A stretch of 63,338 nt of DNA, the filler included, from Basidiobolus ranarum (lineage: Eukaryota): the NCBI GenBank assembly GCA_040143965.1. It is 30 parts of 30 records of this genome, joined end to end, with 100 filler letters (N's around TTAATTAATTAA, not from the genome) between each part and the next. Parts side by side here need not be neighbours in the genome. Positions count along the whole stretch, not along the records: positions 50,793 to 52,801 come from JASJQH010003927.1; 29 more parts are not named here. One strand, 5' to 3'. The translations under genes and the position numbers were made by a program. Within the stretch, counting starts at the first letter, position 1; each line of letters begins with the position of its first letter. Shown in pieces: positions 1 to 63,338 of the stretch. A model generated the notes under the pieces. The model saw nothing but the letters and a program-made list of their open reading frames with translations. It was not told where the DNA came from and did no database searches.

Positions 1-49
1 TCTAGTTAAGTTTTATAATTAGAATTGGATCAATCTATACACTAGTATA

Positions 50-1850
50 TGGGTAGATGTTATGGTAAGCGCTAGTAAATGTTGCTTAATCACCAAATCA
101 GTGCTTTAAGTTTGATATACCGCCTATCGCAATATAAAAACTAATCAACATGAATACCAAAGTGTATTGGCAAATATATACAAATATGCATATCGCATTA
201 GACCTACTCCTCACCTCAGTATTACTTGCCGTGGCAGTTCCCTCTGCCAGATAATCTAATTGTTATAGAAAATTGATGTTTTCAGAACAATCATCCGATA
301 AAATTTCCCCTGTTGAGCAACCAGCAAATGTTGAAAGTCAGCCAGAGCCAGTTCCATTACTCAAGCACGTATTTACTACCATAACTAGGAAGCAGGATGA
401 CTTAAACAATGCAAATATCAATAGTCAAGGAAGTTCTTACCTCAAATGTCAGTCAGGACCTTACTTTGAAGTTGAAGGCAGTGGTGTAAAATCTGATTAG
501 GGGGAAGTTTTTGATTTGGAGTCAGGTGGTGACATTAATATTACAGTGGGGGTGTACAAAATGAGTGTATGAAATGCCACAACAACAGCCATTTTTGCCA
601 GAAATGCCACAAGAGCCCAAATGCTCAGGCTCAAGGTGTCTTTAGTGCAAGCATCCTGTAAATTTCTGAAGTATTTTGGCATTGAAGCAAACACTCTCCT
701 TTGATAGCACCAATTTTTGGAAAAGCTAATGAATTAGTAAGTGAGACATACATTCCCATAATCACATCATGCTTGCAGTCTAACACCAATTGAAGAGCTA
801 ATATGGCAAGTTAAAATGGAGATGGAACTAATGACTGATCCCCAAAAAGAGTTGGACATAGTAGCAAACTCTCCAAGAAATAGAGTCTTGCAAAGAATAC
901 CAAAAGTAAAAAAGTGCAAACCAGCTACTGGACAAGAATGAAAACATCACAGGTTGTATAATACTTTTCTTTAATTAGCAACAGCTAGCAGGGAGGGTTG
1001 GGGTAATTAGGCAGCATCAAAAAGATGATTAGGGACATGGTATACACTTTAGTATTATTCAAAAAGTGCAAATAATACTAAAACACTTGAAATTTAAAGG
1101 TGAAGAAAGCCAAACAAATTGGTGAAAAGATGATACTATAGCTGTATCAGATTCACCTTCTACATTAGTTCCTATTTCTTGCTTACATTTCTGGTAATCC
1201 CACAAAAATTATTACTCATTACATGTCATTATATGTTTACCAGAGAAGCCTGTTTTCCAATTTTATGGTTAGATACCAGCACTTAATTTCTTACTTGACT
1301 GTCACTATCACCTCCTTCATTATACTTTTCAATCAGATCAACTAAATCTGCTTAGTAGATGGTATATTAAATAGGCATCAGTCACAAAATCAGTGTTACA
1401 AGCTTGATAGAACCATTTATTAAAATATATATATGCAGGAAAATACACTAGAATACACATCAACCAATACCAATACAGATATGCATCAAACACTTAGCTA
1501 ACTCATTGCCTCAGTATTGCTTGCTCAAATAACACTTGCAGCCCCTTCTAGTAGATATTCCAATTGCTGTAGAAATCCAAAGCTACTACAGCAGTTGGAG
1601 AACTACAACCTGGTCAAAATGAATCTACAGAGCTAATATTGAGCACTGCAAATCCATCAGAGCTAGTCTCACTACTCAAGCAGGTGTTTACAACTGTCAC
1701 TAGAAAACACCACAACTTGAACAATGCTGACATCAACAATCAAGGGAACTCTGATGTCAAGTATCAGTCTGGACCTAGCTTTGAAGTGCAAGGTAGTGCT
1801 GTTGAATCAAACCAAGGAGAGTTACTAGACTCTGGTTCTAATGGTAAGTA
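50..1850 (+). repeat. Diverged direct duplication (period about 1.3 kb) carrying paralogous short ORFs 273..500 and 1639..1896
   Basis: LLKHVFTTITRKQDDLNNANINSQGSSYLKCQSGPYFEVEGS aligns with LLKQVFTTVTRKHHNLNNADINNQGNSDVKYQSGPSFEVQGS. Upstream non-coding blocks also align (e.g. cctcagtattacttgc / cctcagtattgcttgc). Confidence 0.75.
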
Positions 1851-2024
1851 TATGGAACACCACAGGATTCTGGGAATGGAATGGACATTGCTCTGACTTC
1901 ACCAGTGGAAGATCCTAGTTTCCAAGAGGGTACACTGCCCCAAGTCTTGGATTCTGAGTTGACAGGAGATAGGAGTAACTCACAAGAAATAAAGAACAAA
2001 CACTAAATCAGCCTTCTTCACCTA

Positions 2025-2124
2025 NNNNNNNNNNNNNNNNNNNNNNNNNNNNNNNNNNNNNNNNNNNNTTAATTAATTAANNNNNNNNNNNNNNNNNNNN
2101 NNNNNNNNNNNNNNNNNNNNNNNN
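2025..2124. other. Artificial 100-bp contig linker (44N-TTAATTAATTAA-44N), first of 29
   Basis: Identical six-frame-stop linkers start at 2025, 4149, 6271, 8392, 10512, 12632, 14750, 16868, 18986, 21104, 23221, 25337, 27452, 29567, 31682, 33797, 35911, 38025, 40138, 42250, 44361, 46472, 48583, 50693, 52802, 54910, 57018, 59125 and 61232. The contigs between them never increase in length (2024 to 2007 bp). Confidence 0.99.
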
Positions 2125-2270
2125 ATGCCTGTTCAGCATTATTTTGCTGAGAATTAGATCTCCTTAATTCTTCATTCAAAAGCCTAGCACCATCATATTC
2201 CATTGTTAATGGCTCTGATCTTGACTCTTGAGCAATTATGAGGTTCCCAAACATGAGGATCAATAATTCA
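2125..2270 (-). mobile_element. Ty1/copia gag fragment
   Basis: FGNLIIAQESRSEPLTMEYDGARLLNEELRRSNSQQ; same family as 3036..4148 and 42450..43596. Confidence 0.85.
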
Positions 2271-2271
2271 T

Positions 2272-2430
2272 AATGTATGAGTATCATCAAAATACCATCA
2301 AGAAGCCACCATCTTACCATCAAAATCCCTGACTGAATGTAGGCCACCAACATTGTGATGGTTACTTGATGGTGTTGCCATCCAGCAGGATGCATATAAT
2401 CCAGATCAAATCAATATTTTTTAATATTAA
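2272..2430 (+). mobile_element. Degenerate right end of the CMC/Tnp2 transposon
   Basis: Aligns to 61380..61536 (accatcaagaa-ccaccatc-accatcaaaatccctg...gatcaaatcaat). Confidence 0.65.
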
Positions 2431-2682
2431 GATGTCTTGTTGTAATAATACTATACAAATTATCTATGCAGGGGTGCTTAATAGTTGGCAAACTAGGCAC
2501 TTTGGAAGTTGCTTGTCTTGGATGCCACTTTTGATTTAAATTTTGAATGCTTCCTGTATGGCTTTCAAATATACAGATGGTAAACTTAGTGTAAGATAAA
2601 TGCCTAGAGACAGCTTTAACATACAAAAGTTGCTAACCATTATGGGATAAAACTTGTATTTCCCCCAAAGACTCATCTGTCA

Positions 2683-3031
2683 TGTTGAAATTAGGAAGTA
2701 GCAACTCATAATTAAGAGGTGAGTTTATTCATATTCTGATTACTTAGTACCCAGCTCTCATTCAAAAACATGTGTTTATTGCTCTAATTAATAAAAATAG
2801 CAATTACATCACTTTTACCAATTTTCACTATTTTCTCAAATCTTCTCCAAATCATCTCAAATTTTCACCCATGCTTAACAGGCAGGATTGCTATGATCTA
2901 AGAGCATCCAACAATCCTATCTGATAGTAAACTCCAAATGGGACATAATCAATTCAATAAAACTTAAGTGCCTAGTTCACAAATCCAAATCTTGTTCAAG
3001 ACACTTCCAAATCCCTGAAACACTTTTATCA
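2683..3031 (+). repeat. 5' LTR of copia family Z (about 350 bp)
   Basis: Runs TGTTGAAATTAGG...CTTTTATCA, contains AATAAA, and is followed by a degenerate PBS and gag. Copies at 28240..28590, 43601..43933 (rc), partial 33897..34075 (rc) and 40499..40690. Confidence 0.85.
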
Positions 3032-3035
3032 AATT

Positions 3036-4148
3036 ATGAGCCTAAAGCTGGCTGTTAAAGGAAAGTCTACCACTGCTATTACCAATGTTTCTGCATTTAC
3101 AGAGAATTTTGGTGGTGAAAGCTGTCACCTTTGAAAGTTCAAGATGCAAATGGTGCTAGAAGACAAGGACTTTTGGGGATTAGTTACAGGAGAAGAAATA
3201 GAGCCAAAGGGACCACTGGAAGCTATCCTTGCCTTTCACAACAAGCTGAGGAAAGCACTCTCTACACTTTGTCTACATTTTAGAGACTCTTAAAGAAGGT
3301 ATATACAATCACCCAAAAACTTCCAAAATGCTTGGGAAAAGCTTGAGTGACTATGCAAGACTGAAGTCTGGCTAATAAGCTATATCTTAGGAAAAAAGTA
3401 TCCTCAATTCAGATGAATGCTGATGATACTATACTTAATCATATAATGTGGAGTAAAACTGTGGCAGATCAGCTGTAATCTATTGGAGCATCTCTCAATG
3501 AAGATGACTTAGTAATGACACTACTTAGGAGCCTGCTAGACAAGTTTAGGAACCACATAATTGCCCTTGAATCAAGATCAGAGCCATTAACAATGGAATA
3601 TGTTGGTGCTAGGCTTTTGAATGAGGAATTAAGGAAATATAATTCTCAGCACAATAATGAAGAACAGGCATTTTTTGGAGCTGTAAAAGTCTGACAGGCT
3701 TCAATATTGCTGCCCCCAATAGGAAATCAACCATTAGCTAGTTTTACAAAAAACCAGGCCATTTAATCAAAGATTGCAGATAAAGGTTTTTTGCTAACAG
3801 GCTAAAATTGGAACATGCATATTGAATAAGCACTGATAGAGATCATCTATTCTGCGTCTGCCCTATGACTAACACTAAAGAAGACTCAGAAACATGGCAT
3901 GTTAATTCATGAGCTTTCCGGCATATGTCCAACAAGAAAGATTGGTTTTCCAGCTTAGAACTCATCCAAAAAAGGGAAGTTTACTTGGGTGATGACTATG
4001 CACCAGATGCCATTGGTGAGGCAACAGTAGTGCTCAATTTAGACCAAAATTTAACTACTCCATCTGCAGAATTGGATGATATACTCTATGTATTAAACAT
4101 AGCCAAGAGTCTGCTCTGAGTTAGCCAAGCAACAACTCAAGGACTAAA
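3036..4148 (+). mobile_element. Ty1/copia gag-protease, pseudogenised
   Basis: F.GE..HL*KFKMQMVLEDKDFWGLVTGEE gag N-terminus, LLRSLLDKF..IIALES, decayed zinc knuckle, and protease region W.+.S.A..HMSNKKDWFSSL, with many stops and frameshifts. Confidence 0.92.
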
Positions 4149-4364
4149 NNNNNNNNNNNNNNNNNNNNNNNNNNNNNNNNNNNNNNNNNNNNTTAATTAA
4201 TTAANNNNNNNNNNNNNNNNNNNNNNNNNNNNNNNNNNNNNNNNNNNNTGGCAAGCCTGACATCGATCATAAAACATTGGTTAGGTTGCATATATGCGCA
4301 TTACTTAGCTGGAACCTCGCTTCGAGCAACAAACGATTTCATCCTCCATAAAACGTAGGTTTAA

Positions 4365-4670
4365 TATACATCCAATGAATGTTAAAGCTGCTTTTTTGAA
4401 TGGTGAGCTTGCTGAGGAGATCTATATGGACTAGCCAAATGGATTTGTGGACCCAAAAAACCCTAAAAAAGTGTGCAGACTCTGAAAAACACTCTATAGC
4501 TTAAAACAATCTCCAAGAGCTTGGAATAGCAAGCAAGATGCTTTTTTGGAAACACTCTAATTCCAAAAGAGTAATGCTGACTATAGTATCAACTTCAGGC
4601 CAGATAAGACAAATCCAGTTTTATTAGCCTTATATGTAGATGACCTTGTTATAGCAACCAATGACTTGAG
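4365..4670 (+). mobile_element. Ty1/copia reverse transcriptase fragment
   Basis: MNVKAAFLNGELAEEIYMD*PNGF...LYSLKQSPRAW...LALYVDDLVIA. Confidence 0.92.
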
Positions 4671-6270
4671 TGTTCTTCTTTGGAAGCCACTTTCTGCCTA
4701 CTTGCACTGCGTTTTTCCCTTCATACTTTTGAAAATACTCCTCAAGTACTTTGACTATTTTCATACATCCTTGTAGTGTGACACTACTGAGGGTGCTTTG
4801 CAGTGTTTGTATGGCTTTTTGCTTGCCTTTAACTTTGGGGCTAATTTCAACACTTTGGAAAGTACCAGTTGAGGTTGGAGAGCCATGAGTTTTATTTGCT
4901 GGTGTTTTGGCTTGTTGAGAGGTGCCAGGTGTTGGATAAACTTTTGAATTTAGCACTCTTCCAACTGGTGTACCTGGTTCCATGGTGAAATTAAACTTTT
5001 TTGCCAGTATATCTGACACTGGAAATCACATCTTTGTAATAGTATGAAGAATTTGGTAAGTGGGACAGTAGAGCCAAAACTAACTGGCTCCCTCACTTTT
5101 CCCTTGGGTTTAATAACTTCCAGCTCTTTCATTACTTCTTTAGCTGCTGTTATTTCTTTTCCAAGTTGATAATTGGGTACATTTTTGAGATGTTTCATGA
5201 ATAGGCCTTTACTAGCCCAATTGCCATTTGCTTGTAAAAACCCAGGATAAGCCATATGAAATAAGTCAAGAACCTTCAGAGCAATGCCTGATTTTTGGAT
5301 TTTCCACAATTGACTCAAATTCAGGTGATTTTGGGCAAGAAACTGCACAGTTTCCAAAATGTTAAACCACTCACCATCAGAGCAAATAACAGCAACTCTA
5401 ACATTCAGAGTCTTTTGGTATGCCGGTTTTCTCATGAGATTTCTACTTTCATGTGCCTAAGCAATTTTGGGTCAATTGAAATCCGGTATGAGAATGGATG
5501 GAGAGAGCAGCATGTTGCTGTAGCTCAAGTACGGCATTCTGAAGCTCTTAAATCATTGTTGGGTGAGCTTGACTAGTTGCTTCTGAACACTGCATTAATT
5601 GCAATATTGCAACATTATTGCTTGTTGCAGCCTGTATAGCAACTTCATAGGTTTTCCTTATGATTGCATACAATTCATTATGGTTTCTGCCTGTAATTCC
5701 CTTGTTGTAATAATTCTATCCAAATTCTCTATGGAGGGTTGTTTAATAGTGGGCAAAGCAGCCATTTTGGAAGTTGATGGCCTTGATGGTGTTTTGGTTG
5801 AACTTTGCTCAACTATTGATTTACTTCAAAATTGGGGGATTACAATCTCTTCACTTGCACTATTGCTGGAAAGGAACATATCAGATAAATTGATTAAAGC
5901 ATCATCATTACTTGAGTTAGTTTCCGGCATGTTAATGCCTTCCAAAGTGGATAGTGGATCACTAGACTGCTCCTCAATTAAGTCCTCTGTTCTTGATGGT
6001 TTTTTTCCTTTTGTGCCAACAGGCTTTGGCTTGGAAGCAAATTTTTACTTGGATTTTGAGAATTTTTTGAATGGCATTGAAATTTTCAAATGGTAAACTT
6101 GGTGTAATGAAAATGTTTAGAAACAGCTTATATTAAACCAAAAGTGCCATCCATTACCAGAAATATCTTGCAAATCCCCTGGTGACTCATCTGTGACACC
6201 CTCTCAGAATCAGTAGATGCGATTGATGGGCTATGTCTAAAATACCACTGTTACATAGGAGATGCTATTC
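4671..6270 (-). mobile_element. CMC/Tnp2 transposon: accessory ORF X (minus strand, frameshifted) and region upstream of tnp2
   Basis: Overlaps the same sequence at 16968..17780, 20270..21103, 45940..46471, 6841..7304 and 14645..14749. Two of these contigs are physically linked to tnp2. Confidence 0.8.
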
Positions 6271-6370
6271 NNNNNNNNNNNNNNNNNNNNNNNNNNNNNN
6301 NNNNNNNNNNNNNNTTAATTAATTAANNNNNNNNNNNNNNNNNNNNNNNNNNNNNNNNNNNNNNNNNNNN

Positions 6371-6840
6371 AGAGTACTTGGGTGTAGCGCCTAAGACAAG
6401 CCAGGACAAGACAAGACTGGACAAGGAAGATACTTTGGTAAGAATCTTTATTGATAACTGGTGTTGATCAAACTGAGGTCTGATCAAGGAATACATGGGG
6501 CTTATATAGATATTGCAAGGTGAAACATAATATACTGAATAGGGAATATACTGTGGCAATTTCAAGAGTTGGGGTGTTGGGGACTACAAGGACCAATACA
6601 AAGAGGGATGATGTAAGGATGATCGAATGACCTTCCATGGAAGGTCTTGGTATGACATGATTAGTTAGATTTCATGAAATCTTCCATAGAACAAGACTTC
6701 CATATAAGGTAATCTGGATGAACTAACACAAGATTGCCAAGAAAGGATGGCACAGCAGATATGATGTCATAATCTAATAATAGAAGAGTTCTATTTGCAG
6801 TAGATTGGTATGCCAAGATTAGAATCATGACCAATACACA
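6371..6840 (-). repeat. LTR family Y (gypsy-like), 5' part
   Basis: Near-identical to 50900..51355 and 54720..54909. TATATAA and AATAAA lie on the minus strand. The minus strand begins TGTGTA at 6840, where CMC sequence resumes. Confidence 0.75.
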
Positions 6841-7304
6841 TTTACCACCTGAACACTAATTTGTAACCTCCAAAATCCCCAGTTCTCTTGGATAAAAACT
6901 CCTGATTATTTTTAGAGAGTTCTTCTAACCCAAGGTTTAGCTCCAATCCAACACAAGTTAGTATCAATATCTTCATCAAAGCCCACCATTGTATTGATGT
7001 TGCTGAATGAACTTTCTTCCAGCTATCCAGTGAAAAATTCAGCATTATTATGCCACTCTAAGTTCTTCCCAGATATCCCTGTGGTCTGCACCAAACTGAA
7101 TATCAAATTGAATGTTCTTCTTCTGAACTCACCTTCTGCACACTGGCACTGCATTTTTCCCTTTGTACTCTGGAAAAAACTCTTTAACCACTTGTATTAT
7201 CTTTATGAATCATTGTAGTATGGCACTACACAATGTCATTTGTAATGTTTGGGCAGCTCTTTGCTTGCCTTAAAGTTTGGTGCTAATTTTGACACTTTGA
7301 AAAA
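6841..7304 (-). mobile_element. CMC transposon, 3' part of ORF X
   Basis: Aligns to 45668..46135. Confidence 0.75.
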
Positions 7305-8391
7305 CCTTAACAAAAATAAAATCAATTTGATCCTGATTGGATCCACCCTCCAAAATAGCAAAACTGTCAGAGAACCATCACACTATTGGTGACTTGCATT
7401 CTGCCAGGGATTTTGATGGTGTGATGGCAGTTTCTTGATGGTACTTTGATGGTATTCATACATGTTAAAATATTAATCTTCAAATTTGGCATGCATTAAT
7501 CAACATCCAGCAATTCTTGCAAAAATCTAATTTCCAAATGGCAAATTACTGGGCTTACTGCTGTAGGGATTTGAATTAATATGCATGCCTTTATTTAGTT
7601 ATTTTAGGCTTTTTATTCCAGCCATAATGAGAATCAAAAAATACAAGAATCTGGTTGTGTCTAGTCCCTAAATATACACATACTTGACTGAATAGACATA
7701 TCTCAGCAACATCAATATGCTTAACCAGCAAACTAATGGTGAAAAAATTGCTAAACATCTGAAATTTTAAATACCACTGACACTTGGTAAATAGCTGACT
7801 CTTGTTACCATTCACAATGAGAATAAGCTCTTGGATTTTGGCAAATTTCCATAAAGAACTCAGCTAATATATCCCCAACTTAAAGTGAACAAATGTCCTG
7901 CCACAAGTTCATGTGTCACTACTTGAATAGATTACCCCATGGCTAAAACAATATTACTGTATATCTCAATCTATCTCACCACAAAGTCTGTCTTGCAGCT
8001 TTCCTAAAAATACCATCAGATTTTTACACAAACAAATTCGTCCAAATTATAGAGGTACTTACCCTGTGTCCATGGATTGGGCTTTGCTGCTGTTATTGTG
8101 CTCAAACAATGCAAAAACCCATGAGCACAATGAAAAGAGCCCTTTGTTGGAAGGTTAATATACTCTGGAGTCTCCTTAACCCATTGCATTATATCCATCA
8201 CTGATTTTGCTTAAACATTCTTAATCACATTAGCAAATGGTAATACTGACAATTTCACATGGAGCATTATTTTACTGCAGGTGTGCTCCATTGGGAACTC
8301 CCAGAATGTATAGCAAGGGCTTATAATCTCTAAGCATTGTGAAAGATGCAGCAGGGAATGTACTGCATACCAGCATAGCTTCAGTCTTTGT
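7305..8391 (-). mobile_element. CMC transposon right end with tnp2 3' region, nested in another copy
   Basis: Terminus CCTTAACAAAAATAAAA at 7305. Decayed tnp2 C-terminal motif (H..QCLEIISPCYTFWEFPMEHTC); aligns to 51710..52688. Confidence 0.85.
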
Positions 8392-8491
8392 NNNNNNNNN
8401 NNNNNNNNNNNNNNNNNNNNNNNNNNNNNNNNNNNTTAATTAATTAANNNNNNNNNNNNNNNNNNNNNNNNNNNNNNNNNNNNNNNNNNNN

Positions 8492-8949
8492 TATGTTGGT
8501 GGCTGTACGGGTGGTTTGGATGGCTTTGTGGGCTTGCAAGGCTTCCCGGGTTTGGTGGTAGTAGGGGGCTGGACCGGAGGCTTGTTATGCATAATGCTCA
8601 CATCACCATCTCTCTTATGGTGGACTTTTCCTTGTTTCTTTCCATGAGTACCTGTGGCGACGCATACCTTCACATCAGCCTTGATTCCCAGAATCTTGGC
8701 AGCAGCGCAGGCCTCCGCACATGTCATTGTGGAAGGAATCTTGACGTGAGTGATCAACTTAGTGAGGTCAACATTAAGGCAAGCCTTAGCGTTGGCATGG
8801 ATTCCGAATACTGCAAGCCTCGCAATTACACCATCGCAGACGGAGTTTGAGTGTTTTACAGTAATGGGAGAGTCATTCAAAAAGGTTGGTTCTTCAGCCA
8901 TCACCAACACAGCTGAAAACAATACTAGAGCACTTGCAAAGAACTTCAT
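8492..8949 (-). CDS. Secreted protein with Cys-spaced beta-type repeats and a Pro/Thr/Lys linker (3' partial)
   Basis: Signal peptide MKFFASALVLFSAVLVMA. Two C-x-A-x-[VI][FL]GI-x-A-x3-[AV]C units, a KR site and PPVQPPT repeats. TATATAAA lies about 70 bp upstream, and CpG content is normal. Confidence 0.85.
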
Positions 8950-10228
8950 GATTGTGTACAAATAGGAAGAAACTTCAAAGGTTAAAATGTGATATATTGA
9001 CATTTCATTACGCTCCTTTTATATACATTTTAGATTTTCGAAGATCTGTCGACAAATGTTATAGTTCATTTGAGCAGAAATATTTGGGCACACCACCTCG
9101 AGTTGCATGTCGTTACGTGTAACACTATTTTGCCACTTCTAGTTGCTTATCATCATTTCTTGGAAAGGTAGTGTTTACTAGTTGATGCCGGATGAAAGCT
9201 TGATATCCTCCATCCTAAACGTGGTAATATCCTTGTATGGTAATATCACTAATTCGTGTAATCTTAACGATTTTCACAGGTGTCATCAGATGCTTGGATG
9301 TTTTTATTTGCTCGATATGACTTCTAATTGGTACGACGTATATTCTTGAATCAAGTATTAGTTTAGAAGTGTTGGTGTTATCTGAAAGCATTTAATCGAA
9401 TCCCACTGACAAAAATCTGTGTAAAATTATGCAAACAAAATTCGGTGAGTGATCGTGAATATACAATACAATATTGACAACATCAAGTCTATCAACAATA
9501 AAATAATATTTAATTTCATTAAACATGCGGTGTATTTGATGTAACGACAATTGAAATACTAATACAGAGCTTGAAGTACTTGTATATAAGTGAATATAGA
9601 AATGCACTTTATTATGTTATTTAATGATATCTCGAAGATGAAATACACCGTAATGCACCTATAAACAGATCACAGTACACGTATAGATACATCAGAAAAC
9701 GCGTGGAAATTACAAGCAAAGCAGGTAGCAATACTATGATACTAACGAAGAGTTTCTTAATTGATTTTTGGGGTTACACGGTTAATTCGTACTACACCTT
9801 GTATCAATAACTCCGTTTTATGTATGGGATTATGAACTCCAAATACTCCTTAACATTTTACATTACACTGGAACATAATTCTGGATTAATACAATTCATT
9901 TTCCGTCATTTTAATCATTGAGGAATGCTATTGGACCTATTGAAAAGTATCGAAAGCGAGGGAGCTTAATGTATAATCAAGATTGTAGCTTTATTACTAG
10001 TATTATAGATCACCGAAAATGAAGTCCTTCATGCATACAAAAGTATAGTGTAAGTTCATGCTATTAGATCAATTAATTAGGATTAGGCATTGGATCTAAT
10101 AAAAGTGAAAAACTATGTGGTTGTTTAAGAAAATTTATATCAAACGAGCTAATTATTTAACATCCTCAATACAATTAAGCAAAATGACTGAATCAATTGA
10201 AAGGACTATTTTAAACTTACTGGATCTA

Positions 10229-10510
10229 TTAATACTCATTAGACATGGATATACTTCTACGGCCGTAACTGTGATCGTATCCCCCATTGTATCGAGGACG
10301 ACTACGGTCGTTAAAACCAATACGGACTCTTCCATCCAACAGATTGCACACTCCAGGGTTAACTCTGACACCGGCAAGTTGAGCAGCACCAACAATCACA
10401 CGACATTTGAGACGCTCAAGACGAAGCAAGTCAATATCGATGCTCAAGTTGAGACAGAATTTGATATCAATGTCAGTACCACATACTGTGCGAATTTTGG
10501 TAATGATTGC
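10229..10510 (-). CDS. C-terminus of a paralogue of the 8949 secreted protein (5' partial)
   Basis: Open from the contig edge: AIITKIRTVCGTDIDIKFCLNLSIDIDLLRLERLKCRVIVGAAQLAGVRVNPGVC aligns with ..AKACLNVDLTKL..TCAEACAAAKILGIKADVKVC. Confidence 0.7.
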   Translation of the reverse strand, partial: AIITKIRTVCGTDIDIKFCLNLSIDIDLLRLERLKCRVIVGAAQLAGVRVNPGVCNLLDGRVRIGFNDRSRPRYNGGYDHSYGRRSISMSNEY

Positions 10511-10611
10511 CNNNNNNNNNNNNNNNNNNNNNNNNNNNNNNNNNNNNNNNNNNNNTTAATTAATTAANNNNNNNNNNNNNNNNNNNNNNNNNNNNNNNNN
10601 NNNNNNNNNNN

Positions 10612-12625
10612 CGGAGCTCATGCGAAACGGAGCTGAAGAATGCGGTCTTGGCTTTATCGATCGCTGCTAGCTCTTTGAATCGTCTCACCTCTTCTTCATA
10701 AGCATAAATACTCATAATCGCGGATCCGGTCTGTCGACAAACCAGTTCAACAAAACCCCTGTTCATTAATCAATGGTCAATCAGTAAGTGTTTATCCACT
10801 ATCCCTTTTCTTCTCACAATTCGAAGAACTGCAACTAGAAACAATCGAAATATCGAAATCTTCCCACTTACTCATAATCTTCGTTGTATTCAGTTCTGGC
10901 GTTGAGTCCCATTACAAGCACACCTAGAACTCCTTCCTGAGTACTTCCTAGAATCGGACTTACTACTGCTTGGCGCGATGGTGTCTCCCATCCCCTAACC
11001 GGTATTTCTCCAAACCATTCGCCCAAATCAATCGTCACTATCTTCCGCGTGTCATGTGCAAGTTTAATAGCCCTTTGCAATTTATTGGTTGCGAATGATG
11101 ATGAGAGATCGATTTCAGTGAACATTGACGGATGTTCCTCTGTGGTTCCAACAGTCTGTGTAAGGTATAGGATGTTTGATGTTGTCTTGCTTTTAATGGG
11201 GACATCATAAGATTCTTCCAGATCCTCATCCCTCTCAGTATTGTGCATATACAACGCTGCAAAAGTTATGTCATATGGATTTTTGGCCAGAGCATTACCA
11301 ATCGCGGAGTAAACTTCGTTAGCACTTTTGGCTAGGCCTGCCTCTGCTCCTATATCTCTAAGTGTTTTTAATCTGCGTTCTGCAATCATCCGTTCAGTTA
11401 CTTCGACATAAGGATTAAGGAAGCCACCAACAGATCCATCTTCCTGTCTGATTGGTATATATGACCACTATAAATAAAGTTAGCTTGCTTTCTTAATGTA
11501 AACAAGTATCTTCCTCTTTTTTAACTCACCGTGATATATGTCTCCTCCAGAAACCCTTTCCTTATCATGAAGAGCGGATCATTCTCAACGTAAGTGCATT
11601 CTCCTTTCATGGCAAGGTTCGCCATTGGCCCAACTTCTCCCCATAACTCCTTCCAATGCTTTCGCCCTTCCATTCCGAACATTGCCGGATGTTTCTCCCC
11701 AGCAACTCCCCGATACCCGTCATTGCTAAAGAAGTAGTATCGTCAGTTTACCATTAAAGAGTACCGCCAACAGACTTATTTACAACTGAACAATTTACTT
11801 ACTATAAAATGGTGAACTCTGGACCCCACCAAATGGCCATAGGAAGTGTAGATGTCATACACAAGGACACCGATGTGAGAAGCGACTGAGGCCACTTTAT
11901 CACGGGACCCAAGGGTGTACGACACCAATCGTGGCTTCGCAACATCTCCCCCATTTCTCCTCCACCTGAAAGCAAGTTAACCAGCTAGATTAGAGTACTC
12001 TGATTAGTCTCTGTTGTAATTGATGTTGCTGTTGATACTCAATAATCAGCTACTAATTAACCACGAATAAACTCACCTGAGGTACTTTCCGCCAATCAGC
12101 GCAACAACAGTGTTGCTCGACCTCTACTGGTGTTGATTCTTTAACCTCGAATTCTTCCTCTGGAGTCTTTGTGTCTTCTAGGTCACCCTTATCAGAGTTA
12201 ATTATTGTCATATTGTCTGGCTTGACGGTTCCAGTTAATACTATCACTTCCTTATTGACACACACCCCATTCCACTCAATCTCTATCTCTTCTGCTTTTG
12301 CTGTCGGATATGCCTTCTCGCTCAATGCTATATCGGTTACGTCTTTGAGAATGCGTTGATATAGGCGAATAGTACAGGTGGTTGTGACAGAAGAAACACT
12401 TGAGCTTACTTCTTGGAGCCAAGTAGAAAATATAGATAAATACTTTGGGACTATCAGTGTCTGCCAATTGGTTGACTTTGTGAACTCTTGTATACCACAC
12501 AAGTTGAGAAAGTTACTATTGGCGAATAGAAGGGTCGAAGGAGTAGGTGAGTTTGATAGGTGAAGAGAAGAATATGATAGAATTAGTGCAGGTTGATTTA
12601 AACATTCCAAATACGACTCCAACAT
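10612..12625 (-). CDS. Fungal sensor histidine kinase (PAS/GAF-HisKA), 5 exons, 3' partial
   Basis: Exons 12625-12077, 11984-11803, 11725-11530, 11467-10872 and 10758-10612 are joined by GT(A/G)AGT..AG introns that splice in frame. Motifs GGGEMGEMLRSHDWCRTPLGP, WWGPEFTILYNDGY, ERRLKTLR, and H-box KTAFFSSVSHELR. Confidence 0.95.
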
Positions 12626-12731
12626 GATAGGNNNNNNNNNNNNNNNNNNNNNNNNNNNNNNNNNNNNNNNNNNNNTTAATTAATTAANNNNNNNNNNNNN
12701 NNNNNNNNNNNNNNNNNNNNNNNNNNNNNNN

Positions 12732-14310
12732 ATCTTTGTAAATACCTTGGCCACAGCAAGCTGATCCAAGAGTTAGTTAATTATTGGCAAAGGGTATTAA
12801 CTTCTGACTGCAATGCTGTTTAGGCCTGGACAGTCAAAACAGAGATAGAGGAATGCCTCCATTTTCTTAACAAATAAGTTTGGAGATTCTGCTGGAGACA
12901 TTGAATGCTTAACAAATCCTTTCTCCATTTTTTCTGCTATATACTTGTTGAGAATGCTGAGTTATGGCTGGATCAGTCCATAGATAGGCTCAAATGGAGG
13001 TTGTTTTCTTTCTTGGAGATCTAGAGAGCAGTCATATGGGTGATGAGTTGGGAGTATGACAGATATCTTCTGGTATTTGGGTGGGAGTTTAGGGACTATA
13101 GGTTTTGTTGGTTTCACCTCTTTAGCATCATTGTCTGTAGAAATTGGATTCTTAGCAGTTTAGAGGACTCTGGCTGATGATGAGCTGAATACTTTGCCAA
13201 TTGGCAAATACAAACTAGGAGATGGAACTTGCTTCAACCCAATAATCTTCTTCTTCAGTTGATTAGTGGGTTGTGCTGCATGAGCCATGAGTTACAAAGG
13301 ATGAAAGAATGGTGAGGTGAGTCAATAATAATAAAGGCTATTACTTCTTCAAGAGCAGTGGACATGAGTGTCGTAAAAGTTGTCTCATGTGTTATAGTGC
13401 CTGATGATAGCAGTTTTCTATCAATTACTTCTACCAGGACTGGACTATATTTCTTGATTGTTGGGATTGAGTGGGATTTTTCAAAGTCAGAATCAATACA
13501 ACAGGAGGAAGCCCTGTATCAAGAAGAGCAGTTGCTTTTATAGACTTGGAATTGGGTAGTGGGAGTGTAATGGGCAGCTTTAATGGCTAGTAAAACTGCA
13601 GAGATTGCAATGTATGGTGGAGAAGCATTTTCAAAGGTGGTTGGCCCAACTGCATGCCCATTATTGCATCTGGGTATTAGTACTTTCTGATGTTTGAGGA
13701 AAGTTATCTTTTGCTGGCATAGTATTAATTTTAAATCCAGGACTCTTTTTGGGACAGTTTCTGGCTGCATATCAAGTAGCTTCACAATAGAGATATAGAT
13801 TCTGTCATTGGCATTGATATTTCTCCTCAGGGCTAAGCCTTGTGAATTGAGTTCCATCAATTTGCATTGAGTCATTTGCTTGAGCTGTATCTTGTATTTG
13901 ATAGGAGTGAGATCTGAAAGTAGTTGAAGAGAGGAAGTAGAAAGGAGCTATTTTTTTTTGGTATCTTTCAAACAGCCTGTTGTCACATTTAACTGCCTGG
14001 TAAATAGCATCAGTCAAGGTCACTGGGGCAGCCATAGCAAATTAAAGATCCTCAATATTTTCTGCAAGTCCATATTGAAACTGGCTGATCAGGGCATATT
14101 ATTCCCAGTTGAGATCACAGCCAAGAAGGCAAAATTTTCCAGCATATGCTGATGCATGATTTCACCCTTGTTTAAGTGCACAATGCTTGGTTGATGAAGT
14201 TCTTTTCTTGTCTGCATTTCCTAATGTGGCTTCCAGATCAACAACAAAGGCAAGGAAGTTGAAAAGAAGTGGAGATTGATTTTCCATCAAAGGAGCAAAC
14301 CATGACACTT
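12732..14310 (-). mobile_element. Ty3/gypsy (chromovirus-like) gag-protease-RT, pseudogenised
   Basis: Gag WFAPLMENQSPLL..LKQG..ASAYAGKF..LNW..ALISQFQYGL..AVKCDNRL; protease ALLDTG..IDSDF..SWLMQHNPLIN; RT start LPTHHPYDC..KGFVKHSMSPA..YPLPII..LLDQL..AKVFTK. Order is PR then RT. Confidence 0.92.
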
Positions 14311-14456
14311 CATAAGGGTGCTATTTTTAGTATATCCCATCAATATGATCAGCCAAATCAGAGATGGTGTGACAGATGAGTCATTAGGGTATTTACCAGA
14401 TATTTCCAGTAATGAGTGCTAATATCTGTTTATATTAAGTTGTTTCTAAGCAATTT

Positions 14457-14749
14457 CCCTAACAGAAATACAGGATTGTTTTTGTAGGAAGACCCTCACA
14501 ATTTTAGTCCATTTGGGATTGACTGTTTACTTACCATCATATAATTGTCAAGTTAGATTTGATTTTAATCAATTTTTTCAGTTTCAGAAGTGAAATTTCA
14601 AGATCTCACAAAATAGTTGCGCATGATTGGCTAAAATCTGGAGAGCCGTGAGTTTTATTTGCTGGTGTTTTGGCTTGTTGAGAGGTGCCAGGTGTTGGAT
14701 AAACTTCCGAATTTAGCACTCTTCCAACTGGTGTACCTGGTTCCATGGT
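14457..14749 (+). mobile_element. CMC transposon left end (internally deleted copy)
   Basis: Starts CCCTAACAGAAATA, the inverted match of the right terminus TATTTTTGTTAGGG. Aligns to 45431..45625 and then jumps into ORF X. Confidence 0.8.
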
Positions 14750-14849
14750 NNNNNNNNNNNNNNNNNNNNNNNNNNNNNNNNNNNNNNNNNNNNTTAATTA
14801 ATTAANNNNNNNNNNNNNNNNNNNNNNNNNNNNNNNNNNNNNNNNNNNN

Positions 14850-15814
14850 AAATGATGCTTTGTGTGAAATTGTCAGTGTTAGTGTATGATAATCTGATTA
14901 CCAATGTATCGGCAAAACTAGTGATGGTTGTAATGCAATGGGTTAAGGAGACTCCGGTATATACTAACTTGCCAACAAAGGGCACTTTTTAATGTACTCA
15001 TGTGTTTTTGGATTGTTTGAGCACAATAATAGCAACAAAGCCCAATCGATGGATACGGAGTAAGGACCTCAATAATTTGACTGATTTGCTTGTGTGATAA
15101 TCTAATGGTATTTTTAGGAAAGCTGCAAGACAGACTTCTTGGTGAGATAGATGGAGATATGGAGTATCACTGTTTTAGCCATGGGGTAATCTATTCAAGC
15201 AATGACACATTGACTGGTGGCAGGATATTTGTTGACTGCAAGTTGGTGATGTATTTGCTGAATTCTGTATGGAAATTTGCAAAAATCCAAGAGCTTGTTG
15301 TCATTGTGAATGGTAACAAGAGTCATCTAATTGCCTAGTATCAGTGCAATTCAAAATTTCAGATGTTTAGCAACTTTTTCATCATTAGTTTCCGGGTAAG
15401 CATATTGATGTTGTTGAGTTATGTCTAATCAGTCAAGTATTTGCATATGTAGAGACTAAACACAACAAGATTGTTGTATTTTTTGATTCTCATTATGGCT
15501 GGAATACATATCCTAAAATATCTACATAAAGGCATGCATATTAATTTGAACTCCTGCAGCAGTAAACCCAGCAATTTGTCATTTAAAATTAGATTTTTGC
15601 AAAAATTGGTGGATGTTGAATAATGCAAGCCAAATTTGAGGATCGGTACTTTAACATGTATGAATACTGTTAAAATAAGATCAAGAAACCGACATCACAC
15701 CGTCAAAATTCCTGGCAGCATGCAAGCCACCAATATTGTGGCTGTTCTCTGATGGTTTTGCTATTTTGGAGGGCGGCTCTCATCCGGATCATATTGATTT
15801 TGTTTCTGTTGGGG
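14850..15814 (+). mobile_element. CMC transposon tnp2 3' region and right end
   Basis: Aligns to 51810..52688 and ends TTTCTGTTGGGG. Confidence 0.85.
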
Positions 15815-16557
15815 CAGTTGTTTCTTGCAAATCCAAGCAATGACTGCATCACTACAGAGAAATGTATATCCAGTGATAGAACTACTGTCCTCAATATCAC
15901 ATCCCCAATCTGCATCACTAAACCCAATTAGATACTTACTCTTATAAGAAATTGTGTATCTTAATCCCATATCAATTGTCCCCTTCAAATATCAGAAAAT
16001 CCACTCAACTGCTGCATAATGCTTGGATCCTGGGTTTTGCAGATGGTGGCTAATTACACCCACTGAAAAAGAGATATCTGGCCAGAATTCAGTGATAGAA
16101 TATATCACACTGCCTACCATAGTTTGAAAAGAGAACTCAGGGCTTTCAAATGACATATTTTGAGCCATGTATTGCAAATTTTCATCAATTTTGATGTGAT
16201 TATGACTAGTTTCACACCTGGATCCATGAAAGTTGCTACTGGCTTACAATTCTCCATCCTGTATCCTCTGAGAATGTCTGAGATGTATTTAGATTGATCA
16301 GAGTGATAGATTTGCTCAATATATCTGTATGGATCTCCAGGCCTAAAAAATATGTAAGTCTACCTAAATTGGTCATCTTGAATTGGACTGATAAATCTCT
16401 TTTAGTGTTCCTGAGAGCTTCATCATTATTGGTAGCTACTATCAGATCATCCACATATAAAGCAAGTATCACCTTACTGACCTTATCAGTCTTAAAGATG
16501 ATCCCAAAATCTGTTGTACTCTTTTGAAATCAAGTGATTGCAAATATGTGTCTATGT
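15815..16557 (-). mobile_element. Ty1/copia RT-RNase H fragment
   Basis: LALYVDDLIVA, FKMTNLGRLTYFLGLEI, LIGFSDADWG..SITGYTF. Confidence 0.92.
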
Positions 16558-16559
16558 TA

Positions 16560-16867
16560 CCCAAACAAAAATAAAATCAATTTGATCCTGATTGGATCCA
16601 CTCTCCAAGTTAGCAAAACCGTCACAATATTGCTGGCTTGCATTCTTCCAGGGATTTTGATGGTGTGATGGCGGTTTCTTGACGGTATCTTAATGGTATT
16701 CATACATGTTAAAATATTGATCCTCAAATTTGGCATTTGTTATTCAATAACCAGCAATTTTTGCAAAAATATAATTTTCAAATGGCAAATTACTGGGTTT
16801 ACTGTTGTAGGAATTCAAATTAATATGCATGCCTTTATTTTGATATTTTAGGCTTTGTATTCCGGCC
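16560..16867 (-). mobile_element. CMC transposon right end
   Basis: TA|CCCAAACAAAAATAAAATC terminus plus subterminal ACC(G/A)TCA motifs. Confidence 0.85.
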
Positions 16868-16967
16868 NNNNNNNNNNNNNNNNNNNNNNNNNNNNNNNNN
16901 NNNNNNNNNNNTTAATTAATTAANNNNNNNNNNNNNNNNNNNNNNNNNNNNNNNNNNNNNNNNNNNN

Positions 16968-18985
16968 TGGTGACATTCATATGCATGGTGTGGGATTGAT
17001 TGAAATCCCATATGAAAATGGACAGAGGGAGCAGCATGTTGCTGTAGCTCAAGTACAGCATTTGGAAGGTCTTGTATCATTGTTGGGTGACTCTCTGACT
17101 GATGCCTAGTTGCTTCAGAATGCTGCATTAAATGCTATATTGCATGATTATTGCTTGTCATGGCTTGTACAACAACTTGATAGCTTTTACTTATGATTCC
17201 ATACAAATCAATATGGTGTTCTGACTGTGATTCCCTTGTTGTAACAACTCTATAGAAATTTTCTACAGAGGGTTGTTCAATAGTTGGCAAAGTAGCTTTT
17301 TTGGAAGTTTATGGTCTTCATGGTTTTTCTGTTGATCTTTGCCCTACTATTGCCTTACTACATAATTGGGGAATTACAATCTCTTCACTTGCACTATTGC
17401 TGGATAGGAACACATCTGATAAATTGATTAATGCTTCATCATTACTTGAGTTAGTTTCTAGTATGCTTATGCCATCCAAAGTGGAGAGGGCATCAGTAGA
17501 CTGCCCATCAATTAAGTCCCCTGTTCTTGGTGGTTTCTTTCCTTTTGCACCAGTAGGCTTTTGCTTGGAAGCCTATTTTGATTTAGATTTTGAATGCTTT
17601 TTTAATGGCATTAAAATTTTCAGATGGTGAGCTTGGTATAAATAAAATGCTTAGAAACAGCTTATGAGAAGCCAAAATTGCCATCCATAAGAGGAAATAT
17701 CTTGTAAATATCCCTAATGACTCATCTCTGATACCATCTCAGAATCAGCTGATGAAATTGATGCACTATACCTAAAATAACACTCTTAATTATGAAGTAT
17801 TCCTTTTTGACTCTATCCTTCTCATTACACAACACAAACATTAAAAGAGGCCTGCTATTATTGTCACAATTTTTAGTTTTGCTGACCAAGTCCGCTGGCT
17901 ATGCTTGGCCTCAAAGTTTTGGTAACATTACCAAAAGTCAGGATACTGTGTAGTTACTACAGCTATATGACCAGAAGGATGTAGGTAGGAATGTAACTTT
18001 TGTCAAACCAGCAAGTCCAGACAACTGTGAGGACTTTGTTCTAGATGTTGACCTTGGTTAATCCAGTACTGATGGTAGTATAGCAGAAGTTGAATAAGAT
18101 GACAATGGTTTTGTTACAGACTTTTTGTTATTGGCATGCATTAGTTCTCTCATAACACCTACAGTAAAGGAAGCAGCTTTGATTATTGAGGTGTGGAGAG
18201 TTGAATCCAATCATAGCAACCAGATGTTTGTTGGTTTTCTTACACTTTTACCACAGTTGATTGGCAACTGTTACTTGCCACACACCTGGTATTAGTGGAA
18301 AACACTTGGCAATTGTATGACTTATATTTTGTTGGAGGATCTTGACTTAATGGGGGTAGATTTTGGTTATTATGAGCAACTTATTATAGTGTGTTTTAGT
18401 TACTTTATTGTTAAGAGTATATGGTGACTTATATAGTAGAGGAGTCAAACAAATGTTTGAGATATTCAGGAGTTTCTGTAATAAGATATAATAGATGAGT
18501 GGGGGTAATAAGATGTACTTGTTATACAGATATAGAGATATTCCTATTTCAAAAATAGGGGTTATAGATACGTTGCTTTCTGTTTATGATATATATATAT
18601 CATAATTAAAGTTAACTGTGATGTTGAATAAAGATTAATTATGCAACATATTCCTTCAGTAATTAAACAACCTTCATGTCCAAATGGTTGATTGGCTTTC
18701 ACCAGTGATCTGAAAAACCTGTAGTCATGTACTGATTGCACACAATTGGCAATCACTGAATCTGGTAAATATGGTTCATATTCTGCTTACATAATGTTGA
18801 TTCCACATCTTAAAGTTTTGATGAAATCACCCAATTATAGATCATTGATCCAATACCAAAGTACTCACCATAGAGCTGATGGTAGTACCAATACACTTGA
18901 TGGATATCACTACCAGAATCTGAAAAGTCAAGGTTTCTTTGAGAACACGTATGATCATGCAGTTGCATTGGCTCTGGATGGTTTC
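16968..18985 (+). mobile_element. CMC transposon centre: ORF X 5' half (minus) and tnp2 5' half (plus), interrupted by a solo LTR
   Basis: tnp2 N-terminus ..FVGFLTLLPQL..LPHTWY..CPNG*LAFTSDLKNL*SCTDC..LDGYHYQNLKSQGFF..ALALDGF. Confidence 0.88.
18330..18648 (-). repeat. Solo LTR (copia family A, 319 bp) with 5-bp target-site duplication
   Basis: TGTTG...CAACA termini flanked by TATTT / TATTC. Uninterrupted sites are seen near 20140 and 44283 (rc). The same LTR is at 36274..36590. Confidence 0.9.
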
Positions 18986-19085
18986 NNNNNNNNNNNNNNN
19001 NNNNNNNNNNNNNNNNNNNNNNNNNNNNNTTAATTAATTAANNNNNNNNNNNNNNNNNNNNNNNNNNNNNNNNNNNNNNNNNNNN

Positions 19086-20270
19086 AATAAACGCCTAGAT
19101 GAGTGGATATTGATGGGAGTCCTGGTAAAATATGATGGTATCTTGATGTTTTCAAGCATTTTCCCAATTGATTCAAACTTTGATCCTATCTCAAATAGTT
19201 CATTCATATTGAGTTTTCCACTATATAGCTGAGTGAGTAGTATTGGAATGTTGTTGAATAGTAAGTGCATAGTGCCAAATGGGAAGCTCTGGCTCTAGCT
19301 GATCCTCCTTAGCAATATACTCTTAGGCTTTTTGCTAATACCAAGTTTGATGTTAGACTGACTATTTAGTGTATAGATATCAGTGATCATGTTGAAATCT
19401 GACTGGGCTCTTGAAAATAAAATCATGGAGTTTAGTGTTGTATTTATATAGTAGTAATGCCTATGCCTGATAGAGTAAACTCCATTAATTTGACAAAATC
19501 TACAGCAAGGTAGCGCATGGTGCCCACAAAAACCTCCAAGTTTACTGATGGTAGGAGTGTCACCAATACATAAAATGATATTAGCTTTAATAAAATATTC
19601 ACTCATCTGAACCCCATTAGATAATCATTCAAATTCCGTAATCAAAGGCTCCAAGAAGCTATCTATAAGCACTTGTGATTTAGGTCCAGATATGATGGAT
19701 AGTGTCAAAATATTACAACTCTTATACTGTTCAGAAGGAGAAAGAATTAGGTTGATTAAAATTATTGTCCAGCAAGCTTTTCCAATGGTATATTTGTTTT
19801 TTGAGAAACCATCCAGAGCTAATGGAAATGCATGATCATCCATGTTTGCAAAGAAACCTTGACTTTTCAAATTCTGGTAGTGATATCCATCAAGTATATT
19901 GGTAATACCATCAGCTTTACGGTGAGTACTTTGGTATTGGATCAATGATCTATCTTTGGGTAATTTCATCCAAACTTTAAGATAGGGAATCTTCACTATG
20001 TAAGCCAAATATGAATAGTATTTACCTGATTCAGTGATTGCCAATTGTGTACAAACAGTACATGACTTCAGGTTTTTCAGATCACTGGTGAAAGCCAAAC
20101 ATCCATTTGGACATGGAGGTAGTTTAATTACTGAAGGATCATAAGTCATACAATTGAGCCTCTGCCTTGCATAGCACAAGAATTTGTGACAAAAATAGCA
20201 GGGCTTCTTTAAACATTTTTGTTGCAGCACAAGAAGGATAGTGTAGAAAAAAGAACACCTCCTACCTTAG
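19086..20270 (-). mobile_element. Tnp2-family (CACTA/EnSpm/CMC) transposase, pseudogenised
   Basis: CPNGCLAF..C..C, LALDGF, CWTIILINL.LSPSE.YK..NIL.LSIISGPK, DSFLEPLI.E, GDTPTISKLGGF.GH.A..CRFC, MHLLFNNIP. Confidence 0.93.
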
Positions 20271-20441
20271 GTTGGTATTTTAGGTATAGCCCATCAATAT
20301 CATCAGCTGATTCTGAGATGGTGTCACAGATGAATGATCAGGGGATTTACAAGATATTTCCAGCAATGGATGGCAATTTAGGCTTATTAAAGCTGTTTCT
20401 AAGCAATATCTTTACACTAAGTTTACCATCTGAAAATTTCA

Positions 20442-21103
20442 TTGCCATTAAAAAACTTTCAAAATCTTAATCAAATTGGCTTCCAAGCCAAAGCCTGCTG
20501 GCACAAAAGGAAAAAACCGGAAAGAACAGAGGACTTAATTGATGAGCAGTCTAGCAATCCACTGTCTACTTTGGAATGCATTACCATGCCAGAAACTAAC
20601 TCAAGTAATGATGAAGCATTAATCAATTTATCAGATGTGATCCTGTCCAGCAATAGTGCAAGCGAACAGATTGTAATCCCGCAATTACGTAGTAAATCAA
20701 TAGTTGAGCAAAGTTCAACCAAAACACCATCAAGACCATCAACTTCCAAAATAGCTACTTTGCCCACTATTGAACAATCCTCCATAGAAAATTTTGATAG
20801 AACTATTGCAATAAGGGAATTGCAGGTACAACACTGTAGTGATTTGTACACAATCATAAGTAAATACTATGAAGTTGCTATACAGGCCATGACAAGCAAT
20901 AATGCTGCAATATTGCAATTAATGCAGTGTTTGGAAGCAACTAGTCAACAGTTAGAGAGTCACTCCACAATGATACCAGACCTTCAGAATGCTGTACTTG
21001 AGCTACAGCAACATGCAGCTCCCTCCATCCATTCTCATACGGGATTTTAATGAATCCCACACCATACATATGAATGTCACTGTGACAATCTAGCAGAGCA
21101 GTT
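20442..21103 (+). mobile_element. CMC accessory ORF X, N-terminal part (Ser/Thr-rich plus coiled coil)
   Basis: 202-aa ORF divergent from tnp2 on the same contig; homologous copies at 5480..6075 and 16968..17610 (rc). Confidence 0.7.
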
Positions 21104-22958
21104 NNNNNNNNNNNNNNNNNNNNNNNNNNNNNNNNNNNNNNNNNNNNTTAATTAATTAANNNNNNNNNNNNNNNNNNNNNNNNNNNNNNNNNNNNNNNNN
21201 NNNCAATAAAGCATTGGGAAATTGAATTAATTTTAAGCTTTCCTACCATTATGTGTTTCCAATTTTTGGGAGTGAGGTTAATTGTGCACTTGTATTATAG
21301 AATAGATACCAATTCGGTTTCCAGCATCAAGGCATTATGTCGTATCCTACATTCTGATCGGACTTGATCGGTTGATTGGCCGGCCCTTTAAATGATCGGT
21401 CAACTGTTGATATATAGAACCAACTCTCGGCGCAGTTGACTTCGCCCAAGAAACTATTGTAGCTTCGCCATACCAACACACACACATATATATATATCAT
21501 TCTACCTGAATGACGTGATATTTCCTAATAGCTTGAATAATTACTTTGTCTATACCTTGAAACATATTTCCTATTCCCTGTTCCTTTCCTCCATTGTCCC
21601 CCGCTCCTTCATCTGATCCTGTCTTAAGAAAAGGTCAACTCTGCCTTGTTCTAGTCAGGATTTATGACAAATTGTCACAGGCTTCTTGAAGTTGTTAAGA
21701 ATTCTGAGGGTAAACTTGTCACTTTAGAGTAAATAAATCCATTTTTAAACACAGATCCGCTTGAGAGAATTTACTACTGAGTCGCACATCTAGCAACTGG
21801 TCACTCTGAACAATTATTGAAACATGCCAACTTAAGATACAATCATCACAATGCATGCATAATATCAGTGCTAGAGTTTCGGTGCTATAATTGATAATTT
21901 AGGCTCAAGTACCAGTCCATCCACATATACAAATGATGTCAGTATTTATCCTGATGGCATTCAGAATCTCAAAGAATCAGCTGCTGTTTGCCTGCTATTC
22001 CTTGCGTCCTGTAAACTTTGAACCCTATAAAAGAAAAAGAAATGCTTAGAGAGCCAGCATGGAAAGAACGCAATATATGTTTGAATATATCTTACCGGAA
22101 GACATTGAAGTATGGACAATTGTGAATGACAGTAAACAATCTAGTTTGACAATCAAAAGAGATTACTTAGCGGAAATTCAATAGACGTGTAAAACCAACA
22201 ACGAACTATTGTTGAGATTCTCGTCTTGGAGACCCTAATCGATCAGTAAAATGACTTCAGATAATTCCAGTAATTACTATAGCTAATGATACACGAATGG
22301 CACAAGATATCTATACAATACTACTTATTATAAAGCAAAGAGAAAAAATCCGGCTTTGAGTAATATTATATTTGTAAACCACTGGAATGAAGAAGTCTAC
22401 TTAATACTGACGTAAGAATGGCATAATAAATGACAGAGATAGTTGATAGTACAAAGACTGCGTAATAGTTTTGAAACCACAGTGATAGGACATGAGCAGA
22501 AGAATGAAGAATACACGGCTACTTCTAAAGTAAGTACAATGTTTGAAATGGCTTCAATCGAACTTCTAAACCAGGTACAAAATATTGCTTTAACAAGTAA
22601 TCTCTTTATGCCACATGTTGTACTACAGAATATGCTAATATTATTTGTAAAATTTAACCAGAAGCGCAAGTCGAGAATTCCACATCAGTGTGATACGCCT
22701 AAATAATATATACACATTTGTATTCATCATAACTATAATCCTGCATCTGTACTACGTATCAAGACAGATGGAATCTTGTATTCGCACTATTGTAACAAGA
22801 CCGATATAACCCTGGCTTGTGGTGGATATAACACTGTAATTATATATATGGATATAGGACTCTATTTATTATAAGGGTTTTGATTAGTGAGTAGTGCTTG
22901 AGAAACGATTGATCCAAATTAGAAACAGGTTAAGAATAACCAGAAGATATGGTTGGAG

Positions 22959-23219
22959 CTATACAAAATGTGCATGATCCAAGGCCATACATTCTATGCT
23001 AGGCTTGGGTCTAAAACAGTGGGTGCAAAACTTCGATACGTCTTTCTTAACAACATTTTTCCACGTGTAGTAAATGCTTCTGTCCACGGATTTCATATGT
23101 GCTATCAAATCATCAATGGTAGAGAAGTCTCGCATATTGATAAAGCTGTTGTTTGGTACATAGGAGTCTATATCAGAGGCACCGTAATAAACCGGAATGG
23201 CACCGCTGCTGAGAGCATC
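22959..23219 (-). CDS. Alpha-1,3-fucosyltransferase (GT10) C-terminus, 5' partial; absent from the ORF track
   Basis: DALSSGAIPVYYGASDIDSYVPNNSFINMRDFSTIDDLIAHMKSVDRSIYYTWK matches the GT10 motif region; open to TAG at 22959. Confidence 0.88.
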   Translation of the reverse strand, partial: DALSSGAIPVYYGASDIDSYVPNNSFINMRDFSTIDDLIAHMKSVDRSIYYTWKNVVKKDVSKFCTHCFRPKPSIECMALDHAHFV

Positions 23220-23320
23220 ANNNNNNNNNNNNNNNNNNNNNNNNNNNNNNNNNNNNNNNNNNNNTTAATTAATTAANNNNNNNNNNNNNNNNNNNNNNNN
23301 NNNNNNNNNNNNNNNNNNNN

Positions 23321-24860
23321 AGCTTCAAAGCACATGAGAGCCTTAATGCTAATACTGATTTTACTGAACTCAAATCACTGAATTTCAGCAGTCACAACAC
23401 CGCAAACAAAGTAGCTATTCTGTTACTCACCTCTGGCTATACAGGAAATTCAAAAGCTTTTATCAGCTTGAATCCACAGACACTATAATGAATTGGGTCG
23501 GATGCAACCATGTAGCTGGCTAATTGCTAATCATATCACACCCATTGTAGCAGGAGCAAATCAAGTTCAAGTAGCAGCGTCAGTGATCACCTTGGAGCCA
23601 TTGACACTTTTAGACATGGCTGAAATATTCGAAGTAGGCTATACTTTTGCTCCCAACTTTTTTTTAGCCAACATCAAGAAAGATCTTAGAACTACTCTAT
23701 AGTTTATCCAAGCTGAAGCGCATCAACTCTGGAGTAGAGGTCAATTTGGTAGATCTAGGGAATCAACTCTTACTCACACTGAAAGAGCAAAGGCTGAGTG
23801 CACTGGGATCGTAGCGCCAGGCTTTGGAATGACAGAAACTTGCGCTAGCTGTATCTATAATAAACTGTTTTCATTTAGTAATACTGGGAAGGACTTTGGT
23901 ACATTAGGGTATCCTTCCAGCGAAGTGTGCTTGCAAATCATTGACGAGGATGATCAAATATTGCTAGCTGGCTCATGCGGGAATCTGCAAATATTGTGCC
24001 CTCAGCTATTCCAGAGTTACTACAACAATCCTGAGGCTAATGAACAAGCCTTCACTAAGGATTACTGGTTTAAAACAGGAGACACAGCCAATCTTGCCTA
24101 TAGATCCCTGTAACTTGTTGGAAGAACCAAGGATAGTATTATTCTTTGTGGTGTGAACTATTACAATAATGAACTTGAGGCTGCATTACATGATATAGAT
24201 CATTCATCGCTGTTTGCCCTATCCGGCCAAAAGGCTCTCAAACCAAACAAGTTGCCATTTTCTATCTTCCTACATTTTTGCTATCTGATACTCATTCCAG
24301 TATTCAACAAAAACTGATTCAGTTTTGCTCTCAAGCACCTCACGTAATATTACCACTCTCAAAAAACATCTTGACTAAAAATTCATTGGGCAAGTTATCA
24401 AGAGGGAAACTACGTCAACGATATGAAAAAGGGGAATTTGATGAATTCTTGAAGATTGTTGAACAAATTGTCCAAACAAGAAAGGCTTTGAAATATAAGA
24501 AGCCAGCCTCCAATACTGAAATAGCTTTGGCTTCTTTCTTGTGTAAGATATTTGATGTACCTTCAGATGATATGTGTGTAGAAGAGAACTTCTTCAGTAT
24601 GGGAGGTTCGTCTCTAGAAGTCGTACAGTAAGTGTATTTTGTTTAACCGATGATTTTATGCATTTATTAAGTAGGTTTCTATTGTATAGATACAAAGCAA
24701 GAATTATTGAACACTTCAATCTAGCCAAGGTAAGTGTAGAGTTGCACTACGGAATAGCCATGACTTTTGTACTAATCCATATTTTCCATTACAGAATTGG
24801 CCAGAATTATGCAACATCCAACTATTCGAGCACTTGCAACACATTTGGTTGAATCCAAAT
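23321..24860 (+). pseudogene. NRPS-like adenylation-thiolation gene of the AtrA/TdiA (aryl-pyruvate, quinone synthetase) type, disrupted
   Basis: LLLTSGYTGNSKA, YTFAPNFFLA, PGFGMTETCASCIY, YYNNPEANEQAFTKDYWFKTGD, *LVGRTKD, KNSLGKLSRGKLRQRYEKGEF, and T-domain NFFSMGGSSLEV. Intron 24628..24689 and a donor at 24730. Contains stops, frameshifts and deletions; no TE domain follows. Confidence 0.88.
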
Positions 24861-25436
24861 CAAATGCCACTGGAGGTGCACTTGCGACACATTTAGATGA
24901 ATCCAAGGTGAAGGCCACAATATGTTTTCGGACTAGCGTTATAGGATAGTTGCATGTTTTTGGACTAGCATTACAGGAGAATTACGTGTTTTTGAGCTGG
25001 GTTACCTTTATTGCTGGTTAAATTCATTGCTGGCTAAATTCGATGAATGAATCTGTTTCCGATGTTGTTATATTCAATACACATATCAATACATATTCTG
25101 CTATTTCTATCCGATACTCTATTTAGATAATTTGTCAATTGTTGAAAGTCAGATATTGCATGCATTACTTATGACGACTAAATATTCTCTTCGCTCTAGG
25201 TTATAATTTCTGTGAATTTTACGTAAATTTTACCTTACTGACTAGTTATTCACCCTTCACACCTTGGCAGCTGATCGATCATTGATTCTTTGATCGAGGT
25301 ACCAAGTGTCACCCAATAAGAACTGGAGTAAACAAANNNNNNNNNNNNNNNNNNNNNNNNNNNNNNNNNNNNNNNNNNNNTTAATTAATTAANNNNNNNN
25401 NNNNNNNNNNNNNNNNNNNNNNNNNNNNNNNNNNNN

Positions 25437-26722
25437 GCAGGAAACCAGGTTATTGTTGTGGTTGTAACAAACCAGGATACCAGATAAAAGATTTCAAATC
25501 ATGAAATTACAACAAAAATGAGAAGTCAGAACAAGCAAATCAGGTTTCAACCAAAGTGGAAGTTTTTTTCATTTTGCCCTATCAGTGACCTCTGAACATG
25601 ACTGTAAGTAGTGTTATAGCTATTTGGAGACTCTCAACATTTCTCTAATCAAAAAAACCTGTTAAGACACCCAAACTGACATAAACAGGAAGGCTTATAT
25701 GGGAGATGACTGGCCACTACACACTCTGGGAGTGGGAGAAATTGAAGTGGATCTTGGGAGCATCTCTGGGGACATGTATTTGACACTGAAAAATGTGCTA
25801 TATGTGCCTGGAATAGCAAAAAACTTGCTATCAGTGAGTAAAGCTACATGTGAGGGATATAGCTTTAATTTTGATCAAAATGGTGGAACAATTAGGGATC
25901 AAAAAGGGAATTACATAGCTTCTGGAGCTAAGCAAGATGACTTGTATAAATTTTATTATATTAGGCCAATATATGAACAAGTTAATACTGCCACAGCTGA
26001 AGAGATAGACTGACAAATCTGGTGCACAAGATTGGGTAATATAAGAGCAAAAAATATAAGAAATTTAATCAAAAACCAGATGGTTTTGGGACTAAATTTT
26101 GTAATTCCACCGGATCAGGACCTATGTGATGGTTGCCTATATGGTAAGCAACACAGAAAGCCATTTGTGGGCTCTGAAATGAGCAAAATTGATCAAAAAT
26201 TGGGCCTGATACACTCAGATCTGTGTGGCCCAATGCCGACAAAATCCTTACGCAGAAAAAGGTATTTTATGTCCTTTATTGATGTTCAGACAAAGTATAC
26301 TTGGGTGTACTTTCTGGCCAGTAAGGATGAAGCCTTTGATACCTTCAAGAAATTCAAAGCAAAGGTGGACACCAAAAAAGGTCTAAAGATTAAGATTATT
26401 TGTACTGATAATGGAGGGGAACATACCTGAAACACTTCTCTAACCTCTGCTCAATACATGGGATAAAACAGCAGACTACAGTGCCATATTCTCCACAGCA
26501 GAATGGAGTAGCAAAACATGCAAACAGATCAATAATGGAAAAGGCAACATCAATACTTCATGATCAAAACTTACCAAAACAGTTCTGGGCTGAATTGGGT
26601 GCAACTGCAGTATATATTAGGAATTCATGTCCTTCTATGTCTCTATTGGCTATGATACCTTATCAAGCTTGGTTTGGAGGTAAACCTAATGTGGCTAATC
26701 TCAGAGTTCTTGGAAGTACCAC
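25437..26722 (+). mobile_element. Ty1/copia zinc knuckle-protease-integrase, pseudogenised
   Basis: LKNVLYVPGIAKNLLSVS, CDGCLYGKQHRKPF, LIHSDLCGPM, TDNGGE, PYSPQQNGVA; same family as 38125..40137. Confidence 0.95.
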
Positions 26723-27390
26723 TGTAGTGGGGTAGCATTGCTACCAACTGGCAGGTTGACTTATTTCCACTCCACGCTCATATCATTACTATTGCACAAT
26801 TTCTACTTTTTTATCTTTATTTGACTTACCCATATTTTAAAGCTAATCTTATCGCACTATTAGTATTATCCCCTATTATCTCAGATTTATCAGTATTAAC
26901 CCACATTGACACTATTATTTTCTGGAAAATTCTACAATCTTCCAGAACATTCCCCATAATTCTTGGAATATTTGATGATTGATTGAGTTTTGACCAATCA
27001 AAACTTGATTTTGTCTGGAAAATGCCATGACTTTCTGGATTATTCTACAACCTTCAGGAACATTCCATGGATTACTAATCTTATGATTTATTATGATATC
27101 ATACCCCCAGATCCCCACTAATAGAATTCTCTGGAACTCTCCGGAAATTCTTATTAGTAATTATATTTACCACCAGAAAAGTACAAATAGGAGCCACATC
27201 TTTTCAAATAAAACATCATCCTGGTTTTCAACTAACAATTACTACTTGTGATCACCCCTAATTTTTACCACCAATTATAAGACCTTTGAACAGGAAGCTC
27301 AAGAGAGACTACTAGAGGCAGTTACAGGCTACTGTGTGAATAGAAAGGACTTGACCAGCTCAAAGGAAGTACTGACAGGTAGGTGTTACA
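26723..27390 (+). repeat. Probable LTR (about 670 bp) inserted in copia integrase
   Basis: Integrase stops abruptly at TGTAGT and the segment ends GTTACA. It has an internal AATAAA and repeated TTC(C/T)AGAA-like motifs. No TSD is visible. Confidence 0.55.
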
Positions 27391-27551
27391 TTTCTGATAT
27401 ATTATATCTTTTCTCTAGCTTTGTCTGCATAGGCAAGGAACTTTTTCATATNNNNNNNNNNNNNNNNNNNNNNNNNNNNNNNNNNNNNNNNNNNNTTAAT
27501 TAATTAANNNNNNNNNNNNNNNNNNNNNNNNNNNNNNNNNNNNNNNNNNNN

Positions 27552-28239
27552 TTATGATCTCACCAGGTCAGAATGAATATAGGCAAAATTCTGAGGGAAC
27601 TCAATCTCTTCAGGGCTTGAAAACAGGCTGTCTGTGTTGTTTTCAATATATAAATCCTTCACACAGATCCAATTTGGTGATATTTTCAATTGTAGAGCCT
27701 GAAACAAGCTGATGTCAGATCATTTGGGTCCATTTTTGTTCTCCAATGTGGTCTCATATTTTATGCCTTGTTTGACAACTTATTTCACCAGCTTTGGCAA
27801 GATTTGCACTCTATCAACATTTTGCAGCTTACGTCACCTGTTTTGCCCAAGTGTGCATGCTCTGAATGCAATTTGTTGATTTCTAGCTTGGATAAGTTTT
27901 CAGTTTTAATCCCAGATGCTAATATGGTATTATTCTGCTCTGTGATAGTACATCCAGCCTTGCTGTGCCCAAATTTAGTCCTTGAGTTGTTGCTTGGCTT
28001 ACTAAGAGTATAATTTTGGCCATATTGGGTACATGGAGTACATCATCCAACTGCTCAGATGGTGTAGCTGTATTTTGGTCTAAATGGAGCACAACTGAGG
28101 CCATACCTGCTGCATCTAGTGTTTAGTAATCACCTAAGTAAACTCCTTTTAGGATTTGTTTTAAGCTTGAAAACCAACCTTTCTTGCTTGACATATGCTG
28201 GGCAGCTCCTTAATCAATGTACCACATATTTGAGTCTTT
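27552..28239 (-). mobile_element. Ty1/copia protease / pre-integrase fragment
   Basis: VVLHLDQNTATPSEQLDDVLHVPNMAK; family Z. Confidence 0.85.
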
Positions 28240-28590
28240 TGTTGAAATTAGGTAAATAATAACTCATTATTGAGTAGTTAGTATATTCATATTCAGATTA
28301 TTTAGCACTTAATTCTGCCATTCAAAAACATGTGTTTCTTGCTTTATTTGATAGAAATATCAATTATATCACTGTTACCATTGTTCACTATTTTCTCAAA
28401 ACTTTTCCCAGTCATCTTGAATTTTCACCAATGCTTACCTGGCATAATTGTTGTGATCTAAGCACATCCATAATCCTATTTCATAGTACATCATATATTG
28501 GATATATTTAATTCAATAAAACTACAGTATCTAATTCACAAATGCATTCTTGTCCAAAACACTTCCAAATCCCTTAAAAACCTTTATCCA
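28240..28590 (+). repeat. LTR family Z copy
   Basis: Aligns along its length to 2683..3031. Confidence 0.82.
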
Positions 28591-29070
28591 GAACCTCAGA
28601 TGAACTATACTTAGGTTATATCAATATAGGGCTTCGAATGGATTAGAATTTTGCTTCAATCTGGTTGGCCATCTGTATACAATATAGATGGCAGTGAGGA
28701 AAGATTCAGTCCAATATTGATAATCTTAACCTTGATCTAGTAACATTGATCTGGCCATCTCAACTATAGTCCTATTTAGTGTACTCTTCAACTCCATTTT
28801 GCTGTGGAGCATAAGGTACAAAAGTTTGTTGCTTAATTTCAAATTTAGAACAATAACCAGCAAAGTTTTTAAAGCAACATTCTACACCATTGCCACTCAT
28901 TAGTACCCTTATTTTTTTGCTGATTCCTTCTCTACTATTGCTTTGTGGAGCTTGAATGTAGCTAAGGCTTTAGATTTTCATTTGAAAAAAAAATACCAAC
29001 CTATATCTTGCTTAGTCATCAATAGAGGTCAAAGGGTGCCTTTTACCATTTAGTGATGTTTTTTGTAGGC
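28591..29070 (-). mobile_element. Ty1/copia integrase fragment
   Basis: Aligns (rc) to 59545..60030. Confidence 0.75.
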
Positions 29071-29666
29071 ATGAAACTGATTCTTTCCCTTGGATTTTCA
29101 ATGGCTGTCACATATGCATTGGACACTACACAGTTGTAGTGCTCTACCAGCTATTGAACCCTAGCTCCAGTTAATCAGATTTCAGGGTGACAAGCTGTTA
29201 AAAATAAAAGAAAACTCTTCCCTGGGAATCTGCAAGTGTCTCCAAGTTGATTTACATTGCCATAATACATAATCCATATCCTGGTTCAGGAATATAATCT
29301 GATTCCCTTTTGATAGGTGGTGGGGAGAATTGTACGCTTTAAAACAGAGCTTCCCTATCTCTAAGGATGGACTAACCTGTGTCCAACTGCTGTTCACATC
29401 AACCCTTTATCCACTTCAGTCTTCAAATTTCTCATTTGTATATTTGTTACTACCATCAAGTTCTGCACTGGAGGCCATTCAACTTGGGATTGCTCCCAAA
29501 GCTTCTTCAAAACCTCCTTGCCTGCCTACTCATCAAGGCTTTGCTTTAACCTTGACAGTGAGGTATNNNNNNNNNNNNNNNNNNNNNNNNNNNNNNNNNN
29601 NNNNNNNNNNTTAATTAATTAANNNNNNNNNNNNNNNNNNNNNNNNNNNNNNNNNNNNNNNNNNNN

Positions 29667-30245
29667 AAGGAGGTGAATGTCTCATCAGCCGGTAGCTCCG
29701 TTGGTACAGGTGGTATGGTGACCAAGCTGATTGCAGCTGAGCTAGCCACTGCAGCTGGAGTTCATACAGTGATCACTAGAGGAAGCGAACCTGAACGAGT
29801 ATTCAATATCATCAACTTTTATGAAGGCGGTGAGCAAGGAAGCAAGTCTGAGGTAGCTTTGCACACTTGTTTCATTGCCAAGCCAGTACCAATGGTCGAC
29901 CGTAAATGGTGGATCTTGCATGGAATTCACACTGCTGGTACAGTCGTGGTAGATGAAGAATCGGGAAGTATGCTCGCAAAGGACCCTAGTGCTCTTACAA
30001 GTTCTCATATCTTACGTGTGGATGGGCAGTTTGTGCCTAACCAAGGTGTATCTATTGCCATTGAGAAGCCCATCAATAAAAATGGAGAGATGGGCACTGT
30101 TACAGTTGGCAAAGGACTAATCAACTATTCCAGTAAGGAATTAAATCGTATTAAAGGATGCCAAGAACAGTTAGTATCTCATATTCTAGGATATAGCGAG
30201 TCCCCTTTAATGGTTGAGCGAGAAAACTTTGTTGCTCTCGTCTAA
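29667..30245 (+). CDS. PRO1: Glutamate 5-kinase, C-terminal part with PUA domain (5' partial)
   Basis: GSSVGTGGMVTKLIAAELATAAGV, HTCFIAKPVPMVDRKWWILHG, GKGLINYSSKELNRIKGC..ILGY..ERENF. Confidence 0.93.
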   Translation, partial: KEVNVSSAGSSVGTGGMVTKLIAAELATAAGVHTVITRGSEPERVFNIINFYEGGEQGSKSEVALHTCFIAKPVPMVDRKWWILHGIHTAGTVVVDEESGSMLAKDPSALTSSHILRVDGQFVPNQGVSIAIEKPINKNGEMGTVTVGKGLINYSSKELNRIKGCQEQLVSHILGYSESPLMVERENFVALV

Positions 30246-31237
30246 GTCTCGCGATTTCTGATCCATCTGTATTGAAATGTTTTACACTAGTTAATATCAC
30301 ATGTACTTTTATTTGTTAATCCATTAAATAATATTGTAAGAAAACATCAGTATTATAGTATTTGATTTAACTAATTTGGATAAATATAAACAAGAACGGT
30401 TCGTTTTACATTGAAGCTTATAATTCCATGTCAGGCTCTATATTGGACAATAAACTTTAACGTTCATAATGTTTAAATAGCACTTAGTGAGGATGGAACT
30501 TTTGCTGATATACAATTGGGAATCTGAGTACTAGCTTTAGTATAGATATAAGCTAGGAGTAACACCACTGATTTACTAACATAAGGCATGATACTAAATT
30601 TTGATCAAATTAAGCAATTCAACCAATTTGCACGAATATAATGAGAATAATGCGTAATTCCATGTTACTTTTTGTACTGGACAATTAGCCGCAACATCCT
30701 TAACGTTCAAATAGCATCTAGAGAGGAGTTAGATACCGAAATTACGAATCCCAAGAGCCTTAACACAATATTCATATTCTTCGACGGAAAATCATGCCTA
30801 TGTCAAAGTATACATCGAGACTCTAAAGGGCCAATGCTTTGAATCCTAAAAATAATTAAATTTACGTTGATATAAAACTGTGTATCGATATCAACTAGTA
30901 GCAATATTACTAACATAAGGTAGTAAAAGTGAAGTAAGGTATTAAAATTTCTTTAAATAAAGCACTTGATTAATATTTAATATAAAGCCTAATTCTGTTG
31001 TTCGACAGTAAAAAATTGGGTATTTCACATAAATGTGGATGATGATAAAAATGATATTTGATATACTATGGGATGGACATTAAAAAAAATACGTTTCTTT
31101 CGTTGGCTTGATAAAGGTCAACTTTCCAAACAAATAGCTCAATGCATACTCAAAAGTTACCCTATGTCACCACAAGCAAACCATTTAAATTATACTTGTG
31201 ATAAGTAGGAAAATAAGATTCCACCATCGATGTTCCT

Positions 31238-31681
31238 TTAATTATTACTATTGTCATCATCAGCACCATCATCAGTACCATCATCAGAACCATCGCCAGT
31301 ACCGTCATCAGAACCATCATCAGCACTGTCCTCCGCTCCACTGTCAGTACTAGGACTATCGGCATCGGTACTATCGTCAGCATCAGTGCTACCATCGGCA
31401 TCACCATTGTCAACATCAGTACTGTCATCGCCATCATCGTCAGCACCGTCACCATTTACAGTGTCGGCACTATCATCAACATCGCCATTCACATCATCGT
31501 CTACACTATCGTCAGCACTATCACCAATGCTAACATCAGTACCATCATCGGCACTATCGTTCGCTCCATTGTCAGTATCAGCACTATCGCCGGCATCAGC
31601 ACTATGATTGGTATCACCACTGTCAGCATCAGTACTATCGTCAGCACCATCATCAGTTTCACCATTATCGGCATCAGCACC
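31238..31681 (-). CDS. Extremely Asp/Ser/Gly/Ala-rich low-complexity C-terminus (5' partial)
   Basis: 148 codons from the contig edge to TAA (GADDSTDADSGD..DDGSDDGTGDGSDDGTDDGADDDNSNN*) with strict codon periodicity. Confidence 0.7.
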   Translation of the reverse strand, partial: GADADNGETDDGADDSTDADSGDTNHSADAGDSADTDNGANDSADDGTDVSIGDSADDSVDDDVNGDVDDSADTVNGDGADDDGDDSTDVDNGDADGSTDADDSTDADSPSTDSGAEDSADDGSDDGTGDGSDDGTDDGADDDNSNN

Positions 31682-31781
31682 NNNNNNNNNNNNNNNNNNN
31701 NNNNNNNNNNNNNNNNNNNNNNNNNTTAATTAATTAANNNNNNNNNNNNNNNNNNNNNNNNNNNNNNNNNNNNNNNNNNNN

Positions 31782-31910
31782 AGAAATATCCTAAACCCAA
31801 TCTTCACTCAAACTGGTATGGCGTATGACCCTCAAGGAAGCTATTGGACTCAGGATTTTGGCCGCCCTATGACTTTACGAAGACGGTCAGCTAGAGTCAC
31901 CAGAAAGTAA
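31782..31910 (+). CDS. CAP/SCP-domain protein C-terminus (5' partial); absent from the ORF track
   Basis: RNILNPIFTQTGMAYDPQGSYWTQDFG followed by a basic tail and TAA. Confidence 0.8.
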   Translation, partial: RNILNPIFTQTGMAYDPQGSYWTQDFGRPMTLRRRSARVTRK

Positions 31911-33082
31911 TGGCTCATTAGAATAGATGTAAAGTAATAGATGAGATGTATGTATTAATAGTATTATATTCCACGTAATAAATTATACCCACAATTTAGT
32001 ATTAATTTTGTTAGTGGTGGGTTCCATTCATCAGATCTTGAAAACTCATCTATAATAACTGAACACAAAGTATAGATTCAACAATACATTGTCTATATAG
32101 ACATTTAAATATCAATTTTTTGACACTTGAATGGATCATCTGCTATTTGACTAATGAAAAAAGTAGAGCGACAGGGAGCTAAAGTCATTCTTCACAAGAA
32201 GTAATGTATAGAATCTTAGACACACAACTACAATGCATAAAAAATGGAGGTTTTTGAAATCGAAGTTTGCTTCGTTGTATCATCTCCACAAGTATACTTA
32301 CATATACATAAGGACTACGAGCATTCTAATAGCAAGTGGCTCACTCATTCACCTAAAATTCTGAATGTATTCAATTACATTTATAAAGACCTATTTGTTA
32401 CATAGAAATGGCTTCAAATCCTCAAAGTATATCACCTATTACTCAAACCACTTAGCATGCATCAATGATAAAAAATAACAAATGATTCCTCTGTAACAAT
32501 TAGGATCCTGAATTTTACTTCAGTGACAGCATTATTAAGCCTGGTTCCTGGGGTAAGTGTAATTTCGGGACTTGATTCACTGATAAATTGATTGATTAAC
32601 TTTATTTCGATTGTGCTATTTTCATAAGGATGATCAGGGGAAAATCGAGCAGTATTAGTATTATAAAGTCGAACAGTATAAGAATTATAAAATAGAGCAG
32701 TATACCTGCCTGATTTTGTACACTAAAAGTTGCCAGTTCAAGTCGGCATAAGAATTGATTGACATTAAATTTCTTTGGGAGTGTGATATTGCGATGTTGG
32801 TTTATTTCGAAATTTATACCTATGGTAGAATAATAGTAGGGGATGATCCACCTCAAGTTTAGCAATCTTTAATCCATTGGTTCTGGAGATATGTGCATTT
32901 TTATAACGATTTGGACAATTGTGAGATGTGTAGGAAAGGTAAAAACATAAAACCGGGTGAAGGTTGAGTTTTAGTTATTGGGTATATTTTTGCAAAATAT
33001 CAAGTTGATTGAGACATTTTATTGTCTTCGAAATTGCCATCGCTTTGTCCTCACTAATCCAATTTCGAAACACATTACTAAA

Positions 33083-33154
33083 GCCTGCTTAGCGCAGTGG
33101 TAGCGCGTCAGTCTCGTAAACTGAAGGTCGCCAGTTCAATCCCGGCAGTAGGCA
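33083..33154 (+). tRNA. tRNA-Thr(CGT)
   Basis: Acceptor GCCTGCT/AGTAGGC+A, D-arm GCGC-AGTGGTA-GCGC, anticodon arm TCAGT-CTCGTAA-ACTGA, T-loop TTCAATC; 72 nt. Confidence 0.95.
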
Positions 33155-33161
33155 TTTTTTT
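33155..33161 (+). terminator. Pol III oligo-dT terminator
   Basis: T7 immediately after the tRNA discriminator base. Confidence 0.8.
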
Positions 33162-33556
33162 ACAGAAATATTAACTAACAGTTTAGTCAAAGCAGGCATA
33201 GAGTTGATTAACATTGAATTTCTATCTCGGAGATTGAGTGATGACATCGACTAATGTATGATATTTGATTCAGACAGCTGTTGACCATAAAAGATTCCTA
33301 TATACCAAATATTTAGTCTCGAATCTGAACATAGGAGTTTAGGTCTACAACCAGTATTGCCTTTTACGCGGGATGAATACTGAATATTGCAGCATAACCG
33401 TCTATCAGAATCAATATGAACAGTAAATGTGGCATTAAAACTGTATTGTTAGTAATCATCTCTTCATTGAAAAGTAGATATTTATTCTTATCAATATATA
33501 TGGTTAAGGATTCGAATAGGTCGACAAGACATGGCTTATGAAGTAGATGGTATGGG

Positions 33557-33796
33557 TTAATATCTGTTACCACTAAGATATCTGAGCCTGATATAGTGAT
33601 GACGGTATTTGCTGTATTTCTTATACCGTCCACTACGTTGGTGTTGGCGAATTGCCGGTTGAATATAGGTTGTCTTTGGTTGAGTTTGATACAAGGTTTG
33701 ATCGATGATTTGAGCTTGGTCAAATTGATTCGAGTCAGATAGTGCGTTGCTGTTACTTGATGACTCCCCATTCACTTGATCTAACAAGGCTTGATC
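33557..33796 (-). CDS. Possible C-terminus of an unknown protein
   Basis: Open from the contig edge, Q/S/N-rich and then basic/Tyr-rich. CpG content is normal; no recognised domain. Confidence 0.35.
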   Translation of the reverse strand, partial: DQALLDQVNGESSSNSNALSDSNQFDQAQIIDQTLYQTQPKTTYIQPAIRQHQRSGRYKKYSKYRHHYIRLRYLSGNRY

Positions 33797-34439
33797 NNNN
33801 NNNNNNNNNNNNNNNNNNNNNNNNNNNNNNNNNNNNNNNNTTAATTAATTAANNNNNNNNNNNNNNNNNNNNNNNNNNNNNNNNNNNNNNNNNNNNTTAG
33901 AGGTGATTTGGAGTAGTTTTGCAAAAAAAGTGAAAATTGATAAAAGTGATCTAAAGGATAATTCTATCAATCAGAGCAATAAACACCCATGTGTGAGTGG
34001 CAGAGTTTAGTACTAAATAATTAAATTATGAAGACATCTAGTACTAAATAATGAGCTACTATTTACCTAATTTTGAAGATCCCAAACGACTAATCATTTT
34101 GTAATTCACTTAAACTTAACTTTTATCTTTGAATTATGGAAAAACTTGCTGAAAGTTTGCACTGCAACTGCAGTGTCTGAACTTGTTCCAGCCATTGACT
34201 TCATTAAGCTAGCTAGCAGGAACTGATAAGGAGAATCCTAGCTTTGTTTTGAGTCATTTTGAGCCAATGCCGATATAATTTTGATTAATCTCACTTTGGA
34301 ATTGATTGGTAATGTTGTGGCCTGCTTTTTGTCATGTTAAAATATTTTGGGAAGTCTACAATGTATCCAGCTGTACTCAGCATGACTTTGTGCTTGGGTT
34401 TATCTCTCTTGATCTAGATTCCAAGCAAATAACTCAATT

Positions 34440-35847
34440 CTCACTTATCAGTAACATGAAACAGGTTTGATAGGCTGATTTTTGTCTGATTGACTGCATA
34501 TATATAAACAATATACAGTGCCAAAAGAAGACACCCATTTGTAGTTGATTTCATATAAATACTGTGAACTGCTCCCCTTTTTGGAATTCCAGTAATTCCA
34601 AACAAGTATCTATCTTGTTGTACCATGCCCTAGGTGCTTGCTTGATATGATGTAGTGATTTTGCAGTTTACAGATTATATCAGGTTGTTTTGGGTCAACA
34701 AATCCACCAAGCTGTATCATATAGATATCTTCCAGATTTCCATTCAGGAAGGCTGTTTTTTATCATTTGTCAATTAATGTTAGTGACAGCTGAGAGTTGC
34801 TGGCTTGATATAATGAAGCTAACTTAGCTACTAGCTCACACATGTCATCAAAACCAAGACCTGTAGTCTGGGAAAAACCTTGGCAGCTAATCTTGCTTTA
34901 CATGTTTCTATGGCTCCATCAGCATGGTTTTAGACTTTGTAGACCAATATGCAACCAATTTGCTCTCTTCCTGATGGTAGAGGACTTAGAAAACACTTTT
35001 ATTGTCCTGAAGTGAAGAGCACTCATCAGACATTGCTTTTTCCCATAAACTTGATTCTGAACACTCCAGAGCTTGATCTAGAGTTACCTAATGTATGCTT
35101 GGAGCACAAATTAGCAAAGTCTTTTGAGCAGTATTCATAGCATTATCACAACTGAGTATCCTGTTTTTTTTGTTGACTGTTCCTCTACCATTGCTTCATA
35201 AACCCAGAATGTGGCTAATGCTTCAGATTTTGAATTGAGGAAGAATACCCAAGTGTATCTGGCTTTGTCATTGTTAAAGGTTTCAAAGTGTCTCCACCAC
35301 CCAGTACATTGTTTTTCATGGGCACTAACAGGTCAGAATACTCAGGGCAAAATTCTGAGTGGACTTAGTCTCTCCAGAGTTTAACTTTCCTTGTTTGGGT
35401 TGCTTTGAGCTGAAAAACCAATCTTTCTCAATTATCTCATGCTGGGAAGCTCCTGAATAATTTTGCCATGTTTCTGATTCTTCTTTGGTGAAAACTAATT
35501 GAGCAAACACTCACAAATGATCCCCACCAGTGACTTAAACATTTCAATACTAGCTTTTGAGCTAAAATCCTTTTTCTGCAATATTTGATTAAATGTCCTG
35601 GCTTGCCACTATACCGGCATAATGATTGAATTCTTATTAAGGGCATCATTAATGAAGGCTGGTGGATGTGTTACAGCACCAAAAAATGCCTGATATGTAT
35701 TATTTTGATAAGAATTAGATCTCATGAGCTCCTTATTCAAAAGCCTGGCTTCAATAAATTCCATGGTTAATGGCATTCATCTTGATTCTAGTGCAATTGA
35801 GACATTCTTAGACTCATCTGGCAGCCTGCCAAGTAGTAGCATGACAA
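34440..35847 (-). mobile_element. Heavily deleted Ty1/copia (gag, integrase and RT remnants)
   Basis: LCRYSGKPGHLIKYCRK knuckle remnant, integrase YTWVFFL, and RT GCILVYKV..DGAIE..KAR pieces. Confidence 0.82.
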
Positions 35848-36010
35848 TGTGATAAATATTTACAGGCCGTTGCCGGGGGGCCGGGCAGGTTCCCCAAGTT
35901 CGGCCCTTCGNNNNNNNNNNNNNNNNNNNNNNNNNNNNNNNNNNNNNNNNNNNNTTAATTAATTAANNNNNNNNNNNNNNNNNNNNNNNNNNNNNNNNNN
36001 NNNNNNNNNN

Positions 36011-36273
36011 TCCCAGTCTTAAACATATTTCCCTAAATCCTAATCTGTCTTTTTCTTTGAAGGTTGCCCTGGCTTCTATATGTGTTGGCTGCTTTGTGTT
36101 GGTGTCAGAATCTGTAATTTCTTCTTCATCTAGTTGAACTACTTCCCAGACATGTTTACCTCCAAGCACAAGTTGCATCTTGAATTTCCATTGGTGGAAA
36201 TCTTCCCCGTTGAATGTTGGAATATTAGCAATCTCCTTTTGGGAAGAAGACTCTAATTCACTTGTTGCCACCA
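36011..36273 (-). mobile_element. Copia family A: PBS (TGGTGGCAAC, 36273-36264) and gag start
   Basis: IPTFNGEDFHQWKFKMQLVLGGKHVWEVV, directly downstream of LTR A. Confidence 0.88.
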
Positions 36274-36590
36274 TGCATGAGGATCTTGACATAATGGGGG
36301 TACACTTTGGGTATTAGAAGCAACTTATGATAGTGTGTTTTAGTTACCTTATTCACAAGAGTATATGGTGATTTATATAGTAGAAAAGTAAATCAATTGT
36401 TTCAGATATTTAGGAGTTTGTGTAATAAGATATAATAGATAAGTGATGGTAATAAGATGTACTTGTTATAGAGATATAGAGATATTCATATTTAGAATAT
36501 AGGGGCTATAGATACATTGCTTTCTGTTTCTGATGTATGTATCATAACTAAAGTTAACTACGATGTTGAATAAACATTAGCTATCCAACA
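36274..36590 (-). repeat. 5' LTR of copia family A, inserted in the pol of another copia
   Basis: Homologous to solo LTR 18330..18648. The minus strand starts TGTTGG at 36590 and ends TGCA. Confidence 0.88.
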
Positions 36591-38024
36591 GATCAAACTT
36601 TGATCCCAAATATTTGTATTTTAAGCAAATATCAACAGTGCCTTTCAAATATCTGAAAATTGACTTGACTACTATGATTTGATCAGATCCATAGTTTTGA
36701 AGATATTGGCACTTAACTCCCACAGAGTATGCAATATCTAGCCATGTTCCAATCATGATATATCTCAAACTACCAACCATAGATTAATAAGGAAATTTAT
36801 GGCTTTCAATTGAATCCAAGAATATCTGATTTGAGGCATTTTTGGTCAAGTTAGGATTTGTCTCCATTGGGATAGATACTGGATTACATTCTTCCATTTT
36901 AAGCTTCTTTAGTATATCTAGAATATACTTGGATGGGTTTAAAATTATTGTTTTGGTAGCTCTAACTATCTTAATTTGGATTCCAAGATAGTATATCAGT
37001 TCACTAAGATCAGTCATTTTGGATTTGGCAGATAAACTGGATTTGGCTTTCTCCAAAGTCTTCAAGTAATTGGTTGCTATAATAAGGTCATCTACATATA
37101 AGGCTAATAAAACTGGATTTGTCTAATCTGGCCTGAAGAAGATGCTATAGTCTGCCACAGTATATTCCCTATTCAATATATTTTGCTTCAACTTGCAATA
37201 TTTATATAAGCCCCATGTATTCCTTAATCAGACCTCAGTCAGATAAATGCCAGTTATCAGTAAAGATTCTTCCCCAAGTATCTTCTCTATCCAGCCTTTC
37301 TTGTCTTCTCATGTCTTGTGGTCTACACTGAAGTACTTTCCTGCCTTCTAGCCTCTTGTCATTGTTTCCAGTCCCTGTCCAGTTCCCTATTGTGAAATAT
37401 TGTGTTTTCCAGAGTCTGAAAACTCTTTTAGGCTTTTATGGGTGCACAAATCCATCTGGCTGGTCCATATAGATCTACTCAGCAAGCTCACCATTCAAAA
37501 AAACAGCTTTAACATCCATTTGATGTAAAAGAAACTGATATTTAGCTGAAATTGCTAAAATCAATCTAGTTGAATTGAACTTTCCTACAGGAGCAAAAGT
37601 ATTTATATAATTTATCCCTGGTATTTAAGAATAGGTTTTGGCTACCAGTCTAGCATTGTACCTTTCTATATTGCCATCAGAGTTGTATTTAACTCTAAAC
37701 AACCAGTGGCAGCCAATTGATTTTCTTTCATCAGATAAGTTGGTTAAAATCCAAGTATGCTCATTAATCAAAGCCCGGTACTCATCAGCCATTGCAGATC
37801 TCCAAGATTTCATGTGAGGGCCATTCAGGGCCTCTTTTACAGTCTGGGGTTCATGTATTTGAGCTGTGCATGCATAGGCTTGATTTTGGGACTCATTGAT
37901 ATAGTAATAAGGGCATTTTCTGATCCTATTTGATCTCCTGGTTTGGGATAAAGGTACTACAACTTCTGGTATACTCTGCTACTGCTGATGCATGAAATTT
38001 TGAAGGCTTCAGTGATGCAGATTG
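36591..38024 (-). mobile_element. Ty1/copia RT fragment containing an LTR-Y piece (about 37154..37397)
   Basis: SIGCHWLFRVKYNSDGNIERYNARLVAK, KMTDLSELIYYLGIQI, MVGSLRYIMIGTWLDIAYSVG. Confidence 0.92.
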
Positions 38025-38124
38025 NNNNNNNNNNNNNNNNNNNNNNNNNNNNNNNNNNNNNNNNNNNNTTAATTAATTAANNNNNNNNNNNNNNNNNNNN
38101 NNNNNNNNNNNNNNNNNNNNNNNN

Positions 38125-40137
38125 GGCCTTGGGTGATTGTTTAAGTCCATAAAGTGATTTTTGTAGCTTACACACATTCTCAGGGTGCTCAGGAACTACC
38201 AAACCATCTGGTTGAGCCATGAATATATTCTCTTCTAAGTCCGCATTCATAAAAGCAGTTTTAACATCTATTTGATGGATTTTTAAGCTATATTTTGCTG
38301 CTACTGCTAGTGTGGTTCTGATGGAATTAAACTTTGCTACAGGAGAAAATGTCTTATTGTAGTCCACTCCTTCCATTTGAGAGTATCCTTTAGCCACAAG
38401 TCTGGCTTTATATCTCTCTATAGTTCCTTCAGCTTGCTGTTTAAATTTAAACACCCATCGGCATCCAATTGATTTATAGTCATCAGGTAACATATCCAAA
38501 GTCAATGTATGGTTATCTATGAGTGACTCATACCCCTCTGCCATTGCAGCACTCCAAACCTTTTTGTTGGGACTATCAATAGCCTCCTGTACTAATTTGG
38601 GTTCATTAGAAAGGGCTAAATTAGCACTAGGCTCCTTTTGGCTAGTGTGCAAGTAGTAATCAGGTGGAGATCTCATCCAATTCAATCTCCTAAGAAGGGA
38701 AATTGGCACCACAACCTCTGGTACCTATTTAGATAATGAAACCATCTCAGGCTTGGTTGAGGAGACTTCAGGTAAGGAATTTTCAATGTTTTTCTCACTG
38801 ATCAGGATCTAGTGAGAAAAAGAAGAATTTTCATCAATTTGTGGTTGTTTTTCTTGATCCTGGATTGTTTTGATTGAAACATTTTCTTCTTCAGCAAATT
38901 CCACCGCCCTTGAATTAATAAGCCTCTTATTTTCAGTATCATATAGCCTGTACACTTTTGTTCCATCACAATATCCCAAAAAAAGACAATTCTGTCTTTT
39001 TTGGTCTACTTTTGATCTCTTCTTGTCTGGAATCATTGCATATGCAGTACTTCCAGAAACTCTGAGATTAGCCACATCAGGTTTACTTCCAAACCAAGCT
39101 TGATAAGTTGTCATAGCTAATAGAGACCCAGAAGGACATCTATTCCTATTATATACTGCAGTTGCAATGGATTTAGCCCAGAACTGTTTTGGTAAATCTT
39201 GATCATGAAGCACTGATCTTGCCTTTTCCATTATTGATCTGTTTGCATATTCTGCTACTCCATTCTGCTGTGGAGAATATGGTACTGTAGTCTGCTGTTT
39301 TATCCCATGTGTTGAGCAGAAGTTAGAGAAAAATTTTGATGTATATTCCCCTCCATTATCAGTACTGATAATCTTAATCATCATATATGTTTTAGTCTCC
39401 ACCATTGCTTTGAAACTCTTGAAGATATCAAAGGCTTCATCCTTACTGGACAGAAAGTACACCCAAGTATACTTTGTCTTATCATCAATAAAGGTCATAA
39501 AATTCCTTTTTCTGCCTAAGGATTTTGTCTGCATTGGGCCACACAAATCTGAGTGTATTGGGCCCAATTTATGATCAATTTTGCTCATTCCAGAGCCCAC
39601 AAATGGCTGTTTGTGTTGCCTACCATATAGGCACCTTCACATTGCTCCATATTTGGTGGAAATACAAATTTTAGTCCCACAACCATCTTGTTTTTGATTA
39701 AATTTCTCATATCTTCAGTTCCTAGATGACCCAATCTCCTATGTCAGCTTTTCCAGTCTATCTCTTCAGCTGTGGCAGTATTAACTTGATCATATATTGG
39801 CCTAATATAATGAAGTTGATACAAGCTATCTTGCTTAGCTGCAGAAGCTACGTATTTTCTTTTTTGAACCCGGATTGTACAGCCATTTTGATCAAAATTA
39901 AAGCTATATCCCTCAGATGAAGCTTTACTCACTGATAACAAATTTTTTGCTATCCCAGGCTCATATAGCACATTTTTTGGTGTCAAAAACATGTCCCCAG
40001 AGATGCCCCCAAGAACCACTTCAATTTCTCCCACTCCCAGAGCTTCTAATGGCCAGTCATCTTCCATATAAACCTTCTTGTTTATGTCAATTTTGAGTGT
40101 CTTAAACCAGTTTTTTAGATTAGAGAAATGTTTAGAG
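38125..40137 (-). mobile_element. Ty1/copia protease-integrase-RT (best-preserved copy)
   Basis: 263-aa integrase ORF (HSDLCGPM, TDNGGEY, PQQNGVAE) upstream of an RT ORF (YKARLVAKGYSQ, QIDVKTAF, KSLYGLKQSP). IN before RT is the copia order. Confidence 0.97.
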
Positions 40138-41779
40138 NNNNNNNNNNNNNNNNNNNNNNNNNNNNNNNNNNNNNNNNNNNNTTAATTAATTAANNNNNNN
40201 NNNNNNNNNNNNNNNNNNNNNNNNNNNNNNNNNNNNNAATAGAGGCATGCATATTAATTAGCTATTGGCAACATTTCTGTGCCATCCAAAATTTTACATA
40301 TTCAGCCATATTTCTACCTTAAGTAGGCTGGCCAAGCTTAGTGATATTGTTGAGTTATATTTCATTACTCAAATATATGCATATGAAGAGGCTAAAAATA
40401 ATAAGCTTCTCATACTTCTTCATTCTCATTAGGGCTTGAATAACAAGCCTGCAATATCAGAATAGAGGCATCCATATTAATTCAAATTCCTCTAAGTCAA
40501 AGTTAGGTGAATAGCACCTCATTTTTTGGTTAGTAGTTTATTCATATTATGATCATTTGGTATTGAATTCTGACATTGAGAAATGTGTTTATATTGCTCT
40601 AATTTGGTAGGAATATCAATTAGATCACTTTACCAATTTTTACTTTTGTTTCAAATCTTCTCCAATCACCTCAAACTTTCACCTGTGTATTATAGTTCAT
40701 AAGTAGCTAAGAATTTGAGGGAGCTGAGTAAGCTAATATTGTATTCACTACAGCTGGACTGAAGTTTAATGAGAGCACTACTCCTGTATATATGCTTAAG
40801 CTGATAAGACTTGTTCCATTGGACCAGGTCAGATTGTGCCGCTCAATCCAGCCTGCTAATACACCATCTGGCGTGATCTGTCAGTTACCATGGCTGGGCC
40901 CTATAACACTCAATTGGACACTATAAGGAACAATATGGCACTATCACACCACAATTGGACATGATGATTTTATTGGAGATATTGTGCCAGCCCATACCAA
41001 GTTACCCGATTTAGTATTGCCAAATTATGATTTTGGGTAACTGACAAAGCAAGTTCATCCCCTAGTTTGTAACTTACAAATTACTGAATGTGTAACAATA
41101 AACAATTTATTCTGTAACTCACCCAATCAAATGTATAACTGAGACATTCACATGTATTGAGGCCAATCATTTGTCTCACACAGACACAGTATCCTGATTT
41201 TCAATTAGGTGCAACAGCTCCTGCATTACTAAACACCTGTAGTTTTGGCACACTGGTGACAAATCACACCACTTGATGATGGATTTATCTGCAGTATGAT
41301 ATTAGTGATCAGGATCACTTGATTCATCACTTTGGATCAGCAAATTATTCATTCAGTCATATAAGCTTCTAATTGGTTGAAAATGTGAACCAATTGAGCC
41401 ATAATGAGCCAGTATGGCTGCACAACCTTTTCATCAACAGACATTTTTCATTTGATTGTAATGAAATTGCTTGTATCAATAGGCTATCATTGATTTTTTT
41501 GAAATATGACAATTTATGCTATTAGTGTTTCATAAGCACATAAGCAATTGTGATCTAACTGAAGCAACTTGTGCTATATTAAACTGCAATCCATATCAAT
41601 TTTGCATGATGCCCTAAACAGTAAAGATAGGATAATGTAAGTATTAACAAGAGTATTCTGCAGTTGCCTGGGTTTGAATCAGTACATGCGGATTTGCTTC
41701 TGTGACTTTTGTTGTCTCCTTGATATTTCCATGTAAGGAACTTTGCTTGAGCCTCTGCACTGAGTTGGTTGGTTTGATC

Positions 41780-42247
41780 CTACTGAAGCTCCTCTACCTT
41801 GGCCAGCATGAGTTGTGGCTTGAGATCAATGTGCTGTGGTATGCATTGGCTCTCCAGTCTAGTTTGCAGTTTGTTTGTATCTACAGTCTCTTCTTCTGAT
41901 GTGGAGCCTTCACTTAATGGGTCAACCAGCCATTGCTGCTGGTGCGCAGCTCTACATGTTGACCCAGAATGTCTCACTTGAGGTTTGTGCTTGACAGTTA
42001 TTGCTTCTTCAACCATGGTAGAAGCTTCATCTCTTTTGACCAGCCGCTGTGACCTCTGTTGCATGGCAGAACATGTTGGAGCAAGTTGCCTCAATTGAGG
42101 TTTGTGCTTGTCAGATATTGCTTCTTCAACCACGGTGGAATAGTCATCTCTTTTGACTGGCCGTGACCCTGGTTGCATGTCAGTATATGTTGGAGCAAGT
42201 TGTTTACCTTGTTGTTTGTGTTTGGTGGTTATTGCTTCTTCAATTAC
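41780..42247 (-). repeat. In-frame tandem repeat (units of about 114-117 bp) in an open frame of unknown function
   Basis: EEAI..KHK.Q.+QLAPT...MQ..S..VKRD..ST.V repeated about 3 times; open from the contig edge to 41780. Confidence 0.7.
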
Positions 42248-42449
42248 AGNNNNNNNNNNNNNNNNNNNNNNNNNNNNNNNNNNNNNNNNNNNNTTAATTA
42301 ATTAANNNNNNNNNNNNNNNNNNNNNNNNNNNNNNNNNNNNNNNNNNNNTATACAAGCAACTGATTGGCCTTAGACTTTGTGTTCAGAAGCAGTCACCAT
42401 ACTCCATATTTTCCTCTTTGGGAATTACTGCTTGTACCACAAGTCACCA

Positions 42450-43596
42450 GACTTTCAACAGCTTCCAGCCTTACTGAACACAAAATATAATCCTTGAGTT
42501 GTTGCTTGGCTTACTGAGAGTAGATTCTTGGCTATTTCTGATACATAGATTATATCATCTAATTTTGCAGATGGCATAGCTGAATTTTGGTCTAAATTGA
42601 GTACAACTGTGCCCTTGCCAACTGCATCTAGTGCAAAGTCATCACCTATGTAGACTTTCCTTGTTTGGATTGGCTTTAAGCTGGAAAACCAATCTTTCCT
42701 GTTTGACATATGCTGGGAATCTCCTGAATTAATGAACCATGTTTCTGAGTCATCTTTAGTGGTTACTGATAGGGCAGACACAAATAGATGATCACTATCA
42801 GTGCTTACTTGATTTGCTTGTTCGGTTTTTAGCTTTTTTGCAAAAATCCTCTTTCTGCAACCTTTAATTAAATGGCCTGGTTTCTTGCAATACTTGCAGA
42901 TGATTAATTTCCTAATATGGCACCATTATTGCAGCCTGTTGGATGTTGTAGAGCTCCAAAAAATGCCTGTTCTGCAGTATTTTGCTGAGAATTAGATCTC
43001 CTTAATTCTTCATTGAAAAGCTGAGCACCAACATATTTCATTGTTAATAGCCCTGATCTTGATTCTAGGGCAATTATGAGGTTCCCAAACTTGTCTGGCA
43101 GGCTCCCAGGTAGTGTCAAGACCAAGTCATCTTCATTTTGAGGTGCTTCAATGGATGAGAGCTGATCTGCCATAGCTTTTTTCTGATTTATATGATTAAG
43201 CATAGAATCATCAGGATTCATCTGAATTGAGAATTATTTTCCCCTGAGATATAGCCTATGAGCAAGACTTTTAGTCTCATATAGTCCCTTCAGTGTTTCC
43301 CAAGCATTTTGGATTTTTTTGGCAGAATGAATGTGCCTCAATTGAGAATCTGTGGTGTAGACAAACTGTAGAGTGTGCTTTCCTCTACTTCTTGTGAAAG
43401 GCAAGGATAGCTTCTGGTGGTCCCTTTGGCTCTATTTCTTCTCCTATAACAAATTCCAAAGGACCTTGTCTTCTAGCACCATTTGCATCTTGAACTTCCA
43501 GAGGTGAAAGTCTTCACCATCAAACTTTTCTGTGGATGCAAAAACATTGGTAATAGTACTGGTAGACATTCCTTTAACAGCTAGCTTGGGGCTCAT
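42450..43596 (-). mobile_element. Ty1/copia family Z gag-protease, pseudogenised
   Basis: FDGEDFHLWKFKMQMVLE, CKYCKKPGHLIKGC knuckle, WFINSGDSQHMSN. Confidence 0.94.
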
Positions 43597-43600
43597 AACC
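43588..43600 (-). promoter_or_regulatory. Primer-binding site GGTTATGAGCCCC (initiator-tRNA anticodon-arm type)
   Basis: Abuts the LTR end ...TTTATCA. It is the complement of GGGCTCATAACC, the anticodon arm sequence of yeast tRNAiMet. Confidence 0.85.
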
Positions 43601-43933
43601 TGATAAAAGTGTTTTGGGCAAGATTTAGATTTGTGAATTAAATACTTAAGTTTTATTGAATTAATTATGTGCTATTTATAGCTTTCTATGAAATAGAACT
43701 ATTGGCCATGCTTAGATCATAACAAACATGCCTGTTTAGCATGGGTGAAAATTTGAGGTGATTAGGAGAAGTTTTGAGAAAATAATGAAAATTGGTAAAT
43801 ACAATCTATTTGATTTTTCTATTAATTAGAGCAATAAACACATGTTTTTGAATTGTAGAGTTGAATGCTAAATAATCAATATAAGAATAAACTAACTATT
43901 TAATAATGAGTTGCTATTTACCTAATTTCAACA
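43601..43933 (-). repeat. 5' LTR of family Z, inserted in tnp2
   Basis: TGTTGAAATTAGG...TTTATCA on the minus strand. Confidence 0.88.
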
Positions 43934-44360
43934 TTTTTTGTTTAGCAAGAAACTGTCCAGAGCTAATGCAAATGCATGATCATACATGTTCTCAAAGAAA
44001 CCTTGACTTTTCAGATTCTGGTAGTGATATCCATTAACTATATTGGTAATAACATCAGCTTTACAGTGAGTGCTTTGGTACTGGATCAATGATCTATATT
44101 TGGGTGATTTCATCAAAACTTCAAGATGGGAAATCAACAGTATGTAAGCCATATATGAGCAATATTTACCTGATTCAGTGCTTGCCAATTCTGTGCAAAC
44201 AGTACATGACTTCAGATTTTTCAGATCACTGGTGAAAGCCAATCAAACGTTTGGACATGAAGGTAGTTTAATTACTGAAGGATTATAAGTCATACAATTG
44301 AGAAGTGTTTTCCACTTGTACCAGGTCTGTGGCAAGCAACAGTTGCCAATCAACTGTGGT
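43934..44360 (-). mobile_element. Tnp2 transposase fragment
   Basis: AFTSDLKNLKSCTVC..GYHYQNLKSQGFF..ALALDSF. Confidence 0.9.
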
Positions 44361-44460
44361 NNNNNNNNNNNNNNNNNNNNNNNNNNNNNNNNNNNNNNNN
44401 NNNNTTAATTAATTAANNNNNNNNNNNNNNNNNNNNNNNNNNNNNNNNNNNNNNNNNNNN

Positions 44461-45430
44461 TGTGTTACGGAAGGTCCCAGGACCATGTGCACAAGATATG
44501 CTTGTAGCACCAGTCTGAAAAACTCTATCTAGCTGAGAACTTCTGAGTTGGTAAAAATATTCCAAGTAAATTCCAATTGATAACAATGGATAACATCTTA
44601 GTGGATTATAAGATAATTAAGTACCAAACTACAGAAGACCATATAGGTGTTTAGACGATGCTAATTTCTACACTCTCCCTGAATTAAATAGTCATATATA
44701 ATAACTCTAATAAAGGTGTAAATTTCTCAAATTACTGTCCAGCTAATGGTTTGGTTAATATATCAGCAATCACGTCTTCTGTAGGACAATAAGTTAAGTC
44801 AATAAACTTATTCTCTATAGGTTCTCTAATGAAGTGATGTTTAACATCTATATGTGTGCTTCTCTTTTGAAATATTAAATTTTTTAGATAATATAATTCA
44901 ACTTCGATTATCTAGAAAAATTGTAGTTTGTGAATCTTGAGAATAACCAAATTCTGTTCAGAGTTTTCTTAACCATATTGCTTCTTTTGCTGCTTCCCAG
45001 ACAGTCATTTATTCCACTTCTGTTGTTGAAAGTGCTATGGTTGGTTGTATCTTTGTATTCCAAGAAACAGCTCCATTAAAGCAAAGGAATAAGTATCCTG
45101 TTGTAGATCACCTGTCTTCAATATCTCTTCCTTAATTTGCATCTGCATATCCCATCAGATCAAATTTTGATCCAGAATATGTTTATTTTAAGCATAAATC
45201 CACAGTACCTTTCAAATATGTGAAATTTTGCATAACTACTATGATTTGATCAGATCTATAAGTATGAGATACTGGCAGATAACTCCCACAGAATGTACAA
45301 CATCTTGCTGTGTTCCAACCATGATATATATTAAACTACCAACTATTGATTGATAAGAAAACTTCTGGCTTTCATTTGAATCAAAAAATATATGATTTGA
45401 GCCATTTTTGGTCAAGTTAAGATTTGTGTC
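44461..45430 (-). mobile_element. Copia 3' end: RT/RNase H, PPT (AGGGAGAG, 44680-44673) and 3' LTR of family B (44672-44461)
   Basis: IALSTTEVE, KRSTHIDVKHHFIRE, YCPTEDVIADILTKPL. The LTR is homologous to 62364..62711 and 57118..57198. Confidence 0.9.
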
Positions 45431-46471
45431 CCCCAGTACAAATATGAGAATTGTTATTGTTGTAAAACTGTCACAATTTTAATCCATTTGGGATTGATCA
45501 TTTACTTACCATCCTAAAATCATCAAGTTAGATTTGATTTTAATGAATTTTTTAAATTTCAGGAGTGACATATCAAGATCTTGCAAAATAGTTGCACATG
45601 ATTGGCTACAATCTCTGAGAACTATGGATCAACACATGTGCAAAAAACATAACTCATATTTTAGACTTTTACCACTTGAACACTAATTTGTCACCTTTGA
45701 GATCCTTAGTTTCTTTGATATATTCTCCTTAATATTTTTATAGAGTTCTTCATACCCAAGTTTAGCTTGTATCCAACACAAGTTTGTATCAATATCTCCA
45801 TCAAAGCCCACCATTATATTAATATTGCTGAATCAACATTCTTCCAGCTAGCTGGTGGATACCCTGCAATATTGTGCTAATCTATATTAGGTTCTTCCCA
45901 GATATCTGCATACTTGACACCATTCTCAATGTCAAGTTGAATGTTCTTCTTCTGAAGCCACTTTCTGCATATTTGCACCGCTTTTTTCCCTTCATACTTT
46001 TGAAAATAATCCTTGATTACTTTGACTATTGTTATACATCCTTGTAGTGTGACACTACTGAGGGTACTTTGCGGTGTTTGTGTGGCTTTTTGCTTGCCTT
46101 TAACTTTGGGGCTAATTTCAACACTTTGAAAAGTAGCAGTTGAGGTAGGAGAACAATGAGTTTTATTTGCTAGTATTCTGGCGTGTTGAGAGGTGCCAGG
46201 TATTGTATAAACTATAAATTAACACTCTTCCAACTTGTGTACCTGGTTCCATGGTGAAATTAGGATTTTTTGCCAGTATATCTGACTCTGGAAATAATGG
46301 TGTGAATAATTTGGTAAGCAAGACAGTAGAGCCTAAACTGACTGGCTCTTTTGCTTTTCCCTTGGGTTTACTAACTTCCTGCTCCTTGTGTACCTCTTTA
46401 GCTGCTATTCTTTCTTTTCCAAGTTGATAATGCATACATTTTTGAGAAATTTTGTGAATAGGCATAAACTA
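45431..46471 (+). mobile_element. CMC transposon left end and 3' half of ORF X (minus)
   Basis: Aligns to 14457..14645 and then 4671..5215. Confidence 0.82.
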
Positions 46472-46976
46472 NNNNNNNNNNNNNNNNNNNNNNNNNNNNN
46501 NNNNNNNNNNNNNNNTTAATTAATTAANNNNNNNNNNNNNNNNNNNNNNNNNNNNNNNNNNNNNNNNNNNNGGTTTTTTTCCTTTTGGGCCAGCAGGCTT
46601 TGGCTTGGAAGCCAATTTTGACTTAGATTTTGAACGCTTTTTGAATGGCATTGAAATTTTCAGATGGTAAACTTGGTGTAATATTGCATGGAAATTATAT
46701 AATAAACTACATCAGCAAAGTTAATCATAGTTTGATCCAAATCAATTTATTAAGCGCATATATTGAAACGGCTCAAAGCAGAATGCATTATGCTTGATAA
46801 CACTATAGGAAATTAACTTTGACATTTTAACCAATAATATAAAAAGATCCCTAATTCTGATTGAAACCAATAGAGTCCAACATCATATATATACATGGTA
46901 GCTACATATCATGTAAAAGCAGATTCTTCCTGATTCATAACCTACTCTGGTAGAGGAAACCACCACTTCCAAAATT

Positions 46977-47663
46977 TTGTGCACACAGTCAAATGAAGGT
47001 GTGGGTGGCGCAAAGCAGCGCACACCTAATGATTTTACAGATGCCCAGGTATCCACTATGAATTCTTGCTTGGATATATGGGAGTTATTGATAAACTTGA
47101 CAGAAGCTGGGGAAGGGGGCATTAGACAAAAGTGGAAGCAACTTTCAACTCTGCTTTGGAGAGAATACTATATCTTCATGCCTTCAGAAGTCTGCAAGAA
47201 AATATACAATAAGACTCATGAGGATAGAAAGCATGAATTGAGAAATAGGAATTTTGATTTTGAGTCCGCAAAGACACAATTCCAATTGCATTTTTGCTTG
47301 CATGGACCAGAAGCAATTGTTGCAGCCTCAACTTTAGAGACAAAAGATGTTCTAAATAGATATCTACCACTGCTCAATGAGACTTTGCAGCAACTGTTGA
47401 TGGAGGTTGCAGAGTTCAAAACAACATTTCAGGACACTATGGCAAGAGTAATCAACAGAGGTGTAAAGAGAAAAGCAAGACAATTTATTGAATCAGAAGA
47501 TATTCCCAAAGGCAAATTGGAGCAGTCTAGACCATTGCAGAGATGTACTAGATCACTCCAAATCAAAGAGACTCCTGACAAGGTATCTATTTCACAAGAA
47601 GAATCTACACAACTCACCACTAGAATTGAGGTAACACCTCCAACAAGGGCAAGAGCCCAATGA
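46977..47663 (+). CDS. Unknown ORF with a Myb/SANT-like N-terminal motif and coiled coil, probably transposon-borne
   Basis: FTDAQVSTM..W..KWKQLSTLLWREY..EVCKKIYN spacing; CpG-depleted and flanked by TE pieces. Confidence 0.45.
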   Translation: MCTQSNEGVGGAKQRTPNDFTDAQVSTMNSCLDIWELLINLTEAGEGGIRQKWKQLSTLLWREYYIFMPSEVCKKIYNKTHEDRKHELRNRNFDFESAKTQFQLHFCLHGPEAIVAASTLETKDVLNRYLPLLNETLQQLLMEVAEFKTTFQDTMARVINRGVKRKARQFIESEDIPKGKLEQSRPLQRCTRSLQIKETPDKVSISQEESTQLTTRIEVTPPTRARAQ

Positions 47664-48204
47664 GTTGGTTCATCAGCTAGTAGTACACATTGACAGCAAT
47701 GCCAGCTTGGAAGAGTCCGTGATGTTTCTCCCATTTTTGATGAAGAGCAAGCAGTCAATGAAGAACCAGAAAGAGGACAGCCCCATATTCACACATTGTA
47801 GCACGCAGGTTGCAGAGTTCAAAACAACATTTCTGGACACTACGGCAAGAGTAATCAACAGAGGTGTAAAGAGAAAAGCAAGACAATTTATTGAATCAGA
47901 AGATATTCCCAAAGGCAAATAGGAGCAGTCTAGACCGTTGCAGAGATGTACTAGATCACTCCTAATTGAAGAGACTCCTGACAAGGTATCCATTTCACAA
48001 GAAGAATCTACACAACTCACCATTAGAATTGAGGTAACACCTCCAACAAGGGCAAGAGCCCAATGAGTTGGTTCATCAGCTAGTAGTACACATTGACAGC
48101 AATGACAGCTTGGAAAAGTCCGTGATGCTTCTCCCATTTTTGCTGAAGAGCAAGCAGTCAATAAAGAACCAGAAAGAGGAGGGCTTGCATTCTCACTAAT
48201 TGTA
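47404..48204 (+). repeat. Recent tandem duplication, period 403 bp
   Basis: Units start AGGTTGCAGAGTTCAAAACAAC at 47404 and 47807 and differ by few substitutions. Confidence 0.93.
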
Positions 48205-48582
48205 CCCTAACAAAATAAAATTGATTTGATCCGGATTGGATCCACCCTCCAAAGTAGCAAAACCATCAGAGAACCGTCACAATATTGCTGGCTTGCATTC
48301 TACCAGGGATATTGATGGTGTGATGGCGGTTTCTTGATGGTATCTTAATGGTATTCGTACATGTTAAAATATTGAACCTCAAATTTGGCATGCATTATTC
48401 AATATCCAGCAATTTTTGCAAAAATATAATTTTTGAATGGCTAATTACTGGGTTTACTGCTGTAGGAATTTGAATTAATATGCATGCCTTTATTTAGATA
48501 TTTTAGGCTTTGTATTCCAGCCATGATGAGAATCAAAAAATACAAGAATCTTGTTGTGTTTAGTCTCTACATATGCACATAT
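48205..48582 (-). mobile_element. CMC transposon right end
   Basis: TA|CCCTAACAAAATAAAA terminus. Confidence 0.9.
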
Positions 48583-48682
48583 NNNNNNNNNNNNNNNNNN
48601 NNNNNNNNNNNNNNNNNNNNNNNNNNTTAATTAATTAANNNNNNNNNNNNNNNNNNNNNNNNNNNNNNNNNNNNNNNNNNNN

Positions 48683-49286
48683 ATAGCACTTTCAACAACT
48701 AAAGCAGAGTACAGGGCAGCGTCACACACAAAAAAAGAGACTCTGTGGTAAGGAAGCTATTCAAAGACTTGGGCATTTTTCAAAGTTCCCCCACCATGAT
48801 TTTCAAGCATAATCAAAGTTGTATTCTTTTGGCTAAAAAACCCAAATTTGATGCTTGAAGTAAGCACATTGATATTCAACATCACTTTGTAAGGGAAGCT
48901 ATTGAGAATAAGCATGTCTAATTAGAGTACTGTCCAACTGGTGACATGATTGCTAACATCCTTACCAAACCATTACCATAGCCAAAATTTGAAGAATTAA
49001 GAGTCAAGTGAGGATTAAAATATTTGAATATTTAGTTGGGTGGGAGTGTTGAAGTTTATTGTCTTTATCATATTTGTTTTCTCTATCTTAATACACATAA
49101 CTATAACATATATCCCATATACATTGGCTAATATTACTTAGTGAAATATCAATTAACTGCAAATTAGAACATATATTATATATTTACATGAATAATGTTA
49201 GAATTAGCAATTCTATGTTGGAAAATTTAAACTTGACCAAATTGCCCCAAAGATAGCTCATTTTACTCACACATATGCTCTCAACA
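48683..49286 (+). mobile_element. Copia 3' end: RNase H, PPT (GGGTGGGAG) and 3' LTR C (49047..49286)
   Basis: IALSTTKAEY, KHIDIQHHFVRE, YCPTGDMIANILTKPL; LTR TGTTG...CAACA. Confidence 0.88.
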
Positions 49287-49439
49287 CAACCCCAGTTTAG
49301 GTTATCCATATTTCCACCAAAATGTATAAATGCTTTATTTGTGGACAATAAATAATTATCTCAAAAAGCCATTCACAACTCCACTTTTCCAAAGTTCATC
49401 CAAACAGCCCATATTTTCCTAATAAGTTTATGATATATT

Positions 49440-50260
49440 AAATGGATGTTATAGCTGCTTTTTTGTATGCTGAGCTTGTTGAGGAGATTGATATGAATCA
49501 GTGAGATTGATTTGCGGAGCCAGAATACCTTGAAAAGTTTGTGGACTCTAGAAAACACTCTATGGCTTAAAACAATCTTTGAGTGCTTGGAATGGCAAGA
49601 TATCTTTTTTTTGGAAGCACTTAAGTTCCAAAAACTTAATGCTAACTTTAGTGTCAACTTCGCAAACATAATGCTAACTATAGTATTCACTTCAGGCCAG
49701 ATAAGACACACCAGTTTTATTAGCCTTAAATCAGGGTGACTTTATATAGCAACCTATGACTTGAAGCCTTTAAAGAAAACCAGATCCAGCTTATTTACCA
49801 AGTTCAAAATGACCGATCTCAGTGAACTGATATACTATCTTGGAATCCAAAGTAAGATAGATATGCCTACCAAAAAAATGACTTTATACTGGTCTAAGTA
49901 CATCTTAGATATACAAAAGAAGTTTAACATTGAAGAATGTAATCCAGTATCTACCCCTATAGAGACAAATCTTAACTTTACCAAAAAAGGCTCAAATCAG
50001 ATGTTCTTTGATTCAAATAAGAGCCAGAAATTTTCTTATCTCTATATGAATGGTAGTTTGATCTATATTGTGGTCAGAACATGGCCAGATATTATATATT
50101 TTGCAGTAGTTATGTGTCAACATCTTCAGATCAGGGATCTAATCAAATTGCAGTAGTTAAGCAAATTTTCAGATATTTGAAAAGTACAGTTGATATGTGC
50201 TCAAAATACCCATATTCTGGATCAAGCCTTGATCTAATGGGATATTCATATGCAAATTGG
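49440..50260 (+). mobile_element. Ty1/copia RT fragment
   Basis: FKMTDLSELIYYLGIQ, ECNPVSTPIE, IFRYLKST. Confidence 0.9.
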
Positions 50261-50299
50261 CTAACACTAAGTTTGATGTTGGATTGACTATTTGGTGAA

Positions 50300-50692
50300 T
50301 TGATATCAGTGATCATGTTGAAATCTGACCAGGCTCTTCATGGTAGAATCATGGAGTTTAGTGTTGTATTTGGATAGTAGTAATGCATATGCCTGATAGA
50401 GTAAACTCCATTGATTTGACAAAATCTACAGCAAGATAGTGCATTGTGCCTGCAAAAACCTCCAAGCTTACTGATGGCAGGGGTATTGCCAATACATACA
50501 ATGATATTAGCTTTAATAAAATATTCACCCATCTGAACCCCATTAGATGCCCTTTCAAATTCCGCAATCAAAGGTTCCAAGAAGCTATCTATAGCACAGG
50601 AGATTTAGGTCCAGATATGATAGATAGTATCAAAATATTATGACTCTTGTACCATTCAGAAGGAAGACTATTTGAGTTGATTAAAATGTTGG
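50300..50692 (-). mobile_element. Tnp2 transposase fragment
   Basis: EPLIAEFE..IGNTPAISKLGGFC.H.A..CCRFCQING. Confidence 0.9.
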
Positions 50693-50846
50693 NNNNNNNN
50701 NNNNNNNNNNNNNNNNNNNNNNNNNNNNNNNNNNNNTTAATTAATTAANNNNNNNNNNNNNNNNNNNNNNNNNNNNNNNNNNNNNNNNNNNNGGAGAACA
50801 GGGATGGAGAAAATGCTACAGGCTAGTATAAGTAGTCTGATCAAAC

Positions 50847-51360
50847 TGTCACAATAAGGAACTGGACAAGGACTGGAAACAAAATAAGAGGCTAGAAGGC
50901 AGGAGAATACTTGGGTGTAGACCATAAGAAAAGACAAGACAACACAAGACTGGACAAGGAAGATACTTTGGCAAGAATCTTTATTGATAACTGGTGTTGA
51001 TCAGACTGAGGTCTGATCAAGGAATACATGGCGCTTATATAGATATTGCAAGGTGAAACATAATATACTGAATAGGAAATATACTGAGGCAAGTTCAAGA
51101 GTTGGGGTGTTGAGGAATACAAGGACCAATACAAAGAGGAATGAAGTAAGGATGACTAGGTGATCTTCCATGGAAGGTCTTGGCGGAAATACACTATGTG
51201 TGGGATGACATAATTGGTTAGGTTTCATTGAATATTCCAAAGAACATGACTTCCATATAAGGTAATCTGGATGAACTAACACAAGATTGCCCAGAAGGGA
51301 TGGCATATCAGATATGATGTCATAATCTAGTAATAGTGAGTTTTATTTGCAGTGGATCAG
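50847..51360 (-). repeat. 5' LTR of family Y followed by a self-complementary PBS (50834..50844)
   Basis: The minus strand ends ...ATTGTGACA. TATATAA at 51041-51035 and AATAAA near 50985. Confidence 0.8.
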
Positions 51361-51361
51361 A

Positions 51362-52688
51362 TAGATAGAATCAAAGTTTGAATTGATTGGAGAATGCTTG
51401 AAAATATTGGGATACCATCATATTTTACCAGGACTCCCATCAATAGCCACTCATCTAGGCATTTATTCAAATGCAAAGACTGGAAGTATTAGATTTGTAT
51501 ATATTCAAGTGGAATCTTGAAAAGATTTCTGCCTGATGAGGATTGGCAACATTGGGGGTTGTTTGTTGCTATTGTCAATATATTCTTAGAGCATCAACTC
51601 ATATTGGCAGATCTCAGGCAGATACAGTAACTGTGCAAAGATTTCATAATTGAATATGAAAAACTTTATTACAGGTTGAAAGAAGACAGACTGAATCTAT
51701 GATGGTATTCAATACAGTCCCTGTTGCACCTTTCACAATGCTTGGAGATTATAGGCCCTTACTATACTTTCTGGGAGTTCTGAATGGAGTGCACCTGTGG
51801 TGAAATGATGCTCATTGTGAAATAGTCAATATTACCATATGCTAATCTGGTTAACAATGTATCAGCAAAATCAGTGATAGATGTAATGTGATTGGTTAAG
51901 GAGACTCCAGAGTATATCAAACTGCCAAGAAAGGGCTCTTTTCAATGTGCACACAGGTTTTTGCATTGTTTGAGCATAATAACTGCAACAAAGCCCAATC
52001 CATGGACACAGAGTAAGTACCTCTGCAACTTGGACTAATTTGCTTGTGTGATAATCTGACATTATTTTTAGGAAAGCTGCAAGACAGACTTCTTAGTGAG
52101 ATAGATCAAGATATGCAGTATTATTGTTTTTGCCATGAGGTAATCTATTCAATCAATCACACATCTACTTGTGGCAGGACATTTGTTGACTGCAAGTTGG
52201 GGATGTATTTGCTGAATTCTTTATGGAAATTTGCCAAAATCCAAGATCTTATTCTCATTGTGAAAGGTAACAAGAGCCAGCCATTTGCCAAGTGTCAGTG
52301 GTATTCAAAATTTTGGATTTTTAGCAATTTTTCCAGCATTAGTTTGCTGGCAAAGCACATTGATGTTGTTGAGTTATGTCTAATCAGTCAAGGATGTGAA
52401 TATGTAGAGACTAAACACACCCATATTCTTGTATTTTTTGATTCTCATTATGGCTGGAATACAAAGCCTAAAATATTGAATAGAGGCATGCATATTAATT
52501 TGAATTCCTACAGCTGTAAACCCAGTAATTTTCTATTTGAAAGTTAGATTTTTGCAAAAATTGCCTGATATCAAATAATATATACTAAGTTTGAGGATCA
52601 ATATTTAAACATGTATGAACACTATCAAAATACCATCAAGAAACCACCATCACACCATCAAAATCCCTGGCAGAATGCTAGCCACCAA
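51362..52688 (+). mobile_element. CMC tnp2 3' half and subterminal region
   Basis: IPSYFTRTP..FKCKDWK..EYEKLYY..LLHLSQCLEIIGP; continues the 19086..19270 frame. Confidence 0.9.
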
Positions 52689-52901
52689 TTGCAATCTGGT
52701 GTTAGTTCATCCAGATTACCTTATATGGAGGTCATGTTCTTTGGAACATTCCATGAAACCTAACCAATCATGTCATCCACCCAAAGTGTATTTCTGCCAA
52801 GNNNNNNNNNNNNNNNNNNNNNNNNNNNNNNNNNNNNNNNNNNNNTTAATTAATTAANNNNNNNNNNNNNNNNNNNNNNNNNNNNNNNNNNNNNNNNNNN
52901 N

Positions 52902-52960
52902 CAGCCAGTGCGAAGATTCACGCAACCACAGCAGCGACGAGTGCTCAGGACTTTGGACAT
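52902..52960 (-). CDS. 5' start of a host gene (MSKVLSTRRCCGCVNLRTG), likely a membrane protein
   Basis: ATG in ACAACT-ATG context. CC.C+.LRTG is a common N-terminal motif of small multi-pass membrane proteins, but only 19 codons are visible. Confidence 0.55.
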
Positions 52961-54664
52961 AGTTGTAATGACTGAGAAGTTATCAAGGTTCTGTGAGATT
53001 TAAAAGATGCAAGGAATCCTGTTCGCAAGCAAAATGGCAAGATGTGATGTTGATTCACACAGATATCCGTCAATTTATACCAATGCCGCATGATTCTTGA
53101 TGTGACACAAATCAAGTGTGAAATAGCTTAATTTGAATGGAAGTCGATAGTCTGAGGGCGCACATATGGGCCCCATTAAAGGCGTTGCCAAATAAAGCAC
53201 TCTGATCTGACAGGCTATCCAAATTCGTTCCTATAGCTTCGGTTCAAAACCAAGCGATAAAAGCTTAATACTATTGTGTCTTCTAGGCAGTAAATTCCGA
53301 GGCTATCACCCAATTGAGGTGATAAGCAAGAGTAGAGATTTCCTTTATTGAGAACCGAATGAATTTAGATCAGCTGAAGGCATGCCCTGCCCTACCCTGT
53401 ACTTATCACCTACTCGACCAACGACTTGCAGTTCAACTATTGGGCTAATACTCATGTGATACTTCACCACAACTGATATAGTTTAGGCTTACTGCACCCG
53501 CCGTTAAACCCTATGTACTTGGAATTTTGCAATAGGTTTGTTGTGCTATGCAACTGAGAACAACATGCTTACTACTATCCAAGCATGGTTGATTGTAGTT
53601 TGCTAGTTAGACCCAATCCAGCCTCATCACAACAAGGATAGATGTGGTGTCTCACTGAGCAGAGATCGAGTTTTCTAACATCTGATTTAGCAATTACGAT
53701 CACAGATTTTGGGGAGCCTTCATTGGATTGGCAGAAATACAATTGTTTCATTAACCCATCACACAGAGAATGTACCGAACACAGGATGAGCTGTTCATCC
53801 ATACAGCGGTGACACAGCATATGGTTACACTTCGGGACTCTAACAGGTAAATACGACCTGATTAGTAGCCACCAAAGCAGGATTTATGCCACTAGACAAA
53901 GTATTCCCGCTCTCTACCTTACTCCAGTCATTCTTCACACTGCTGGATGTTTCACGAGCTGTCGCACTAAGCAGGGAGATAACCTAATTTTCTTCGATAA
54001 GTTTCATGGAATCATGGAGTACAATCTACTATGGACCCATAAGGTGATAGAATACCCTCGATTAGGATATTTGAAAAGGTTAACTATAAGCGATTTTGGA
54101 AGTTGGAATGATTCTATCGAAATATTCGAAGCTAGATCTTGCTACTTCATTTTGGCGTATTTGTATGGATTCCTCTGGTACACGAGATAGGTCGTAGAAG
54201 ATCGTAGTTGGGTACTATATTTATAGATTCTCAAATTCAGCGTCGACTCTCTTCTGATTAGGAGTAATCAGAGTTATTTGCATCGTTTCTCCCTACTTTT
54301 ACCTAATCGACACAAAAAAGGAATTTCGGATAATACGCATATGTAAGTACAGTTAATCAACTACAAATTAAATATTGATATCCATTGATACGCTAGAAAA
54401 GGAGAATAGTGTATTTCTGGGATGTGAAGAGTGTTGAAGAATATGTGCTAGGACAAGCTGAGGTGCTTATCGTTGCTCTACTGTTCGGAGAAATATGCAG
54501 GATTTGTACATTATTTGACACTGCAGATGCGGCTAAGAAGTAACATGTTCCAAATCTAACTTGCTACCAATGAAAATTCTTAACTGATTCTACAGGCTTC
54601 CTTGTTCCCACATTTGTAATCTTTTCCACAACCAATTATTTGCTGACTGAGGGATCTTAGTATA

Positions 54665-54909
54665 TGTCACAATAAGGAACCGGACAAGTACTGGAAACAA
54701 TGACAAGAGGCTAGAAGGCAGGAGAGTACTTGGGTGTAGACCACAAGACAAGACTGGACAGGGAAGATACTTTGTCAAGAATCTTTATTGATAACTGACA
54801 TTGATCAGACTGAGGTCTGATCAAGGAATACATGGGGCTTATATAGATATTGCAAGGTGAAACATAATATACTGAATAGGGAATATACTGTGGCAAGTTT
54901 GAGAGTTGG
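54665..54909 (-). repeat. LTR family Y 3' part, in host intergenic DNA
   Basis: Matches 50847..51105 but has a different flank. Confidence 0.85.
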
Positions 54910-55040
54910 NNNNNNNNNNNNNNNNNNNNNNNNNNNNNNNNNNNNNNNNNNNNTTAATTAATTAANNNNNNNNNNNNNNNNNNNNNNNNNNNNNNNNNNN
55001 NNNNNNNNNCGCATGAAATGTATGAGATATGGGGACTTAC

Positions 55041-55202
55041 GTGTGAATCAAGAGGGGAAGTCATATCATAATCGATTTGGCCATCCTTGTAGTTGGGGTT
55101 AAACTTAGATTCACGAGGAGGTGGGTTGGTCATCTCCATATGAGCTAGTGTAGAGGTCCAAAGGGTGCTAAAGATGAGCATGGAGGTGGCAATGTTAAAC
55201 AT
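55041..55202 (-). CDS. AA11-like lytic polysaccharide monooxygenase, exon 1
   Basis: Signal peptide MFNIATSMLIFSTLWTSTLA, then His1: HMEMTNPPPRESKFNPNY..IDYDMTSPL. GTAAGT donor at 55040. Confidence 0.8.
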
Positions 55203-56632
55203 TTCGAATTCCGGAGTTAGTTGGCAAGCAAAGAGTGAAGGCAAGATGTTTTAACCGGTGAAACCTATTCAGATTGATGTGTGCTGCCCATATAGGCTTG
55301 ATCAATGCTTATATATCATCCTACGCTTAACTATCGGATAAAGGTTCGGTTGAGTAGCGACGGTTTTTTGTATACTTTCAAGATGTAAAATCTTTTCAAG
55401 ATAATAATATGACATACGGCTAATCCTTACCCATACCTATGAATATATTCCATGTCATCTGGGAGTAAATAATTTTGAGACCTACAGAAGTAGTTAATTG
55501 TTGTCAGGTCTCTTGTTCAGATACTGCATAAACCATTGCTTGTGCATAATAGTGCAACCGCTAAATTCGCTCATGTAACGAAGACAAATGCTTTTTATTT
55601 ATCACTAATCGGTTAGTATTGAACTGTAAGTACAACTAGTTTATGTCAGATACGTCATTTACTATTCTATTTTTAGCTCAACTGACAAATTTGCAACGTT
55701 AAAGAACTTATGTATTTAGTTTGCACTAATTTGAGGGGGGTAAACACTGACGAATAACAGGCATTCTGTGCTATCATCAAGAGAACCTGATAGCCTCTCA
55801 ATAACGATATCAAACAAACCTCCATGATTGCTTGGCTCTTTATTGGCTACTCTTCGATATAACTCTAATTGGAAATCGATATGATTGGGAACAGCTTCAA
55901 TTTCAGTTACCAAAGCCACAATGATATTATGGTATACGAAGGATCGCTATACCGTTGTACAACTTGGTCCACTCGTGGTATCTCTGATATAAGATATCCC
56001 TGCCATTCCCTCCTTTCTACGATCAATGCAACTAGGATGGTTTGAAACCCACAGGACCCATTTGATCACGTAAGGCGCGCAAGTACAAGATTAATTAAGC
56101 ATTGGACCCTAAACCATTTCTACACGCTTAGTATGAAATTGGTTAACCTCCAGCAAATCCATGCTATGTGAAAGAAAGGGGGAATTCTGCTAGTGATAAT
56201 CTCTAGGCATATAAGATGCTAGATACCATTTTTGCCATTCTAAGATAATAGCACAGCATTATCTAAAAGCATGACAGTAGCACCACTATAAATATACATC
56301 ATATAAATATTCGAGTTACACGAAAAAGTGTAGATTTGAGCCAATCAGTATTCATGGCCTATTTAGGAGGTCAGGAGATAGTACGTGACAACTTTCAGAG
56401 TTTTCATCTGAATCAAAGGATGTGTATATGAAGAAAATTAATGATCTAACCAAAGGGCCTATCCTAGCAAGAATAGTTACTCGAAATGTAGCTTTCAAAG
56501 TATGATTTACTGATTGCTTTTATTTTTAATGAATTGAAGAATGTTTTTATAGATGTAGGAGATTTATACCCAACACTAGATATGAATGAAATTTTACTAC
56601 AATCAGTAATCAAAACGTATACTCAGTCGCAG

Positions 56633-57016
56633 CTAAGTACATGCAGCCTGTCCGTCTTGCATATGGCAATTGGTTCCAAGGGCACATACTTTCTTGAAAG
56701 CTGTAGCTCCTCCATTACCACAGATTTGGAAATTCGGACCACCTAGTCATTTTTTTTCACAGGGCTCTGAACCGGATGAGGTATCAGGTTGGCCGACGGA
56801 CTGTGTAGGCTCGGGCGCGGATGTGGAAGTTGGGGTATCAGCTTCGGTAGTAGGCTGAGGTTTCTTGTAGGATCCTCCTTTGCCTGGATTTGTGACGGCT
56901 GTTTTGGATGGAGTGGCTGCAGAGCTGGTAGATGATTCTGCTGGTGCGCTATCACCACTATCGTCGGAAGTACTACCGTTAGAACAGGAAGTGATGATGG
57001 GTCGCTTTGCCATCAG
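56633..57016 (-). pseudogene. Ser/Thr/Pro linker plus CBM19-like Cys module, with in-frame TGA at 56749-56747
   Basis: CEKK*LGGPNFQICGNGGATAFKKVCALGTNCHMQDGQAACT* reads in a single frame. Confidence 0.65.
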
Positions 57017-57199
57017 ANNNNNNNNNNNNNNNNNNNNNNNNNNNNNNNNNNNNNNNNNNNNTTAATTAATTAANNNNNNNNNNNNNNNNNNNNNNNNNNN
57101 NNNNNNNNNNNNNNNNNTAATATCTTAGTGAATTATAAGATAACTAAGTACTAAGCTATATATGACTATATAGGTGTTTAGGCAATGCTAACTTCAACG

Positions 57200-58662
57200 C
57201 CATGGTCATATTAACATGTTCTGCAACTCCATTTTGATCTGAAGTACAAGGTATAGTAGCTTGTTGCTTAATTCCATGTTAAGAACAAAAACTAGCAAAG
57301 TCTTTGGAGCAGTATTCTCCACCATAATCACTCAATAGTATTGTTAATTTTTGTGCAGGTTTTTTCTCTACTATTGCTTTGCAGTGCTTGAATGTATTTC
57401 AGGCTTCAGATTATGATTTGAGACACAACACCCAAGTATAGCTTGTTTTGTTAACAATAGCCATCATAAAATACCTTTTGCCACCTTGTGATATTTCTTT
57501 CATGGGCCTACATATGTCAAATTAAATCAGGGCAAAATTTGGAATAGATTTTGGCTCCCCACAGCTTGAAAATAGCTGTGTGTGATGTTGTCCACATATG
57601 CAACCTTCACACAGATCTAGTTTGGTGATATTTGCAAATTACAAGCCTGAAACAAGCTGAATTTGGAACATTTGGGTCAGTTTCTCTTCCCCTATGTGGC
57701 CAAATATTTTTTGCCTTGTTAGACAGCTAATTTCTCTTGTTTTGGCCAAGTTTGCATGCTCAGAATGCAATTTGCTTCTTCCAGCTTGAAAACATTTTGA
57801 ATTTTGATCCCAGCTAATTTGGTAATATCCTGATCTGGGATAGTGAATCCAGCTTTAGGGAACACAAAATTTAGTCCTTGAGCTATTGTTTGGTGTACTG
57901 AGAGTAGATTCTTGACTATACTTGGCATATGGAGTACATCATTTGAGTTTGCAGATGGTGTAGCTGAATTTTGGTCTAACTTGAGCCTAACTGTGCACTT
58001 ACTAAATGCATCTAGTGCATAGTCATCACATAAGTAGACTTTCCTGGTTTGGCTACATTTTAGGCTGGAAAAAACCTTTCTTCTTTGACATATGCTGGTG
58101 AGCTCCTGAATCAATGTACCACAGTTCTGAGTCTTCCTTCATGGTTACTGATAAGGCGGACACAAATATATGATCCCCATTAGTGCTTAATTGATGTGCT
58201 TATTCCAATTTTAGCTTTTTGGCAAAAATACTTTTTCTGCAATCTTTGCTTTAATGGCCTTGTTTCTTGCAATACTTGCATATGTCTGATTTCCTGTTAG
58301 GGGCACCATTATTGGAGCCTGTTGGATGTTTTACAGCTATGAAAAATGCCAATTTGCATTATTTTGCTAATAATTAGATCTCCCTAATTCCTGATTCAAA
58401 AGTCCAGGACCAACATATGCCATAGTTAATGGCTCTGATCTTGACTCTAGGGCAGTTTTGAGGCCCCTACACATGTCTGGCAGGCTCCCAAGTAGTGTCT
58501 TGACTAAGTAGTGTTCATTTAAAGATGCTTGATTGGTTGAGAGCTGATCTGTCATAGTTTTTATCTCTTATATATAATTGACCTTACAATCATCCAAGTT
58601 CAAGTGAATTGTCCGAATTTTGATCTAAGATTTAGCCTAGTAGCCAGACATTTGGTCTCATA
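57200..58662 (-). mobile_element. Ty1/copia family Z gag-protease-integrase remnant
   Basis: LLGSLPD..ALESRSEPLTM, CKYCKKQGH, NLLSV, SDYGGEY. Confidence 0.9.
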
Positions 58663-58665
58663 TAC

Positions 58666-59124
58666 TACAAAAACTATAGTCCAATCAGATTTAAGTGCAC
58701 TGTTAATGGTAGCAAAAGTGGGAGAAGCTTCCATACCAGGCTTCAAGTAAGTGAGAATTATCTAGCTTCAGTGATGAATGATGTTGAAGGTGCCTGGGAC
58801 AAAAGATTTAGAGACTCTAATTTCCTTCCATTTCCTGGAGTATTTCCCAATAGAGTTCATATCAGAAGTATTCTTGACACATTTCCAGTCAGAATAAACA
58901 GGCCCAAAAGCAACCAAAAGCTGTTCTATTTTGGCAAGTGTTGAAAGTCTGGTGACCAATATTTCTCCGTAAATAATTTCAATAGCAAATACAAAGCCCA
59001 CTGTGTAAAGTTCCAGGCTTTGACAGATTTGGAAGGAAACATCATTTGGTTTAGTGGGCCACATCCAGGGAGACACTGTGACAAAAGGCTTTGGGTTGAG
59101 AGGCATGCACCATTTGTAAGATAT
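58666..59124 (+). mobile_element. PIF/Harbinger or ISL2EU-type DDE transposase fragment; absent from the ORF track
   Basis: SILDTFPVRINRPKSNQKLFYFG-[about 51-nt insert with stop]-KYKAHCVKFQALTDLEGNIIWFSGPHPGRHCDKRLW. Confidence 0.8.
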
Positions 59125-59224
59125 NNNNNNNNNNNNNNNNNNNNNNNNNNNNNNNNNNNNNNNNNNNNTTAATTAATTAANNNNNNNNNNNNNNNNNNNN
59201 NNNNNNNNNNNNNNNNNNNNNNNN

Positions 59225-61231
59225 ATTAGCCACTGAGATCAAAACTCAAAACTTACACAAGCTGAAAATCAACAAATTGCATTCTAAGCATGCAAACTTG
59301 GCCAAAACTAGTTAAATAAGTTGTCAAATGTGGCATAGAATATGAGACCATATTGGGGAACAAAAACTGACCTAATTGATGCAAAATCAGCTTGTTTCCG
59401 GCTTGGATATTGGAAATAACACTAAATTGGATCTTTGTGAAGAAAGCATATATGGAAAACATCACAGACAGCCATTTTAAAGCTCTGGAGAGATCAATTC
59501 CACTCATGAATTTTCCCTGATTCAATCTGACCTATGCAGGCCCATGAAGAATGTCTCAGTGGGTGGGACAAGGTACTCTATGACCATTATTGATGACAAA
59601 ACAAGATATACTTGGGTATTCTTTCACAAATCAAAATCTAAAGCCTTTGCTATGTTCAAGCACCACAAAGCAATGGTAGAGAAAGAATCAGAACAAAAAA
59701 TCAGGGTACTACGGAGTGATAATGGTGGAGAATACTGCCATAAAGACTTTGCTAGTTTTTGCTGTAAACATGGAATTAAGCAACAACTACTGTACCTTAT
59801 ACCCCACAGCTAAATGGTGTTGCAGAACTTGATAATAGGACCATAGTGGAGATGGCAAGATCAATGTTACGTGATCAAAAGTTAGATAATGCATATTGAG
59901 CTGAATCTGTTGGCATGGCAGTCTATATCAAAAACAGATGCCCAATATGATTGCTAAGAAATTCTTTTCCATTGGAAGCCCTATACAGATCAAAACCAAG
60001 TGTGGATCATCTCAGGATCTTTGGTTGCACAGCATATTGCCTAATTCCAGCTCAAAAACACCCAAAATTGCAACCCAAAAGCAGAAAATTCATATTTTTG
60101 GCTACTGTGATGGATCCAGGGCCTACAGACTGTTTGATACCAAAAATCAGAAGTTAATCAAGTGCAGAGAAGTGTTTTGGGATGAAAAAGCAAATTTTTC
60201 ACCTTAAATCACAGTTCTTGATCCAGCAGACACAATTGGCACTATTCAGGAGGTGTCTGATGAAAATCTAGCTGTATCTGAGCCCGGTTCATCCAAAATA
60301 TCAGTCCCAATTACATCAAAGGATGATTAAGGACCCAGAAGATCATCCAAAAGGAGAAAAAAGCTGGGAAACTGGTGGAACACTTACAATGGTGATGTAT
60401 ATACTTGTGCAGCATTCTGTGACAAGCCACAGACGCTGGATGAAGCTCTGGAGGTTTCAGAATCAAAATTATAGGAAAAAGCAATGTCAGATGAGTTTTC
60501 TTCACTTCAGGACATTAAAAAAGGGGGTTTTAAGTCCTCTTCCATCAAGGGGAAAGCCAACAGGTTGCAAATGGGTCTACAAAGTGAAAAACCAAGCTGA
60601 TGGAACCATGGAAAGGTACAAAGTAGCATTAGTTGCAAAAGGCTATTCCCAGACTCCAGGAGTTGATTTTAATGAGACATTTGCTCCGGTAGCAAATTTT
60701 AGCTCCATTAGATCAATCCTGGAACTTTCAGCTGTTGATAACCTTGATCTACATCAAAAAGATGCAAAAAAGCAGCCTTTCTGAATGGAAATCTCAAAGA
60801 AGAGATCTATATGGAGCTACCAAATGGATTTGCTGACCTAAAACATCCTGACATGACCAGTAAACTGCAAAAATCACTCTATGGACCCAAGCAAGTGCCC
60901 AGGGCATGGTTAAACTAGACAGATACCTATTTGGAATCTCTGGAATTCCAAAAATGCATAGCAGCTTACATTATTTACATCAATACAACCCAAAATGGGT
61001 TCCTTATCTTGGCACTCTATGTGGATGACCTAATCATAGCCACAAATGATCCAGAAGCACTTAATTAGACAAAAAGCACTTTATGAAACCAATTTCAAAT
61101 GACTGATATGGGTGAATTAAGTTATTTTCTTGGAATCCAAATCAAGAGAGATAAACCCATTTAGAAAATCATGCTGAATCAGTCTAGATACATTGTAGAC
61201 ATCCTAAAATGCTTCAACAGAGGGAATAGTA
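59225..61231 (+). mobile_element. Ty1/copia integrase-RT, pseudogenised
   Basis: LRSDNGGEY, LRIFGCTAY, TGCKWVYKVK, LALYVDDL. Confidence 0.95.
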
Positions 61232-61331
61232 NNNNNNNNNNNNNNNNNNNNNNNNNNNNNNNNNNNNNNNNNNNNTTAATTAATTAANNNNNNNNNNNNN
61301 NNNNNNNNNNNNNNNNNNNNNNNNNNNNNNN

Positions 61332-61536
61332 TGGATATTGAATAACGCATGCCAAATTTGAGGATCAATATTTTAACATGTATGAATACCGCCAAGATAC
61401 CGTCAAGAAACCACCGTCACATCATCAAAATCCCTGGCAGAATACAAGTCAACAATATTGTGATGGTTCTCTGATGGTTTTGCTATTTTGGAGGATGGAT
61501 CCGATCCGGATCAAATCGATTTTATTTTTGTTAGGG
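61332..61536 (+). mobile_element. CMC transposon right end, least CpG-decayed copy
   Basis: Ends TTTTTGTTAGGG|TA and retains ACCGTCA motifs and GATCCGATCCGGATCAAATCGAT. Confidence 0.92.
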
Positions 61537-61539
61537 TAT

Positions 61540-62711
61540 GTTAATTTGGATTCCAAGATGGTACATCTGTTCATCAAGATCAGTAATTTTGAATTCAGCA
61601 GATAAGCTGGATATGGTTCTCTCTTAAGTCTTTAAGTTTTTGGTTGCTATAATAAGGTATCTATTTATAAGGCTAAAAGAGCTGAGTTTGTCTTATCTGC
61701 CCTGAAGTAGGTATTATAGTCAGCTTTACTCTTTTGGAATTTGAGTGTTTCCAAAAAAGCATCTATTTTGCTAATCAAGGATCTGGAGATTGTTTTAAGC
61801 CATAGTATGTTTTCAGAGTTGACAGACTTACTTACGGTTTTCTGAGCTAGGCTTGTCTTATGTGAACTGATGTACACACTATAGTTAACATTACTTTTTA
61901 GGGCTTTCTGGGTCCACAAATCTATATGGCTGGTCCACAGAGTTCTCCTCAGCAAGCTAATCATTCAAAAAAGCAGTTTCAACATCTGTTTGATATGTAA
62001 TAAACTGATATTTAGCTGGAATTGCTAAAATCAGTCTAAATGAATTAGACTTTGCTACACCTAACATGCCTTCATAGCAGTTTTAGCTCTAGAACATTGA
62101 ATTAGTAATTTGTCTTTAACATTTAGACAAATTGTGTTAAAGGCACATTCTTCTTTTTTAACCCAGAGTAAAACTTTGGTTTTATATATTTTGCATTGTT
62201 TTCTTCTCCTGTAACAGTGTCCCAGTGTCATTTTTCTTGCAGCAGCATTTTCATTTTAATTTTGCAAACCTGATAAATGGTTCCAACTAATTCCTCAAGA
62301 AGGAAAAATTCCATAAATTTGAGAAGTATACATTACCAAGAGTGGAAGCTTGGGACTCATAACTGGTTAAAGTATTTGTGGGCTTGTTCAAAGCGGTTTG
62401 GAGAATTAGAGAAATTGGTGGCTCTCACTTATGGTTTTACTGAGTAAAAAGTTTATATTTATAATTTGTCAAGATATAAGTAAATTAAATTGTACAATGT
62501 GTTAAGGAATGTCCCAGGAACAAGTGTGCAAAGTCTGTTGCTTCTAGCACAAGTTTGAAAAATCTACATATATGACAACTTCTAAGTTGGTATAAACATA
62601 GCAAGTAATATCTGATTGAGAATAATGGGTAATAACTTGGTAAGTTAAAAGATAGCATAATACTAAGCTATATATGACTTTATTGGTTCTTAAGCAATGC
62701 TAATTTAAACG
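61540..62711 (-). mobile_element. Deleted copia: LTR B (62711-62364), PBS GTTATGAGTCCC, gag start, RT remnant
   Basis: LTR homologous to 44461..44672; gag ..KIKMKMLLQEK*HWDTVTG; RT LKTISRS..FLETLKFQKSKADY. Confidence 0.82.
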
Positions 62712-63338
62712 GCAACATCCCCTGAATTCTCCTTTACCCAGGCCAGAATTGTAATGAATGGACTTAGGCATCTAAGTACACCAATGCTGTGTATGGTACA
62801 TTCACATTCTTTGCATATCATATAAAAGTAGAGTGGCTGAAAATAAGTCTGCTACTTATATATATAGATCAGTAGAAAGGCAGTGATCAAGGAGTGGCAC
62901 TACCTGCTTGAATTCTATCTGATGTGAGCCTATTTTATTTAACCTGGCTTTATAAATGCTTGAAGCAGAAAAGCCTGCAATGGGTGAGATAGACTACTAG
63001 CTATATCTTTGATATGCCTATTGCTTTTATATTTCCTTCCTTAATGCCTACAAACCTGGATTTTAGTGCATCATACATTTAGTTTCTCTGGCCTTCCTTC
63101 CCTTTTACTACTACTTGTATTGGGAAAATATGGGCTGTTTGGAGGAACTTTAGAAAAGTGGAGTTGTGAATAGCTTTGTGAGATAATTATTTATTGACCA
63201 GAAATTAAGCATTTATACATTTTGGTAGAAATACAGAAAACTAACACTGGGGTTGTGTTCAGAACATCTGTGGGAGTAAAATGAGCTATCTTTGGGGCAA
63301 TTTGGACGAGTTTGAAATTTCCAATATGTAATTGCTAA

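What the first reader, a model, noticed from the sequence alone, without database searches (positions are those of the whole stretch)
50834..51041. Tf1-style self-priming LTR retrotransposon
On the minus strand, 2 nt after the LTR end, TTGATCAGACT (50844-50834) is perfectly complementary to AGTCTGATCAA (51007-50997). The latter lies 34 nt downstream of the start of TATATAA, within an initiator-like TCAGT. This is the geometry of S. pombe Tf1, where the first 11 nt of the mRNA prime reverse transcription without tRNA. Other LTR-Y copies lack this flank, as expected for 3' or solo LTRs. An extra TTGATCAGAC just upstream of the predicted start could hairpin-sequester the motif in the 3' LTR transcript (inference).
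Basis: partly seen in the sequence, partly recalled or inferred. Interest (0 to 1): 0.7.

Follow-up and report, generated by a model that had tools for sequence, protein, structure and literature searches.

The report
Probable self-priming LTR retrotransposon, fungal
One long terminal repeat of a fungal retrotransposon is followed by an 11-base site that exactly pairs with the predicted first 11 bases of its own transcript, the known trick by which elements such as yeast Tf1 start copying themselves without a tRNA; it rests on a single copy, so it is a plausible but ordinary new example.

Summary
On the minus strand a ~513-bp LTR (51359..50847) ends in CA. Two bases later, TTGATCAGACT (50844-50834) is exactly complementary to AGTCTGATCAA (51007-50997), which starts 34 nt after TATATAA. 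A third copy, TTGATCAGAC (51020-51011), makes a local hairpin. Random flanks give such a match at 0.14% of sites.

The window is a chain of 30 unlinked ~2-kb contigs, and only 54 nt of internal sequence follow this LTR. A host gene fragment is 87% identical to a Basidiobolus ranarum protein, so the source is an early-diverging fungus.

In favour:
- There is no TGG/tRNA-type primer site.
- The predicted leader RNA closes on the 5'-end/PBS duplex.
- AATAAA plus a GU-rich tract fit a U3-R-U5 layout.
- The flank is not the continuation of the interrupted host repeat.

Tf1-like self-priming is the best explanation (about 0.6).

Untested: the transcription start, conservation of the flank in other 5' LTRs (none are available), and any link to a pol gene. 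A chromovirus-like gag-PR-RT fragment exists at 12732-14749 but could not be connected. The PBS also resembles the "conserved hairpin site" of fungal GalEa copia elements.

Verdict: new member of a known kind, modest interest.

The parts
50847..51359 (-). LTR-Y, read as the 5' LTR (U3-R-U5). The 5' edge lies at 51359 (TG) to 51362; the 3' edge is at 50847 (CA).
   Evidence: The 3' edge is shared by copies ending at 54665 and 37397. The 5' edge is shared with the copy at 6805, and similarity to the uninterrupted host repeat in contig 19086 stops there.
51035..51041 (-). TATATAA, the putative TATA box.
   Evidence: Read directly. Invariant in the 4 aligned copies.
51011..51020 (-). TTGATCAGAC, an upstream arm at the end of U3. 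It is identical to 10 of the 11 PBS bases and forms a 10-bp hairpin with the start of R.
   Evidence: I5. Fold of the U3-R context gives -19.4 kcal/mol with this hairpin.
50997..51007 (-). AGTCTGATCAA, the predicted first 11 nt of the transcript (self-primer, start of R).
   Evidence: Exact complement of the PBS. It starts 34 nt after the TATA box at a C-A step. The start site itself is inferred, not measured.
50980..50985 (-). AATAAA, the putative polyadenylation signal. It sets R at roughly 51007 to ~50955.
   Evidence: Read directly. Conserved in 3 of 4 copies; AGTAAA in the fourth.
50925..50950 (-). GU-rich tract GTCTTGTGTTGTCTTGTCTTTTCTTA downstream of AATAAA (start of U5).
   Evidence: Read directly. 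Its role is inferred from general knowledge of poly(A) signals.
50846..50869 (-). Predicted 9-bp stem-loop abutting the PBS, in the position of the Tf1 U5-IR-like structure.
   Evidence: MFE structure. No informative covariation in the two other copies.
50834..50844 (-). TTGATCAGACT, the primer binding site, 2 nt (GT) after the LTR end. With the last A of the LTR it forms the near-palindrome AGTTTGATCAGACT.
   Evidence: pair probabilities 0.88-0.999 for primer nt 1-9.
50793..50833 (-). Remaining 41 nt of internal leader, cut off by the contig end. No copy elsewhere in the window.
54665..54909 (-). LTR-Y copy (3' half, cut by the contig end). It has an identical hairpin and R start, and an unrelated flank (TATACTAAGA...). 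Read as a solo or 3' LTR.
6371..6805 (-). LTR-Y copy cut by the contig start before its 3' end. Its R start is AGTTTGATCAA (1 change).
37153..37397 (+). LTR-Y 3' half lying antisense inside a copia RT gene, where it replaces RVT_2 profile positions 95-160.
52691..52801 (+). Inverted LTR-Y fragment (LTR positions ~70-181) at the other end of the same contig.

Best explanation
The stretch 51359..50793 (minus strand) is the 5' LTR and the first 54 nt of the leader of an LTR retrotransposon of a Basidiobolus-like fungus. The element primes its own reverse transcription, as Tf1 does.

Proposed steps:
1. Transcription starts about 34 nt after TATATAA, at A51007 (inferred).
2. The first 11 nt, AGUCUGAUCAA, fold back over R-U5 onto the PBS UUGAUCAGACU, 2 nt beyond the LTR. 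The complementarity is shown; the folding is predicted.
3. The element's RNase H cuts after nt 11, and the freed 3'-OH primes minus-strand strong-stop DNA through U5 and R. This step is inferred by analogy with Tf1.
4. The remaining ~40 nt of R (up to the poly(A) site after AATAAA) support the first strand transfer (inferred).
5. The U3 copy TTGATCAGAC is absent from the 5' end of a correctly started RNA. It is present at the 3' end and in transcripts started upstream, where it would lock the primer sequence into a local hairpin (predicted structure; function inferred).

The superfamily of the element is not known.
For: - Exact 11-bp complement, placed 2 nt after an independently defined LTR end.
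- Mock flanks give such a match at 144 of 103,940 sites, and at 7 of 103,940 for the TATA+24..41 window.
- No TGG within the flank. No match of 7 nt or more to the only tRNA in the window.
- Both the MFE and the centroid of the 215-nt leader pair nt 1-10 with the PBS. Pair probabilities are 0.88-0.999 for nt 1-9. The MFE is -33.3 kcal/mol against -24.0 when nt 1-11 are kept unpaired. Z-scores are -1.85 (215 nt) and -2.72 (183 nt).
- The order TATA, C-A start, AATAAA, GU-rich tract gives a coherent U3 (~352 nt), R (~50) and U5 (~110).
- The TATA-to-AATAAA block is the best conserved part among copies: 92% pairwise identity against 84-89% elsewhere.
- Contig 19086 carries the host repeat uninterrupted. 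Similarity stops at the LTR 5' edge, and the sequence after the LTR 3' end is not its continuation (181 of 500 shuffles score as well). So this is not a simple solo LTR.
- The host is a fungus. Self-priming is established for Tf1/Tf2 and proposed for Tj1, Tcn1 and elements 'from fungi to vertebrates' (passages of PMC7175516, PMC4600332, PMC5341516).
- A chromovirus-like element is present in the same assembly.
Against: - There is only one LTR-internal junction, so there is no replication and no covariation.
- The transcription start is predicted from a TATA box only.
- 54 nt of internal sequence give no gag or pol, so the element may be non-autonomous, rearranged or dead.
- The contig is a 2-kb unplaced piece of a nested repeat cluster. 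It has another truncated, inverted LTR-Y at its far end, so rearrangement at the junction cannot be excluded.
- The motif is built around the palindrome TGATCA and occurs three times within 190 nt. That would also fit a repeated protein-binding or dimerisation motif.
- The leader fold is only modestly better than shuffles (9 of 200 shuffles fold as well for the 215-nt version).
- Changes in the other copies' hairpin arms are not compensatory.
Confidence: 0.6

Rival explanations
1. Chance or rearrangement. The LTR is a solo LTR, a 3' LTR or a recombined fragment, and the 11-mer in its flank matches the LTR by accident or through a local duplication of the TTGATCAGAC motif.
For: There is a single instance. 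The contig is a nest of truncated repeats. The TATA-primer-PBS geometry without the LTR-end condition is expected about 0.5 times per window.
Against: The probability per LTR end is 0.14% for any LTR position and about 0.007% for the start-site window. The flank is not the continuation of the interrupted repeat. After the shared 10 nt the flank bears no likeness to the LTR, so it is not a partial LTR duplication.
Confidence: 0.13
2. A palindromic 'conserved hairpin site' like that of fungal GalEa Ty1/copia elements. These have no tRNA PBS and instead carry a palindromic 9-mer directly after the LTR. On this reading the site works by RNA-RNA pairing of unknown kind (dimerisation or hairpin), not by 5'-end self-priming.
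For: In section 10 of PMC5445492 (read in full), CHSeq1 is CTGATCAGT or CTAATTAGT in 85% of families, and is palindromic together with the last A of the LTR. Here the last A plus GTTTGATCAGACT is a 14-nt near-palindrome (6 Watson-Crick pairs plus one T-G). TTGATCAGA matches CTGATCAGT at 7 of 9 positions. The host is a fungus, and copia fragments dominate the window.
Against: No complementary second element (CHSeq2) lies in the 41 nt downstream; the published distance is 12-41 bp. The partner here lies upstream in the LTR, which those authors looked for and did not find in GalEa. The LTR is 513 bp and starts TGA, against TGT and a mean of 235 bp in GalEa. All copia RTs in the window have YVDD and KARLVAKGYSQ, not the fungal-GalEa QTDD and KSRLVI.
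Confidence: 0.12
3. Priming by a host RNA (a tRNA half, an internal tRNA site or another small RNA). On this reading the LTR complement is incidental.
For: The PBS core ATCAGA lies in the same register after the LTR end as in the common initiator-tRNA-Met PBS TGGTATCAGAGC (motif quoted in PMC3977881). Half-tRNA priming exists in some copia lineages (PMC6317226).
Against: There is no TGG, so no pairing with a tRNA 3' CCA end. Only 6 contiguous bases are shared with the Met PBS. No match of 7 nt or more to the one tRNA available. I could not screen the host's tRNA set because no genome is held.
Confidence: 0.05
4. The three TGATCA-centred copies are binding sites for a dimeric DNA-binding protein (promoter or leader regulation) and have nothing to do with priming.
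For: The motif is palindromic and repeated three times around the predicted start. The block is the best conserved part of the LTR.
Against: A binding site needs only the core. Here 10-11 nt are identical, and one copy sits exactly where a PBS must be. Two of the copies lie downstream of the TATA box.
Confidence: 0.05

Closest known systems
Tf1/Tf2 of Schizosaccharomyces pombe, with Tj1 of S. japonicus and Tcn1 of Cryptococcus (Tf1/sushi group, Ty3/gypsy chromoviruses)
   Same: The PBS just after the 5' LTR is complementary to the first bases of the element's own transcript. The length is 11 nt, as in Tf1 (PMC7175516 passage). There is no tRNA PBS. A predicted stem-loop lies next to the PBS duplex. 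The host is a fungus.
   Different: The superfamily is unknown: no gag, pol or chromodomain is linked. The start site and the RNase H cut are not shown. An extra copy of the PBS sequence at the end of U3 forms a hairpin with the R start; none of the passages I read mention such a feature for Tf1.
[quoted passage not shown]
   Same: A tRNA-independent, palindromic TGATCAG-type motif directly after the 5' LTR, including the last A of the LTR. The host is a fungus.
   Different: The pairing partner is upstream in the LTR, not 12-41 bp downstream. The LTR is longer and has other termini. The GalEa RT signatures are absent from the window's copia fragments.
Plant Ty1/copia TAR lineage and moss Tcn1 chromoviruses, predicted to self-prime (PMC6317226)
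   Same: Self-priming is predicted from sequence alone. It shows the mechanism is not confined to one superfamily.
   Different: Those are plant elements, and this host is a fungus.

Membership tests
Self-priming LTR retrotransposons (mechanistic class defined by Tf1) | The PBS next to the 5' LTR is complementary to the 5' end of the element's own mRNA. | tested here: inconclusive
   The complementarity is exact over 11 nt, 2 nt after the LTR. That the complement is the mRNA 5' end rests only on TATA spacing (34 nt) and a C-A step. No RNA data were available.
Self-priming LTR retrotransposons (mechanistic class defined by Tf1) | Absence of a tRNA-complementary PBS. | tested here: met
   No TGG in the flank. 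No match of 7 nt or more to the window's only tRNA. The full host tRNA set was not available.
Self-priming LTR retrotransposons (mechanistic class defined by Tf1) | An RNA structure that brings the 5' end to the PBS, with a U5-IR-like stem-loop. | tested here: inconclusive
   The MFE and centroid contain the duplex and an adjacent 9-bp stem. This is prediction only, with no covariation.
Self-priming LTR retrotransposons (mechanistic class defined by Tf1) | RNase H cleavage after the primer, and cDNA carrying the self-primer. | not testable with these tools
   Needs cDNA or biochemical data.
Tf1/sushi group (Ty3/gypsy chromoviruses) | Ty3/gypsy gag-pol with PR-RT-RH-IN order and a chromodomain at the integrase C-terminus, linked to this LTR. 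| not testable with these tools
   Only 54 nt of internal sequence exist. A chromovirus-like gag-PR-RT fragment lies on another contig, 12732-14749. It matches Ty3 RT 4ol8_A at E 2e-8. 16 of the 18 long relatives I scanned have a Chromo domain. No sequence link to LTR-Y was found.
Fungal GalEa copia with conserved hairpin site | CHSeq1 9-mer directly after the LTR, palindromic with its last A. | tested here: inconclusive
   The site is a 14-nt near-palindrome including the last A, and matches CTGATCAGT at 7 of 9 positions, but it is offset by 3 nt.
Fungal GalEa copia with conserved hairpin site | Complementary CHSeq2 12-41 bp downstream. | tested here: not met
   No complement in the 41 nt available downstream. 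The end of the contig leaves the last few nt of the published range unseen.
Canonical tRNA-primed LTR retrotransposons | PBS starting TGG and complementary to a tRNA 3' end within a few nt of the LTR. | tested here: not met
   The flank reads GTTTGATCAGACTACTTATAC.

The most novel reading that the evidence does not exclude
The element carries a three-part switch. The primer sequence at the start of R can pair either with the PBS, which allows priming and is possible only in RNAs that begin exactly at 51007. Or it can pair with an identical decoy at the end of U3, which is present at the RNA 3' end and in transcripts started upstream. Start-site choice would then decide whether an RNA can be reverse transcribed. 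In addition, the palindromic TGATCAG-type site after the LTR may be the same device as the unexplained 'conserved hairpin site' of fungal GalEa copia elements. That would explain the site as a self-priming or self-pairing PBS, and would extend self-priming to a second superfamily in fungi.
Probability: 0.15. Interest if true: 0.6.

Novelty: new member of a known kind. Interest (0 to 1): 0.32.

Why it matters
Self-priming is a rare alternative to tRNA priming. Of the papers I read, only those on fission-yeast elements gave experimental support for it.

A clear case in a zoopagomycete-grade fungus would widen its known range. It would also offer a natural variant with a built-in decoy hairpin, which bears on how start-site choice controls retrotransposon competence, as shown for Tf2 (PMC5341516).

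The likeness to the unexplained hairpin site of fungal GalEa copia elements gives a concrete hypothesis to test on full genomes.

As it stands, this is one junction in a fragmentary assembly.

Tried and rejected
1. Plant origin and the TAR lineage. I first took the window for a plant, from copia and tnp2 Pfam hits, and leaned on PMC6317226 (self-priming predicted for plant TAR copia). One search overturned this: a glutamate 5-kinase fragment is 87% identical to a Basidiobolus ranarum protein, and the next hits are early-diverging fungi.

2. More copies from outside the window.
- No genome is held.
- Exact-pattern scans gave 0 hits in viral contigs, metagenome contigs and genome contigs.
- Earlier findings were empty.

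3. Linking LTR-Y to a coding region.
- The 54-nt flank has no other copy in the window; the best hits are 9-11 nt.
- All-against-all contig BLAST shows LTR-Y only next to unrelated nested repeats.
- The stretch upstream of the chromovirus-like fragment (contigs 4249 and 44461) ends in breakpoints, not in LTR-Y.

4. A second self-priming family. The copia LTR starting at 2683, and the one at 36593, show no conserved complement between leader and LTR.

5. Apparent likeness of the flank at 54664 to this flank (TATACTA, GCCTGTAG). It is not significant: 45 of 500 shuffles score as well.

6. The near-match TTGATCAGAGT at 16294 lies in copia RT coding sequence, so it is chance. TGGTATCAGAGA at 17725 lies in a coding-like repeat, not at an LTR end.

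7. Rfam gave no credible family on the contig. The sigma-70/terminator scan is irrelevant to a eukaryote.

8. Pfam on four ORF sets (28, 40, 139 and 89 ORFs) found copia-type, tnp2 and DDE_Tnp_4 transposon domains plus a few host-gene hits (PUA, AMP-binding, Glyco_transf_10) and some marginal ones. It found no RVT_1 or Chromo. The gypsy fragment was recognised only after reading through three TAA stops as X.

9. The ORF of the host repeat (52017-52544) has no match in PDB, Pfam or NCBIfam.

PMC1369541 and PMC1563812 are not held.

Full report
**What the window is.** The 63,338-base window is not one stretch of chromosome. It holds 58 runs of exactly 44 N, in pairs around TTAATTAATTAA. These separate 30 contigs of 2,024 down to 2,007 bp, in order of length. 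The finding lies in the contig 50793-52801, so coordinates outside that range are not physically linked to it.

One contig carries the PUA-domain end of a glutamate 5-kinase. It is 87% identical to a protein that its source names Basidiobolus ranarum. The next hits, at about 50%, are Glomeromycota, Mucoromycota and Kickxellomycotina. The source is therefore a Basidiobolus-like early-diverging fungus. My first guess of a plant, from copia and tnp2 Pfam hits, was wrong. The copia integrase fragment finds nothing closer than 49% identity.

**The observation.** The minus strand reads ...CCTTATTGTGACA GT TTGATCAGACT ACTTATAC....
- TTGATCAGACT lies at 50844-50834.
- AGTCTGATCAA lies at 51007-50997 and is its exact reverse complement (pair I4).
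- TATATAA lies at 51041-51035, 34 nt before A51007. A51007 sits in TCAGTCT, which fits the initiator consensus YYANWYY (recalled, not from a call).
- TTGATCAGAC at 51020-51011 forms a 10-bp inverted repeat with 51006-50997 across a 4-nt loop (pair I5).
- The 11-bp pairing cannot be extended on either side.

**The repeat is an LTR-like unit with independently defined ends.**
- BLAST of the contig against the window and an alignment of four copies show that similarity to the copies at 54665-54909 and 37153-37397 stops at 50847, after TGTGACA.
- Similarity to the copy at 6371-6805 stops at about 51357.
- Contig 19086 carries an uninterrupted copy of the repeat into which LTR-Y is inserted. Its similarity to the finding's contig ends at 51363/51362. 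This fixes the 5' edge at 51359 (TG) to 51362.
- The unit is thus about 513 bp, TG...CA.
- It carries TATATAA, then AATAAA at 50985-50980, then a GU-rich tract at 50950-50925.
- This gives a coherent layout: U3 about 352 nt, R about 50 nt, U5 about 110 nt.
- No two copies lie in direct orientation on one contig, so "LTR" is an inference from these features.

**Is it more than chance?**
- In the window, 37 of 89,496 positions have an 11-mer with a perfect reverse complement in the preceding 513 nt.
- I used every site of the 26 contigs that lack LTR-Y as a mock insertion flank. 144 of 103,940 sites have an 11-mer at offset 0-5 complementary to some LTR-Y 11-mer.
- Only 7 of 103,940, all from one locus near 12126, are complementary to an 11-mer starting 24-41 nt after the TATA box.
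- A scan for the TATA-primer-PBS geometry that ignored LTR ends found one case, this one. Shuffled contigs gave a mean of 0.49, so that geometry alone proves little.

The adjacency to an independently defined LTR end carries the weight. Allowing for a few tens of repeat ends inspected, the coincidence is unlikely. It is still a single instance.

**Is this a 5' LTR?**
- The two other copies with a 3' end have unrelated flanks. Local alignment scores are matched by 45 of 500 and 425 of 500 shuffles. One of these copies lies antisense inside a copia RT gene, where it replaces RVT_2 profile positions 95-160.
- For the finding's copy, the sequence after the LTR is not the continuation of the interrupted repeat seen in contig 19086 (181 of 500 shuffles score as well). 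It is therefore not a simple solo LTR with a target duplication.
- The 54 nt after the LTR have no other copy in the window. They end at a contig end, as expected where an assembler meets a multi-copy internal region.

**Priming.**
- The flank has no TGG, so it cannot pair with a tRNA 3' CCA end.
- The only tRNA gene in the window (Thr-CGT) has no complementarity of 7 nt or more.
- The host's full tRNA set could not be screened.

Folding the predicted leader (51007 to 50793, 215 nt) gives these results:

| Measure | Result |
|---|---|
| MFE and centroid | nt 1-10 pair with the PBS |
| Pair probabilities, nt 1-9 | 0.88-0.999 |
| MFE, free fold | -33.3 kcal/mol |
| MFE, nt 1-11 forced unpaired | -24.0 kcal/mol |
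| Z-score, 215 nt | -1.85 |
| Z-score, 183 nt | -2.72 |

- A 9-bp stem-loop (50869-50846) abuts the duplex. This is where Tf1 needs a U5-IR-like structure (the title of Lin and Levin 1998, seen in the reference list of PMC7175516).
- In the U3-R context, which exists at the RNA 3' end, the local 10-bp hairpin forms instead (-19.4 kcal/mol).

All of this is prediction.

**What is known.** From passages read with paper reading:
- The first 11 bases of Tf1 RNA are complementary to its PBS, and RNase H cuts between bases 11 and 12 (PMC7175516).
- Tj1 of S. japonicus has a PBS complementary to the 5' end of its mRNA. [quoted passage not shown]
- For Tf2, start-site choice decides whether the RNA carries the self-primer (PMC5341516).
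- In plants, self-priming is predicted for 12% of surveyed elements: TAR copia and moss Tcn1 chromoviruses (PMC6317226).

**Which superfamily?** This could not be settled.
- Pfam scans of four ORF sets (28, 40, 139 and 89 ORFs) found copia-type, tnp2 and DDE_Tnp_4 transposon domains, plus a few host-gene and marginal hits, but no RVT_1 or Chromo.
- Read through three TAA stops as X, its last 132 codons match the Ty3 reverse transcriptase 4ol8_A at E 2.2e-8.
- A HMMER search of 1.84 billion representatives gave 12,771 hits at E up to 0.001.
- Of the 150 best I scanned 18 of the 24 proteins that are at least 1,100 residues long. 16 of those 18 carry a C-terminal Chromo domain at E up to 1e-5.

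I found no sequence link between it and LTR-Y.

**A second lead.** PMC5445492 (section 10 read in full) reports that fungal GalEa copia elements have no tRNA PBS. Directly after the LTR they carry a 9-mer that is CTGATCAGT or CTAATTAGT in 85% of families. It is palindromic together with the last A of the LTR. A complementary 9-mer lies 12-41 bp downstream. The function is unknown, and the authors found no complement in the LTR.

Here the last A of the LTR plus GTTTGATCAGACT is a 14-nt near-palindrome, and TTGATCAGA matches CTGATCAGT at 7 of 9 positions. Three things argue against membership:
- The partner lies upstream in the LTR.
- No partner lies in the 41 nt downstream.
- The window's copia RTs show YVDD and KARLVAKGYSQ, not the fungal-GalEa QTDD and KSRLVI.

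I keep this as a rival, and as part of the most novel reading.

**Verdict.**
- Tf1-like self-priming is the best explanation, at about 0.6.
- Membership of the Tf1/sushi family is untested.
- The U3 decoy hairpin is the one unusual feature, and its role is conjecture.
- Searches for Basidiobolus with retrotransposon and LTR found 13 papers, of which 7 were listed. None of the 7, by title or abstract, deals with priming. I did not read them.
- This is a new member of a known kind, of modest interest. It needs the full genome and 5'-end RNA data to be settled.

Noticed in passing
window 1-63338: The window is a chain of 30 contigs of 2,024 to 2,007 bp, sorted by length and joined by N44-TTAATTAATTAA-N44 linkers. 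Neighbouring features across linkers are not physically linked.
   Followed up: yes
window 29667-30242 (+): The PUA-domain end of a glutamate 5-kinase is 87% identical to a protein named Basidiobolus ranarum, which places the source among early-diverging fungi.
   Followed up: yes
window 12732-14749 (-): A degenerate Ty3/gypsy gag-PR-RT fragment. 16 of its 18 scanned long relatives are chromoviruses. All three stops in the last 132 codons are TAA, which could reflect C-to-T mutation of CAA codons.
   Followed up: partly
window 36787-37978 (-) with 37153-37397 (+): A copia RT gene in which a 245-bp piece of LTR-Y, in antisense, replaces RVT_2 profile positions 95-160. This is either an insertion with a deletion or a recombination product.
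   Followed up: partly
window 50834-50847 (-): The PBS with the last A of the LTR forms the near-palindrome AGTTTGATCAGACT. Its core ATCAGA lies in the same register after the LTR as in the common tRNA-Met PBS TGGTATCAGAGC. This may hint at how a self-primer arose from a tRNA-primed ancestor.
   Followed up: no
window 45615-46147, against 14639/14640 and 4666-4875: A 533-bp segment is present in contigs 44461 and 4249 but absent from the otherwise collinear contig 12732. In contig 4249 an ORF runs through the junction, so contig 12732 may be a deletion derivative.
   Followed up: partly
window 51360-52689 and copies at 7304-8387, 14850-15814, 16558-16867, 48204-48581, 61332-61538: An abundant repeat of at least 1.4 kb with a 176-aa ORF (52017-52544). 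The ORF has no match in Pfam, NCBIfam or PDB sequences. LTR-Y is inserted into this repeat.
   Followed up: partly
window 47404-47777 and 47807-48180: A 374-bp direct duplication at 96% identity, 403 bp apart, inside a contig with two unassigned ORFs (46941-47660 and 47676-48206).
   Followed up: no
window 51004-51342 (-): A 113-codon open frame runs inside U3 of LTR-Y. It is broken in the copy at 6371-6855, and the strand is pyrimidine-rich, so it is probably an effect of composition.
   Followed up: partly
window 22962-23219 (-), 23703-24110 (+), 33083-33154 (+), 58945-59124 (+): Other fragments: a family 10 fucosyltransferase, an AMP-binding enzyme, a tRNA-Thr(CGT) gene and a DDE_Tnp_4 (Harbinger-type) transposase piece.
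   Followed up: no
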